A DNA stretch of 64,000 nucleotides from an uncultured Chloroflexia bacterium (GCA_963734535.1 CAVTHS010000002.1:160001-224000), one strand, 5' to 3'; counted from the stretch's first letter, positions 1 to 64,000 are shown. The notes: generated by a model from the sequence alone, not told the origin. Numbers and translations are program-made.

Positions 1-2
1 CG

Positions 3-95
3 GTCGAGGAGGAGCCGGCGGCGGCTGCACCGGACGCCGACCTGGCACCGGAGTCCGAGCCGGACGTCGCAGCGGAGCCGGCGCCGGAGGTCTAG
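3..95 (+). CDS. 3' end of upstream gene (acidic Ala/Pro/Glu-rich tail), partial
   Basis: Open frame VEEEPAAAAPDADLAPESEPDVAAEPAPEV ending TAG at 93-95 with GC3-rich codons. Confidence 0.55.
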   Translation, partial: VEEEPAAAAPDADLAPESEPDVAAEPAPEV

Positions 96-268
96 CCCTC
101 GGTCACGACACGTGCACGAGGCGCCTCGCCGGCAGTCGGCGGGGCGCCTCTCGATCTTGCGCCGATGTTTCGGGATCCGCCGGGCCGGCGTTGACGAACC
201 ACACCATGAACGAGAGCAACCAGCGCCGTTGGCCACTCTCGCTCCGCATGACCACCCTGGCTGGCGGA

Positions 269-296
269 TTGCAGGCCGGATGGGTCGTGCTAGCAT
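269..296 (+). promoter_or_regulatory. Putative sigma70 promoter for clpC
   Basis: TTGCAG, 16-nt spacer, TAGCAT with TG extended -10, about 45 nt before the ATG. Confidence 0.45.
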
Positions 297-341
297 GACC
301 CGCAGGGCGGTTGATGCCGCCAGAACGGACGTTCGATCTCG

Positions 342-2822
<2,481 letters not shown>

Positions 2823-2841
2823 CGCGGGGCCGACCCCGCGC

Positions 2842-4228
2842 GTGACCAAGACCCAGAGCCGCTACGTCTGCCAGGCCTGCGGCGACTCGTTCCTCCGCTG
2901 GGAGGGCCAGTGTCGCTCGTGCAGCGCGTGGAACACGCTGGTCGAGACGCTGGTCCGCGAAGCCACGCCCGCCTCCCGTCACCGTGTCGCGCCCTCCGCC
3001 GGGGCCGGCCCCGTCTCGCTCGCCGACCTCTCCGAGGCGGACGTCGTCCGGATCCCCGTTGGGATGGGCGAGCTCGACCGCGTCCTCGGCGGCGGCCTCG
3101 TTCCGGGCTCGCTCGTGCTCGTCGGGGGTGAACCGGGGATCGGCAAGTCGACCCTGCTCCTCCAGGCCGCGGCCGGCCTCTCGGCGCGTCGGGCCGGTCC
3201 TGTATGCGACCGGCGAGGAATCGGCCGCCCAGGTCCGCCTGCGGGCCGTCCGCCTCGGGCTCCTGGATGGTGCGGCCGGCGCCGCGGTCACCGTCTACGC
3301 GGAGAGCTCCGTGGAGCGGGTCGTCGAGGCCGCCCGCGCGGCACGGCCGGTCGTCCTGATCGTCGACTCGATCCAGACGGCCACCGTCGACGAGCTCGAA
3401 GGCCCGGCGGGGAGCGTGGGGCAGGTGCGCGAGGCGGCGCTCCGCTACATGGAGCTCGCCAAGGGCGACGGCATCGCCGTCCTCCTCGTCGGGCACGTGA
3501 CCAAGGAGGGCAGCCTCGCGGGCCCGAAGACCCTCGAACACGTCGTCGACGCCGTCCTGAGCGTGGAAGGCGACCGCTCGGGCGGCCTTCGGCTGGTGCG
3601 TGCGACGAAGAACCGCTTCGGATCCACCGAGGAGGTCGGCGTGCTCGAGATGGGCGAGCGCGGGTTGCGCGAGGTGCCGGACCCGGCGCGCGCCTTCCTC
3701 GTCGAGCATGACGTCACGGCACCCGGGAGTGTCGTCGGCGCCACGCTCGAGGGGTCTCGCGCGCTGCTCGTCGAGGTCCAGGCGCTGGTTGCGCCGACCG
3801 GCTACGGGACGCCGCGGCGGACGGCCATCGGGCTCGATCCGGGCCGGCTGGCGCTGCTGGTCGCCGTCCTCGCGCGGCGGGCCGGCATCGGCCTCGGCAG
3901 CCACGACGTCTACGCGAACCTCGCCGGCGGGCTGGCCGCGGACGACCCGGGCCTCGACCTCGCGGTGGCGCTCGCGCTCGCCTCCACCTTCCGGGATCGA
4001 CCGGTGGGGGCCGGGACGGTCGCAATCGGGGAGATCGGCCTGCTGGGCGAGCTGCGGCCGGTGGGCAGCCTCGAGCGCTGCCTCCGGGAAGCGGCACGGC
4101 TGGGGTTCACCCGTGCCCTGGTCCCGCCCGGTCGCGGCGCGCCACCGGAGATCCCGGGGATCGCGATGGTCACCGTGCGGACCGTTCGCGAGGCGCTCGA
4201 GGCCGCGCTGGACACGACCGGTGGCTGA
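2842..4228 (+). CDS. radA: DNA repair protein RadA/Sms (frameshift near 3187, probably a sequencing error)
   Basis: Zn finger CQACG..CRSC and GGEPGIGKST in one frame; KNRFG motif and Lon-like C-terminus in the next frame. Confidence 0.93.
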
Positions 4229-4254
4229 CACGGCCCGAGAGGCGGTGCTAGGCT
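4225..4254 (+). promoter_or_regulatory. Putative extended -10 promoter for yacL (leaderless or near-leaderless)
   Basis: CTGACA, 18-nt spacer, TAGGCT preceded by TGC; GTG start 8 nt after the -10; no SD sequence. Confidence 0.45.
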
Positions 4255-4262
4255 CACGGCCC

Positions 4263-5318
4263 GTGATTCGCATCATTCGGCTCCTCGGCGCAGCCCTCGG
4301 GCTCCTCGTCGGTCTCTCGTTCGTGGCCGGCAATGGGGGACCATTCGGCGATTCGACGTATGCCGGCGCGCTCATCGCGGCCTGGCTGGTCGCCTGGCTC
4401 GTGGTGGGCTTCGCGGTGCTGCCCTACCTGACCGTCGTGCCGGCCGGCTTGCTGATCAACGGCGTCCAGCGGCTGTCGACCGCGGAGTTCGTGACCGCGG
4501 TGCTCGGCCTGCTCCTGGGCCTGGTGATGGGGCTCCTCCTCGGCCTGCCGCTGGCCGCGGTGCCCGCCCCCCTGGGGACGTGGCTGCCGCTGGGCGTCTC
4601 GGTCTTCCTGGGGCTTGGCATGTCCGGCCTGACGGTCGCGAAGCGCAACGACCTGATCCTGGCAACGGAGGCGATCGGGATCTTCCGACGCCCGACGCCC
4701 GAGGACGTGCCGCGGGCGAACGAGCCACAGGTGGCGGTCGACACGAGCGCGATCATCGACGGCCGGATCGCCGACATCGCGGAAGCCGGCTTCCTCCAGG
4801 GGACGCTGGTCGTCTCGCGCGTCGTGCTCGACGAGCTGCAGCGAATCGCCGACAACGCCGATACGCTGCGCCGCAACCGCGGTCGGCGGGGCCTGGAGAT
4901 CCTGTCCCGCCTCCAGAAGGACTCCCGCGTGAACGTCGAGATCGTCGAGGACACGTTTCCCGAGATCAGCGAGGTTGACGCGAAGCTGGTCGCGTTGGCT
5001 CGCTCGCGGAGCGGCGTGATCCTCACGAACGACTTCAACCTGAACCGGGTGGCCGAGATCCAGGGCGTTCGCGTCATGAACGTCAACTCGCTGGCCAATG
5101 CCCTCAAGCCTGCCGTCCTGCCCGGCGAGGATCTCCGGGTTCGCGTGATCCAGGAAGGGAAGGAGGCCGGGCAGGGCGTCGGCTTCCTCGACGACGGGAC
5201 GATGATCGTGGTGGAGGGCGGCGCGCGGCACCTCGACCGCGAGATCGACGTCGGGGTCACGCGCGTGCTCCAGACCGTCGCGGGACGCATGATCTTCGCC
5301 CTGCCCAAGCAGGAGTGA
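4263..5318 (+). CDS. yacL: Membrane PIN/TRAM domain protein (YacL family)
   Basis: N-terminal TM helices, PIN motif VDTSAIIDGRI, TNDFNLN, TRAM region GKEAGQGVGFLDDGTMIVVE; lies between radA and ispD. Confidence 0.9.
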   Translation: MIRIIRLLGAALGLLVGLSFVAGNGGPFGDSTYAGALIAAWLVAWLVVGFAVLPYLTVVPAGLLINGVQRLSTAEFVTAVLGLLLGLVMGLLLGLPLAAVPAPLGTWLPLGVSVFLGLGMSGLTVAKRNDLILATEAIGIFRRPTPEDVPRANEPQVAVDTSAIIDGRIADIAEAGFLQGTLVVSRVVLDELQRIADNADTLRRNRGRRGLEILSRLQKDSRVNVEIVEDTFPEISEVDAKLVALARSRSGVILTNDFNLNRVAEIQGVRVMNVNSLANALKPAVLPGEDLRVRVIQEGKEAGQGVGFLDDGTMIVVEGGARHLDREIDVGVTRVLQTVAGRMIFALPKQE

Positions 5319-5363
5319 GCGGTCGCGGCGGCCAGGTCCCGCTGGGTCCGACCCGGCGCCGAC

Positions 5364-6546
5364 GTGATCGTCGTGGCGGCCGGAGCGAGCTCCCGGATGG
5401 GCGGGGTGGACAAGCTCTCCGCCGCGGTCGGCGGACGGCCGTTGCTGGCCTGGACCCTTGACGCCCTTTCGCGCTCGTCGAGCGTGTCGCGGGTGGTCGT
5501 CGTCACCGCGACGGACCGGATCCCCGGGATCGCGGGGGCGTCCTGGCTGCCCGACGCGGTGTGCGCGGTCGTGGCGGGTGGCGCACGGCGGCAGGACTCG
5601 GTTGCCGCCGGTGTCGCCGCGCTGGCGGACGGCCCGGCCGACGGGGTGATCCTGGTTCACGACGGTGCACGCCCGCTCGTGTCGCCGGCCCTGGTCGACG
5701 CGGTCGCCGGGGCCGCCGCCGAGCATGGCGCCGCGATCCCGGTGCTGCCGGTGGTCGATACGCTGAAGCGCGTCGAGCTCGGGCGCGTCACCGGCACCGT
5801 CGAGCGGATGGGCCTCGTCGCCGCGCAGACTCCCCAGGGCGTCCGGCGCGACCTCCTCGCGGCTGCCTATGCGGCCTTCCCGCCCGACGGGCCGGAGACG
5901 TGGACCGACGAGGCCGCCCTGCTCGAGGCCTGTAGAATCCCGGTCCATGCGATCCCCGGCGAATACGGCCAACCTCAAGGTGACCCTGCCCGACGATCTC
6001 CGGCGGGTGGAGAGGGCCCTGGTCGATTCCGGCCGGATCGCGGTCTCGTCTCGCGCACCCGGGGCCGTGCGCGTGGGCATCGGCGACGACGGACACTCCT
6101 TCGGCCCCGGCGCCCCGCTGGCCCTCGGGGGCATCTCCATCGACGGGGCGCCGCGCCTCCACGGCCATTCGGACGGGGACGTGGTGCTCCACGCCGTCTG
6201 CGACGCGCTCCTCGGCGCTGCAGGGCTTGGCGACCTCGGCCGGATCTATCCGCCCGGCCCGGCGACACCCGCCGGGATCGCGAGCGCCGCGCTGCTGACC
6301 GGGTGCCTCGGCCGGGTGCGCGAAGCGGGCCTGGTTCCGCTCTCCGTGGACGTGACGATCGTGGCTGCGCGGCCGCGACTGGCTGCCAGGCTGCCCGGGA
6401 TGCGCGACGCGATCGCGCGCCTGCTCGCGTTGCCGGTCGACCGGGTGAACGTCAAGGCGTCGACGGGGAACCTGGGGGGCTGGGAAGGGGCAGGCCGCGG
6501 CATCTCTGCCCGCGCCGTGGCCGTCGTCGGGGAGGCGCCCGGGTGA
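5364..6546 (+). CDS. ispDF: Bifunctional IspD/IspF (frameshift near 5965)
   Basis: IspD motifs AAGASSRMGGVDK, HDGARP, QTPQ, TDEA; NLKVT continues in the shifted frame into IspF motifs GHSDGDVVLHA, GDLG, NVKAST. Confidence 0.88.
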
Positions 6547-7962
6547 CGGTTCGGCTCCATGACACCCTGACCGGGGAGCTGCAGGCGCTGGACCCGCTCG
6601 AGGCCGGGCACGTCCGGATCTACTCGTGCGGCCCGACGGTCTACGGACCCGCCCACGTCGGGAACTTCCGTTCGTTCCTCTTCGCGGACGTGCTCGTGCG
6701 CTACCTGCGGTGGCGGGGCTACCGGGTCACGTGGGTCATGAACCTGACGGACGTGGACGACAAGATCATCCGGGGCGCGGCGTCCGAGGGAATCGGCATC
6801 GAGGCGCTCGCGGCCCGCCACATCGAGGGGTTCCTCGCCGACGCGGCGACGCTCCGGATGACAACCCCGGACGAGTTGCCGCGGGCGACCGCCCACATCC
6901 CGCAGATGGTCGACGCTGGTCGAGACGCTCCTCGAGCGGGGCCACGCGTACCGGACCGACGACGGCTCCGTCTTCTTCCGAATCGCCTCGTGGCCGGCCT
7001 ATGGGCGCCTGGCGCGGCTTGATCCGGACGCGATGCGGGTCGGCGAGCGGGTGGCCGCCGACGAGTACTCGAAGGACGATGCGCGTGACTTCGTCCTCTG
7101 GAAGGCGGCAAAGCCCGGCGAGCCCAGCTGGGACACGGCCGTCGGGTCGGGGCGGCCCGGCTGGCACCTCGAGTGCTCGGCGATGAGCATGGCCTACCTG
7201 GGCAGCTCGTTCGACATCCATACCGGCGGCGTGGACCTCGTCTTCCCGCACCACGAGGACGAGATCGCCCAGTCGGAGGCCGCCACCGGCGTGCCGTTCG
7301 TGCGGACCTGGCTCCACTGCGCCCATCTCCAGATGGGTGGTCGCAAGATGGCCAAGTCGGAGGGCAACATCGCCGGCGTCTCCGAGCTCCTGGCGAGCGG
7401 CCTGGAGCCCCGCGCGCTGCGGTACTCGCTCATCGCGGCCCACTACCGCACGGGCCTCAGCTTCAGCGACGAATCGACCGGCGCCGCGGCCGCGGCGGTC
7501 GCCCGCCTGGACGCGTTCGTCGCCGCCCTTGCGGACGTATGCCGCACGATGTGCCCGACGACCCGGGTCTCCCGCCCGTGATCGGGGCGGCCCGGGAGGC
7601 ATTCGCGGCCGCGATGGACGACGACCTCGGGATATCGGCCGCCCTCGCGGCCGTCTTCGAGCTCGTCCGCGACGTGAACCGGCGGATCGCGACCCGGACC
7701 ATCTCCACGGCCGACGCCCGGCGCGCCCTTGACGCGCTGCGCGATCTCGACCGGGTTCTCGGCGTGCTGCCAGATGCCGGAGAGCCCGCGCTCGAGGCCG
7801 ATCTCGCCGAGCTGCTCGACCTCCGCGCGACCGCGCGCGCCGCCCGTGACTGGGCCGCCTCGGATCGCCTGCGGGACGAGCTGGCCGCCCGGGGGATCGC
7901 CGTGGAGGACTCGACGGGACGGGCAGCGCTGGCGTCGCATCGGGCTGCCGTCGGGTGCCTGA
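6543..7962 (+). CDS. cysS: Cysteine--tRNA ligase (three frameshifts near 6914, 7545 and 7915)
   Basis: YSCGPTVY, HVGN, GRPGWHLECSAM, FPHHEDEIAQSE, KMAKS and SDRLRDEL motifs spread across successive frames. Confidence 0.93.
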
Positions 7963-9400
7963 GCCGCCGGACCCGCGTCGACCCCGGGGCGACGACGGGC
8001 CGCCCTGGCGCAAGGAAGGGCGTCACGATCGATCCCGGTGGCCCGGCGGGGGCGGTCCCGCGGGCCGACCCCCGGCCGGTCGCGGTGAACCGGGCCGGAT
8101 CGGGGGACCCGGCCGGACCGGTGAAGCCCGCCGGACCAACGGACCTGGCCGACCGGGCGGCAGCGACGGATCGAGCAGACCCGGCGGCAGCGGCGAAGGG
8201 ACCGAACCGGGCCGGACCGCGCCTGCCGGTCGTCCGGGAGTCGGCGACGGACATGCCCGGCGAGGCCCCGAGCGCGAGTGGCAGGACCGCCCGGGGTTCG
8301 GCGGGCCCTCCCGCCCCGGGTTCCGTCCGCCGGCCCGCCCCGGGTTCGGCGCGCCGTCCGCCCGGGTTCGGGCGCCGTCCCGCCCGGAGCGGCCGGCCCA
8401 TGGGCACCTGCCCGCCGAAGGTGACGCGACGCAGGCGGGTCAGCCCGGCCCGGCGTCGAGTCACGTTCCGCGCCCGGCGTTCACGCCCGGTCCCCGGGTC
8501 GGTGCTCGACCGCCGCGAGCGTTCGATGGCGCCCGGCCCTGGCCCGCGGTCCGGGGAGCCCAGCGTCCCTCCGGGGCGGCGCTCGTCATGGCGGACGACG
8601 AGGAGCTCGTGGCCGGGCGGCGCCCGGTGGAGGAAGCGTTCGTGGCCGGCCGTGCCGCCCGCCGCCTGCTCGTCACGCCCCAACGGCGCGACGCGCTCGA
8701 ACGGCTGGTGCTCCACGCGACCGCCTTGCGGATCCCGATCGTGGAGGTCGAGGGTGGCACCCTGACCGCGACCGCCGGCTTCGATGGGCACCAGGGCGTG
8801 GCCCTCGTGGTGGAGGCCCGACGTTTCGCGGCCCCGGACGAGATCCTCGCCCGCGCGATCGGGCGCGACGCCGCGCCGTTCGTCCTCGCCCTCGACTCCC
8901 TCGAGGATCCGCAGAATCTCGGCTCGCTGCTGCGGAGCGCCGAGGCGGCCGGCGTCGACGGCGTGCTGTTCCCGACGCGCCGCCAGGCTCCGCTCAGCCC
9001 GGCTGCGGTCAAGGCGTCCGCGGGTGCCACCGAGCACCTGCTCCTCGCGCCGGTCGACGACCTGGCGGCCGCGCTCGCGGGGCTCCACCTGCGGGGGCTC
9101 CGGATCGTGGGCGCAGACGCGGATGCCGCCCTGACCTACCGCGAGGCGGACCTTCGCGGCCCGCTCGTGCTGGTCGTGGGCAGCGAGGGACGCGGTCTCG
9201 CGCCGCCGATCCGGCGTCGCTGCGACCTTCTCATCCGGATCCCGATGCGCGGCCGGATCGCCTCGCTGAATGCCGCGGTGGCAGGCTCGATCCTCGTCTT
9301 CGAGGCGGCCATGCAGCGCGGCGGGCCGGAGGCACTGCCCGTGTCCGGCCCCGCGGCCGCCGGCGGTGTGCCCGCAGCCCGGCCCGGCGGACGTCGGTGA
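7955..9400 (+). CDS. rlmB: 23S rRNA Gm2251 methyltransferase RlmB (TrmH/SPOUT) with long disordered N-terminus; both ends uncertain
   Basis: HQGV, LDSLEDPQNLGSLLRSA, KASAGA, VGSEGRG, IPMRGRIASLNAAVA; follows cysS. Confidence 0.88.
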   Translation: MPEPPDPRRPRGDDGPPWRKEGRHDRSRWPGGGGPAGRPPAGRGEPGRIGGPGRTGEARRTNGPGRPGGSDGSSRPGGSGEGTEPGRTAPAGRPGVGDGHARRGPEREWQDRPGFGGPSRPGFRPPARPGFGAPSARVRAPSRPERPAHGHLPAEGDATQAGQPGPASSHVPRPAFTPGPRVGARPPRAFDGARPWPAVRGAQRPSGAALVMADDEELVAGRRPVEEAFVAGRAARRLLVTPQRRDALERLVLHATALRIPIVEVEGGTLTATAGFDGHQGVALVVEARRFAAPDEILARAIGRDAAPFVLALDSLEDPQNLGSLLRSAEAAGVDGVLFPTRRQAPLSPAAVKASAGATEHLLLAPVDDLAAALAGLHLRGLRIVGADADAALTYREADLRGPLVLVVGSEGRGLAPPIRRRCDLLIRIPMRGRIASLNAAVAGSILVFEAAMQRGGPEALPVSGPAAAGGVPAARPGGRR

Positions 9401-9513
9401 CGCGCAACCCGGGGTGGTCGATCCGGGCGCCGCCGCGCTCCCCTGGGACGCTCCGCCCTCCGCTCCGCCCGACGACGCGATGCCCGGCTGACCGCTGCCC
9501 GTGGAGGCCACGC

Positions 9514-9543
9514 TTGACCGCGATCGTGGCCGCCGCCTATGAT
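9514..9543 (+). promoter_or_regulatory. sigma70 promoter of the tRNA-tuf operon
   Basis: TTGACC, 18-nt spacer, TATGAT, then a GC-rich discriminator GGCCGCCGC. Confidence 0.65.
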
Positions 9544-9587
9544 GGCCGCCGCGCCTCGGAGACGACTGCGGTGTTCTCCTGCGCCTT

Positions 9588-9663
9588 GCCGACGTAGCTC
9601 AATTGGTAGAGCAGCGGTTTTGTAAACCGCCGGTTCCGGGTTCGAGTCCCGTCGTCGGCTCCA
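9588..9663 (+). tRNA. tRNA-Thr(UGU)
   Basis: 76-nt cloverleaf, anticodon arm GCGGT-TTTGTAA-ACCGC, GGTTCGAGTCC, encoded CCA. Confidence 0.96.
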
Positions 9664-9726
9664 ATTGAAGACGTCGGCCGGGCGCACCACGGAGCCGCAG
9701 CTCCCGTTCGACCGCGCGGTTCCGGT

Positions 9727-9811
9727 GGGTAGGTTGAGCAGGTGGTGAGCTCAGCTGACTGTAAATCAGCCGTCAACGACTGTAGAGGTTCGATTCCTCT
9801 CCTGCCCACCA
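9727..9811 (+). tRNA. tRNA-Tyr(GUA)
   Basis: Acceptor stem GGGTAGG/CCTGCCC, anticodon arm GCTGA-CTGTAAA-TCAGC, long variable arm, ACCA end. Confidence 0.93.
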
Positions 9812-9835
9812 TCAACCCCGCGACTCCGGTCCGGG

Positions 9836-9911
<76 letters not shown>

Positions 9912-9956
9912 GCAACCTTGTTTGGCCCCGTCCATAGGTAGCAGGTAGACGCGCAC

Positions 9957-11153
<1,197 letters not shown>

Positions 11154-11157
11154 CCCG

Positions 11158-11325
11158 ATGCCGAAAGCAGCCGATCACCGGCCGATTGTTCAGCTCGCCT
11201 GTACCGAGTGCAAGGAGCGGACGTACACCACGCGCAAGAACAAGAGGAACGATCCCAACCGGATCGAGCTTCGGAAGTACTGCCCGCGGGACCGCCGCCA
11301 CACCCTGCATCGCGAGGCGAAGTAG
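11158..11325 (+). CDS. rpmG: 50S ribosomal protein L33
   Basis: Hand translation [55 protein letters not shown] (below the ORF-track cutoff). Confidence 0.95.
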
Positions 11326-11338
11326 CAGGGGGATCCAC

Positions 11339-11414
11339 AGGGGCGTAGCTCAATTGGCAGAGCACCGGTCTCCAAAACCGGTGGTTGTAGGTTCGAGTCC
11401 TATCGCCCCTGCCA
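11339..11414 (+). tRNA. tRNA-Trp(CCA)
   Basis: Acceptor stem AGGGGCG/CGCCCCT, CCGGT-CTCCAAA-ACCGG, CCA end; typical position before secE. Confidence 0.96.
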
Positions 11415-11455
11415 GCCTTTCGACCCCACCTACCAGGGAAGTGCAGTAGCCCATC

Positions 11456-11644
11456 GTGCGACGCATCCGTCGGTTCATCGATGAATCGTGGTCCGAACTC
11501 AAGAAGGTCTCCTGGCCCACGCGCGACCAGGTCCGCAACCTGACCGTGCTCGTCTTCGCGGTGAGCGCGGCGATCGGCCTGTTCATCGCGGCCTGGGACT
11601 TCGTGTTCACCGAAGCGGTCCGGCTCATCACGCCGGCGGCATAG
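11456..11644 (+). CDS. secE: Preprotein translocase subunit SecE
   Basis: [10 protein letters not shown] motif plus one TM helix; upstream of nusG. Confidence 0.93.
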
Positions 11645-11654
11645 GGGGACGCTG

Positions 11655-12218
11655 ATGACCGAGATGGTCCGGGCCCCCGAGAAGCGCTGGTTCGTGATTC
11701 ACACGTACTCGGGCTATGAGAACAAGGTCAAGGCGAACCTCGAGCACCGCATCGAGTCGATGGGCATGGAGGACAAGATCTTCCAGGTGCTCGTCCCGAT
11801 GGAGGACGAGATCGAGATCAAGCAGGGCCAGCGGCACACCGTCCAGAAGAAGGTGTTCCCCGGCTACGTCCTCGTGGAGATGATCTACGACCCCGAGTCC
11901 TGGTACGTCGTCCGGAACACGCCGGGCGTCACGAGCTTCGTCGGCACCGGGAACATCCCGGGCAGCCGCAGCGAGCCGATCCCGCTCGAGGAGCACGAGG
12001 TCAAGCAGATCCTGCGCCAGATGGGCGTGGAGACGCCGAAGTACCGCGTCGCGTTCACCAAGGGCCAGAGCGTCCGGGTGACCGACGGGCCGTTCGCCGA
12101 GTTCGTCGGCACGGTCGACGAGGTCGACCCGGAACGCAACAAGGTCAAGGTCCTCGTCAGCATCTTCGGCCGCGAGACCCCCGTCGAGCTCGACCTTCTC
12201 CAGGTCGAGAAGCTCTGA
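11655..12218 (+). CDS. nusG: Transcription elongation factor NusG
   Basis: [43 protein letters not shown]. Confidence 0.98.
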
Positions 12219-12239
12219 TCGAAAGGAACATCGGCCACC

Positions 12240-12665
12240 GTGGCGAAGAAGATCCGAATCGTCCTGACCCTCCAGCTGCCGGCCGGCAAGGCCACCCCGG
12301 CGCCGCCCGTCGGCACCGCGCTGGGCCCCCACGGCATCAACATCATCGAGTTCACCAAGAGCTATAACGAGAAGACCGCCGACAAGGCGGGCCAGATCAT
12401 CCCGGCCCAGATCACGGTCTTCGAGGACCGCTCCTTCACCTTCATCCTGAAGACGCCGCCGGCCGCCGACCTGCTCCGCAAGGCAGCCGGCATCGACAAG
12501 GGCGCCGCGACCACGAGCCGCGAGACCGCCGGGCGCGTGACCCGCGACCAGGTCCGCGAGATCGCCGGCCAGAAGCTCGCCGACCTCAACGCGAACGACA
12601 TCGAGGCCGCCATGCGGCAGGTCGAGGGGACGGCGCGGAGCATGGGCATCGAGGTCGTCGGCTAG
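12240..12665 (+). CDS. rplK: 50S ribosomal protein L11
   Basis: [22 protein letters not shown]. Confidence 0.98.
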
Positions 12666-12740
12666 CGCCGGCAACCGAGGTCGTCGGCGAGCCCGACGAC
12701 GACGCGTTCCGGCCGCGCTCGAGCCGGACGAGGACCCCGC

Positions 12741-12780
12741 GTCACGGGGGAGGCCGGAACGCCGGCCGCCAGCACGAGGA
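12741..12780 (+). promoter_or_regulatory. Putative L1-binding autoregulatory RNA between rplK and rplA
   Basis: GGGAG followed by hairpin GCCGG-AACG-CCGGC just upstream of the rplA SD; resembles L1 leader architecture. Confidence 0.45.
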
Positions 12781-12787
12781 GCCAGGC

Positions 12788-13498
12788 ATGGCCCAGCACG
12801 GCAAGAAGTATCGCGAGGCATTCGGCCTGATCGACCGGACCCGGGCCTACCCGCCCGCCGAGGCGGTCGACCTGGTCAAGCAGACCTCGATCGTCAACTT
12901 CGATCCCTCGGTGGAGGCGCACCTCCGCCTCGGCGTCGACCCGCGCCACGCCGACCAGATGGTCCGCGGCACGGTCGTCCTCCCCCACGGGACCGGCAAG
13001 GTCGTCCGCGTGGCCGTCTTCGCCCAGGGCGAGAAGGCCCAGGAAGCGCTTCGCGCCGGCGCGGACGAGGTGGGCGGCGAGGACCTCGTCAAGAAGATCG
13101 AGGGTGGCTGGCTCGAGTTCGACGTCGCGGTCGCGACGCCGGACATGATGGGGATGGTCGGCAAGCTGGGCCGCATCCTCGGCCGGCGCGGCCTCATGCC
13201 GAACCCCAAGGCGGGCACGGTCACGTTCGACGTGGAGCGGGCGATCAACGAGGTGAAGGCCGGTCGGGTCGAGTACAAGGTCGACAAGTCCGGGATCATC
13301 CACGTGCCCGTGGGCAAGGCCAGCTTCGAGGCGGCCGCGCTGGTCGCGAACCTGGCCGTCCTCCTGGACGCGATCAACCGGGCGAAGCCGGCGGGGGCGA
13401 AGGGAACCTACCTCAAGGGTCTCACGATCGCCAGCACCATGAGCCCTGGCGTCCGCGTGGACCTGCCGGGCCTGCTCGCGGTCGCCAACGCCGCCTGA
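12788..13498 (+). CDS. rplA: 50S ribosomal protein L1
   Basis: [26 protein letters not shown]. Confidence 0.98.
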
Positions 13499-13544
13499 GC
13501 GCCACCTCATCGCCGGCGCACGTCGCGCCGGCAGGCTGTACCAT

Positions 13545-13859
13545 CACACGCCGCGGCGCCCGAGAGGCGCGTCGCACAGCACACAGACGGACCGCCGCAG
13601 ACAGCCTGCGCCCGCGGACCGGAGCCCGATCACTCGGGAGGCCGGTCGGGGCTTGATCCGTCGGACCGGATCGGACGCCCGCAGCATCGGGCAGCCGGGG
13701 ACGCCGACGAGCACGCCGAGGCAGGTCTCCGACCGCGAGCCCTCACCCGGAGGCCCCGCTGCGGACCCTGCAGGACGCGAGGAAGCACCGTCAGGCAGGG
13801 GATCCCGCCGGGTGGATCCGCCGGGCGCGCCGGACGCGCGCAGCGCAGCAGAGGGCCCT
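13545..13859 (+). ncRNA. rplJ (L10) leader-like structured RNA, expanded
   Basis: CCGCAGACAG core (13595-13604) and GCAGG..CGAGG partner (13770-13782) in a 361-nt spacer; possible -10 TACCAT at 13539. Confidence 0.5.
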
Positions 13860-14387
13860 ATGCCGACCGACGCGAAGCGCGCCACCGTGGCCGAGCTCCG
13901 GGGCGACCTGTCCCGCAGCACCACGCTCGTCACCACCGAGTACCGCGGGCTCACCGTGAAGGAACTCGGCGAGATCCGGCGGGCGCTTCGAAAGCAGCAC
14001 GTCACCTACCGGGTCGTCAAGAATCGCCTCATGCGGATCGCCGCGGAGCAGGAGGGGAACCCGGGCATCGGCCCGCTCCTCCGCGGCCCCTCGGCCATCG
14101 CCTTCGGGAGCGGCGACGAGGCGCTCGTCGCACGGACCGTCCTCGAGGCCGTCCGCCCCTACAAGCTCGTCAAGGTCACCGGCGGCGTCGTCGGCGGGAA
14201 GTCCTACGACCTCGCGGGCGTGACCAGGCTTGCGACCCTCCCGCCCCGCGAGATCCTTCTCGCCCAGCTCGGCGGCGCGTTCAGCGCACCGGCCACGCAG
14301 GTCGCCGGGCTCATGGCCGCGAACCTGCGAAACCTCGGCAATGCGCTGACCCAGCTGCAGGAGCAGCTGGCGCAGGCCGTGGCCTAG
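13860..14387 (+). CDS. rplJ: 50S ribosomal protein L10
   Basis: [34 protein letters not shown]. Confidence 0.96.
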
Positions 14388-14457
14388 GCGCCACCGAACA
14401 GGAACCCAACGCGCCCGCCAGCCGCGGGCGACGCGACTTCAAGGAGACATGAACGCA

Positions 14458-14844
14458 ATGGCCACGCTTACCCACGACGAGCTGCTCGACCAGATCGGCG
14501 CGATGACCCTCGTCGAGGTTGCCGATTTCATCAAGAAGTTCGAGGCGAAGTTCGGCGTCACCGCCGCCGCTCCGGTCTCGGCGGCCGCCGCGCCGTCCGC
14601 CGCCGCCGCCCCCGTCGAGGCGGTCGAGGAGCAGACGGAGTTCACGGCGATCCTCGCCGAGATCGGCCCCAACAAGATTCCCGTCATCAAGGTCGTGCGC
14701 GAGCTCACCGGCCTTGGCCTCAAGGAGGCCAAGGACCTCGTCGACCAGTCGCCGAAGCCCGTCAAGGAAGGCGTCGCCCGCGACGAGGCAGAGAAGATCA
14801 AGGCGGCCCTCGAGGCGCAGGGCGCAAAGGTCGAGATCAAGTAG
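14458..14844 (+). CDS. rplL: 50S ribosomal protein L7/L12 (alternative start 14449)
   Basis: KFGVTAAAP hinge, [22 protein letters not shown]. Confidence 0.98.
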
Positions 14845-14952
14845 CTGCCGACCGCCACGCTGGGAGTGCCGGCAGCACCTCGCCGTCCGGCCGACCCACT
14901 CGCCGCCACGCCGGGATGGTGCACGGGCGCCACCCGGCGTTCGCGTGCGCGC

Positions 14953-14980
14953 TTGACAACTTCTGCGTGAGCGATACAAT
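14953..14980 (+). promoter_or_regulatory. Near-consensus sigma70 promoter for rpoBC
   Basis: TTGACA, 16-nt spacer, TACAAT in an AT-rich patch about 60 nt before rpoB. Confidence 0.7.
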
Positions 14981-15039
14981 TTCCAATTCCGTGAGCGCGG
15001 CCCTCTTTCCTTTCTCCCTCCTCCGTCAAGGAGCGGTTC

Positions 15040-18528
<3,489 letters not shown>

Positions 18529-18604
18529 CCCCAGCCTTCACATCGCGGGGCCGGCGCTCGGCCGGCCCGGCCCCGCTCGCACCCGGTCCGTATCGCGCCG
18601 CTGA

Positions 18605-23223
<4,619 letters not shown>

Positions 23224-23228
23224 CCCAG

Positions 23229-23253
23229 CGCCGGCGGGCCGCGCCCGCCGGCG
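23229..23253 (+). terminator. GC-rich hairpin after rpoC
   Basis: Perfect inverted repeat CGCCGGCGGGC-CGC-GCCCGCCGGCG; no U-tract. Confidence 0.4.
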
Positions 23254-23275
23254 ACATCCCGCGAGGCGGCGGCCT

Positions 23276-23305
23276 TTGACACGTCCGCTGCCTCACTGCT
23301 AAACT
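23276..23305 (+). promoter_or_regulatory. str operon promoter
   Basis: TTGACA, 18-nt spacer, TAAACT with TG extended -10. Confidence 0.7.
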
Positions 23306-23457
23306 CCGCCTTCGCGGCTACGACCGGTCGGTCGTCTCCGCGTGCTCCGCCCCGCGTTCACCGCGTCGGGCGGCGAGCGGCCCGCATTGCTGCCCGGGAC
23401 ACACCCGGGTGACGGGGCCGCCGGACCAGCAGACCACGAGAAAGGAACAGCGTCTCC

Positions 23458-23892
23458 GTGCCGACGATCAGCCAGCTCGTGCGCCACGGCCGGAAGCCGA
23501 AGATCTCGAAGGTCAAGGCCCCGGCGATGCGCAAGATCTGGAACAGCCTTGACCAGCGCCAGATGCCGATCCCGGGTGCCCCCCAGAAGCGCGGCGTCTG
23601 CCTGCAGGTCCGCACGATGACGCCGAAGAAGCCGAACTCGGCCCTCCGCAAGATCGCCCGTGTCCGGCTCACCAACCAGATGGAGGTCACGGCCTACATC
23701 CCGGGGATCGGCCACAACCTCCAGGAGCACTCCGTCGTGCTGGTCCGGGGCGGCCGCGTGAAGGACCTCCCGTCCGTGAAGTACCACATCATCCGCGGTG
23801 CGCTCGACACAGCCGGCGTCCGCGACCGCAAGCAGGGCCGCTCGAAGTACGGCGCGAAAGCGACCGCCAGCCTGCCCGGCCAGAAGAAGTAG
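23458..23892 (+). CDS. rpsL: 30S ribosomal protein S12
   Basis: [28 protein letters not shown]. Confidence 0.98.
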
Positions 23893-23897
23893 GGACC

Positions 23898-24365
23898 ATG
23901 CCGCGTCGCGCCAGCATTCCCCGCAAGTCGAAGTACGAGACCATCCCGGCGAACCGGACGACCGCCCGCATCTCCGCGAAGCTGATGATGGACGGCAAGA
24001 AGATCCTCTCGAACCGGATCCTTCGCCAGGCTCTCGCGCGCGCCGAGGCGCAGGCGAAGCGGCCCGGCCTCGAGGTGCTCGAGACCGCCCTTCGAAACGC
24101 GACCCCGATCATCGAGGTCAAGCCGCGACGCGTCGGCGGCGCCACCTACCAGGTCCCGGTCGAGATCCGCGGCGATCGCCGCCTTTCGCTCGGCGTTCGC
24201 TGGCTGGTGCAGGCCGCCCGGAAGCGCAACGGCAAGAGCATGAGCGAGAAGCTCGCCTCCGAGTTCGTGGATGCCTCAAACGGGATCGGCGCCGCCGTCA
24301 AGCGGCGCGAGGACACCCACAAGATGGCCGATGCCAACAAGGCATTCAGCCACTTCAAGTGGTAG
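23898..24365 (+). CDS. rpsG: 30S ribosomal protein S7
   Basis: [21 protein letters not shown]. Confidence 0.98.
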
Positions 24366-24381
24366 ACCGGAGACCCTGACC

Positions 24382-26457
<2,076 letters not shown>

Positions 26458-26529
26458 CAGAGGCGGAGGTCCGAGGCGGGTCCAGGCGGGCCCGGCGCGG
26501 CGACGTGGAGCCAGGGAGCGCGAACAGCG

Positions 26530-27730
<1,201 letters not shown>

Positions 27731-27738
<8 letters not shown>

Positions 27739-28039
27739 GCAGCGGATCCGGATCCGCCTCAAGGCCTACGACCACCGCCTGCTTGACCAGTCCGCGGCCC
27801 AGATCGTCGAGACCGCTCAGCGGACCGGCGCCGACGTGGTCGGCCCGGTCCCGCTCCCGACCCGGATCGAGAAGTTCACCGTGCTCCGCTCGCCGTTCAT
27901 CGACAAGGACAGCCGGGAGCAGTTCGAGATCCGCACGCACAAGCGACTCGTGGACATCCTCGACCCGTCGGCCAAGACGGTCGACGCCCTGATGCGCCTC
28001 TCGCTGGCGGCGGGTGTCGACATCGAGATCAAGATGTGA
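27731..28039 (+). CDS. rpsJ: 30S ribosomal protein S10
   Basis: [24 protein letters not shown]. Confidence 0.98.
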
Positions 28040-28178
28040 TGAAGTCTCACTCGCTCACCCGACACTTGGCCGCGTTGTCGCCTGCGCGCGGTCGCTCACG
28101 CACCGCACGTGCGCTCGCTCCCGTGCTCGGCTCCGCCTTGCCCTGGGCGCGGCTGAGCGGTGAGACAGGTACCGTGCG

Positions 28179-28787
28179 ATGAGCATTGGATTGATCGGCC
28201 GCAAGGTCGGCATGACCCAGGTCTTCCAGGCCGACGGCACCATGATCCCGGTCAGCGTCGTGGCCGTGGGGCCGAACACCGTGACGCGTCTTCGGACGCC
28301 GGAACGGGACGGCTACACCGCCGTGCAGCTCGGGATCGAGCCCTCGAAGAAGCTCACCAAGCCCGAGGCCGGGCAGCTCAAGGACCTTCCCAAGGTCGCG
28401 GTGATCCGCGAGTTCCTGCTCGAGGACGTCTCCGAGTACACCGTCGGGCAGACCCTCGACGTCACCCTCTTCGCCGTCGGCGACGTGATCCACGTCACCG
28501 GGACCTCGAAGGGCAAGGGCTTCGCGGGCAACATCAAGCGCAACAACTTCCACCGCGGTCCGAAGACGCACGGCTCCGACCACCATCGCGCGCCGGGCTC
28601 GATCGGCCCGGGCACCACGCCCGGCCGCGTCTACCGGGGCATGCGGATGGCCGGCCACATGGGTGACGAGCGCGTCACCGTCAAGAAGCTGCACGTCGTG
28701 CGGGTCGATACCGAGCGCAACCTCCTCCTCGTGAAGGGGTCGGTGCCGGGAGCGCCCCACGCGCTCGTCCTCGTGAAGAAGGCCTGA
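28179..28787 (+). CDS. rplC: 50S ribosomal protein L3
   Basis: GRKVGMTQVF, GTSKGKGF, MAGHMG. Confidence 0.98.
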   Translation: MSIGLIGRKVGMTQVFQADGTMIPVSVVAVGPNTVTRLRTPERDGYTAVQLGIEPSKKLTKPEAGQLKDLPKVAVIREFLLEDVSEYTVGQTLDVTLFAVGDVIHVTGTSKGKGFAGNIKRNNFHRGPKTHGSDHHRAPGSIGPGTTPGRVYRGMRMAGHMGDERVTVKKLHVVRVDTERNLLLVKGSVPGAPHALVLVKKA

Positions 28788-28789
28788 CG

Positions 28790-29413
28790 ATGCCGCAGAC
28801 CACGCTCTATGCCCGGACGGGCGAGGCGATCGGAACGGTGGAGCTCTCGGACGAGCTCTTCGCCGCCCCGGTCAACGCCGCCGTCCTCCACCAGGTCGTC
28901 ACGGCGCAGCTCGCCGGGCGCCGCCTGGGTACCAGCGACACGAAGACCCGCGGCGAGGTCCGTGGCGGCGGCGCGAAGCCGTATCGCCAGAAGGGGACCG
29001 GCCGTGCCCGCCAGGGCTCGCGCCGCGCACCGCACTTCGCCGGCGGCGGCGTCGTGTTCGGGCCGCATCCGCGCTCGTACGCGCAGCGCCTGCCACGCAA
29101 GATGAAGCGCCTCGCGCTCCGCGGCGCGCTGACCGCCAAGTTCGGCGGCGACGCCATCCGGGTCCTCGACGCGTTCGGGCTCGAGGCGATCAAGACCAGG
29201 GAGCTCCTTGGCGTGCTCGGCAACCTGAAGGTCGCCGGCCGCGTGCTGATCGTCTCTCCGGCCCGCGACGAGCGGCTGGACCTCTCGGCGCGGAACCTGC
29301 CGCGGGTGGCGGTCCTCCTCGCGGACTCGCTCAACGTCGTGGACCTGCTCAACGCGGACACGATCGTCATCGAGCAGACGGCGCTCGCCCGCCTCGAGGA
29401 GGTGTACGCATGA
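28790..29413 (+). CDS. rplD: 50S ribosomal protein L4
   Basis: TKTRGEVRGGGAKPYRQKGTGRARQGS. Confidence 0.98.
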   Translation: MPQTTLYARTGEAIGTVELSDELFAAPVNAAVLHQVVTAQLAGRRLGTSDTKTRGEVRGGGAKPYRQKGTGRARQGSRRAPHFAGGGVVFGPHPRSYAQRLPRKMKRLALRGALTAKFGGDAIRVLDAFGLEAIKTRELLGVLGNLKVAGRVLIVSPARDERLDLSARNLPRVAVLLADSLNVVDLLNADTIVIEQTALARLEEVYA

Positions 29414-29712
29414 CGCTCACCGCCCACGAGGTGATCGTGCGGCCGATCATCAGCGAGAAGTCGATGGATGAGTCCGGCCGCGGCAAGTACACGTTCGAAG
29501 TGCACGGCGACGCCTCGAAGATCCAGGTCAAGGCGGCCGTCGAGGAGCTCTTCAAGGTCCAGGTCACCGCGGTCAACGTCCTCACGACGAAGGCCAAGGA
29601 GAAGCGTCGCGGTACCAAGCGCGGCCGGATCACGGGCTGGACCACGCCCTGGCGCAAGGCGATCGTGACGCTCGCCGCGGGCCAGAAGATCGAATTCTTC
29701 GAGGGGGTGTAG
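29410..29712 (+). CDS. rplW: 50S ribosomal protein L23
   Basis: [22 protein letters not shown]. Confidence 0.97.
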
Positions 29713-29714
29713 CG

Positions 29715-30545
29715 ATGCCGCTCCGCAGCTACAAGCCCACGTCGGCCGGCCGGCGGTTCATGACGCGCTCGACCTTCGAGGAGATCACCACCAAGGAGCC
29801 CTACAAGCCGCTGCTCGAGCCGAAGAAGCGTGGCTCGGGTCGCAACAACCAGGGCCGCCTCACCGTCCGTCATCGCGGCGGCGGCGAGAAGCAGCACTAC
29901 CGGATCATCGACTTCAAGCGCGACAAGGTCGGCGTGCCGGCGAAGATCGCCACCGTGGAGTACGACCCGAACCGGTCGGCCCGCATCGGCCTTCTCCACT
30001 ACCGGGATGGCGAGAAGCGCTACATGCTCCTGCCCCACGGCCTCAAGGTCGGCGACCTCGTGGTCGCCGGGCCCGACGCCGAGGCCCGGGTGGGGAACGC
30101 CCTGCCACTCTCGAGCATCCCGCTCGGCACCACCATCCACAACATCGAGCTCGTGCCCGGCAAGGGCGGCCAGATCGTCCGCTCGGCGGGTGGCGCGGCG
30201 CAGCTCCTCGCGAAGGAAGGCGACTACGCCACCGTCCGACTCCCGTCGGGCGAGATGCGTCGCGTCCCGCTGCGCTGCGTGGCGACGATCGGGCAGGTCT
30301 CCAACCTGGACCACGAGAACCAGAGCCTCGGGAAGGCCGGCCGGGCCCGCCACATGGGCCTTCGTCCGGAGACCCGGGGCGTCGCGATGACCCCGCGCGA
30401 CCATCCGCACGGCGGCGGCGAGGGCAAGTCCCCGACGGGAATGCCCCCCAAGACGCCGTGGGGAAAGCCGGCGATGGGGTACCGGACGCGGCGCGCGACG
30501 ACAGGCGATCGCCTGATCGTCCGGTCGCGGCACCGCAAGTCGTAG
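29715..30545 (+). CDS. rplB: 50S ribosomal protein L2
   Basis: [24 protein letters not shown]. Confidence 0.98.
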
Positions 30546-30558
30546 GAGGAGCAGAAGC

Positions 30559-30843
30559 ATGTCGCGTTCGGTCAAGAAAGGACCGTTCGTCGAGGCGCGG
30601 CTCCTCGGCCGCGTCCAGGAGATGAACAAGAAGAACGAGCGGAAGATCGTCCGCACGTGGTCCCGCGCCTCGGTCGTCTTCCCGGACTTCATCGGGCACA
30701 CGATCGCCGTCTACAACGGGCGCAAGCACGTGCCGGTCTACGTCACCGAGAACATGGTCGGTCATCGGCTGGGCGAGTTCGCCCCGACCCGCACGTTCCG
30801 CGGGCACGACAAGAAGACCGACCGCGCCACGGCCGTGCGGTAG
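30559..30843 (+). CDS. rpsS: 30S ribosomal protein S19
   Basis: [21 protein letters not shown]. Confidence 0.98.
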
Positions 30844-30854
30844 GGGACGAGAAC

Positions 30855-31193
30855 GTGCGCGTTTCTGCCACTGCCAAGTACCTCCGCGGGTCAACCCGCA
30901 AGGCGAACCTCGTCGCGTCCGCCATCCGTGGGCGCCGGGTCGAGGACGCGAGCGCGATCCTGCGCTTCATGCCGCAGGGGGCCGCGCGCGATATCGCGCG
31001 CGTCCTCGCGAGCGCGACCGCGAACGCCGAGAACAACCACAACCTCGCGGCCGAGGATCTCGTGATCGTCGAGGCCCACGCGAACGAGGGGCCCACCCTC
31101 AAGCGCTGGAAGCCGCGAGCCCAGGGACGGGCCTTCGCCATCCACAAGCCGATGACCCACATCACCATCGTCCTCGAAGAGCGGGAGGCCTGA
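30855..31193 (+). CDS. rplV: 50S ribosomal protein L22
   Basis: [22 protein letters not shown]; GTG start at 30855. Confidence 0.96.
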
Positions 31194-31194
31194 C

Positions 31195-31884
31195 ATGGGA
31201 CACAAGGTCCACCCGTACGGCTTCCGCCTCGGGACGAGCCGCACCTGGTCCGCGAAGTGGTACGCCGACAAGGACTACGCGACGCTGCTCCAGGAAGACC
31301 TCGCCATGCGCAAGCTCATCGAGCGGCGCCTGGCGAACGCCAGCGTCGGCGGCGTCGAGATCGAGCGCGGCATCAACTACGTGACGGTGACGATCCACAC
31401 GGCCAAGCCGGGGATCGTGATCGGCAAGGGCGGTGCGAACGTCGAGATCCTGCGCAAGCAGATCGGCGACCTCACGAAGCCCCGCAAGGTGAAGCTCGAG
31501 ATCAAGGAGATCCGCCAGCCGGAGCTGGACGCCTACCTGGTGGCCGCCAACGTCGCCCAGCAGCTGAGCCGCCGGATCGCCTTCCGCAAGGCCATGAAGC
31601 AGGCCATCCAGCGGACGATGAAGGCCGGCGCGAAGGGCGTGAAGATCGCCGTCGCCGGTCGCCTCGGTGGCTCCGAGATGGCCCGGCGCGAGTGGGACCG
31701 CGAGGGTCGCATCCCGCTCGGCACGCTCCGCGCGGACATCAGCTACGGCTACGTGCTGTCGCGGACCACGTACGGCACGATCGGCGTCAAGGTCTGGATC
31801 TACCGGGGCGACGTGCCCGACCAGCGGATCGCGCGACCGGTGGCCGCCCCGGCCATCGCGCCCGTCGCGGCCCAGGGGGCATGA
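31195..31884 (+). CDS. rpsC: 30S ribosomal protein S3
   Basis: [29 protein letters not shown]. Confidence 0.98.
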
Positions 31885-31888
31885 CGCC

Positions 31889-32308
31889 ATGCTGATGCCC
31901 CGTCGCGTCAAGCATCGGAAGGTCATGCGCGGCCGGATGGCCGGGATGTCCAAGGGTGGCACGGCCGTCTCCTTCGGGGAGTTCGGCCTCATCACCCTCG
32001 AGCCCGCCTGGATCACCAGCCGCCAGATCGAGGCAGCTCGGCGCGCGATGACTCGCTCGGTCAAGCGCGGCGGCAAGATCTGGATCCGGATCTTCCCGGA
32101 CAAGCCCGCCACCAAGAAGCCTGCGGAGACCCGGATGGGGTCCGGCAAGGGCGCCCCGGATCACTGGGTCGCCGTCGTGCGGCCCGGCCGGATCCTCTTC
32201 GAGATGGCCGGGGTTGATCGCGAGTCGGCGGTCGAGGCGATGCGTCTTGCCGGCCACAAGCTCCCGGTCGCCACGCGCTTCATCGTGAAGGAGGAGGAGA
32301 GCGCGTGA
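31889..32308 (+). CDS. rplP: 50S ribosomal protein L16
   Basis: [25 protein letters not shown]. Confidence 0.98.
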
Positions 32309-32511
32309 TCGACATCGACAAGCTGCGCGCCCTGTCGGACGCGGAGCTGGACCAGGCGCTCAAGGATGCCAAGCGAGACCTCTGGCAGGCCCGCTTCGAG
32401 CTCGCCACGCGCCAGCTGAAGGACTACACCGCGATCTCCGGCAACCGCCGGACGATCGCCCGGATCCTCACCGTTCGCCACGAGCGCAAGCTCGTGGAGA
32501 CGAGCGCATAG
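32305..32511 (+). CDS. rpmC: 50S ribosomal protein L29
   Basis: RRTIARILT motif; position between rplP and rpsQ. Confidence 0.95.
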
Positions 32512-32521
32512 GGGGCCCGGC

Positions 32522-32902
32522 ATGGCAGGAGCAACAGACGTGCAGGGCAATCGCAAGACCAAGGTCGGGCGCGTCGTCAGCGACAAGATGGACAAGACGA
32601 TCGTCGTCTCCGTCGAGCGGCTGACGCGCCATCCGCTCTACAAGCGGGTGATCCGGGCCTCCAGCAAGTTCGCGGCTCACGACGAGCTCAACGCGGCGCG
32701 CGTCGGCGACACGGTGCGCATCGAGGAGTCCCGACCGCTGTCGCGGACCAAGCGCTGGCGGCTCGTCGAGGTCATCTCGCGGGGTGGCGAGGATCAGCCG
32801 ACCGAGCTCGTGGTCGAGGAGCTGGCCACCACCGAGGCGATCCACGCCGCGGCGCATCCGGGCAGGACGCACGCCGCAACCGGGGAGGGGACCGAGGCGT
32901 GA
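32522..32902 (+). CDS. rpsQ: 30S ribosomal protein S17 (with C-terminal extension)
   Basis: [26 protein letters not shown]. Confidence 0.97.
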
Positions 32903-33267
32903 TCCAGCAGCAAACCCGGCTCCGGGTCGCGGACAACACGGGGGCTCGCGTGATCCAGTGCATCCGGATCATGGGCCGCTCGCGCGCGACGACCGCGGAA
33001 GTCGGCGACGTGATCGTCGCCAGCGTGAAGCAGGCGATCCCCAACGCCGCCGTCAAGAAGGGCGATGTCGTGCGTGCCGTCATCGTCCGCACCGCCAAGG
33101 AATACGGCAGGCCGGATGGCAGCTACATCCGGTTCGACGAGAACGCGGCCGTCCTCATCAACAACCAGGGCAACCCGCGCGGGACACGGATCTTCGGACC
33201 CGTGGCGCGCGAGCTGCGCGATCGGAACTACATGAAGATCGTCTCGCTCGCACCGGAGGTGCTCTGA
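32899..33267 (+). CDS. rplN: 50S ribosomal protein L14
   Basis: [26 protein letters not shown]. Confidence 0.98.
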
Positions 33268-33268
33268 G

Positions 33269-33670
33269 ATGGCACGTGCCGTTGCACCCCGGGTGACGAA
33301 GGTCTCCGAGCTCCGCAAGGGTGACACCATCCTCGTGCTGGGCGGCAAGGATGCCGGCAAGCGCGGGACGGTTGAGCGCGTCGACCGGCCGCTCACGCCC
33401 GGCACCCCGTACCGCGTGGTCGTCCAGGGCCTGAACGTCGCCAAGCGGCACACGAAGCCGCGCCCGCGCATGAACCAGAACGATCGCGTGCCGCAGATGC
33501 AGCAGGGGGGCATGGTCGAGAAGGCGATGCCGATGGCGGTCGGGAAGGTCATGCTGGTCTGCCCCCGCTGCGATCAGCCCACGCGCATCCGCCACCTCCT
33601 CCTGGAGACCGGCGCGCGCGTACGGGCCTGCGGCCACTGTGGCCAGCCGGTGGAGGTGAAGGGCGCGTGA
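33269..33670 (+). CDS. rplX: 50S ribosomal protein L24
   Basis: KOW motif [29 protein letters not shown]. Confidence 0.96.
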
Positions 33671-34209
33671 GCAGCAACCTGAAGGGCCGCTACGCGACCG
33701 AGGTCGTCCCGGCGCTCACCAAGCAGTTCGCCTACGCCAACCCGATGCAGGTGCCGCGACTCGAGAAGATCGTGGTGAACATCGGGCTCGGCGAGGCGCT
33801 CACGAATGCCAAGGCGCTCGACGCGGCCGTCGGAGACCTGACCCTCATCACGGGCCAGAAGCCGATCGTCACGAAGGCCAAGCGCTCCATCGCCCAGTTC
33901 CGTCTCCGGACGGGCAACACCATCGGCGCGAAGGTGACGCTTCGCGGCGAGCGGATGTGGGATTTCCTGGAGCGCCTCACCGTCCTGGCGCTCCCGCGCA
34001 TCCGCGACTTCCGGGGCATCCCGGCCAAGTCGTTCGATGGGCGGGGCAACTACAGCCTCGGGATGCGCGAGCAGCTCGCGTTTCCCGAGATCGATTACGA
34101 CAAGGTCGACCGTCTCCGCGGGCTGGAGATCAGCATCGTGACGACGGCGAAGACCGACGAGGAGTCCCGGAAACTTCTGGAGCTCCTCGGCATGCCCTTC
34201 GCCGGCTAG
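33667..34209 (+). CDS. rplE: 50S ribosomal protein L5
   Basis: [24 protein letters not shown]. Confidence 0.98.
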
Positions 34210-34225
34210 CGCGGGGAGGAGGACC

Positions 34226-34411
34226 ATGGCCAAGAAATCTCTGATTGCCAAGGCGAAGCGAACGCCCAAGCACAAGGTGCAGGGCTACCACCGGTGCACG
34301 CTGTGTGGCCGGCCGCGAGCGTACATGCGCCGGTTCGCGCTCTGCCGCATCTGCTTCCGGGAACGCGCCCTTGCGGGCGAGGTCCCGGGCGTGACGAAGT
34401 CGAGCTGGTGA
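34226..34411 (+). CDS. rpsZ: 30S ribosomal protein S14, short Zn-binding (type Z) form
   Basis: 61 aa with CTLC..CRIC. Confidence 0.96.
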
Positions 34412-34418
34412 GCCGACG

Positions 34419-34823
<405 letters not shown>

Positions 34824-34834
34824 GGGGAACGACG

Positions 34835-35386
34835 ATGTCGCGTATCGGCCGCCAGCCTGTCCCCGTGCCCGCGGGCGTCGAGATCGCTCTCGATGGACCG
34901 GTCATCACCGTCACGGGCCCCAAGGGGACCCTGACCCGCTCCCTCCCGGCCGCGATGACGGTGGAGACGGGCGAGGGGAGCCTCCTCGTGACGCGCCCTT
35001 CTGACCTCAAGCAGCACAAGCAGCTCCACGGCCTGACCCGCACGCTCATCAACAACATGGTCGTGGGCGTCACGACCGGCTACCGGAAGAGCCTCGAGAT
35101 CACGGGCGTCGGCTACCGTGCCCAGAAGATCGGCGACAAGCTGCAGCTCAACCTCGGGTACAGCCATCCCGTCGAGATCGTGCCGCCGGACGGCATCAGC
35201 TTCGAGGTCGAGACCCCGATCAAGCTGGCCGTCCTCGGCATCGACAAGGAGCTCGTCGGCCAGGTTGCCGCCCGCGTCCGCGCTACGCGGAAGCCGGAGC
35301 CCTACAAGGGCAAGGGCGTTCGCTACGCCGGCGAGGTGATCCGTCGAAAGGCCGGCAAGGCCGGCAAGATCGGCGGAAAGAAGTAA
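34835..35386 (+). CDS. rplF: 50S ribosomal protein L6
   Basis: [16 protein letters not shown]. Confidence 0.98.
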
Positions 35387-35402
35387 CGGAAGGACGACCA
35401 CG

Positions 35403-35765
35403 ATGACGAAGGCCGCCACGCGCGGCGCCGCCCGGCAGAAACGGCACGAGCGGATTCGCCTCCGACTGGAGGGGACGTCCGCGCGGCCGCGCCTTGCGGT
35501 CTATCGCAGCCTCAACAACATCTATGCACAGGTGATCGACGACGCCGCCGGTCGCACCCTCGCCGCCGCCTCCTCCCTCGAGCCCGAGCTCAGGGGCGGG
35601 AAGCAGACGAAGGTCGACGAAGCGAAGGTTGTCGGGCGCCTGGTCGCCGAGCGGGCCCGAACCGCCGGGGTCGCGCAGGTTGTCTTCGATCGGGCCGGGT
35701 ATCGCTACCACGGCCGGGTCAAGACGCTTGCCGACGCCGCGCGCGAGGCCGGTCTCGACTTCTAG
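35403..35765 (+). CDS. rplR: 50S ribosomal protein L18
   Basis: [21 protein letters not shown]. Confidence 0.98.
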
Positions 35766-35781
35766 GAGGAGAAGACCGCCA

Positions 35782-36315
35782 GTGGCCAGGATCGATCCCG
35801 CCAAGCTCACGCTCGAGGAGCGTGTCGTCCAGATCAACCGCGTCGCCAAGGTCGTCAAGGGCGGCCGGCGCTTCAGCTTCTCCGCGGTCGTCATCGTCGG
35901 TGACGGTCAGGGCCACGTCGGCGCCGGGCTCGGCAAGGCCGGCGAGGTTCCCGAGGCGATCCGCAAGGGCGTCGAGGACGCGAAGAAGAACCTCATCAAG
36001 ATCCCGATGGTGGGGACCACCATCACCCACGAGGTGCGCTCGGAGTTCGCGGCTGCCAAGGTCCTGCTCAAGCCCGCCTCGCAGGGGACGGGCGTCATCG
36101 CCGGCGGCTCGGTCCGCGCGGTGGTCGAGGCTGCCGGCATTCGCGACATCCTGACGAAGGTCCACGGCTCCACGAACCCGGTCAACGTCGTGAGGGCCAC
36201 GATCGAGGCCCTCCGCGACCTCTCGTCGGCCGAGGAGATCTCGGCACGCCGGGGCGTGCCCGTCCGGCTCTTCGTTGCCGGCCAGCCGTCCGCGGAGGCC
36301 GCTGATGGCCGGTAG
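35782..36315 (+). CDS. rpsE: 30S ribosomal protein S5
   Basis: [22 protein letters not shown]; GTG start after AGGAGG. Confidence 0.98.
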
Positions 36316-36514
36316 GCTCCGCGTCACCCAGGTCAAGAGCACCATCAGCCACATCGCCCGCAACCGGGGGACCATCAGGGCGCTGGGCCTCCACCGGATC
36401 GGCGACACGGTCGTCGTGCCAGACAACGACGCGACGCGCGGCATGGTCCGTGCCGTCCGCTTCCTCGTCGAGGTCGAGGAGCTGCCCGAGACGGCGGCGG
36501 AGGAGACCCCATGA
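36305..36514 (+). CDS. rpmD: 50S ribosomal protein L30
   Basis: [19 protein letters not shown]; position between rpsE and rplO. Confidence 0.94.
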
Positions 36515-37068
36515 AGCTTCACGATCTGCGGCCCCCCGAGGGTGCGCACACCGCGAAGACCCGTGTCGGCCGCGGGATCGCCGCCGGCAAGGGCAAGACC
36601 GCAGGCCGCGGGACGAAGGGCCAGAAGTCGCGCGCCGGCAGCTCCATCCCGGCCTGGTTCGAGGGCGGTCAGACCCCGATTCACATCCGGATCCCGAAGC
36701 TTCGCGGCTTTCGCAGCATCAACCGGATCGAGTACGAGGTCGTGAACGTGGGCGCCATCAGCGCCGCGATCGAGCTCGGCCGACTGCCCGAGGGCGACCT
36801 GCCCGGCGGGCCGAAGCGGGCCACGCCCGCCCCGGTCACGGTGAACCAGGAGCTGCTGCGGATGACCGGCCTCGTGCGCAGCCTCGACAAGCCGCTCAAG
36901 ATCCTTGGCAGCGGCGAGGTGAGCCGGCCGATGTTCGTGGTGGCCGACGCCTTCACCAAGAGCGCCCGCGAGAAGATCGAGGGTGCCGGCGGGACGGTCC
37001 AGGTGATCGAGATCCCGACGTCCCTGCTCGCCGCCATCGGCGTCGAGCCCGCGGCCGACGCGGACTGA
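36511..37068 (+). CDS. rplO: 50S ribosomal protein L15
   Basis: RVGRG..GKTAGRGTKGQKSR, FEGGQTP. Confidence 0.97.
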   Translation: MKLHDLRPPEGAHTAKTRVGRGIAAGKGKTAGRGTKGQKSRAGSSIPAWFEGGQTPIHIRIPKLRGFRSINRIEYEVVNVGAISAAIELGRLPEGDLPGGPKRATPAPVTVNQELLRMTGLVRSLDKPLKILGSGEVSRPMFVVADAFTKSAREKIEGAGGTVQVIEIPTSLLAAIGVEPAADAD

Positions 37069-37080
37069 CGCGGCACCGCC

Positions 37081-38364
37081 GTGTTCGACTCCATCCTCAA
37101 CGCGTTCCGGGCGCCGGACATCCGGCGCCGGATCCTCTTCGTCCTCTTCGTCCTGATCGTCTTCCGGGCGCTTGCCCACGTGCCCGTCCCGGGCGCGGAC
37201 CCGACGAAGCTCGCCCAGTTCTTCAAGGACAACGCGCTGTTCGGCCTGCTGGACCTGTTCTCCGGCGGCGGGCTGTCGCGGTTCTCGGTGGTCGGGCTGG
37301 GCGTCAACCCGTACATCAACGCGTCGATCATCATGCAGCTGATGACGGGCGTCATCCCCGCCCTCACCGCGCTCCAGCGCGAGGGTGAGTACGGGCGCAA
37401 CAAGATCAACCAGTACACCCGCTACCTCTCCGTCCCGCTCGCGGTCCTCCAGAGCTACGGGTTCCTGGCCGTCCTCAACCAGGCCGGCGTGCTCAACACC
37501 CACTTCGACCTCGCCTCGTTCGAGACGCTGACCCAGATCGTCACCCTGACGGCCGGATCCATCCTCCTGATGTGGCTCGGCGAGCTCATCACCGAGAAGG
37601 GGATCGGGAACGGGATCAGCTTCATCATCTTCGCGGGCATCGTGGGTCGCGCGCCCCAGGCCATCGGCACGTTCCTCGATTCGCCCAACATCGCCGCGCT
37701 CGCGATCTTCGCCGTCTTCGGCGTCGCCGCGATCGCCGCGATCGTGTTCATCACGGAGGGCCAGCGGCGGATCCCGATCCAGTACGCCAGCCGTGTCCGG
37801 GGCCGGCGGATGTACCAGGGCGGGACCACGTTCCTGCCGCTCCGGGTCAACCAGGCGGGCGTGATCCCGATCATCTTCGCGGTGAGCATCCTGCTCTTCC
37901 CGAGCCAGATCGCGGGCTATTTCGCCCAGAGCCAGGTTGCCCTCGTCAAGGACATCGCGACGTTCTTCGTCAACACCTTCGGGCCATCCAACCTCGTCGT
38001 GTACGGGTCGCTCTACTTCTTCCTGACCGTCGGCTTCACGTACTTCTACACGGCCTTCACGTTCAAGCCGGACGAGACCGCGGAGCAGCTGCGGAAGAAT
38101 GGCGGGTTCATCCCGGGCATCCGTCCGGGACGGCCCACCCAGGACTACCTTGCCCGGGTGGTGAACCGGATAACCGTGGCCGGGGCGCTCTTCCTCGGCA
38201 TCGTGGCCGTCTCGCCCTACCTCTTCCAGGCATTCATTCCGAGCCTCGCCGGTCTCTCTCTCGGCGGCACGAGCATCCTCATCGCCGTCTCCGTCGTCGT
38301 CGAGACGATGAAGCAGCTCGAGGCCCAGCTCATGATGCGCAACTACGAGGGCTTCATCCGGTGA
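37081..38364 (+). CDS. secY: Preprotein translocase subunit SecY
   Basis: LGVNPYINASII, GIGNGISFII, GGFIPGIRPG; multiple TM helices. Confidence 0.98.
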   Translation: MFDSILNAFRAPDIRRRILFVLFVLIVFRALAHVPVPGADPTKLAQFFKDNALFGLLDLFSGGGLSRFSVVGLGVNPYINASIIMQLMTGVIPALTALQREGEYGRNKINQYTRYLSVPLAVLQSYGFLAVLNQAGVLNTHFDLASFETLTQIVTLTAGSILLMWLGELITEKGIGNGISFIIFAGIVGRAPQAIGTFLDSPNIAALAIFAVFGVAAIAAIVFITEGQRRIPIQYASRVRGRRMYQGGTTFLPLRVNQAGVIPIIFAVSILLFPSQIAGYFAQSQVALVKDIATFFVNTFGPSNLVVYGSLYFFLTVGFTYFYTAFTFKPDETAEQLRKNGGFIPGIRPGRPTQDYLARVVNRITVAGALFLGIVAVSPYLFQAFIPSLAGLSLGGTSILIAVSVVVETMKQLEAQLMMRNYEGFIR

Positions 38365-38389
38365 TCACGGCCGCGGGCCAGGGCCCTCG

Positions 38390-39061
38390 ATGAGGATCCT
38401 TGTCCTGCTCGGTGCGCCCGGCGCCGGGAAGGGAACCCAGGCCCACGTGCTCGCGCGCCACCTGGGGCTGCCGCGGGTGGCCACGGGCGACCTCTTCCGG
38501 GCCGCGGCACGCGACGGCAGCCCGCTCGGGCTGTCGGCCCGCGGGTACATGGAGCGCGGTGAGCTCGTCCCCGACGAGCTCACCGTGGGCATGCTGCTCG
38601 AGCGGCTGGATGCCCCGGACGCCGAGCGCGGCGCGATCCTCGACGGCTTCCCCCGGACGCGCTCCCAGGCGGAGGCGCTCGACCGGGCGCTCGCCGACGA
38701 CGGGACCGCGGTCGACGCGGCACTGCTGGTGGAGGTGCCCGCCAGCGAGCTCCTCCAGCGCCTGACCGGTCGCTGGCTCTGCAGCGCCGCCGGCCACACC
38801 TATCACGAGACGGCCTACCCGCCGCGGGTGCCGGGGATCTGCGACATCGACGGCTCGGTCCTGATCCAGCGAGACGACGACCGCCCGGAGATCGTCCAGG
38901 CTCGTCTCGAGAAGCAGCTCGGTGCTCTCGCGGACGTCGTCGAGCACTATCGCGCCGCGGGGGTCCTCCAGGTCGTGGATGGACGCCGGCCCATCGCGGC
39001 CGTCACGAACGACCTGCTCGACGCGATCGAGCCGATCCCGTACTGGCGCACCAGCCCGTGA
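38390..39061 (+). CDS. adk: Adenylate kinase
   Basis: GAPGAGKGTQ, LDGFPRT, QRDDD. Confidence 0.97.
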   Translation: MRILVLLGAPGAGKGTQAHVLARHLGLPRVATGDLFRAAARDGSPLGLSARGYMERGELVPDELTVGMLLERLDAPDAERGAILDGFPRTRSQAEALDRALADDGTAVDAALLVEVPASELLQRLTGRWLCSAAGHTYHETAYPPRVPGICDIDGSVLIQRDDDRPEIVQARLEKQLGALADVVEHYRAAGVLQVVDGRRPIAAVTNDLLDAIEPIPYWRTSP

Positions 39062-39804
39062 TCACCCGCAGGTCGGCGGCGGAGATCGCCACGATGCGCC
39101 GGGCCGGGCGGGTGGTCGCCGAGGTCCTTGGGCTCGTGGAGGAGGAGCTCCGCCCAGGCGTCTCTACCGCGCACCTCGACCGGATCGCCGAGGAGCACAT
39201 CCGGAAGGCTGGCGGCACGCCGTCCTTCAAGGGCTACTACGGCTATCCGTCCTCGCTCTGCATCTCGATCGACCGCGAGGTGGTCCACGGGATTCCCGGC
39301 GACAGGACGATCGCGAACGGCCAGGTGGTCTCCATCGACGCGGGCGCGATCATCGATGGCTATCACGGCGACGCGGCGCGGACCTTCATCGTCGGCGACG
39401 CGTCGCCCGAGGTCCGCGAGCTGGTCGCGACGACCCGGCGTGCGCTCGAGGCGGGGATCGCCGCGGCGATCACCGGGAACCGGATCTGGGACATCTCGGC
39501 CGCCGTGGAGGACGTTGCCCTGCCGCACGGCTACGGCGTGGTCCGCCCGTACGTCGGCCACGGGATCGGGACGGCCATGCACGAGGATCCGCAGGTCCCG
39601 AACTACCGGACGAAAACGAAGGGGATCGAGCTCGCGCCGGGCATCTGCCTGGCGATCGAGCCGATGTTCACCCTTGGCAGTGCCGACGTCGAGACGCTCG
39701 TCGACGGCTGGACCGTTGTCACCCGTGACGGCTCCGTCGCGGCCCATTTCGAGGACTCGATCGCCGTCACCGAGGACGGCCCGGAGGTCCTCACCAGGCT
39801 GTAG
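39058..39804 (+). CDS. map: Methionine aminopeptidase type I
   Basis: VVHGIP, GDAARTF, GHGIG..HEDP, AIEPM, HFEDS. Confidence 0.97.
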   Translation: MITRRSAAEIATMRRAGRVVAEVLGLVEEELRPGVSTAHLDRIAEEHIRKAGGTPSFKGYYGYPSSLCISIDREVVHGIPGDRTIANGQVVSIDAGAIIDGYHGDAARTFIVGDASPEVRELVATTRRALEAGIAAAITGNRIWDISAAVEDVALPHGYGVVRPYVGHGIGTAMHEDPQVPNYRTKTKGIELAPGICLAIEPMFTLGSADVETLVDGWTVVTRDGSVAAHFEDSIAVTEDGPEVLTRL

Positions 39805-39819
39805 GGCAGGAGCCGGCGC

Positions 39820-39848
39820 TTGCCGGAACCGGCCAAAGTTGATACGCT
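39820..39848 (+). promoter_or_regulatory. Putative internal promoter for the infA-alpha operon
   Basis: TTGCCG, 17-nt spacer, TACGCT with TG extended -10. Confidence 0.5.
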
Positions 39849-39909
39849 ACGCGTTCGTGTGTCGGCTCCTGTCGGTACGCGGCGGTGAGCAGGAACACCA
39901 GGGAGCACG

Positions 39910-40128
39910 TTGGCCAAGAAGGACGCGATCGAAGTCGAGGGTACTGTCCTCGAGCCGTTGCCGAACACGATGTTCGCCGTCGAGCTGGAGAACGGCCACC
40001 GCGTTCTTGCCCACATCAGCGGAAAGCTCCGGATGAACTTCATCCGGATCCTGCCGGGCGACCGGGTCCGCGTCGAGTTGTCCCCGTACGACCTCACCCG
40101 GGGTCGGATCACGTACCGGCTGAAGTAG
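39910..40128 (+). CDS. infA: Translation initiation factor IF-1
   Basis: [22 protein letters not shown]; TTG start. Confidence 0.98.
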
Positions 40129-40154
40129 CCGGCACCCAGCGCGAAGGAAGATCG

Positions 40155-40268
40155 TTGAAAGTTCGAGCCTCGGTGAAGGCCCGTTGCGACAACTGCAAGG
40201 TGATCCGCCGCCACGGGACCGTGATGGTCATTTGCGCCAATCCAAAGCACAAGCAGCGGCAGGGCTGA
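40155..40268 (+). CDS. rpmJ: 50S ribosomal protein L36 (Zn-binding form)
   Basis: [37 protein letters not shown]; TTG start. Confidence 0.97.
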
Positions 40269-40273
40269 TCGAT

Positions 40274-40645
40274 ATGGCACGGATCGCCGGCGTCGACATC
40301 CCGCGCGAGAAGCGCGTGGAAGTCGCCCTGACATACATCTACGGGATCGGGCTGCCAACCAGCCAGAAGATCCTCCAGCAGACGAACGTCAACCCCGACA
40401 CCCGGGTCCGGGACCTCACGGAGGACCAGGTCACCCGGCTGCGCGAGCTGATCGATCGGCGGTTCAAGGTCGAGGGGGACCTCCGCCGCGAGGTGGCGCT
40501 CAACATCAAGCGCCTCATCGAGATCGGCTCCTACCGCGGGCTCCGCCACCGGCGGAACCTCCCGGTCCGGGGCCAGCGCACGAAGACCAACGCTCGCCAG
40601 CGTCGCGGACCGAAGAAGACGGTCGGCGCTCGGCGCAAGAAGTAA
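40274..40645 (+). CDS. rpsM: 30S ribosomal protein S13
   Basis: [23 protein letters not shown]. Confidence 0.98.
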
Positions 40646-40664
40646 AGAGGGACGAGCCGGACGT

Positions 40665-41060
40665 ATGGCCGATCGCAAGCGCGCACCCAAGCAGCGTCGG
40701 CGGGAGCGTAAGAACGTGCCCGTTGGGCACGTTCATATCCAGGCGACCTTCAACAACACGATCGTCACGATCACGGACCTCAGCGGGGCCGTGATCAGCT
40801 GGGGATCGTCGGGGATCGTCGGGTTCAAGGGCTCCCGGAAGAGCACGCCGTACGCCGCCGCGCTGTCGGCCGATTCCGCCGCCAAGAAGGCGATGGAGCA
40901 CGGAATGCGCCAGGTCGAGGTCTACGTGAAGGGTCCCGGCGCGGGCCGGGAGCAGGCGATCCGCTCGCTCCAGACCGCCGGGCTCGAGGTGACCGCGATC
41001 ACCGACGTGACGCCCATCCCGCACAACGGCTGCCGCCCGCCCAAGCGGCGCCGCGTCTAG
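40665..41060 (+). CDS. rpsK: 30S ribosomal protein S11
   Basis: [28 protein letters not shown]. Confidence 0.98.
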
Positions 41061-41075
41061 GCCGGGAGAAGCATC

Positions 41076-41702
41076 ATGGCTCGATACACCGGTCCGGTCT
41101 GCCGCCTCTGCCGCCGCGAGGGCGCCAAGCTCTTCCTGAAGGGCTCGCGCTGCTATACGAAGAAGTGCTCCTTCGAGCGGCGTCCGACGCCGCCTGGCCA
41201 GCACGGCGTCCGACGCCGAAAGGTCGGCGACTACGGCCTCCAGCTTCGCGAGAAGCAGAAGGTCCGCCGCATCTATCGCATCCTGGAGCGCCAGTTCCAC
41301 AACTACTTCGAGGAGGCCGAGTCCCGTCCGGGCGTGACCGGCGAGAACCTCCTCCGGATCCTCGAGCTCCGGCTCGACAACGTGGTCTTCCGGCTCGGCA
41401 TCGCGGCCTCGCGCGACCACGCGCGACAGCTCGTGACGCACGGCCACTTCGCCGTCAACGGCCGCCCGACCAACGTTCCATCGTTCCACTGCAAGCCGGG
41501 CGATCGAGTCGAGGTCCGCGCCGCGCGGCGCGAGCGAGAGCCGTTCAAGGCGGTCAGCGAGGCCCTTCGCTCGGGGCAGGTCCCCGAGTGGCTGACCCTC
41601 GACCCGGCCACCTTCACGGGCACGATCATCGCCGCCCCGCGCCGCGACCAGATGCCGCTCGAGCTCAACGAGCAGCTCGTGGTCGAGTACTACTCGAGGT
41701 AG
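41076..41702 (+). CDS. rpsD: 30S ribosomal protein S4
   Basis: [38 protein letters not shown]. Confidence 0.98.
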
Positions 41703-41712
41703 CCCCACACCC

Positions 41713-42714
41713 ATGATCGAACTCGACGCCACGACCCAGATCGAGCCCGTCGCCGAGCAGGGCTCGTACGCGAAGTACGAGGCCGGCCCCCTTCCCGCGG
41801 GCTACGGGGTGACCCTGGGGAACGCGCTTCGGCGCGTCCTGCTCTCCTCCCTGGAGGGCGCGGCCGTCACCTCCATCCAGATCCGCGACGTCTTCCACGA
41901 GTTCACGACGATCCCGGGCGTCAAGGAAGATGTCACCCAGATCGTCCTGAACGTCAAGAAGCTCCGCCTGCGCAGCTTCGCGGCCCACCCGGTCCAGCTC
42001 AAGCTGGTCAAGTCCGGCGCCGGCCGGGTCACCGCTGCCGACATCGTGGAGTCGGCCGACGTCGAGGTGATCAACCCCGAGCTCGACCTCATGACGCTCG
42101 ACAGCGACGACGTGACGATCGAGATCGACCTGACGGTCGAGCGCGGCGTCGGCTACCTCGCCGCGGAGCGGCCGGAAGGCCTGCCCATCGGCGTGATCCC
42201 CGTCGACGCGATCTTCACGCCCGTCCGGAAGGTCAACTTCACGGTCGAGAACACCCGCGTCGGTCAGATGACCAACTACGACAAGCTGACCCTCGAGATC
42301 GAGACCGACGGGACGATCACCCCGGAGGACGCGCTCGCCAAGTCGGCCGACATCCTGGTGCGGCAGTTCGCCCTGTTCGCCAACGTGGGCACCGCGGCGA
42401 TCGCCGCCAGCCCGGCGGGCGGCATGCCGCAGATCCCGGCCAACATGCTCGAGATGCCGATCGAGGAGCTGGACCTCCCGATGCGGGCCTACAACTCGCT
42501 CAAGCGGAACAACATCGTGCGGGTTGGCCAGCTCCTGCAGCTGACCGACGACGACCTGCTCCGGATGCGCAACTTCGGCAAGAAGTCGCTCGACGAGATG
42601 AAGGAACGGCTCCGGATGCGGGGCTTCCTGGTCCCCGAGACGGAGCCGTCTGACCTCGACGAGGCCGAGGACGACGGCGACGAGCCGTTCGGCGACGAGT
42701 CGGAGGAGGTCTGA
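41713..42714 (+). CDS. rpoA: RNA polymerase alpha subunit
   Basis: GYGVTLGNALRRVLLSS, IPVDAIFTPV, RNFGKKSLDE. Confidence 0.98.
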   Translation: MIELDATTQIEPVAEQGSYAKYEAGPLPAGYGVTLGNALRRVLLSSLEGAAVTSIQIRDVFHEFTTIPGVKEDVTQIVLNVKKLRLRSFAAHPVQLKLVKSGAGRVTAADIVESADVEVINPELDLMTLDSDDVTIEIDLTVERGVGYLAAERPEGLPIGVIPVDAIFTPVRKVNFTVENTRVGQMTNYDKLTLEIETDGTITPEDALAKSADILVRQFALFANVGTAAIAASPAGGMPQIPANMLEMPIEELDLPMRAYNSLKRNNIVRVGQLLQLTDDDLLRMRNFGKKSLDEMKERLRMRGFLVPETEPSDLDEAEDDGDEPFGDESEEV

Positions 42715-42717
42715 GCG

Positions 42718-43071
42718 ATGCGCCACCAGATCGGCGGCCGGAAGCTCGGCCGGATGCAGGGCCCGCGGCTCGCGCTCTACAAGAACCTGATCGTATCGGT
42801 CTTCCGCTACGAGAAGGTGATGACCACCGAGGCGAAGGCCAAGGAGATCCGCCCACAGGTGGAGCGGATGATCACGCTCGCCAAGCGGGGGGATCTCTCC
42901 GCGCGGCGGACCGTGGTGGCCGAGCTCCCGGACGAGCCCCTCGTCATCAAGAAGCTCTTCGATGAGATCGCCCCAAAGTACACCGAGCGGACGTCCGGGT
43001 ACACCCGGATCACCCACATCGGCAACCGGAACGGTGACAGGGCGCCGATCGTCCAGATCGAGCTCCTCTGA
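42718..43071 (+). CDS. rplQ: 50S ribosomal protein L17
   Basis: MRH..GRKLGR, TTEAKAKE, GYTRI. Confidence 0.97.
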   Translation: MRHQIGGRKLGRMQGPRLALYKNLIVSVFRYEKVMTTEAKAKEIRPQVERMITLAKRGDLSARRTVVAELPDEPLVIKKLFDEIAPKYTERTSGYTRITHIGNRNGDRAPIVQIELL

Positions 43072-43102
43072 CCGACGAAATGGCGCCCGAGAGGGCGCCC
43101 TC

Positions 43103-43858
43103 GTGCGGTTGCGCGCACGGGTCGAATACGACGGCACGGACTTCGCCGGGTTCCAGCTTCAGCTGGGGGCCCGGACGGTCCAGGGTGAACTCGAAGCCGC
43201 GCTCAGCACGCTCTCCGGCGGACGCCGGGTCCGGGTCGACGCGGCGGGACGCACCGACGCCGGGGTGCACGCGACGGGCCAGGTGATCGCATTCAGCTGG
43301 GCCGGGCGGCTCACGGTGGCGGAGCTCGGCAGGGCGTTCGACGCGCTGCTGCCGACGGATGTCGCGGTTCGCGACCTTCGCCGGGCACCGATCGGGTTTC
43401 GCCCTCGCTACGCGGCGCGGTATCGGGACTACCGCTACTCCGTCTGGAACGGGCCGCGAAGCCCGCTCCGCGAGCGTTACGCGCTCGGGGTGCGGACCCC
43501 TCTCGACGCCGCTGCGATGGCGCGGGCCGGGCTGGTCCTCGAGGGCCGGCACGACTTCTCGGCCTTCGGGGCGGTGGACCGCCAGCCGGTCCGAACCCTT
43601 CACGGGGTCCGGGTGCGGCGGGAAGGTCGCCTCGTGACGGTTGACGTTCGCGGGGACGCCTTCCTGCGGCAGATGGTGAGGCGAATCGTCGCGGCGCTCC
43701 TGCTGGTGGGCCGCGGGGAGGTCGAGGTATCGGCGGTCGCCGAGGCGCTCGCGTCACGGCAGCCGGCCTTCCACGGGGCAGTTGCCCCGGCGAAGGGGCT
43801 CTGCCTGCGGCGGGTCGTCATGGGACGGGTCGCACGGGAGATGAACGGAGAAACATGA
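43103..43858 (+). CDS. truA: tRNA pseudouridine(38-40) synthase TruA
   Basis: EYDGTDFAGFQ, GRTDAGVHA, HDFSAF, FLRQMVR. Confidence 0.95.
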   Translation: MRLRARVEYDGTDFAGFQLQLGARTVQGELEAALSTLSGGRRVRVDAAGRTDAGVHATGQVIAFSWAGRLTVAELGRAFDALLPTDVAVRDLRRAPIGFRPRYAARYRDYRYSVWNGPRSPLRERYALGVRTPLDAAAMARAGLVLEGRHDFSAFGAVDRQPVRTLHGVRVRREGRLVTVDVRGDAFLRQMVRRIVAALLLVGRGEVEVSAVAEALASRQPAFHGAVAPAKGLCLRRVVMGRVAREMNGET

Positions 43859-44286
43859 CCGCGAAGACGTATACGCTCCGGGAGGCGGAGATCGTGCGAC
43901 GCTGGTACGTCGTCGACGCGACGGACGAGACGCTCGGCCGGCTCGCGTCGCGGATCGCCCGCGTCCTCGTGGGCAAGCACAAGCCGACCTACACGCCGAA
44001 CCTGGACGGCGGCGATCACGTGATCGTGCTCAACGCCGCGAAGGTCGCCGTCAGCCGCGACAAGCTCGATGCCAAGATCTATGCGCGGCACAGCGGCTAC
44101 CCGGGCGGGTACAAGGAGGAGACGCTCGGTCACCTGATGGAGCGCCGCCCCGAGGAGGCCGTGCGTCGCGCGGTCAAGGGCATGGTGCCCCACTCCCGCC
44201 TGGGTGCGCAGCAGCTCCGAAAGCTCAAGATCTACGCCGGCGCGGATCACCCCCACCAGGCGCAGCGGCCGGAACCGCTGACCTGA
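43855..44286 (+). CDS. rplM: 50S ribosomal protein L13
   Basis: [28 protein letters not shown]. Confidence 0.98.
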
Positions 44287-44302
44287 CGAGGAGCATGCCC
44301 AC

Positions 44303-44701
44303 ATGACCATCCCGTCCTTCTTTCATGGGACCGGGCGCCGGAAGACCGCCGTCGCACGCGTCCGCCTCATCCCCGGCGAGGGCGAGATCGTCGTCAACGG
44401 CCGGTCGCTGGAGCAGCACTTCGGCAACGCCGTGCCCGAGGGCGAGCTGCGCATGCCGTTCCGCGTGACCGGCACCGAGGGCCGCTTCAACACCCTCATC
44501 AAGGTCGAGGGCGGTGGCGTCACCGGCCAGGCCGGCGCGATCCGGCACGGGATCGCCCGCGCCCTCCTGATGGTCGACCCCGAGAGCAATCGCGTCCCCC
44601 TCCGGCAGGCAGGCTTCCTGACCCGCGACCCGCGGATGAAGGAACGCAAGAAGTACGGCCTGAAGCGGGCCCGCAAGGCGCCCCAGTACACCAAGCGCTG
44701 A
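44303..44701 (+). CDS. rpsI: 30S ribosomal protein S9
   Basis: [31 protein letters not shown]. Confidence 0.98.
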
Positions 44702-44755
44702 GAGGCTGGGCGCCCTGACGGGCGCCCGATCGGGCTCCACGAACCCAGGCGAGGG

Positions 44756-45767
44756 ATGACCGAGGCCCTCTTCGACCGATACCGGGAGGCCCTCCGGGCC
44801 GGCCACGTGGCCGTCATGCGCGGCAGGCTCGAGGCCGCCGCCGCGTGGTACCGGGAAGCCGCCTCGCTGGCGAGCGATCGTGCCGTGCCTCGGACCGCGC
44901 TCGGCTCCGTGGAGCTCCGGCTCGGCCAGCCCGTGCAGGCGCTCGACAGCTTCGACGCGGCGCTTGCCCTGGCTCCCGCGGACGACGCTGCGCTGATGGG
45001 CCGTGCCCAGGCGCTCGTGGTGCTCGAGCGGCCCGACGAGGCTTCCGCGACGTTCGATACGCTCGCGGACGCGCGCGAGGCGGCCGCGAAGCACCCCGAG
45101 GCGTGCGACGCGCTCCGACGCGCCCTGGAGATCGAGCCCACGCCGGCGCGCCGGGAGCGCTACCGCGCGCTGACCGAGGAGCTCCGCCGCCGGGTCGGGG
45201 ATGCCGAGGCGGAGCGGGCGCTTGCCCTCGCGCCCGGCCTCCTCGAGGACGCTGCCGACGCGCCCGTGCCCGCGCCCGTGGCCACGGCCGATGGGGCCAC
45301 TGCGGAGACGCCGGCCGGATCGCCCGGCGGCGCCCTCGATGGTGCGGGTGGCGCCGATGCGGTTGCGACCGGTCCCGGATCGCTCACCCCCCGGAACGAC
45401 GCGCCCGCACTCGTCGTGGACGGCAATGCGCTCGTGCTTGCCGCGGAGGAGGCGGCGGCACGCGGTGACGCGCAGGGCGCGGTCGCCGCCGCGATGGCGG
45501 CGGCCCGGGCGTTCCGGGCCGCTGGGCACCCGGTCGCGGCGCTCGATGCGTGCGTCGGTGGGTCTGAGCGCAGGGCCGGGCGACGTGGACCTCCACCTCC
45601 TGATCGCGGAGCTCGAGTTCGAACGCGGCGCGGTCGGCTCGGCGGCCGACACGTACCGCAGCCTCCTGCACCTCGTCGAGATCGAAGGCGACGCGGCCGC
45701 GCGTGCGCGCATCGTCACCGCGGCCCGGCAGGTGTTCCCCGACGATCCCGGGTTCGCCCTGCCCTGA
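44756..45767 (+). CDS. Tetratricopeptide-repeat protein (frameshift near 45557)
   Basis: TPR-like helices (ALDSFDAALALAP, ALMGRAQAL, ALRRALEIEP); C-terminal TPR (PGDVDLHLLIAELEFERG) in the shifted frame ending TGA 45767. Confidence 0.7.
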
Positions 45768-45865
45768 CGTCGAGCGCCGTCCGCGGTGGAAGCGGGCGAT
45801 GGGGCGCCGCCCAGCCGGGCCGCGCCGGCGCGGTAGCGCGGCCGGGCGGTCGCGACGGACCCCGG

Positions 45866-45874
45866 TGCTACACT
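45866..45874 (+). promoter_or_regulatory. Putative extended -10 promoter for cdaA (near-leaderless)
   Basis: TGCTACACT 9 nt before the cdaA ATG; no SD sequence. Confidence 0.45.
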
Positions 45875-45883
45875 CACCGGACG

Positions 45884-46859
45884 ATGTCGCAGCTCCTCGA
45901 GTCGCTGGTCGGACAGATCCGACCGATCACGCTGGTCGACATCGGGATCACGGCGCTGGTCATCTACTGGCTGTTCAGCCTGATCCGCGGGACGCGCGCG
46001 GTGCGGCTGGTGATCGGCGTCAGCGTGATCCTCACGATCTACGCGATCGCCCAGGCCGTCGGGTTGCGCCTCGTCACCCAGCTCATGCAGGCGGGCGCGG
46101 TCGTCGGCCTGTTCGCCCTCGTGGTCGTCTTCCAGCCCGAGCTGCGCCGCGCACTCGAGCGGATCGGGCGCGTCGGGTCGTTCGCCTGGCTCACGTCACC
46201 CGCCGACCAGCGAAGCGCCGAGCAGATGGCGGCGGCGGTCGCCCGCGCGGCGACCCACCTCGCGGGTTTCGGCTTCGGGGCCCTGGTGGTCGTGGAGCGC
46301 GAGACGGGCCTGGAGGAGATCGCAGAGACCGGGGTGATGATCCACGCGGACCTTTCGTCCGATCTGCTCGAGGCCATCTTCACCCCGAGCGGCGCGCTCC
46401 ACGACGGTGCCGTGATCATCCGCGGCACGACGGTCGTCGCGGCCGGGGCGGTTCTCCCGCTCGCGGAGACGAGCGTGCACTCGGAGCGCTTCGGCACGCG
46501 GCACCGGGCCGCGCTCGGGATCACGGAGCAGACCGACGCGGTGGTCGTGGTGGTCTCGGAGGAGACCGGCCAGGCAAGCATCGTCGAGCGGGCCCGGATC
46601 CGGCGCAACCTCGACGAGCCGCAGCTGGTCCGCGCGATCATCGCCCTGATGCTTCCCGAGCGTGCCGCCGGGGCCGCGCTCCGCGGGCGGTTCCCGTCAC
46701 GAGCCGGCGGGTCCCCCGGGCCACTGGGACCCGGAGCGCTACGTCGGGCGGCGCTGGGCAGCTCGTGGACGCGCCGTCCGCCGCGGGGACGAGCCCGCGC
46801 CGGTCGCCGCCGAGGCTCGCGACGAGGCGGACGGCGCCGCGGCCGGGGCAGGTCGCTGA
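45884..46859 (+). CDS. cdaA: Diadenylate cyclase CdaA/DacA (3' end uncertain; probable frameshift near 46700)
   Basis: Three TM helices, VFQPELRRALE, LHDGAV, GTRHRAA, VSEETG. Confidence 0.92.
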
Positions 46860-46864
46860 GCACC

Positions 46865-48136
46865 GTGCGCCGGGTCATCGGGTTCGTCTTCCACAACTGG
46901 CCGCTCAAGCTCGCGGCGATCCTCCTCGCGACCCTCCTGTACGCGGGGTTGATCGTGTCGGCCAGCGCGGAGACATTCCAGGGGCGGATCCCGATCCAGG
47001 TCCTCAACCAGCCGGGCAACGCGTTCATCATCGGCAACCTCGACGATGTCACGGCCATTCGCTACCTGGCGATCGGGGCCAACCGGCCGACCGTCACCAC
47101 GGCCAGCTTCACCGCGACGATCGACCTCGCGAGCGTTCCCGTGGTCGCCGGCTCGCCACCGGTGAGCGTGCCCGTGATCCTCAGGACCACGGATCCGGCA
47201 AGCGTCCAGGTGATCGACTTCTCCCCGTCCCGGATCCAGGTCCGGCTCGATCCCCTGGCCAGCAAGACGGTCCCCGTGCAGGTCGATCGCGGATCCGTGC
47301 CCGAGGGCCTGGACGTGCGCGAGCCCGTCGTCTCGCAGGACAGCGTCACGGTCACCGGCCAGGAATCCTCGGTCGTGCTCGTCGCGGCGGCCGAGGCGCG
47401 CGTGAGGATCCAGCCGTCGGGGATCGACATCAACCAGGTCGTCGACCTGCTCGCGGTCGACGCGCGCGGCGACGTGGTCCCGACCGTCGAGCTGCAGCCC
47501 AGCTCGGTTCGGGTGACGATCCAGATCGGCAGCCAGCTCTCGACCCGGGCCCTGCCCGTCAACCCCGTCGTGTCCGGGATCCCGGACCCGGGCATGCTGG
47601 TCAGCGGGATCACCGCCGCCCCGCTGCTCGTGACGGTCGAGGCGGAGTCCGCGCTGCTCGCCACGCTCGTGAAGATCGACACGAAGCCGGTCTCGATCGC
47701 CGGGGCGACCACCGACGTCGTTGCCGACGCCGCGCTCGACCTGCCGCCTGGCGTCACCGCCCTCGGCGTCACGACCGTCCGCGTGACCGTGGCGATTCGC
47801 CCGCAGGTCGGCACGCGCTCCTTCCAGGTCGGCATCACCCTTGCGAATGCCGATCCCGCGACGCGCTACGATCTGGGCGCAGCCCAGGTCCTCGTCACGA
47901 TCGGCGGTCCGGTCGGGTCGCTCAATGCGCTCGACGGGGCCGCGCTCGTGGCGAGCATCGACGTGGCGGGCCTCGGCGCGGGGACGCATCCCCTCGTCCC
48001 CGTGGTGGCGGTCCCGGCCGCCCTGACCGTCGCGGCGATTTCGCCGCCGGAGGTTTCCGTGACCGTCACACCGCCCAGCTCGCCGTCGCCGTCACCCTCG
48101 CCGTCACCGGCGCCCAGCCCATCCGCGGCCCCGTGA
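46865..48136 (+). CDS. cdaR: CdaR/YbbR-repeat regulator of CdaA
   Basis: NWPLKLAAILLATLLY anchor, repeated beta-rich YbbR-like units (P..V.V, SKTVPVQV), Ser/Pro tail; between cdaA and glmM. Confidence 0.88.
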   Translation: MRRVIGFVFHNWPLKLAAILLATLLYAGLIVSASAETFQGRIPIQVLNQPGNAFIIGNLDDVTAIRYLAIGANRPTVTTASFTATIDLASVPVVAGSPPVSVPVILRTTDPASVQVIDFSPSRIQVRLDPLASKTVPVQVDRGSVPEGLDVREPVVSQDSVTVTGQESSVVLVAAAEARVRIQPSGIDINQVVDLLAVDARGDVVPTVELQPSSVRVTIQIGSQLSTRALPVNPVVSGIPDPGMLVSGITAAPLLVTVEAESALLATLVKIDTKPVSIAGATTDVVADAALDLPPGVTALGVTTVRVTVAIRPQVGTRSFQVGITLANADPATRYDLGAAQVLVTIGGPVGSLNALDGAALVASIDVAGLGAGTHPLVPVVAVPAALTVAAISPPEVSVTVTPPSSPSPSPSPSPAPSPSAAP

Positions 48137-48138
48137 CG

Positions 48139-49471
48139 ATGGGTCGACTCTTCGGGACCGATGGCATCCGCGGCGTCGCCAACGTCGACCTCCGGCCGAC
48201 GATCGCGTACGCGCTGGGAAGGGCGACTGCCCACGAGCTCGTGGGTGCGGGCGGGAGCCTCGTCGTGGGCCGCGACACCCGGCGGTCCGGGCAGATGTTC
48301 GTGGCTGCCATCGCGGCCGGCGCGGCCAGCCTCGGCGCCGACGTCCATGACGCGGACGTGCTCCCGACGCCGGCCCTCGCGTTCCTGGCGGGGACGAGGT
48401 CCTTCGCCGCCGGGATCATGGTCTCGGCGTCCCACAACCCGGCCGACGACAACGGGCTCAAGGTGCTCGACGGCCGCGGCCTCAAGCTCGACGACGCGGT
48501 GGAGGACCGGCTCGAGCAGCTCATCTGGCGAACCGAGGAGCTCGCCGGGCCGCGAAACGGTGGGATCGGGCGCATGGTCCACGACGCCTCCCTGGTCGAC
48601 CGCGTATCGGGCCGATCGGCTGAACCTCGCCCGGGCGACGCCGTGCCGCCTGCGCATCGTGCTCGACTGCGCGCACGGCTCCGGCGGCGTCACCGCCCCG
48701 GAGCTGCTGGCGGCGACCGGGGCCAGCGTGGAGGTGATCCACAACGACCCGGACGGAGAGAACATCAACGTCGGCTGCGGTGCCACCGCGCCAGCCGACC
48801 TCGCCGGGCAGGTGATCGCCCGCGGCGCGGACCTGGGCTTCGCGCTCGACGGCGACGCCGATCGCCTCGTCGTCGTCGACCGGCACGGCCGGGTCGTCGA
48901 CGGGGACCAGCTGCTGGGCCTCTGCGCGCTCGACCGGCTGGGCCGGGGCGCGCTCACCGGCGGGATCCTCGTCGTCACCGTCCTCTCGAACGGCGGCCTC
49001 GAGATGGCCCTCGGCGCCCGGGGCGGGCAGGTCGTCCGGACGCCGGTCGGCGACAAGTACATCCTCGACGGGATGCAGGTGACGGGGGCGAACCTCGGCG
49101 GCGAGAAGAGCGGCCACGTGATCGTCCTCGACCACGCGTCGACGGGCGACGGGCTGGTCACCGCGCTCGAGGTCCTCGGCATCGTGGGCCGGACCGGCCG
49201 ACCGATCGACGAGCTGGCGGCCGAGGTGCCGCTGTTCCCGCAGGAGCAGCGCGCGATCCACGTCCGTCACAAGGAGCAGTGGGAGGCGGACCCGGAGCTG
49301 CACCGGGCGATTGCCGCCGCGGAGGTCCGGCTGTCGACCGGCGGGAGGGTCCTCGTGCGTCCCTCGGGCACGGAATCGGCGCTCCGCGTGATGGTGGAGG
49401 GCCAGGACCACGAGCTGGTCGGCCGGCTCGCCGACGAGCTCGCGGCGTTGGCGGGCGACCGCCTAAACTAG
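48139..49471 (+). CDS. glmM: Phosphoglucosamine mutase (frameshift near 48604)
   Basis: MGRLFGTDGIRG, SASHNP, DGDADR, GGEKSGH, RPSGTE. Confidence 0.95.
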
Positions 49472-49519
49472 CCCGGCGGCCATCGAGGCCCGGTTGGCGC
49501 AACGGAGGCACTCGACGGC

Positions 49520-51349
49520 ATGTGCGGCATCGTCGGTTACACGGGCCCGCGGGCGGCCGGCCCGATCCTCCTCGAGGGGCTTCGGCGCCTGGAGTATCGC
49601 GGCTACGATTCGGCCGGGATCGCGCTGGTCACCGAGTCCGGCGAGCTCTTCGTCGAGAAGCGGGCCGGCAAGCTCGCGAACCTGCGCACGGCGCTCCTCG
49701 ACCGGACGCCGAACGCGGGGATCGGCCTCGCGCACACGCGGTGGGCCACGCACGGGCGCCCGAACGACCTCAATGCCCACCCGCACGTGGACTGCACCGG
49801 CGCGATCACCGTCATCCACAACGGGATCATCGAGAACTTCCGCGAGCTTCGAGACGGCCTGGAGGCCCGGGGTCACGTGCTCAGCTCCGAGACCGACACG
49901 GAGGCGCTGGCGCACCTCGTGGAGGAGGCCTACGCCGGCGACCTCGCGGATGCCGTGCGGGCCGCGCTCGCCCGCGTCGAGGGCGCCTACGCCGTGGCCG
50001 TCATGCACCGGGGCGAGCCGGATCGCCTCGTCGGGGCGCGCCAGAACGTGCCGCTGGTGGTGGGCATCGGGGATGGGGAGGCCTTCATCGCGTCCGACGT
50101 GGCGGCGATCCTCGCCCACACGAACCGGGTGGTCTTCCTCGAGGAGGGCGACGTCGTCGACCTGCGACCGACGCGGGCCATCATCACGGGTGTCGACGGG
50201 TCGCCCCGCGAGCGGCTCGTGACCCGGGTGGACTGGACCCCGGAGGCCGCCGAGAAGGGTGGCTTCGATCACTTCATGCTCAAGGAGATCCACGAGCAGC
50301 CGCAGGCGCTCCGCCAGTGCCTGGCCGGCCGGCTGGGCCCGGACCTGACCATCCGCACCGACGAGCTGGCCGGCATGGCGACGGCGCTCGCCGCCGTGGA
50401 CCGCGTGGAGTTCGTCGCCTGCGGCAGCGCGTCCTACGCCGCCCTCGTCGGCGCCGCCGCGGTCCAGGACTGGACTGGCCTCCCGGCCCGCGTGACCGTG
50501 GGCTCCGAGTTTCGCTACAGCCCGCCGCCGCTCGACGGCCGCACGCTCGTCATCGCCGTCACGCAGTCCGGGGAGACGGCCGACACGATCGCGCCCACCC
50601 GGTTCGCCCGCGAGCAGGGCTGCCCGATCATCGCCGTGACGAACACGGTCGGGTCCGCGATCACCCGCGAGGCGGGCGCGGTCCTCTTCCTGCAGGCAGG
50701 CCCGGAGGTCGCGGTCGCCGCGTCGAAGACGTTCACGACCCAGGTCCTGACCCTCGTCCTCGTCGCGGCGCAGATCGCGCGGCTGCGTGGGACGCTGGAC
50801 CGGGAGGTCGAGGCGGCACTCGTCCGCGAGCTGCGCGCGCTCCCGGAAGCGGCCCAGCGGGCCCTCGACGCGGCCGGCGGGATCGCCCCCATCGCCCGGC
50901 GGTACGTCAACTCCCGCGGTTTCATGTTCGTGGGACGCGGCTACACCTACCCGACCGCCATGGAGGGTGCCCTCAAGCTCAAGGAGGTCAGCTACCTGCA
51001 CGCCGAGGGCTATGCCGCCGGCGAGCTGAAGCATGGCCCGATCAGCCTGCTCGACGCGGAGTGCCCGCTGGTGGCGGTCGCGACGCGTTCCACGGTGTAC
51101 GAGAAGCTGGTCAGCAACATCATGGAGGGCCGGGCCCGCGACGCCCGCGTGATCGCGGTCGCGACCGAGGGCGACGACCAGATCGAGCGCTTCGCAGACG
51201 ACATCATGTGGGTTCCGCCGACCCACGAGGCGCTCGGGCCGATCCTCGCCATCATCCCCCTCCAGCTGTTCGCGTACCACGCCGCGGTTGCCCGCGGGAC
51301 CGACGTGGACCAGCCTCGCAACCTCGCGAAGTCGGTCACGGTCGAGTAG
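49520..51349 (+). CDS. glmS: Glutamine--fructose-6-phosphate aminotransferase
   Basis: MCGIVG, HTRWATHG, QSGETADT, PRNLAKSVTVE. Confidence 0.98.
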   Translation: MCGIVGYTGPRAAGPILLEGLRRLEYRGYDSAGIALVTESGELFVEKRAGKLANLRTALLDRTPNAGIGLAHTRWATHGRPNDLNAHPHVDCTGAITVIHNGIIENFRELRDGLEARGHVLSSETDTEALAHLVEEAYAGDLADAVRAALARVEGAYAVAVMHRGEPDRLVGARQNVPLVVGIGDGEAFIASDVAAILAHTNRVVFLEEGDVVDLRPTRAIITGVDGSPRERLVTRVDWTPEAAEKGGFDHFMLKEIHEQPQALRQCLAGRLGPDLTIRTDELAGMATALAAVDRVEFVACGSASYAALVGAAAVQDWTGLPARVTVGSEFRYSPPPLDGRTLVIAVTQSGETADTIAPTRFAREQGCPIIAVTNTVGSAITREAGAVLFLQAGPEVAVAASKTFTTQVLTLVLVAAQIARLRGTLDREVEAALVRELRALPEAAQRALDAAGGIAPIARRYVNSRGFMFVGRGYTYPTAMEGALKLKEVSYLHAEGYAAGELKHGPISLLDAECPLVAVATRSTVYEKLVSNIMEGRARDARVIAVATEGDDQIERFADDIMWVPPTHEALGPILAIIPLQLFAYHAAVARGTDVDQPRNLAKSVTVE

Positions 51350-51352
51350 CGC

Positions 51353-51901
51353 GTGGCCACGCCGGACCCGCGGGTCCCGGACGCGACGCCGGAGCTCGGG
51401 CTCGACATCATCCGCGTCGAGCGAATCCGCGAGGCGCTGACGCGCTTCGGCGACCGATTCGTCCGGCGCGTGCTCACACCGCGGGAGGCGGCGTATGTTC
51501 GTGCGCGTCCCGAGACGTTCGCAGGCCGGTGGGCGGCCAAGGAGGCAGTGAGCAAGGTGCTCGGGCTCGGCGTGCGCGGGATCGGCTGGAGGGACATCGA
51601 GATCGAGCGGATGCCGACCGGCCAGCCCGCAGTCCGGCTCCACGGGCGAGCCGCCGCCCGGGCCGACCAGCTGGGGCTGGCGCGGATCGCCGTCAGCATC
51701 ACCCACGAGCGCGAGTACGCCCTGGCCGTCGCGTTCGGCGTGCGCACCACCGGTGGCCGCTATGTCTTCCCGCTCGACATCGAGGAGCGGCTGGGCGACC
51801 GCGAGGCGGCGCTGCTCCGCCGGATGGAGCGCATCCGCGGGCTCGGCCGCGAAGCGGCGGCACTGACGGCTGCCGCCGAGGAGCCCGGTCATGACGGCTG
51901 A
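51353..51901 (+). CDS. acpS: Holo-ACP synthase with C-terminal extension
   Basis: GLDII, AGRWAAKEAVSK, SITHE. Confidence 0.92.
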   Translation: MATPDPRVPDATPELGLDIIRVERIREALTRFGDRFVRRVLTPREAAYVRARPETFAGRWAAKEAVSKVLGLGVRGIGWRDIEIERMPTGQPAVRLHGRAAARADQLGLARIAVSITHEREYALAVAFGVRTTGGRYVFPLDIEERLGDREAALLRRMERIRGLGREAAALTAAAEEPGHDG

Positions 51902-52895
51902 GCGTCCCGATCCGGCCGGGGTCGAGCGGCCGGCCGAGCGCCTGGACGACCGGAGCGCCGGGCTCCTGCTTCCCGGGCGGCCGGTCCGCGGCCACAAGGG
52001 CACGTTCGGGAAGCTGCTCGTGGTGGCGGGGTCGCTCGACTACGCGGGCGCCGCCCTCCTGGTCTGCCAGGCGGCCGGCCGGGCCGGAGCGGGTCTCGTC
52101 ACCCTCGCGGTCCCGGAGTCGCTCCAGCCGCTCTTCGCGGCGAAGGTCGTGGAGGCCACGACGCTGGCACTTGCCGAGGACGATGTCGAGGAGGTGGACC
52201 CGGAGCCCGCCCTGGCGCGAATCCTCGACCACGAGCACGACGCGCTCGTGGTGGGACCCGGGCTGCGGCCGTCCCTCGCGTCGGCTGCGCTGATCCGCGG
52301 CATCCTCGCGGCCGGCACCGGCGACGACGCCGGCCCCGCGGTCGTCGACGCGGAGGCGCTCCGATCGCTTGCCGCCGAGGACGGCTGGTGGGAGGGCGTG
52401 GTCCGGCCGTGCGTGCTGACCCCCCACGCCGGGGAGTTCCGCCGCCTGCGGGCCGCCGCGGGTGTCGCGGCGGAGGCCGACGGGGACCTCGTGGGGGACG
52501 ACGCGGCCCGGCTCGCGGCCGCCCGCGACGCGGCCGGCGCGTGGGGCCAGGTCGTGGTGCTCAAGGGGGCGCACACCGTGGTCGCGGCTCCCGACGGGTC
52601 CGCGGCCGTGGCGCCATTCGAGAACCCGGCGCTCGCCACGGGAGGGACCGGAGACGTCCTGGCGGGCACCATCGGCGGCCTGCTTGCCCAGGGCCTCCGT
52701 CCGTACGCGGCCGCGCGCCTGGGCGTCCACCTGCACGGGATGGCGGGCGAGGCGGTGCGGCATCGCATGGGCGACGCCGGCCTGCTGGCGGGCGATCTGC
52801 CCGTCGAGATCGCTCGGGCACGCCACCGGCTCGCGGTCGATGCCGCGCGTCGGGCGGGCGGCGCCACGCTCGGGTTCGGGACGCCCGCCGGATGA
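51891..52895 (+). CDS. nnrD: ADP-dependent NAD(P)H-hydrate dehydratase (stand-alone YjeF C domain)
   Basis: HKGTFG..AGS..YAGAA, GPGL, VVDAEAL, LTPHAGEF, LKG, LATGGTGDVLAG. Confidence 0.93.
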   Translation: MTAERPDPAGVERPAERLDDRSAGLLLPGRPVRGHKGTFGKLLVVAGSLDYAGAALLVCQAAGRAGAGLVTLAVPESLQPLFAAKVVEATTLALAEDDVEEVDPEPALARILDHEHDALVVGPGLRPSLASAALIRGILAAGTGDDAGPAVVDAEALRSLAAEDGWWEGVVRPCVLTPHAGEFRRLRAAAGVAAEADGDLVGDDAARLAAARDAAGAWGQVVVLKGAHTVVAAPDGSAAVAPFENPALATGGTGDVLAGTIGGLLAQGLRPYAAARLGVHLHGMAGEAVRHRMGDAGLLAGDLPVEIARARHRLAVDAARRAGGATLGFGTPAG

Positions 52896-54226
52896 TCGGC
52901 GAGGCGTTGCCGATCGAGGCGCGCCTCCGGGCCGCCGGGCTGCCGCCCCTCCCGCGAACGGCGTGGCTGGAGATCGACCTGGACCGGCTCGCGGGGAACG
53001 TCCGGGCGATCGTGGCCGCGCTCCCGGCGGGCACGCTCGTCGAGGCCGTGGTCAAGGCCAACGCATACGGCCACGGTGCCGTCCCGGTCGCCCATGCCGC
53101 GCTGGGGGCCGGGGCGCGCGGCCTCTGCGTGGCGACGCTCGACGAGGCGCTTGCGCTCCGCGGCGCCGGGATCCCGGCCCCGATCCTCGTCCTCTTCCCG
53201 GTCCCGCCGGACGGCGTCGCGGAGGCTGCCCGGGCGGGGATCGCGCTGGCAGCCGGCGACAGCGTGATCTGGGCGCGCGGCCTGGCGGCCTACGCCCGCG
53301 CGCGTCGTCGCGCCCGCGGGCGGCTCGGCGAGCTCGCCGTCCACGTGGGGATCGAGACCGGCCTCGGGCGCGATGGGCTGGCGCCGGACGAGGCGGTGGC
53401 GGCGGTGCGGGCGTTGGCGGCGGTTCCCGGGACGCACTTCGACGGGGCGTGGTCCCATCTCCAGTCGCCCGAGGACGCGGGCAGGACCGCACGCCAGGTC
53501 GCGCGCTTCGAGGTCGCCCTCGACGCCCTGGTCGCGGCCGGGCTGCCTGCCCCGCACCGCCACCTGCTGGCATCGGGTGGCCTGCTCGCCGTGGAGCGGT
53601 ACGTCGGCGGCGAGCGGCCACTCTTCGATGGCCTGCGGGTGGGCCTGGCGCTCTACGGGATCGCGCCGGAGGGGCTCCCGGTCGGCCTGCCGGCGGCCGG
53701 CATCCACGCGGCGCTGCGGCCGGTCCTCTCGCTGCACGCCCGGCCGGTTCGCGTGACGGACCTGCCCACCGGCGAGGGCGTCGGGTATGGCCCGAGCTTC
53801 GTCACGGCCCGCGTCAGCCGGATCGCGACGCTCCCGGTGGGGTATGCGGACGGCTGGGCCCGGGGGCTTGGGAATCGCGCCTTCGCGCTCGTGCGTGGCG
53901 GCCGGGTCCCGCTGGTGGGGACCGTCGCGATGGACGCGGTGATGGCAGATGTCACCGACGTGCCCGGGCCGCCCGTCACGCCGGACGACGAGTTCGTGCT
54001 CCTGGGCGAGCAGGGCGCCGCCCGGATCACCGCCGCGGAGCTGGCGCGGGAACGCACCACGATCAGCTGGGAGGTGGTCGCCGCGATGTCTGCGCGCCTG
54101 CCTCGGGTGTACACTGCGCCGGCCGCGACGGTCGGCATCTGCACGCTCACACAGGACCGGGGGCCATGGCGGAGATCGCGCTCTGGAACGGCGACATCTG
54201 TGACCTCGAGGTGGACGCGATCGTGA
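52892..54226 (+). CDS. alr: Alanine racemase
   Basis: AVVKANAYGHG (PLP lysine), GVGYG, LPVGYADG, VGTVAMD, TISWE. Confidence 0.95.
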   Translation: MIGEALPIEARLRAAGLPPLPRTAWLEIDLDRLAGNVRAIVAALPAGTLVEAVVKANAYGHGAVPVAHAALGAGARGLCVATLDEALALRGAGIPAPILVLFPVPPDGVAEAARAGIALAAGDSVIWARGLAAYARARRRARGRLGELAVHVGIETGLGRDGLAPDEAVAAVRALAAVPGTHFDGAWSHLQSPEDAGRTARQVARFEVALDALVAAGLPAPHRHLLASGGLLAVERYVGGERPLFDGLRVGLALYGIAPEGLPVGLPAAGIHAALRPVLSLHARPVRVTDLPTGEGVGYGPSFVTARVSRIATLPVGYADGWARGLGNRAFALVRGGRVPLVGTVAMDAVMADVTDVPGPPVTPDDEFVLLGEQGAARITAAELARERTTISWEVVAAMSARLPRVYTAPAATVGICTLTQDRGPWRRSRSGTATSVTSRWTRS

Positions 54227-54696
54227 GCCCGGCGAGCACCAGCATGTGGATGGCGACCGGGGTCGCCGGCGCGATCAAGCGCAAGGGCGGCGAGGCGATC
54301 GAGTTCGCGGCCGTTCGCCAGGGTCCAGCCGGCCTTGGCGACGCGATCGTGACCGGCGGCGGGTCGCTTGCCGCGCGCTGGGTGATCCACGCGGTCTCGA
54401 TCGACCATGCGCGCCGCACCGACTCCGCCACCATCGACCGCGCCGTCCGCAACGCGTTCGCGCGCGCTCGCGAGCTGGGCGTGGAGACGCTCGCGATCCC
54501 CGCGCTCGGGACCGGCGTGGGGGGCTTCCCGATCGCCGAGGCCGCCCGCGTGACGGTCGCGGCGGTCCGCTCGGAGCTGGCGCACTCGCCCCGCGTGACC
54601 CGCGTGACCCTGGCCCTCCGCGGTGCGGCCGCCTACGAGGCATTCCGCCTCGCCCTCGCGGCGGCGACCGTTCCGCGGGCCGGGGTGTCCGCGTGA
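54166..54696 (+). CDS. Macro domain (ADP-ribose-binding) protein
   Basis: GDICDLEVDAIVSPAS..GVAGAIKRKGG, G.AIVT.GG.L.ARWVIHAV, AIPALGTGVGGFP. Confidence 0.9.
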   Translation: MAEIALWNGDICDLEVDAIVSPASTSMWMATGVAGAIKRKGGEAIEFAAVRQGPAGLGDAIVTGGGSLAARWVIHAVSIDHARRTDSATIDRAVRNAFARARELGVETLAIPALGTGVGGFPIAEAARVTVAAVRSELAHSPRVTRVTLALRGAAAYEAFRLALAAATVPRAGVSA

Positions 54697-54983
54697 CGCT
54701 CCCCTTTCTGCCGGGAGACGAACAGCGCGCTGCTCTCGTGGAAGAGGTCGCGCGCGAGATCCAGCTGCGGGGGATGACGGGTCCGGCCGTGTTGTTCCTC
54801 CACGCGAGCATGCCGGATGGCGGGCTGGCCGGAAGCGCGATGACATTCTTCGACCCGCTCCTGCGCCAGCTGTTCGGGGGCGGAAACGCGCCCGTCAGCG
54901 CGCTGCTGGCGGACGAGGTCGGGATCGAGCAGCTGATCGACCGGCTCGAGGAGCTCGACGAGGAGTCGGTCTGGGACGCGTGA
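54693..54983 (+). CDS. Uncharacterised 96-aa helical protein
   Basis: GTG start overlapping the macro stop (GTGA); MTLPFLPGDEQRAALVEEVAREIQLRGMTGPAVLFLHASMP...IEQLIDRLEELDEE; GC3-rich codons. Confidence 0.75.
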   Translation: MTLPFLPGDEQRAALVEEVAREIQLRGMTGPAVLFLHASMPDGGLAGSAMTFFDPLLRQLFGGGNAPVSALLADEVGIEQLIDRLEELDEESVWDA

Positions 54984-56728
54984 GCCGCAGAGCGCCGGGG
55001 GCCGTCGAACCGCCGGCCGGCGCCGTCTCCGCCTCCGCGACGGGCCGGCACGCGCGCCCGCCGCGGGCCCGGCCTGCTCGCTCGCCACGCGCGATCGTGG
55101 CCCCCGCCGATGACCGCCAGGCCGCCTTCTACACGCTGGATCACGGATCGGCAACGCTCGCCGGCGCGCTCGTCGGCCGGGTCGACGGATGCTGGCGCCT
55201 GCTTTCGGCAACGGCGCTTCCGACCCGGAGCGGTCCGGATGCGCTCATCGCCCTGCTCGCCCGTCGCCTCGAATCGGTGGACCCGTCACGCGCCGAGGTG
55301 ATCAGGGGCTGGCCGGCCAGCGGGCCGCCGGCCTCTGCGGACGTTCCCCGGCTCGTGGCTCGAAGCCGACCCACCGCGACGCTCGCGGTGATCGCCGCCA
55401 CCGATCGGACGCGGATGAGGCTGGAGGAGGCCGCCGCGGGAGCCGGCTGGAATGTCGTCGCGGGCAGCGCGGAGCGGACCGATCCGCTCGAGCTGACCCG
55501 GCTCGCGACGCGCCCGGGCGTGGTCGCGGTGCTCCTCGGCGTCGCGGATCCGCCCGGTGCCGACGAGCGCGAGCTCGCGACCGAGCTCTCGGTGGCTGCG
55601 GCCGGAATCGCAGCCCGGCGGCCGGGCCTGCGGGTCTTCCTGGCAGGCCCGGTCCCCGACGAGCCCCTGCTGGCGCTCCGGCACGCCCCAGCCATCGAGC
55701 ACTTGCCGGCTCCGCCGAGCGCACCCGGGGAGCTGGCGGGGTCGCCGCTCCGGGATGCCCTGGCCGCGGTCCGCGGGGGTCCCGATGACAGCCGTCGTGC
55801 GCTGGCGGCCGCGGCCGGATCGCTCGCCCGGGTCCTGGGGCTCCGGGTGGAGATCCTCGAGATCGGGGTGTCGGGCGCGGCCCGCGTGCTCGCCTCTCCG
55901 GGACCCGCAGACGACGGGGGAGTGCGGGCCTCGGTCCGGTTGGTCGAGGTTCCCGACGCTGGCCTGTTCCGGATGGACCGGCCCGGCGCGATCGACCGGA
56001 TCGATCACTGGTTCACCCAGGGCGTGGACCGGGCACGGCTCCGAGATCGCCTGGCCGAGCTGGCTGTCGCGCCCTGGGGCGACCTCGATGGAGACGGCGC
56101 GCTCCTGCGGGCAGCCGCGCTCCGCGGAGCGGTGGAGCGCCTGCTCTCGTCGACCGACGCGGAGCTCGGGAGCGCCGGTGTCGACCTCCTTGTCGGCGCG
56201 GGCGGTGCCTGGTCCGCGGTCCCGGGGCCGGCCGCGACCCACATCGTGGCCGACGTGGTCCGTCGTCCCGGCACCGTGCAGGTGGCCATCGATCACGCGC
56301 GCCTCCTCGGGCCGCTCGGCACGATCGAGGACGACGCGGAGCGCGACGCCGTCGTCGCCGATCTCGCGCCGGACCTCCTGCTCCCGGTCGGGACCATCGT
56401 GACGCCGCGTGGCCTGCGGCCGAACCGGCCGGCCGGCCAGCTCTTCCTCGAGACCGCCGCTGGACGATCCGAGATCGACCTGGTCGCCGGGGGCCTGACG
56501 CTGGTGGACCTGCCCCCCGGTGCTCGCGGCACGGCCGAGCTGGCATTCCGCGGAACGCCGGAGCTGGGTCCCCGCGGCCGCCAGTTCCGGGTCGCGGTGA
56601 GCGGCGGCCTTGCCGGGTTGCTGCTCGACCTGCGGGACATCCCGCTCCGGCTCCCCGACCGCCCCGACCGTCGACGCGAGCTGCTGGGGACGTGGGAGCG
56701 GGCGCTCTGGCCCGAGCGCGATTCGTGA
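54980..56728 (+). CDS. GlmL/MutL (glutamate-mutase-L)-like actin-fold protein, divergent
   Basis: Phosphate-1-like TLDHGSAT followed by LVGRVDG.WRLL, second motif LEIGVSG, GAGG adenosine-like motif, C-terminal GGLAGLLLDLRDIPLRLP..RRELL.TW recalled from GlmL-like proteins. Confidence 0.6.
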   Translation: MSRRAPGAVEPPAGAVSASATGRHARPPRARPARSPRAIVAPADDRQAAFYTLDHGSATLAGALVGRVDGCWRLLSATALPTRSGPDALIALLARRLESVDPSRAEVIRGWPASGPPASADVPRLVARSRPTATLAVIAATDRTRMRLEEAAAGAGWNVVAGSAERTDPLELTRLATRPGVVAVLLGVADPPGADERELATELSVAAAGIAARRPGLRVFLAGPVPDEPLLALRHAPAIEHLPAPPSAPGELAGSPLRDALAAVRGGPDDSRRALAAAAGSLARVLGLRVEILEIGVSGAARVLASPGPADDGGVRASVRLVEVPDAGLFRMDRPGAIDRIDHWFTQGVDRARLRDRLAELAVAPWGDLDGDGALLRAAALRGAVERLLSSTDAELGSAGVDLLVGAGGAWSAVPGPAATHIVADVVRRPGTVQVAIDHARLLGPLGTIEDDAERDAVVADLAPDLLLPVGTIVTPRGLRPNRPAGQLFLETAAGRSEIDLVAGGLTLVDLPPGARGTAELAFRGTPELGPRGRQFRVAVSGGLAGLLLDLRDIPLRLPDRPDRRRELLGTWERALWPERDS

Positions 56729-57741
56729 CCGACACGCTCGACCTGGTCCCGGCCCGGCCGTTCATCGTGGAGCGGCCGCGGATTCGGCTGGAGCTGCAGC
56801 CCGGCGACCGGGTGATCGCCGCCGTCGGCGACGAGGTTCACGTCGGCGACGTCCTGGCCGAGCGGATCCGTGACGCTCGGCTGGTCGAGGCCGTCACGCC
56901 GCGGGACGGCGCCGACCAGGGCATCCCGTTGCCAGGTACGTGGCTGCCCGGTGAGCACGCGCGGCCCGGCCGCCATCCCGGCGCACCCGCCGGCGAGCTG
57001 CTCTTCGAGCACGGCGGCCGGCGGCGCCTGGCGACCGGCCCGCACCCCGACCGCCTCCTCGCGCCCGGCGACGGCCGGATCCTCGAGGTGGAGCCGGGCG
57101 TCGCGCTGGTGCTGGAGGTCCAGGGCCCGGGGCTCGCCGCGACCGAGCTGCTCGGGGAGCCCCACTCGGGCCGGCTGGTGGTCCTTCCCGACGACTCCGA
57201 TTCGCGCCTGGCGCTCGACGTGGCCCTCGCCGGGTCGGTGGTGGTCCTGCCCGGACGGGTGGATGCCGAGGCGCTTGCGCGGGCACGGGCGATGGGGATC
57301 CATGGCGCCATCGTGGGCTCGCTCGCCGAGCGCGATCGGCGTGACCTCGTCGCGTCGGCGGCCCGTCAGCAGGCCGGCCTCCACCGCCTGGCGCCGTTCG
57401 GTGTGCTCGTGGTGGGCGGCTACCTCCGCCGCGCATTCCCCCGTGCCGTCCAGTCCGTCCTCGAGGCGGCCGCCGGTTCGCTCGTCGGCCTCGTCGGCGA
57501 TCCGCCGCTGCTGCTCCTCCCGGAGGATCTCGCGCTGCCCGTGCCGGCGCCAGATCGGGTCGTCGTTCGGGGTGGCTCCGAGGCAGGCCTCGAGGGCCGC
57601 TGGCTGGGGCCGGGCGGACTCCGCCGCGTCCGGAGCGGGATCACGGCGGAGACGGGCCTCGTCAGGCTCGATGACGGCCGGACGGTCGCGATCCCGATCG
57701 GAGAGCTGGAGCGGTTCGCCGTCCACGCCGCCAACGGGTAG
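56725..57741 (+). CDS. Uncharacterised protein with barrel-sandwich-hybrid N-terminus and KOW-like C-terminus
   Basis: VGDEVHVGDVLA..APGDGRILEV (biotinyl/lipoyl-like repeat without the modified Lys), central VVVLPGRVDAEAL..A.GIHGAIVGS, C-terminal DRVVVRGG..G.EG..VRLDDGRTVAIPIGELE. Confidence 0.65.
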   Translation: MTDTLDLVPARPFIVERPRIRLELQPGDRVIAAVGDEVHVGDVLAERIRDARLVEAVTPRDGADQGIPLPGTWLPGEHARPGRHPGAPAGELLFEHGGRRRLATGPHPDRLLAPGDGRILEVEPGVALVLEVQGPGLAATELLGEPHSGRLVVLPDDSDSRLALDVALAGSVVVLPGRVDAEALARARAMGIHGAIVGSLAERDRRDLVASAARQQAGLHRLAPFGVLVVGGYLRRAFPRAVQSVLEAAAGSLVGLVGDPPLLLLPEDLALPVPAPDRVVVRGGSEAGLEGRWLGPGGLRRVRSGITAETGLVRLDDGRTVAIPIGELERFAVHAANG

Positions 57742-57822
57742 GCTCTGCAGCGTGTCATCCTCCTCTGCATCTCGCGGCCTGGCTCACCGGCTCGCTGCCC
57801 GCCCGGTGGGCGTGGCCTTCGG

Positions 57823-58293
57823 ATGACCGGTGCGCTGCCCCCGATTCGGCTGCTCGCGCCCGACCCCGCCGCGACGCGCGCCCTCGGCGAACGCCTGGGG
57901 AGGGCCGCCGTGGCGGGTGACGTGATCGCGCTCAGCGGGCCGCTGGGGGCAGGCAAGACCGAGCTCGCGCGCGGGATCGCACGCGGCCTTGGCGTGGTGG
58001 GCCCGGTCAGCTCGCCGACCTTCGTCCTCGTCGCGGAGCACGAGGGTCGCCTGCCGCTCTTCCACCTCGACGGCTATCGCCTTGCCAGTCCCGAGGACGC
58101 GCTCGGGGCGGGGCTGCTCGACGAGCGGCGTGCCGCGGGCGTCACGGTCGTCGAATGGGCCGAGCGCCTCTCCGCCGCGCTGCCGGTCGGCCGTCTCGAG
58201 ATCCGCCTCGACGGGTCCGGCGACGACCCGAGAACGCTTGTCTGCCGTGCGACCGACGTCCGCCACGCGCTGCTCCTCGAGGCCCTGGTATGA
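57823..58293 (+). CDS. tsaE: t6A biosynthesis ATPase TsaE
   Basis: LSGPLGAGKT, VSSPTF, H.D.YRL, VEW. Confidence 0.95.
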   Translation: MTGALPPIRLLAPDPAATRALGERLGRAAVAGDVIALSGPLGAGKTELARGIARGLGVVGPVSSPTFVLVAEHEGRLPLFHLDGYRLASPEDALGAGLLDERRAAGVTVVEWAERLSAALPVGRLEIRLDGSGDDPRTLVCRATDVRHALLLEALV

Positions 58294-59030
58294 CCGCGAC
58301 GAGCGAAGGCGGGCTGCTGCTGGCGATCGACACGTCGACCTCCCGGGCCGTGCTCGCCCTCGGACGGTCGAACGGAACGCTGCTCGCGGCCGACATGTGG
58401 GATGCGGGCCATCGACATGTCGAGGAGCTGCTGCCGCGCCTCGAAGGGTTCCTCGAGGGTCGCGGCCTCGACCGAGCGGCGCTCGCGAGCCTTTCCGGCA
58501 TCGTTGTCGGGACGGGCCCCGGCGCCTTCACGGGGCTTCGCGTGGGGATCGCGACGGCGAAGGCCCTCGCACTCGCGTTCGACCGGCCGCTGCTCGCGAT
58601 CGGGAGCGGCGCCGCGCTGCTCGCTGCCGCCGCCGACGCCGATCCGGCGACCGACCCGGCGCGCCTCCTGGTCCTGATGCCGGCCGGCCCCACGGGCCGC
58701 TACGTCGTCACGGTGGCCGGCACGCGGGTCGTCATCGGGGATGAGATGCCCGATCTCGCCCCCGGCTCGGTGCCGGTCGCGGTTGACCTCGCCGCGCGCG
58801 CGCCCGACGCCGCCGTCGCGCGCGGCGAGGCCGCCATCGACCGCTTCCCGGGAATGCTTCTTCGGCTGGGCGCTGCGCGGCTCGCGGCTGGTGGCGCCGA
58901 TGAGCCCGCGGAGGTCGTTCCCGAGTACGTCTCGCTCCCGCGCGGCGCTGCGCGCGATGCAGGTGCAGCCCGTTCGGCCGACGCCGCGGGAGCCGGGATC
59001 GTGACGACGTGGTCGCCCGCCCGCCCGTGA
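58290..59030 (+). CDS. tsaB: t6A biosynthesis protein TsaB
   Basis: LAIDTST, H.E.LLP, GPGAFTGLRVG. Confidence 0.93.
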   Translation: MTATSEGGLLLAIDTSTSRAVLALGRSNGTLLAADMWDAGHRHVEELLPRLEGFLEGRGLDRAALASLSGIVVGTGPGAFTGLRVGIATAKALALAFDRPLLAIGSGAALLAAAADADPATDPARLLVLMPAGPTGRYVVTVAGTRVVIGDEMPDLAPGSVPVAVDLAARAPDAAVARGEAAIDRFPGMLLRLGAARLAAGGADEPAEVVPEYVSLPRGAARDAGAARSADAAGAGIVTTWSPARP

Positions 59031-59572
59031 GGCTCGTCATCGAGCCGATGGCCCACGTGGACCTGCCTGCGGTACAGGCGATCGAACGCGCCAGCTTCAC
59101 CACGCCCTGGCCGGAGCATGCCTACCAGGCAGAGCTCGAGACGAACAAGCTGGCACGCTACCTCGTCGTCCGGGCCGGGCACGAGGTCGTCGCCTATGCC
59201 GGGATCTGGCTCATGGTGGACGAGGCCCACATCACGACCTTCGCCGTTGCGCCGGCGTGGCGCCGGCGGAGGATCGGGGAGCGTCTGCTCACCGCGGCGC
59301 TGGACCTCTCGATTGCCCGTGGCGCCCGCGAAGCGACGCTGGAGGTCCGCCTCTCGAACCTGCCGGCCCGCCGGCTCTACGAGAAGTACGGCTTCCGGCC
59401 GGTCGGGATCCGGCCCCGCTACTACAGCGACGATCACGAGGACGCGCTGATCATGACCACGGAGCCGCTCCTCTCACCCGGGATGCAGGCGCGCCTCGCG
59501 GCGCTCGGCGCCCAGCTCGCCGCGCTGCCCGACCCGGAGCCGCCGGACGCGCCGCCGGCGATCGGCTCGTGA
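59009..59572 (+). CDS. rimI: Ribosomal-protein-alanine N-acetyltransferase
   Basis: IERASFTTPW, EAHITTFAV, LEVRLSN, RPRYY..EDALIM. Confidence 0.93.
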   Translation: MVARPPVRLVIEPMAHVDLPAVQAIERASFTTPWPEHAYQAELETNKLARYLVVRAGHEVVAYAGIWLMVDEAHITTFAVAPAWRRRRIGERLLTAALDLSIARGAREATLEVRLSNLPARRLYEKYGFRPVGIRPRYYSDDHEDALIMTTEPLLSPGMQARLAALGAQLAALPDPEPPDAPPAIGS

Positions 59573-60771
59573 GCCCCCGCGAACCCGTGCTCCTGGCGAT
59601 CGAATCGTCCTGCGATGAGACCGGGGTCGCGCTCGTCGCGGGAGGGCGCCGGATCCTGGCCCAGGCGGTGGCGAGCCAGATCGCGCTCCACGCGCCGGCT
59701 GGCGGGATCGTGCCCGAGCTCGCCGCCCGCGCACACCTGCGCTGGATCGTGCCCGCGCTTCGTGACGTCCTCGAGAGCGCAGGCGTGACCATCCCCGAGG
59801 TCGACGGGATCGCGGTCACCGCCGGCCCAGGCCTCGCAGGCTCGCTCCTGGTCGGCATCGCCTTCGCGAAGACGCTGGCATGGGCGCACCAGCGTCCGCT
59901 CGTCGGCGTCAACCACCTCGAGGGGCACCTCTACGCGGCATGGCTCCTGGAGCGCGACGAGCCGGAGCGCCCGGCGCCCCCCTTCCCGCTCGTGGCGCTC
60001 GTCGTCTCCGGTGGTCATACGTTCCTCGTCGAGATGCGAGACCACCTTGCCTACCGGCTCCTCGGTGAGACCGTCGACGATGCGGCGGGCGAGGCGTTCG
60101 ACAAGGCCGGGCGCCTGCTCGGCCTCGGCTATCCTGGCGGCCCGGCCATTGCCGCCGCCGCGACCGGCGCACGCCGCCGCGACGCGGTCCTCCCGCGGGC
60201 GTGGCTCGGCCGCTCGTACGACTTCAGCTTCTCCGGGCTCAAGACCGCCCTGCGGCGCCAGGTCGAGGCGGAGCTCGCCGCGGGGGCACGGCCCGGCACC
60301 GAGGCAGGCGGCCGCCTCGATGCACTCCGTGTCGCCGAGCTGGCGTGGGGCTTCCAGGAGGCGGTCGTCGACGTCCTGGCGACCAAGACCCTGCGCGCGG
60401 CCGACGAGACGGCCGCACGAGCCGTCGTGCTCGGCGGCGGGGTGGCCTCGAACGTGGCGCTCCGTGAGCGGATCGCCGCCGGCGCCTCCGCGCGCGGCCT
60501 GCCCGTCTTCATCCCGCCGCCGGACCTCTGCACGGACAACGGGGCGATGATCGCGGCGGCCGGCTGGCAGCGGTTCGTGGCCGGGGAACGCGCGGGCAGC
60601 GATCTCGGGGCGCGGCCCGCGTGGCCCCTCGTCCGTCCGTTCGGGACGCCCGACACGCGTCGCCCGCCCCGCCGCGGCCCTGCCGCACGCGCCTACGAGG
60701 CCGCACTCGCCGCCGAGCGAGACGCCGCGGGCGAAGTCCCCATGTCCGTGCCCGGCGAGCGCGCGAGGTGA
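59569..60771 (+). CDS. tsaD: t6A transferase TsaD
   Basis: LAIESSCDETG, HLEGH, VSGGHT, DDAAGEAFDK, FSFSGLKT, CTDNGAMIA. Confidence 0.96.
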   Translation: MSPREPVLLAIESSCDETGVALVAGGRRILAQAVASQIALHAPAGGIVPELAARAHLRWIVPALRDVLESAGVTIPEVDGIAVTAGPGLAGSLLVGIAFAKTLAWAHQRPLVGVNHLEGHLYAAWLLERDEPERPAPPFPLVALVVSGGHTFLVEMRDHLAYRLLGETVDDAAGEAFDKAGRLLGLGYPGGPAIAAAATGARRRDAVLPRAWLGRSYDFSFSGLKTALRRQVEAELAAGARPGTEAGGRLDALRVAELAWGFQEAVVDVLATKTLRAADETAARAVVLGGGVASNVALRERIAAGASARGLPVFIPPPDLCTDNGAMIAAAGWQRFVAGERAGSDLGARPAWPLVRPFGTPDTRRPPRRGPAARAYEAALAAERDAAGEVPMSVPGERAR

Positions 60772-61829
60772 CCGGCGTGCGGCTCGATCCGGCCGCTGTC
60801 CGGCGGACGCTGCGGGCTGCCGGCCTGCGTCCGCAGCGCCGGTTCAGCCAGAACTTCCTGGTGGACGTCGACGTGCTCGAGGCGATCCTCGACGCGTCCG
60901 GGGCGTCACCCGGCCGGACCGTCCTCGAGATCGGGCCGGGGCTCGGGATCCTGACCGGCGGGCTGCTGGAGGTGGGCGCCGCCGTGACGGCGGTCGAGCT
61001 CGACCGGGGGATGGTGGAGCACCTCGCCGTGGCCTTCGAGCCGGCAATCGCGGGCGCCGCCGACGGGCCCCGCCCGCCCGCGCCCAACCCCCCGGGGACG
61101 CTTCGCCTTGTCGCGGCCGACATCCTCGACGCAGACCTGCCCCGACTGCTGGCCGCCCCGTACGACGTGGTCGCGAACCTGCCATACCACGTGACGAGCC
61201 CGATCCTGCACCGGATGCTCGGCTCGGAGCCGCGCCCCGAGCACTGCATCCTGATGGTCCAGCGGGAGGTGGCCGAACGCGTCGCGGCCCGGCCCGGGTC
61301 GATGAGCTACCTGTCGGTCTTCGTCCAGTATCACGCCGCCGCCTCGTTGGTCCGGACCGTTCCGCGCGACGCGTTCGAGCCGGCCCCGGCCGTCGACTCG
61401 GCGATCCTCGCCCTCGACGTGCGGCCCGCCGACGCCCCGGGCCGCCTCCCGGTCGAGATGGAGGATCACCTCTGGCGGCTCGTCCAGGCGGGCTTCCGTG
61501 AGCGTCGCAAGATGCTCAGGAACGTGCTCGGCCGGCAGCTGCCCGTGGACCAGGCGACGGTGGACGCCGCGCTCGCGGCCGCCGGGATCGCCGGCGACCG
61601 CCGCCCGCAGACGCTCTCGGTGGCGGAATGGATCGGCCTGCTCGGCGCCCTCGGCCCGCTGCCGCCGGACGATCGGGGCCGCCGCGGCGCACGCGCCGGG
61701 ATCCCCGAAGACGACGAACCCGCCCCCGCGACGGCGGACGGGTGGGAAGCTGCGGGCGAAGCCGGTGCCCGGGGCGCGCAGCGTCGCGTCGGCGGTCCCG
61801 AGCGCCGGCGCGATCCAGGCCGTGGGTGA
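60768..61829 (+). CDS. rsmA: 16S rRNA m6,2A dimethyltransferase RsmA/KsgA
   Basis: FSQNFL, LEIGPGLG.LT, VANLPYH, MVQREVAER, RRKMLRN. Confidence 0.94.
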   Translation: MTGVRLDPAAVRRTLRAAGLRPQRRFSQNFLVDVDVLEAILDASGASPGRTVLEIGPGLGILTGGLLEVGAAVTAVELDRGMVEHLAVAFEPAIAGAADGPRPPAPNPPGTLRLVAADILDADLPRLLAAPYDVVANLPYHVTSPILHRMLGSEPRPEHCILMVQREVAERVAARPGSMSYLSVFVQYHAAASLVRTVPRDAFEPAPAVDSAILALDVRPADAPGRLPVEMEDHLWRLVQAGFRERRKMLRNVLGRQLPVDQATVDAALAAAGIAGDRRPQTLSVAEWIGLLGALGPLPPDDRGRRGARAGIPEDDEPAPATADGWEAAGEAGARGAQRRVGGPERRRDPGRG

Positions 61830-61839
61830 GCCGAGCTCG

Positions 61840-62919
61840 ATGAGCGACGCGCTCCGCCGCGTGACGCCCGCGGTTCGGGTGGCGCCGGCCAAGCTCAACC
61901 TGACGCTCGCGATCGTCGGCCGGCGCGAAGACGGCTTCCACGCGCTCCACTCGGTGATGGTCCCGCTCGAGGTCGCCGACCGGCTGGCGCTCGCGCCGGC
62001 GTTCGCGTCGGCCGACACGCTCCACGTGACCGGCACGGCGACGTCCGAGCTGGGATCGCCCGACCTGGGGCCGGATCTGGGGCCGCCCGACCGGAATCTC
62101 GTCCTCCGCGCGATCAGCACGGCGCGGGCGGCCTGCCGCGCCCGGGGCGTCGACGCCGCCCTTCCGGCGCTCGCGGCACGCCTCGAGAAGCGGATCCCGG
62201 TCGCTGCGGGCCTGGGCGGCGGGAGCAGCGACGCGGCCGCGGCCATCGACGCCGCCCTCGAGGCATGGGGCGTCGCGGGGGTCGTCGCCCCTGCGGCTCG
62301 GGCGTCCATCGCGTCGAGCCTCGGCTCCGACGTGCCGTTCTTCCTGGCGGGGGGCTGGGCGCTGGTGGAAGGGCGGGGCGAGCGCGTGACGCCGCTGCCG
62401 GCGCCACGTGGCCCGGAACCGGCAGTGCTGCTCGTGACCCCCGGGACCGGGGTGTCGACGGCCGCGGTGTTCGCCGCGTTCGCAGGTGGGGCCCGGCCGG
62501 CTCCAGGAGCCGCCCTCGCGTCATCGCGCCACCTCGCAGGCGAGCTTGCCGCGGGCATGACGGCTGCGCGTTTCGTCGAGCGCGCCGGGATCATGGCGGT
62601 CGCGAACGACCTCGCTCCGGCAACCGCAGCCGTTGCACCGTCGCTCGTGCCGTTCCGCCGCGCGTTGGGACGCGTCGTGGGGCGACCAGTCGGGCAGTCC
62701 GGGTCGGGGCCGACGCTGTGGGTCCTCTATCCTTCGCTGGCGGCCGCCGAGACGGCGGCGATCGTCGTCCGCGCGGCGCTCGCCTCGGGCGAGCTTCCCG
62801 CCTCGGGCGAGCGACCACCCTTCGTATGCGCCACCCGAATCCGGGCCGGCGATCCCCGCAGCCCCGTCGACGCCGGCCCGGACCGGCCCGCGCCGACCAC
62901 ACACGATGGAGGTACCTGA
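61840..62919 (+). CDS. ispE: 4-(cytidine 5'-diphospho)-2-C-methyl-D-erythritol kinase
   Basis: APAKLNL, KRIPVAAGLGGGSSDAA, LGSDVPFF, SGSGPT. Confidence 0.94.
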   Translation: MSDALRRVTPAVRVAPAKLNLTLAIVGRREDGFHALHSVMVPLEVADRLALAPAFASADTLHVTGTATSELGSPDLGPDLGPPDRNLVLRAISTARAACRARGVDAALPALAARLEKRIPVAAGLGGGSSDAAAAIDAALEAWGVAGVVAPAARASIASSLGSDVPFFLAGGWALVEGRGERVTPLPAPRGPEPAVLLVTPGTGVSTAAVFAAFAGGARPAPGAALASSRHLAGELAAGMTAARFVERAGIMAVANDLAPATAAVAPSLVPFRRALGRVVGRPVGQSGSGPTLWVLYPSLAAAETAAIVVRAALASGELPASGERPPFVCATRIRAGDPRSPVDAGPDRPAPTTHDGGT

Positions 62920-63305
62920 TGCCGCGCACCGCGATCTCGACCCCGCACGCGCCCGGCGCGATCGGGCCGTACAGCCAGGCCATCCGCAGCGATGGCTACC
63001 TCTTCTGCTCGGGTCAGCTGGGCCTCGATCCGGCGACCGGCGACTTCGCTTCGGCAGATGTCGGTGCCCAGGCCGAGCAGGCGCTCCGCAATCTCGCCGC
63101 GGTGCTCGAGGTGGCTGGCCTCTCGTTCGCGGACGTGGTGAAGACGACGATCTTCCTCGCCGACATGGCCGACTTCGCGACCGTGAACGGCATCTACGCG
63201 CGCTTCGTCACCGACCCGCCGCCGGCGCGCTCGACGGTCGCCGTCGCCGCGCTGCCAAAGGGCGGCCGCGTCGAGATCGAGGCGATCGCGCGGCTCGCCG
63301 GCTGA
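62919..63305 (+). CDS. ridA: RidA/YjgF enamine deaminase
   Basis: APGAIGPYSQA, SGQL, PARSTV.V..LP, EIEAIA. Confidence 0.94.
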   Translation: MPRTAISTPHAPGAIGPYSQAIRSDGYLFCSGQLGLDPATGDFASADVGAQAEQALRNLAAVLEVAGLSFADVVKTTIFLADMADFATVNGIYARFVTDPPPARSTVAVAALPKGGRVEIEAIARLAG

Positions 63306-63366
63306 GCTGCCGGCCCGGGCCGTCCGGCGCGCCGCCCGGCTCGATCCGCCCGGCGGGTCCGTCCGT

Positions 63367-63396
63367 TTGACACCCTCGATGGCGTGCCCCTACGAT
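63367..63396 (+). promoter_or_regulatory. sigma70 promoter upstream of glmU
   Basis: TTGACA, 18-nt spacer, TACGAT, following a GC hairpin region after ridA. Confidence 0.6.
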
Positions 63397-63498
63397 CCCG
63401 GGACACCAGATGCCCACTGAACCACCCACGCCGGACGGCAGACGCTCGGACCCGGCGCGCCTCGCGCCCCCGGGATGCCCAGCCGGGCCGAGCCCCCG

Positions 63499-64000
63499 AT
63501 GACCTCCCGGGAGACGCTTCCCGACGCCGCCCACGTTCCCGTTCGGGCTGGTGCTGGCGGGCCGATCGCGGTCATCCTCGCCGGTGGTCTCGGGACGCGT
63601 ATGCGATCGGACCTCCCGAAGCTGCTCCACACGCTCTGCGGGCGACCCATGCTCGCCTTCGTCATGGACGCGGCCCGCGCGGCCACGGGACGCGACCCGG
63701 TCGTGGTGACATCGCCGGCGACGGCCGCGGTCCGCGACGCGTTTCCGGCCGGGGTCGCGTTCGCGCTCCAGGAACGCCCCGACGGATCGGGCGATGCGGT
63801 CCGGGCCGCGCTCGTCGCCGTGCCGGCCGACGCGGCCGAGATCGTCGTCCTCAACGGCGACATTCCGTTGATCGACGCTCGCATCGTGACCGGGGTGCTT
63901 GATGCGCGCCGCGCGGCCGGCGCCGCGATCGCGCTCGTCTCGTTCGAGGCGTGGGAGCCCGGTGCGCTGGGCCGCGTGATCCGGACGCCGGACGGCGAAC
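63499..64000 (+). CDS. glmU: GlmU-type nucleotidyltransferase, 5' part (runs off the window)
   Basis: Hand translation VILAGGLGTRMRSDLPKLLHTLCGRPML..LQERPDGSGDAV..LNGDIPL. Confidence 0.85.
   Translation, partial: MTSRETLPDAAHVPVRAGAGGPIAVILAGGLGTRMRSDLPKLLHTLCGRPMLAFVMDAARAATGRDPVVVTSPATAAVRDAFPAGVAFALQERPDGSGDAVRAALVAVPADAAEIVVLNGDIPLIDARIVTGVLDARRAAGAAIALVSFEAWEPGALGRVIRTPDGE

What the first reader, a model, noticed from the sequence alone, without database searches (positions are those of the whole stretch)
54166..57741. Translationally coupled 4-gene module with a GlmL/MutL-like actin-fold protein but no B12 mutase: candidate undescribed system
Seen: four consecutive ORFs (macrodomain, 96-aa helical protein, 582-aa protein, 338-aa protein) are joined by GTGA stop/start overlaps at 54693, 54980 and 56725. 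They sit inside an otherwise housekeeping run between alr and tsaE. Knowledge: GlmL/MutL is an actin-like (ASKHA) ATPase-fold accessory protein encoded between glutamate mutase subunit genes in clostridia, and no mutase gene occurs in this window. The 338-aa protein has biotinyl/lipoyl-like barrel-sandwich repeats lacking the modified lysine, a small alpha/beta core and a KOW-like tail. Inference: from memory, this GlmL-like, barrel-sandwich and small helical trio recurs without mutases in Chloroflexota and other lineages, often with membrane proteins. Here it would be a minimal soluble version attached to an ADP-ribose reader, with unknown function (nucleotide-driven chaperone, reactivase or scaffold).
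Basis: partly seen in the sequence, partly recalled or inferred. Interest (0 to 1): 0.82.

Follow-up and report, generated by a model that had tools for sequence, protein, structure and literature searches.

The report
Membrane-less GlmL-like actin-fold protein module
Three of these four genes are the soluble remnant of a widespread but unstudied gene system built around an actin-fold protein and its fixed partner, kept by a whole class of soil and freshwater bacteria, and nobody yet knows what it does.

Summary
Four real ORFs lie at 54166-57741 with GTGA overlaps at 54693, 54980 and 56725, although g3 may instead start at 55094. The window is from a Candidatus Limnocylindria (Chloroflexota) MAG.

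- **g3 (582 aa):** it has no Pfam hit of its own. Its model has an ASKHA (actin/Hsp70) fold with a flavodoxin-like insert. Its positional orthologues match Pfam MutL/GlmL at 76-182 bits.
- **g4 (338 aa):** barrel-sandwich, swivelling beta/beta/alpha and KOW-like domains.
- **g3-g4 binding:** a complex model supports it (ipSAE 0.84, best control 0.00).
- **Wider system:** elsewhere in Chloroflexota the order is g2, four membrane genes (one DUF6754), g3, then g4 where detected. This family deleted the membrane block but keeps g2-g3-g4 under purifying selection (dN/dS 0.04-0.25).
- **Reduction series:** a sister genus keeps only g3-g4. A streamlined family keeps one fused g3-g4 gene in 26 of 26 genomes.
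- **Macro gene:** it is optional.
- **B12 mutases:** the genome has no glutamate mutase. MCM-type mutases are present, and one lies beside the pair in one sister family, so a B12 link is unlikely but not excluded.

Function is unknown. This scan noted the same module before on other Limnocylindria DNA.

The parts
54166..54696 (+). macro: small macro-domain protein (176 aa). It is an optional neighbour, not part of the conserved core.
   Evidence: It matches Pfam Macro at 6e-25 (87.9 bits, cut-off 22). The best NCBIfam profiles (O-acetyl-ADP-ribose deacetylase and ADP-ribose-binding protein) score 107 bits, below their cut-offs of 200-252. The nearest solved chain is Thermus TTHA0132 (2dx6) at 2e-27. 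By tblastn it is present in 26 of 30 same-family loci, 6 of 10 f4 loci and 0 of 8 outgroup loci. dN/dS is 0.11-0.20.
54693..54983 (+). g2: 96-aa protein of no known family. It is the first gene of the conserved system.
   Evidence: It has no Pfam or NCBIfam family. It was found in 30 of 30 same-family loci at 58-95% identity, which is higher than for g3 or g4. A profile of it finds a small ORF just upstream of the first membrane gene, m1, in 5 of 8 outgroup loci. dN/dS is 0.04-0.11, the lowest of the four genes.
54980..56728 (+). g3: divergent GlmL/MutL-family ASKHA (actin-fold) protein. Its parts are a disordered N-terminal tail (1-45), lobe I (about 46-130), a flavodoxin-like insert (about 131-270), lobe II (about 271-460), a C-terminal beta domain (about 468-550) and a conserved tail. 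An alternative start lies at 55094.
   Evidence: The AlphaFold2 model has pLDDT 83.1 and pTM 0.84. Foldseek gives 246 PDB matches at E<=1e-3, all ASKHA proteins among those listed. VIA-align gives FtsA Z 12.1, a dehydratase activator Z 10.8, DdrA Z 10.7 and acetone carboxylase beta Z 10.6. The insert matches flavodoxin-like domains at Z about 11. P0003 has no Pfam hit of its own, but its orthologues match PF13941 at 76.5, 157 and 182 bits.
56725..57741 (+). g4: partner protein. Its parts are a barrel-sandwich hybrid (about 18-133), a swivelling beta/beta/alpha domain (about 134-270) and a KOW/SH3-like tail (about 278-334).
   Evidence: The AlphaFold2 model has pLDDT 84.4 and pTM 0.79. VIA-align against 48,161 chains gives:
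- Barrel-sandwich part: BCCP Z 8.2, NqrA Z 8.6, RnfC Z 8.0.
- Swivel part: RraA Z 9.6, Enzyme I phosphohistidine domain Z 9.3.
- T. maritima NusG Z 8.8, with the alignment reaching residue 331.

It has no Pfam family. The complex model with g3 gives ipSAE 0.84 against a best control of 0.00.
52892..54226 (+). alr (alanine racemase), the upstream flank.
   Evidence: Translation and tblastn synteny support this. It overlaps macro by 61 nt.
57823..58293 (+). tsaE, the downstream flank. It is the gene that follows g3-g4 in every family examined that carries the pair.
   Evidence: Evidence by Limnocylindria family:
- f1: 8 of 8 wide loci and 28 of 30 short loci.
- f4: 10 of 10 loci.
- f2: 1 of 1 locus.
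- f3: 2 of 2 loci.

Best explanation
Genes g2, g3 and g4 are the cytoplasmic core of an undescribed gene system built around a GlmL/MutL-family actin-fold (ASKHA) protein.

**Origin.** In other Chloroflexota the system has a fixed order: g2, four membrane-protein genes (m1-m4; m1 is DUF6754), g3, then g4 where it was detected. In the family of this genome the four membrane genes were lost as one block. g2-g3-g4 remained between alr and tsaE.

**Complex.** g3 and g4 form a tight heterodimer. In the model, g4's barrel-sandwich domain sits on the flavodoxin-like insert of g3. Its swivelling domain sits on lobe II, and its N-terminal strand and KOW-like tail sit on lobe I. g4 therefore bridges the two lobes whose relative movement normally follows nucleotide binding.

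**Inferred mechanism.** The pair works as a conformational switch or clamp. In the full system it would couple the cytoplasmic ASKHA cycle to the membrane complex. Here it would act on a soluble or otherwise unknown client.

**Shown versus inferred.**
- Shown: the folds, the homology chain to PF13941, the gene order, the loss of the membrane genes, purifying selection, and the natural g3-g4 fusion.
- Supported only by a model: the interface.
- Inferred: the switch mechanism.
- Unknown: the client and the role of g2.

The module is not a glutamate mutase accessory, and the macro gene is an optional neighbour.
For: **Fold**
- g3 is an ASKHA protein with a flavodoxin-like insert.
- g4 has barrel-sandwich, swivel and KOW-like parts.

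**Homology chain to GlmL/MutL**
- A profile of g3 finds 972 representatives at E<=1e-3.
- Three of the 10 distant full-length ones scanned pass the PF13941 cut-off, and 2 more score just below it.
- One of them is named 'glutamate mutase L' by NCBI.
- The same-site orthologue in family f4 scores 76.5 bits, and outgroup orthologues score 157 and 182 bits.

**Gene order**
- m1-m2-m3-m4-g3 occur in order in 8 of 8 distant Chloroflexota loci. A g2-like ORF was found in 5 of 8 and g4 by profile in 3 of 8.
- The order alr-(macro)-g2-m1-m4-g3-g4-tsaE occurs in 8 of 10 f4 loci.

**Loss of the membrane genes in f1**
- g2, g3 and g4 are adjacent in 30 of 30 f1 loci from 13 genera.
- DUF6754 was found in 0 of 15 f1 genomes but 13 of 15 f4 genomes.
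- In the window's own genome (89.9% complete) tblastn gives no m1-m4 hit better than E 0.18. Profiles give no hit at E<=10, and the best m1 hit with filters off is E 0.1.

**The genes are still functional**
- The g3 profile finds the gene in 44 of 44 f1 genomes.
- dN/dS is 0.04-0.25.

**g3-g4 binding**
- ipSAE was 0.83, 0.84 and 0.84 in three runs, and the best of 3 controls was 0.00.
- That mark was reached by 58 of 80 solved complexes and 2 of 110 mismatched pairs.
- The runs agree in at least 94% of contacts, and the partner's pLDDT is at least 84.
- The tool notes that these calibration counts hold only roughly when the user's own alignments are supplied.

**Independent support for association**
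- In streamlined family f2, one 556-aa gene between alr and tsaE joins g3 residues about 262-549 to g4 residues about 135-332 (hhalign 93.3% and 98.4%).
- It is conserved in 26 of 26 f2 genomes.
- It lacks the g3 insert and the g4 barrel-sandwich domain. In the model these are the two parts that touch each other.

**Not a glutamate mutase accessory**
- PF06368 (glutamate mutase E) was not found in the genome.
Against: - No function is shown, and the mechanism is inferred from anatomy.
- The nucleotide site of the f1 proteins is remodelled. The phosphate-2 Asp is Glu in 11 of 12 f1 sequences and Met in 1. The Lys after phosphate-1 seen in f4 is absent. The insert loop reads DPPxxDER in most f1 sequences, where f4 and the outgroup have a Gly-rich GG(x)(D/E)GG-type loop.
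- The f2 fusion lacks most of lobe I. ATP turnover may therefore not be needed for whatever is conserved across the class.
- One sister family has an MCM-type B12 mutase next to the pair.
- DUF6754-positive Chloroflexota nearly always carry MCM: 75 of 78, against 157 of 223 DUF6754-negative genomes. These genomes are not phylogenetically independent.
- The reach of the system beyond Chloroflexota was not tested here. It rests on unchecked earlier notes of this scan and on look-alike clusters in the protein atlas.
- g4 was detected in only 3 of 8 outgroup loci.
- The binding of g2 was not tested.
Confidence: 0.55

Rival explanations
1. The pair is a GlmL-type reactivating chaperone for a coenzyme-B12 enzyme encoded elsewhere, here an MCM-family acyl-CoA mutase. 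Its flavodoxin-like insert would stand in for a B12-binding subunit during cofactor exchange, much as DdrB does in diol dehydratase reactivase (this mechanism is recalled, not taken from a call).
For: - The only role in print for the family is reactivation. The Fig. [quoted passage not shown]
- The genome has 2 MCM-family genes and 4 B12-binding domains.
- In family f3 an MCM gene lies 2.2-2.7 kb upstream, on the same strand, of the g3-like/g4-like pair in at least 17 of 38 genomes. One of the 17, G102, is unpublished.
- In G055 a Glyoxalase_4 epimerase-like gene and a Peptidase_C26 gene lie between the MCM gene and the pair.
- 75 of 78 DUF6754-positive Chloroflexota have MCM.
- The g3 insert aligns with a B12-binding domain (8j2y, Z 9.9), among other flavodoxin-like folds.
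Against: - MCM is present in 151 of 151 Limnocylindria genomes sampled and in 232 of 301 Chloroflexota genomes, so co-occurrence is nearly uninformative.
- Two near-complete DUF6754-positive genomes (G341 and G386, 99% and 98% complete) have no MCM at E<=1e-20.
- The genome has MeaB, the usual MCM chaperone, next to a B12-binding domain.
- No MCM gene lies in the outgroup loci (0 of 8), the f4 loci (0 of 10) or the f1 loci (0 of 8 wide, 0 of 30 short).
- Four membrane proteins in the full system are not explained by a mutase chaperone.
- The insert matches flavodiiron flavodoxin domains and CheY-like domains at least as well (Z 10.7-11.0).
Confidence: 0.14
2. The pair is functionally tied to the operon that follows it, tsaE-tsaB-rimI-tsaD (t6A tRNA modification and ribosomal-protein acetylation). 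It could, for example, be an extra actin-fold partner of the ASKHA proteins TsaB and TsaD.
For: - g3-g4, or their fusion, lies directly upstream of tsaE in all four Limnocylindria families examined that carry it.
  - f1: 8 of 8 wide loci and 28 of 30 short loci.
  - f4: 10 of 10 loci.
  - f2: 1 of 1 locus, with a stop/start overlap onto tsaE.
  - f3: 2 of 2 loci.
- In f3 the upstream block is different (MCM instead of alr), yet the adjacency to tsaE is kept.
- The fusion is retained in genomes of 1.0-1.4 Mb (26 of 26).
Against: - In 0 of 8 outgroup loci is the system near tsaE, alr or any other gene of this operon.
- Gene order in this region is conserved for all neighbours, so linkage may be inherited rather than functional.
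- No tool result links g3 or g4 to TsaB, TsaD or TsaE.
Confidence: 0.1
3. It is a four-gene ADP-ribose-linked module. The macro domain would read or remove ADP-ribose on g2, g3 or g4, or on their client.
For: - Macro and g2 overlap by 4 nt in this window.
- A macro gene precedes g2 in 26 of 30 f1 loci and 6 of 10 f4 loci.
- One contig of a soil metatranscriptome library covers 54156-54999 at about 94.5% identity. It spans macro and g2.
Against: - Macro was not found by tblastn in 4 of 30 f1 loci.
- It is absent from G001 (L017) and reduced to a 36-residue remnant in G015 (L018) in the same genus.
- It is absent from the f2 and f3 loci and from 0 of 8 outgroup loci.
- In other f1 genera the macro/g2 overlap is replaced by a gap.
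- A contig from an RNA library may derive from DNA and does not show a single transcript.
Confidence: 0.05
4. It is a decaying, functionless leftover of the seven-gene system.
For: - The membrane partners are gone.
- On the g3 tree the f1 stem is long, at 1.65 changes per site against 0.47 for f4. The stem of the second membrane-less lineage is 0.84 (quick tree).
- Motifs of the nucleotide site are altered.
Against: - ORFs are intact in 44 of 44 f1 genomes.
- dN/dS is 0.04-0.25, like the housekeeping neighbours.
- A fused version is kept in 26 of 26 streamlined genomes.
- A g4-like gene is present in 38 of 41 f3 genomes.
Confidence: 0.03

Closest known systems
GlmL/MutL, the accessory protein of coenzyme-B12 glutamate (methylaspartate) mutase (Pfam PF13941)
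   Same: Both have the ASKHA fold. Positional orthologues of g3 match PF13941 over the whole model (positions 2-449 of 450, 182 bits). NCBI names one relative 'glutamate mutase L'.
   Different: - P0003 itself does not reach the Pfam or NCBIfam models.
- No glutamate mutase E gene was found in the genome.
- g3 has a C-terminal beta domain and tail beyond the Pfam model. In the L172 orthologue, PF13941 ends at residue 474 while the g3 profile runs to residue 584.
- g3 has an obligate partner, g4, and ancestrally four membrane partners. None of these is described for GlmL.
- The phosphate-2 Asp is Glu in 11 of 12 f1 sequences.
The uncharacterised seven-gene system g2 / DUF6754 + three membrane proteins / GlmL-like ATPase / barrel-sandwich partner. 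It appears in earlier notes of this scan. Nothing was found in print: 0 papers for 'DUF6754' and 0 for 'PF13941'.
   Same: g2, g3 and g4 are homologous to its first gene and last two genes and keep the same order.
   Different: The four membrane genes are missing. The remnant sits inside a housekeeping operon, which the outgroup copies do not. The ASKHA protein evolved fast on the stem of this family.
Diol/glycerol dehydratase reactivases DdrAB/GdrAB (PDB 2d0o)
   Same: The set of domains is similar: an ASKHA ATPase (2d0o_C, Z 10.7, rmsd 4.9, 232 residues aligned), a swivelling beta/beta/alpha domain and a Rossmann/flavodoxin-like module. The domain make-up of DdrAB is recalled and comes from no call.
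   Different: The domains are spread over the chains differently. Here the flavodoxin-like module is inserted in the ASKHA chain and the swivel domain lies in the partner. DdrA is no closer in Z than FtsA or the dehydratase activators. No Pfam reactivase family matched at E<=1.
Hydantoinase A / acetone and acetophenone carboxylase ASKHA subunits
   Same: These give the best Foldseek match (5l9w_b, E 1.9e-9) and the longest VIA alignments (5svc_B, 299 residues, Z 10.6; 5m45_B, 310 residues, Z 10.2).
   Different: TM-scores are low (0.24-0.27). No Hydantoinase_A Pfam hit was found. No partner catalytic subunit is encoded nearby.
N-terminal barrel-sandwich domains of RnfC/NqrA, and biotinyl/lipoyl carriers
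   Same: g4 residues about 18-133 superpose on NqrA (Z 8.6), RnfC (Z 8.0, 38% identity over 64 aligned residues) and BCCP (Z 8.2, rmsd 1.9). Look-alike atlas clusters carry RnfC_N or Biotin_lipoyl on 11-25% of their members.
   Different: No Pfam RnfC_N or Biotin_lipoyl match was found. No NADH- or FMN-binding part follows. Whether a modifiable lysine is present was not examined.

Membership tests
GlmL/MutL (Pfam PF13941) | The sequence matches the family model above its gathering score (27 bits). | tested here: not met
   P0003 has no Pfam family at E<=1, and a whole-genome search with PF13941 gives 0 matches. Orthologues at the same site or in the same system do match: 76.5 bits, 157.3 and 182.3 bits, and 86.5, 43.5 and 39.7 bits. 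Membership is therefore by transitive homology only.
GlmL/MutL (Pfam PF13941) | ASKHA (actin/Hsp70/sugar-kinase) two-lobe fold. | tested here: met
   The model has pLDDT 83.1. Foldseek gives 246 matches at E<=1e-3, and those listed are ASKHA proteins. VIA-align Z is 10-12 over residues 46-458.
GlmL/MutL (Pfam PF13941) | The gene is encoded with the glutamate mutase subunit genes glmS and glmE. | tested here: not met
   PF06368 (Met_asp_mut_E) has no match in the genome, which is 89.9% complete. The neighbours are alr and tsaE.
GlmL/MutL (Pfam PF13941) | Intact ASKHA nucleotide-site motifs (phosphate-1, phosphate-2, adenosine). The motif definitions are recalled. | tested here: inconclusive
   Phosphate-1 DxG(S/T/A) is kept in 11 of 12 f1 sequences. 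The phosphate-2 Asp is Glu in 11 of 12 and Met in 1. A GG-containing adenosine loop is kept in 11 of 12. No nucleotide-binding assay is possible with these tools.
Seven-gene GlmL-like ATPase / membrane system (uncharacterised) | Homologues of g2, g3 and g4 occur in that order. | tested here: met
   Profiles built from f1 and f4 sequences find g3 in 8 of 8 outgroup loci, a g2-like ORF in 5 of 8 and g4 in 3 of 8, in the same order.
Seven-gene GlmL-like ATPase / membrane system (uncharacterised) | Four membrane-protein genes (m1 = DUF6754, then m2, m3 and m4) lie between g2 and g3. | tested here: not met
   g2 and g3 overlap in the window. PF20539 gives no hit in the genome. tblastn gives no m1-m4 hit better than E 0.18, and profile searches give none. 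DUF6754 was found in 0 of 15 genomes of the same family.
Macro domain (Pfam PF01661) | The sequence matches the family model above its cut-off. | tested here: met
   The match is 87.9 bits against a cut-off of 22. The nearest solved chain is 2dx6 at 2e-27. Hydrolase activity versus binding only was not tested.
Diol/glycerol dehydratase reactivase (DdrA/GdrA) | Specific similarity to the reactivase large subunit, beyond the shared ASKHA fold. | tested here: inconclusive
   2d0o_C scores Z 10.7, within 1.5 of unrelated ASKHA proteins such as FtsA (12.1) and 4ehu (10.8). No reactivase Pfam family matched at E<=1.
Biotinyl/lipoyl barrel-sandwich hybrid domain | The fold, plus the modified lysine at the hairpin tip. 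| tested here: inconclusive
   The fold matches at Z 8.0-8.6 with rmsd 1.8-2.4 over 58-64 residues. There is no Pfam Biotin_lipoyl hit. The lysine position was not examined.

The most novel reading that the evidence does not exclude
The g3-g4 pair is a class-wide, near-indispensable two-protein device with a function of its own, separate from the membrane machine it came from. That function would not need ATP hydrolysis.

Limnocylindria show a natural reduction series:
- seven genes;
- three genes (this window);
- two genes (genus g21);
- one fused gene that lacks the nucleotide-binding lobe, the flavodoxin-like insert and the barrel-sandwich domain (family f2).

Every version lies directly upstream of tsaE. 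The kept core (ASKHA lobe II, the beta domain, the swivel domain and the KOW-like tail) would be a new kind of scaffold or regulator, possibly serving the TsaEBD/RimI operon.
Probability: 0.15. Interest if true: 0.75.

Novelty: new variant of a known kind. Interest (0 to 1): 0.58.

Why it matters
GlmL/MutL-family proteins are widely annotated as 'glutamate mutase L'. Most of the ones seen here have no glutamate mutase nearby, so that annotation is misleading for them.

The system around them was found in 78 of 301 sampled Chloroflexota genomes, judged by its DUF6754 marker. None of the searches run here found a description of it in print.

The Limnocylindria copies amount to a natural deletion series. 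They show which parts always stay together: g3 lobe II and its beta domain, with the g4 swivel and KOW-like domains. They also show which parts are lost together: the g3 insert with the g4 barrel-sandwich domain.

These copies also provide a soluble, membrane-free version that could be expressed and studied directly. That makes the function of the whole family testable.

Tried and rejected
- **PDB sequence search with the g3 profile.** It gave only 7 chains at E 1.2-1.5 (a PAF acetylhydrolase and the PfoI endonuclease). I treated these as noise.
- **The search for related loci.** It could not use the 18-row alignment A3 because no stretch was conserved enough. With A4 it found 428 relatives.
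- **Whole-genome profile searches for g3.** They reported 0 of 16 and 0 of 6 for family f2 and 1 of 49 for f3. I first read this as absence. A synteny-guided look upstream of tsaE showed it was a sensitivity failure. I therefore withdrew the co-occurrence argument I had based on those tallies and on MCM within the class.
- **Candidate g4 genes in the outgroup.** hhalign of the g4 profile against the ORFs downstream of g3 in L177 and L171 gave probabilities of 0.2% and 0.05%, so these are not g4.
- **Long database 'proteins'.** Entries of 650-970 aa that join g3 and g4 pieces (for example P0366 and P0375) come from the same high-GC clade with 4-nt overlaps. They may be frameshifted gene calls, so I did not use them as evidence of fusion.
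- **Protein atlas search for g2.** It returned only its own Chloroflexota clusters, none with a family.
- **Promoter and terminator scan of 49000-61500.** It found 0 of each. The scan is uninformative at 71% GC.
- **Reads.** Only contigs could be laid. The RNA-library run left most of g3 and g4 uncovered, which shows nothing. A joint skipping 55554-56988 has a side of only 21 letters, and I disregarded it.
- **Codon-position GC.** It did not settle the start of g3.
- **Careful maximum-likelihood tree.** It did not finish in the time allowed, so only the quick tree is reported.

Full report
**1. The observation**

The window is G000:C2:160001-224000 of a 3.2-Mb MAG that is 89.9% complete with 7.1% contamination. 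Its relatives are named Candidatus Limnocylindria or Limnocylindrales, in Chloroflexota.

- macro, 54166-54696
- g2, 54693-54983
- g3, 54980-56728
- g4, 56725-57741

GTGA overlaps are present at 54693, 54980 and 56725.

The start of g3 is not certain. Residues 1-45 are disordered in the model and aligned only in the closest relatives. An in-frame GTG lies at 55094, and codon-position GC does not decide.

Overlaps are the norm in this operon: 7 of the 10 junctions from glmS to rimI overlap. The overlaps therefore show an operon, not a special unit.

The genes are real. They are syntenic in 11 of 11 same-genus loci. dN/dS against four relatives is 0.11-0.20 for macro, 0.04-0.11 for g2, 0.22-0.25 for g3 and 0.14-0.25 for g4. 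The comparable values are 0.09-0.23 for alr and 0.22 for tsaB.

**2. What the proteins are**

*Macro.* It matches Pfam Macro at 87.9 bits. Its nearest solved relative is Thermus TTHA0132 (2dx6, 2e-27).

*Family searches.* g2, g3 and g4 match no Pfam or NCBIfam family.

*g3.* The AlphaFold2 model (pLDDT 83.1, pTM 0.84) has an ASKHA fold.
- Foldseek finds 246 PDB chains at E<=1e-3. The list is led by the acetophenone carboxylase core, N-methylhydantoinase, glycerol kinases, PilM and acetone carboxylase.
- VIA-align gives FtsA Z 12.1, 2-hydroxyacyl-CoA dehydratase activators Z 10.1-10.8, DdrA Z 10.7 and acetone carboxylase beta Z 10.6.
- Residues about 131-270 form an inserted flavodoxin-like domain. 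It matches flavodiiron flavodoxin domains at Z about 11, Spo0F at 10.8 and a B12-binding domain at 9.9.
- A beta domain (468-550) and a conserved tail follow.

*g4.* The model (pLDDT 84.4) has three parts.
- Residues about 18-133 form a barrel-sandwich hybrid: NqrA Z 8.6, BCCP Z 8.2, RnfC Z 8.0.
- Residues about 134-270 form a swivelling beta/beta/alpha domain: RraA Z 9.6, Enzyme I phosphohistidine domain Z 9.3, rifampin phosphotransferase Z 8.7.
- The tail is KOW-like: the alignment to T. maritima NusG (Z 8.8) reaches residue 331.

**3. The link to GlmL/MutL**

A word-based search found 137 relatives of g3. None of the 120 listed carries a Pfam domain.

A full profile search found 972 representatives at E<=1e-3. 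Of 10 distant full-length ones scanned, 3 pass the PF13941 cut-off (86.5, 43.5 and 39.7 bits) and 2 lie just below it. NCBI names one of them 'glutamate mutase L'.

The orthologue at the same chromosomal site in sister family f4 scores 76.5 bits. Outgroup orthologues score 157 and 182 bits over the whole model.

g3 is therefore a fast-evolved member of the GlmL/MutL lineage that has drifted below the family threshold. [quoted passage not shown] 4 legend, passage read). Searches for DUF6754 and PF13941 found no paper, and searches for GlmL-like terms found nothing relevant.

**4. The larger system and its reduction**

*Family f4.* The site between alr and tsaE reads macro (6 of 10 loci), g2, m1, m2, m3, m4, g3, g4 in 8 of 10 loci.
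- m1 matches DUF6754.
- m2 and m4 look polytopic from their hydrophobic sequences as read.
- m1 and m3 have hydrophobic stretches at both ends.

*Outgroup.* DUF6754 occurs in 78 of 301 sampled Chloroflexota genomes, in many families.
- In 8 of 8 distant loci fetched around it, the order m1-m2-m3-m4-g3 holds. A g2-like ORF lies upstream in 5 of 8, and g4 is detected downstream in 3 of 8.
- There m3 is 560-1520 aa long, and in the three scanned it carries weak N-terminal zinc-ribbon matches, below the Pfam cut-offs.
- None of these loci is near alr, tsaE or a macro gene.

*Family f1 (this genome).*
- g2, g3 and g4 are adjacent in 30 of 30 loci from 13 genera.
- DUF6754 is found in 0 of 15 genomes.
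- The own genome has no m1-m4 by tblastn (best E 0.18) or by profiles.

*Genus g21 of f4.* It has lost g2, m1-m4 and macro, and keeps only g3-g4.

*The g3 tree.* On a quick maximum-likelihood tree f1, f4 and the outgroup are each one clade (SH-aLRT 100, 95 and 100). The two membrane-less lineages have long stems: f1 at 1.65 and g21 at 0.84 changes per site, against 0.05-0.47 for other internal branches within f4 and its stem. The careful tree did not finish.

**5. A correction made during the work**

Whole-genome profile searches reported the module missing from families f2 (0 of 16, 0 of 6) and f3 (1 of 49). Looking upstream of tsaE showed otherwise.

*Family f2 (genomes of 1.0-1.4 Mb).* A single 556-aa gene lies between alr and tsaE, overlapping both by 4 nt.
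- Its residues 62-326 align with g3 residues 262-549 (93.3%, E 2.7e-7).
- Its residues 365-555 align with g4 residues 135-332 (98.4%, E 5.8e-15).
- It is found in 26 of 26 f2 genomes, with identity down to 41%.

*Family f3.* A g4-like gene is found in 38 of 41 genomes, and in 16 of 16 of high quality. In the locus I examined in detail (G055), a g3-like gene lies in front of it and tsaE behind it.

The pair is therefore very probably class-wide and always lies directly upstream of tsaE.

**6. g3 and g4 bind**

A complex model of g3 (residues 46-582) with g4 gave ipSAE 0.83, 0.84 and 0.84. The best of three controls gave 0.00. That mark was reached by 58 of 80 solved complexes and 2 of 110 mismatched pairs. 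The runs agree in at least 94% of contacts, and the partner's pLDDT is at least 84. The tool warns that these calibration counts hold only roughly when the user's own alignments are used.

In the model:
- g4's N-terminal strand and KOW-like tail touch g3 residues 78-92 (lobe I).
- Its barrel-sandwich domain touches the insert (168-215).
- Its swivel domain touches helices 352-374 and residues 412-415 (lobe II).

The f2 fusion is independent, Rosetta-stone-type support. It has also lost the g3 insert and the g4 barrel-sandwich domain, the two parts that touch each other in the model.

**7. The nucleotide site**

The motif definitions are recalled.

| Motif | Outgroup | f4 | f1 |
|---|---|---|---|
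| Phosphate-1 | (D/E)IG(S/T) | DxGSAWxK | DxG(S/T/A)AT in 11 of 12; no Lys |
| Phosphate-2 | D-x-G...(T/S) | VDxGA | Asp replaced by Glu in 11 of 12, Met in 1 |
| Loop in the insert | Gly-rich, e.g. GGIEGG | GGF(D/E) in most | DPPxxDER in most |
| Adenosine loop | GG kept in 5 of 8 | GxGR | GG kept in 11 of 12 |

Together with the f2 fusion, which lacks most of lobe I, this suggests that ATP hydrolysis may be altered or dispensable in the reduced versions. This is an inference.

**8. B12 mutases**

*Against a link*
- The genome has no glutamate mutase E.
- It has two MCM-family genes and four B12-binding domains on other contigs. MeaB lies next to one of the B12-binding domains.
- MCM is in 151 of 151 sampled Limnocylindria genomes, so co-occurrence within the class says nothing.
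- Two near-complete DUF6754-positive genomes lack MCM.
- No MCM gene lies in the outgroup loci (0 of 8), the f4 loci (0 of 10) or the f1 loci (0 of 8, 0 of 30).

*For a link*
- Across the phylum, 75 of 78 DUF6754-positive genomes have MCM, against 157 of 223 DUF6754-negative ones. These genomes are related, so this is not a valid statistical test.
- In family f3 an MCM gene lies 2.2-2.7 kb upstream of the pair, on the same strand, in at least 17 of 38 genomes (one of them, G102, is unpublished).
- In G055 an epimerase-like gene and a Peptidase_C26 gene lie between the two.

I rate the B12-reactivase reading at about 0.14.

**9. Expression**

Only contigs could be laid. One 844-nt contig of a soil metatranscriptome library covers 54156-54999 (macro, g2 and the first 20 nt of g3) at about 94.5% identity. 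Shorter contigs lie in g3 and g4. This is weak evidence, because DNA can be present in such libraries.

**10. Verdict**

Corrections:
- Macro is optional.
- The conserved core is g3-g4, with g2 kept only here and where the membrane genes are present.
- Independence from B12 enzymes is not proven.

The most likely reading (0.55) is a heterodimeric ASKHA-plus-adaptor switch that has been freed from its membrane machine, with an unknown client.

This scan noted the same module before on three other Limnocylindria genomes, and the wider system on several phyla. Those notes are unchecked, and where they overlap my own tests the two agree.

Counts include unpublished genomes: G122, G131, G157, G102, G140, G146, G126, G387, G218, G314, G339 and G426. 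Supplementary files of the cited papers were not seen.

Noticed in passing
L184:6527-8197 (G025, family f2): In the 1.0-1.4-Mb streamlined family a single 556-aa gene fuses a truncated g3 (lobe II and the beta domain) to a truncated g4 (swivel and KOW-like). Its start overlaps the alr stop and its stop overlaps the tsaE start, each by 4 nt. It is conserved in 26 of 26 genomes of that family.
   Followed up: yes
L186:1411-6593 (G055, family f3), and 16 further f3 genomes: In family f3 the block upstream of the g3-like/g4-like pair is an MCM-family mutase, a Glyoxalase_4 (epimerase-like) gene and a Peptidase_C26 gene, instead of glmS-acpS-nnrD-alr. The MCM gene lies 2.2-2.7 kb from the g4-like gene in at least 17 of 38 genomes.
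   Followed up: partly
Family f1, genus g5 (G053, G056, G065, G071, G121, G156, G179); proteins P0248 and P0253: In 7 of the 9 sampled genomes of this genus the g3 match is split in two. About 100-160 extra residues lie between profile positions about 206 and 208, inside the flavodoxin-like insert. The nature of the extra segment is unknown.
   Followed up: no
L172:11070-15410 and L172:18534-19577; also L173, L174, L176-L178: In outgroup Chloroflexota the m3 membrane protein is 560-1520 aa long, and in the three scanned it has weak N-terminal zinc-ribbon matches, below the Pfam cut-offs. In L172 a DUF11/CARDB surface-type protein follows the system.
   Followed up: no
Window 54166-54226: alr runs 61 nt into the macro gene in another frame. 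The alr C-terminal tail past the conserved '...RVYT' end may not be translated as called, or the two genes truly overlap.
   Followed up: no
Window 45703-51894 and many others: At 71% GC the window is full of long spurious ORFs on both strands, for example a 2063-aa ORF over glmS and its neighbours. ORF length alone is no evidence of a gene here.
   Followed up: no
Loci L069, L096, L098, L102, L107, L113, L129, L132: Contigs carrying a Limnocylindria-type g3 (52-62% identity to the f4 query) sit in MAGs titled Dormiibacterota, Steroidobacteraceae, Methylomirabilota or Gaiellales. This probably reflects binning or labelling errors rather than gene transfer.
   Followed up: no
Window 54983-55086, compared with run X2: A permafrost-metagenome contig from a relative replaces these 102 nt (g3 residues about 2-36) with 78 different letters. 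Both lengths are multiples of three, which fits a hypervariable but translated N-terminal tail.
   Followed up: no
L017 (G001) and L018 (G015), same genus as the window: The macro gene is absent from G001. In G015 it is reduced to a 36-residue remnant, while g2-g3-g4 stay intact.
   Followed up: partly
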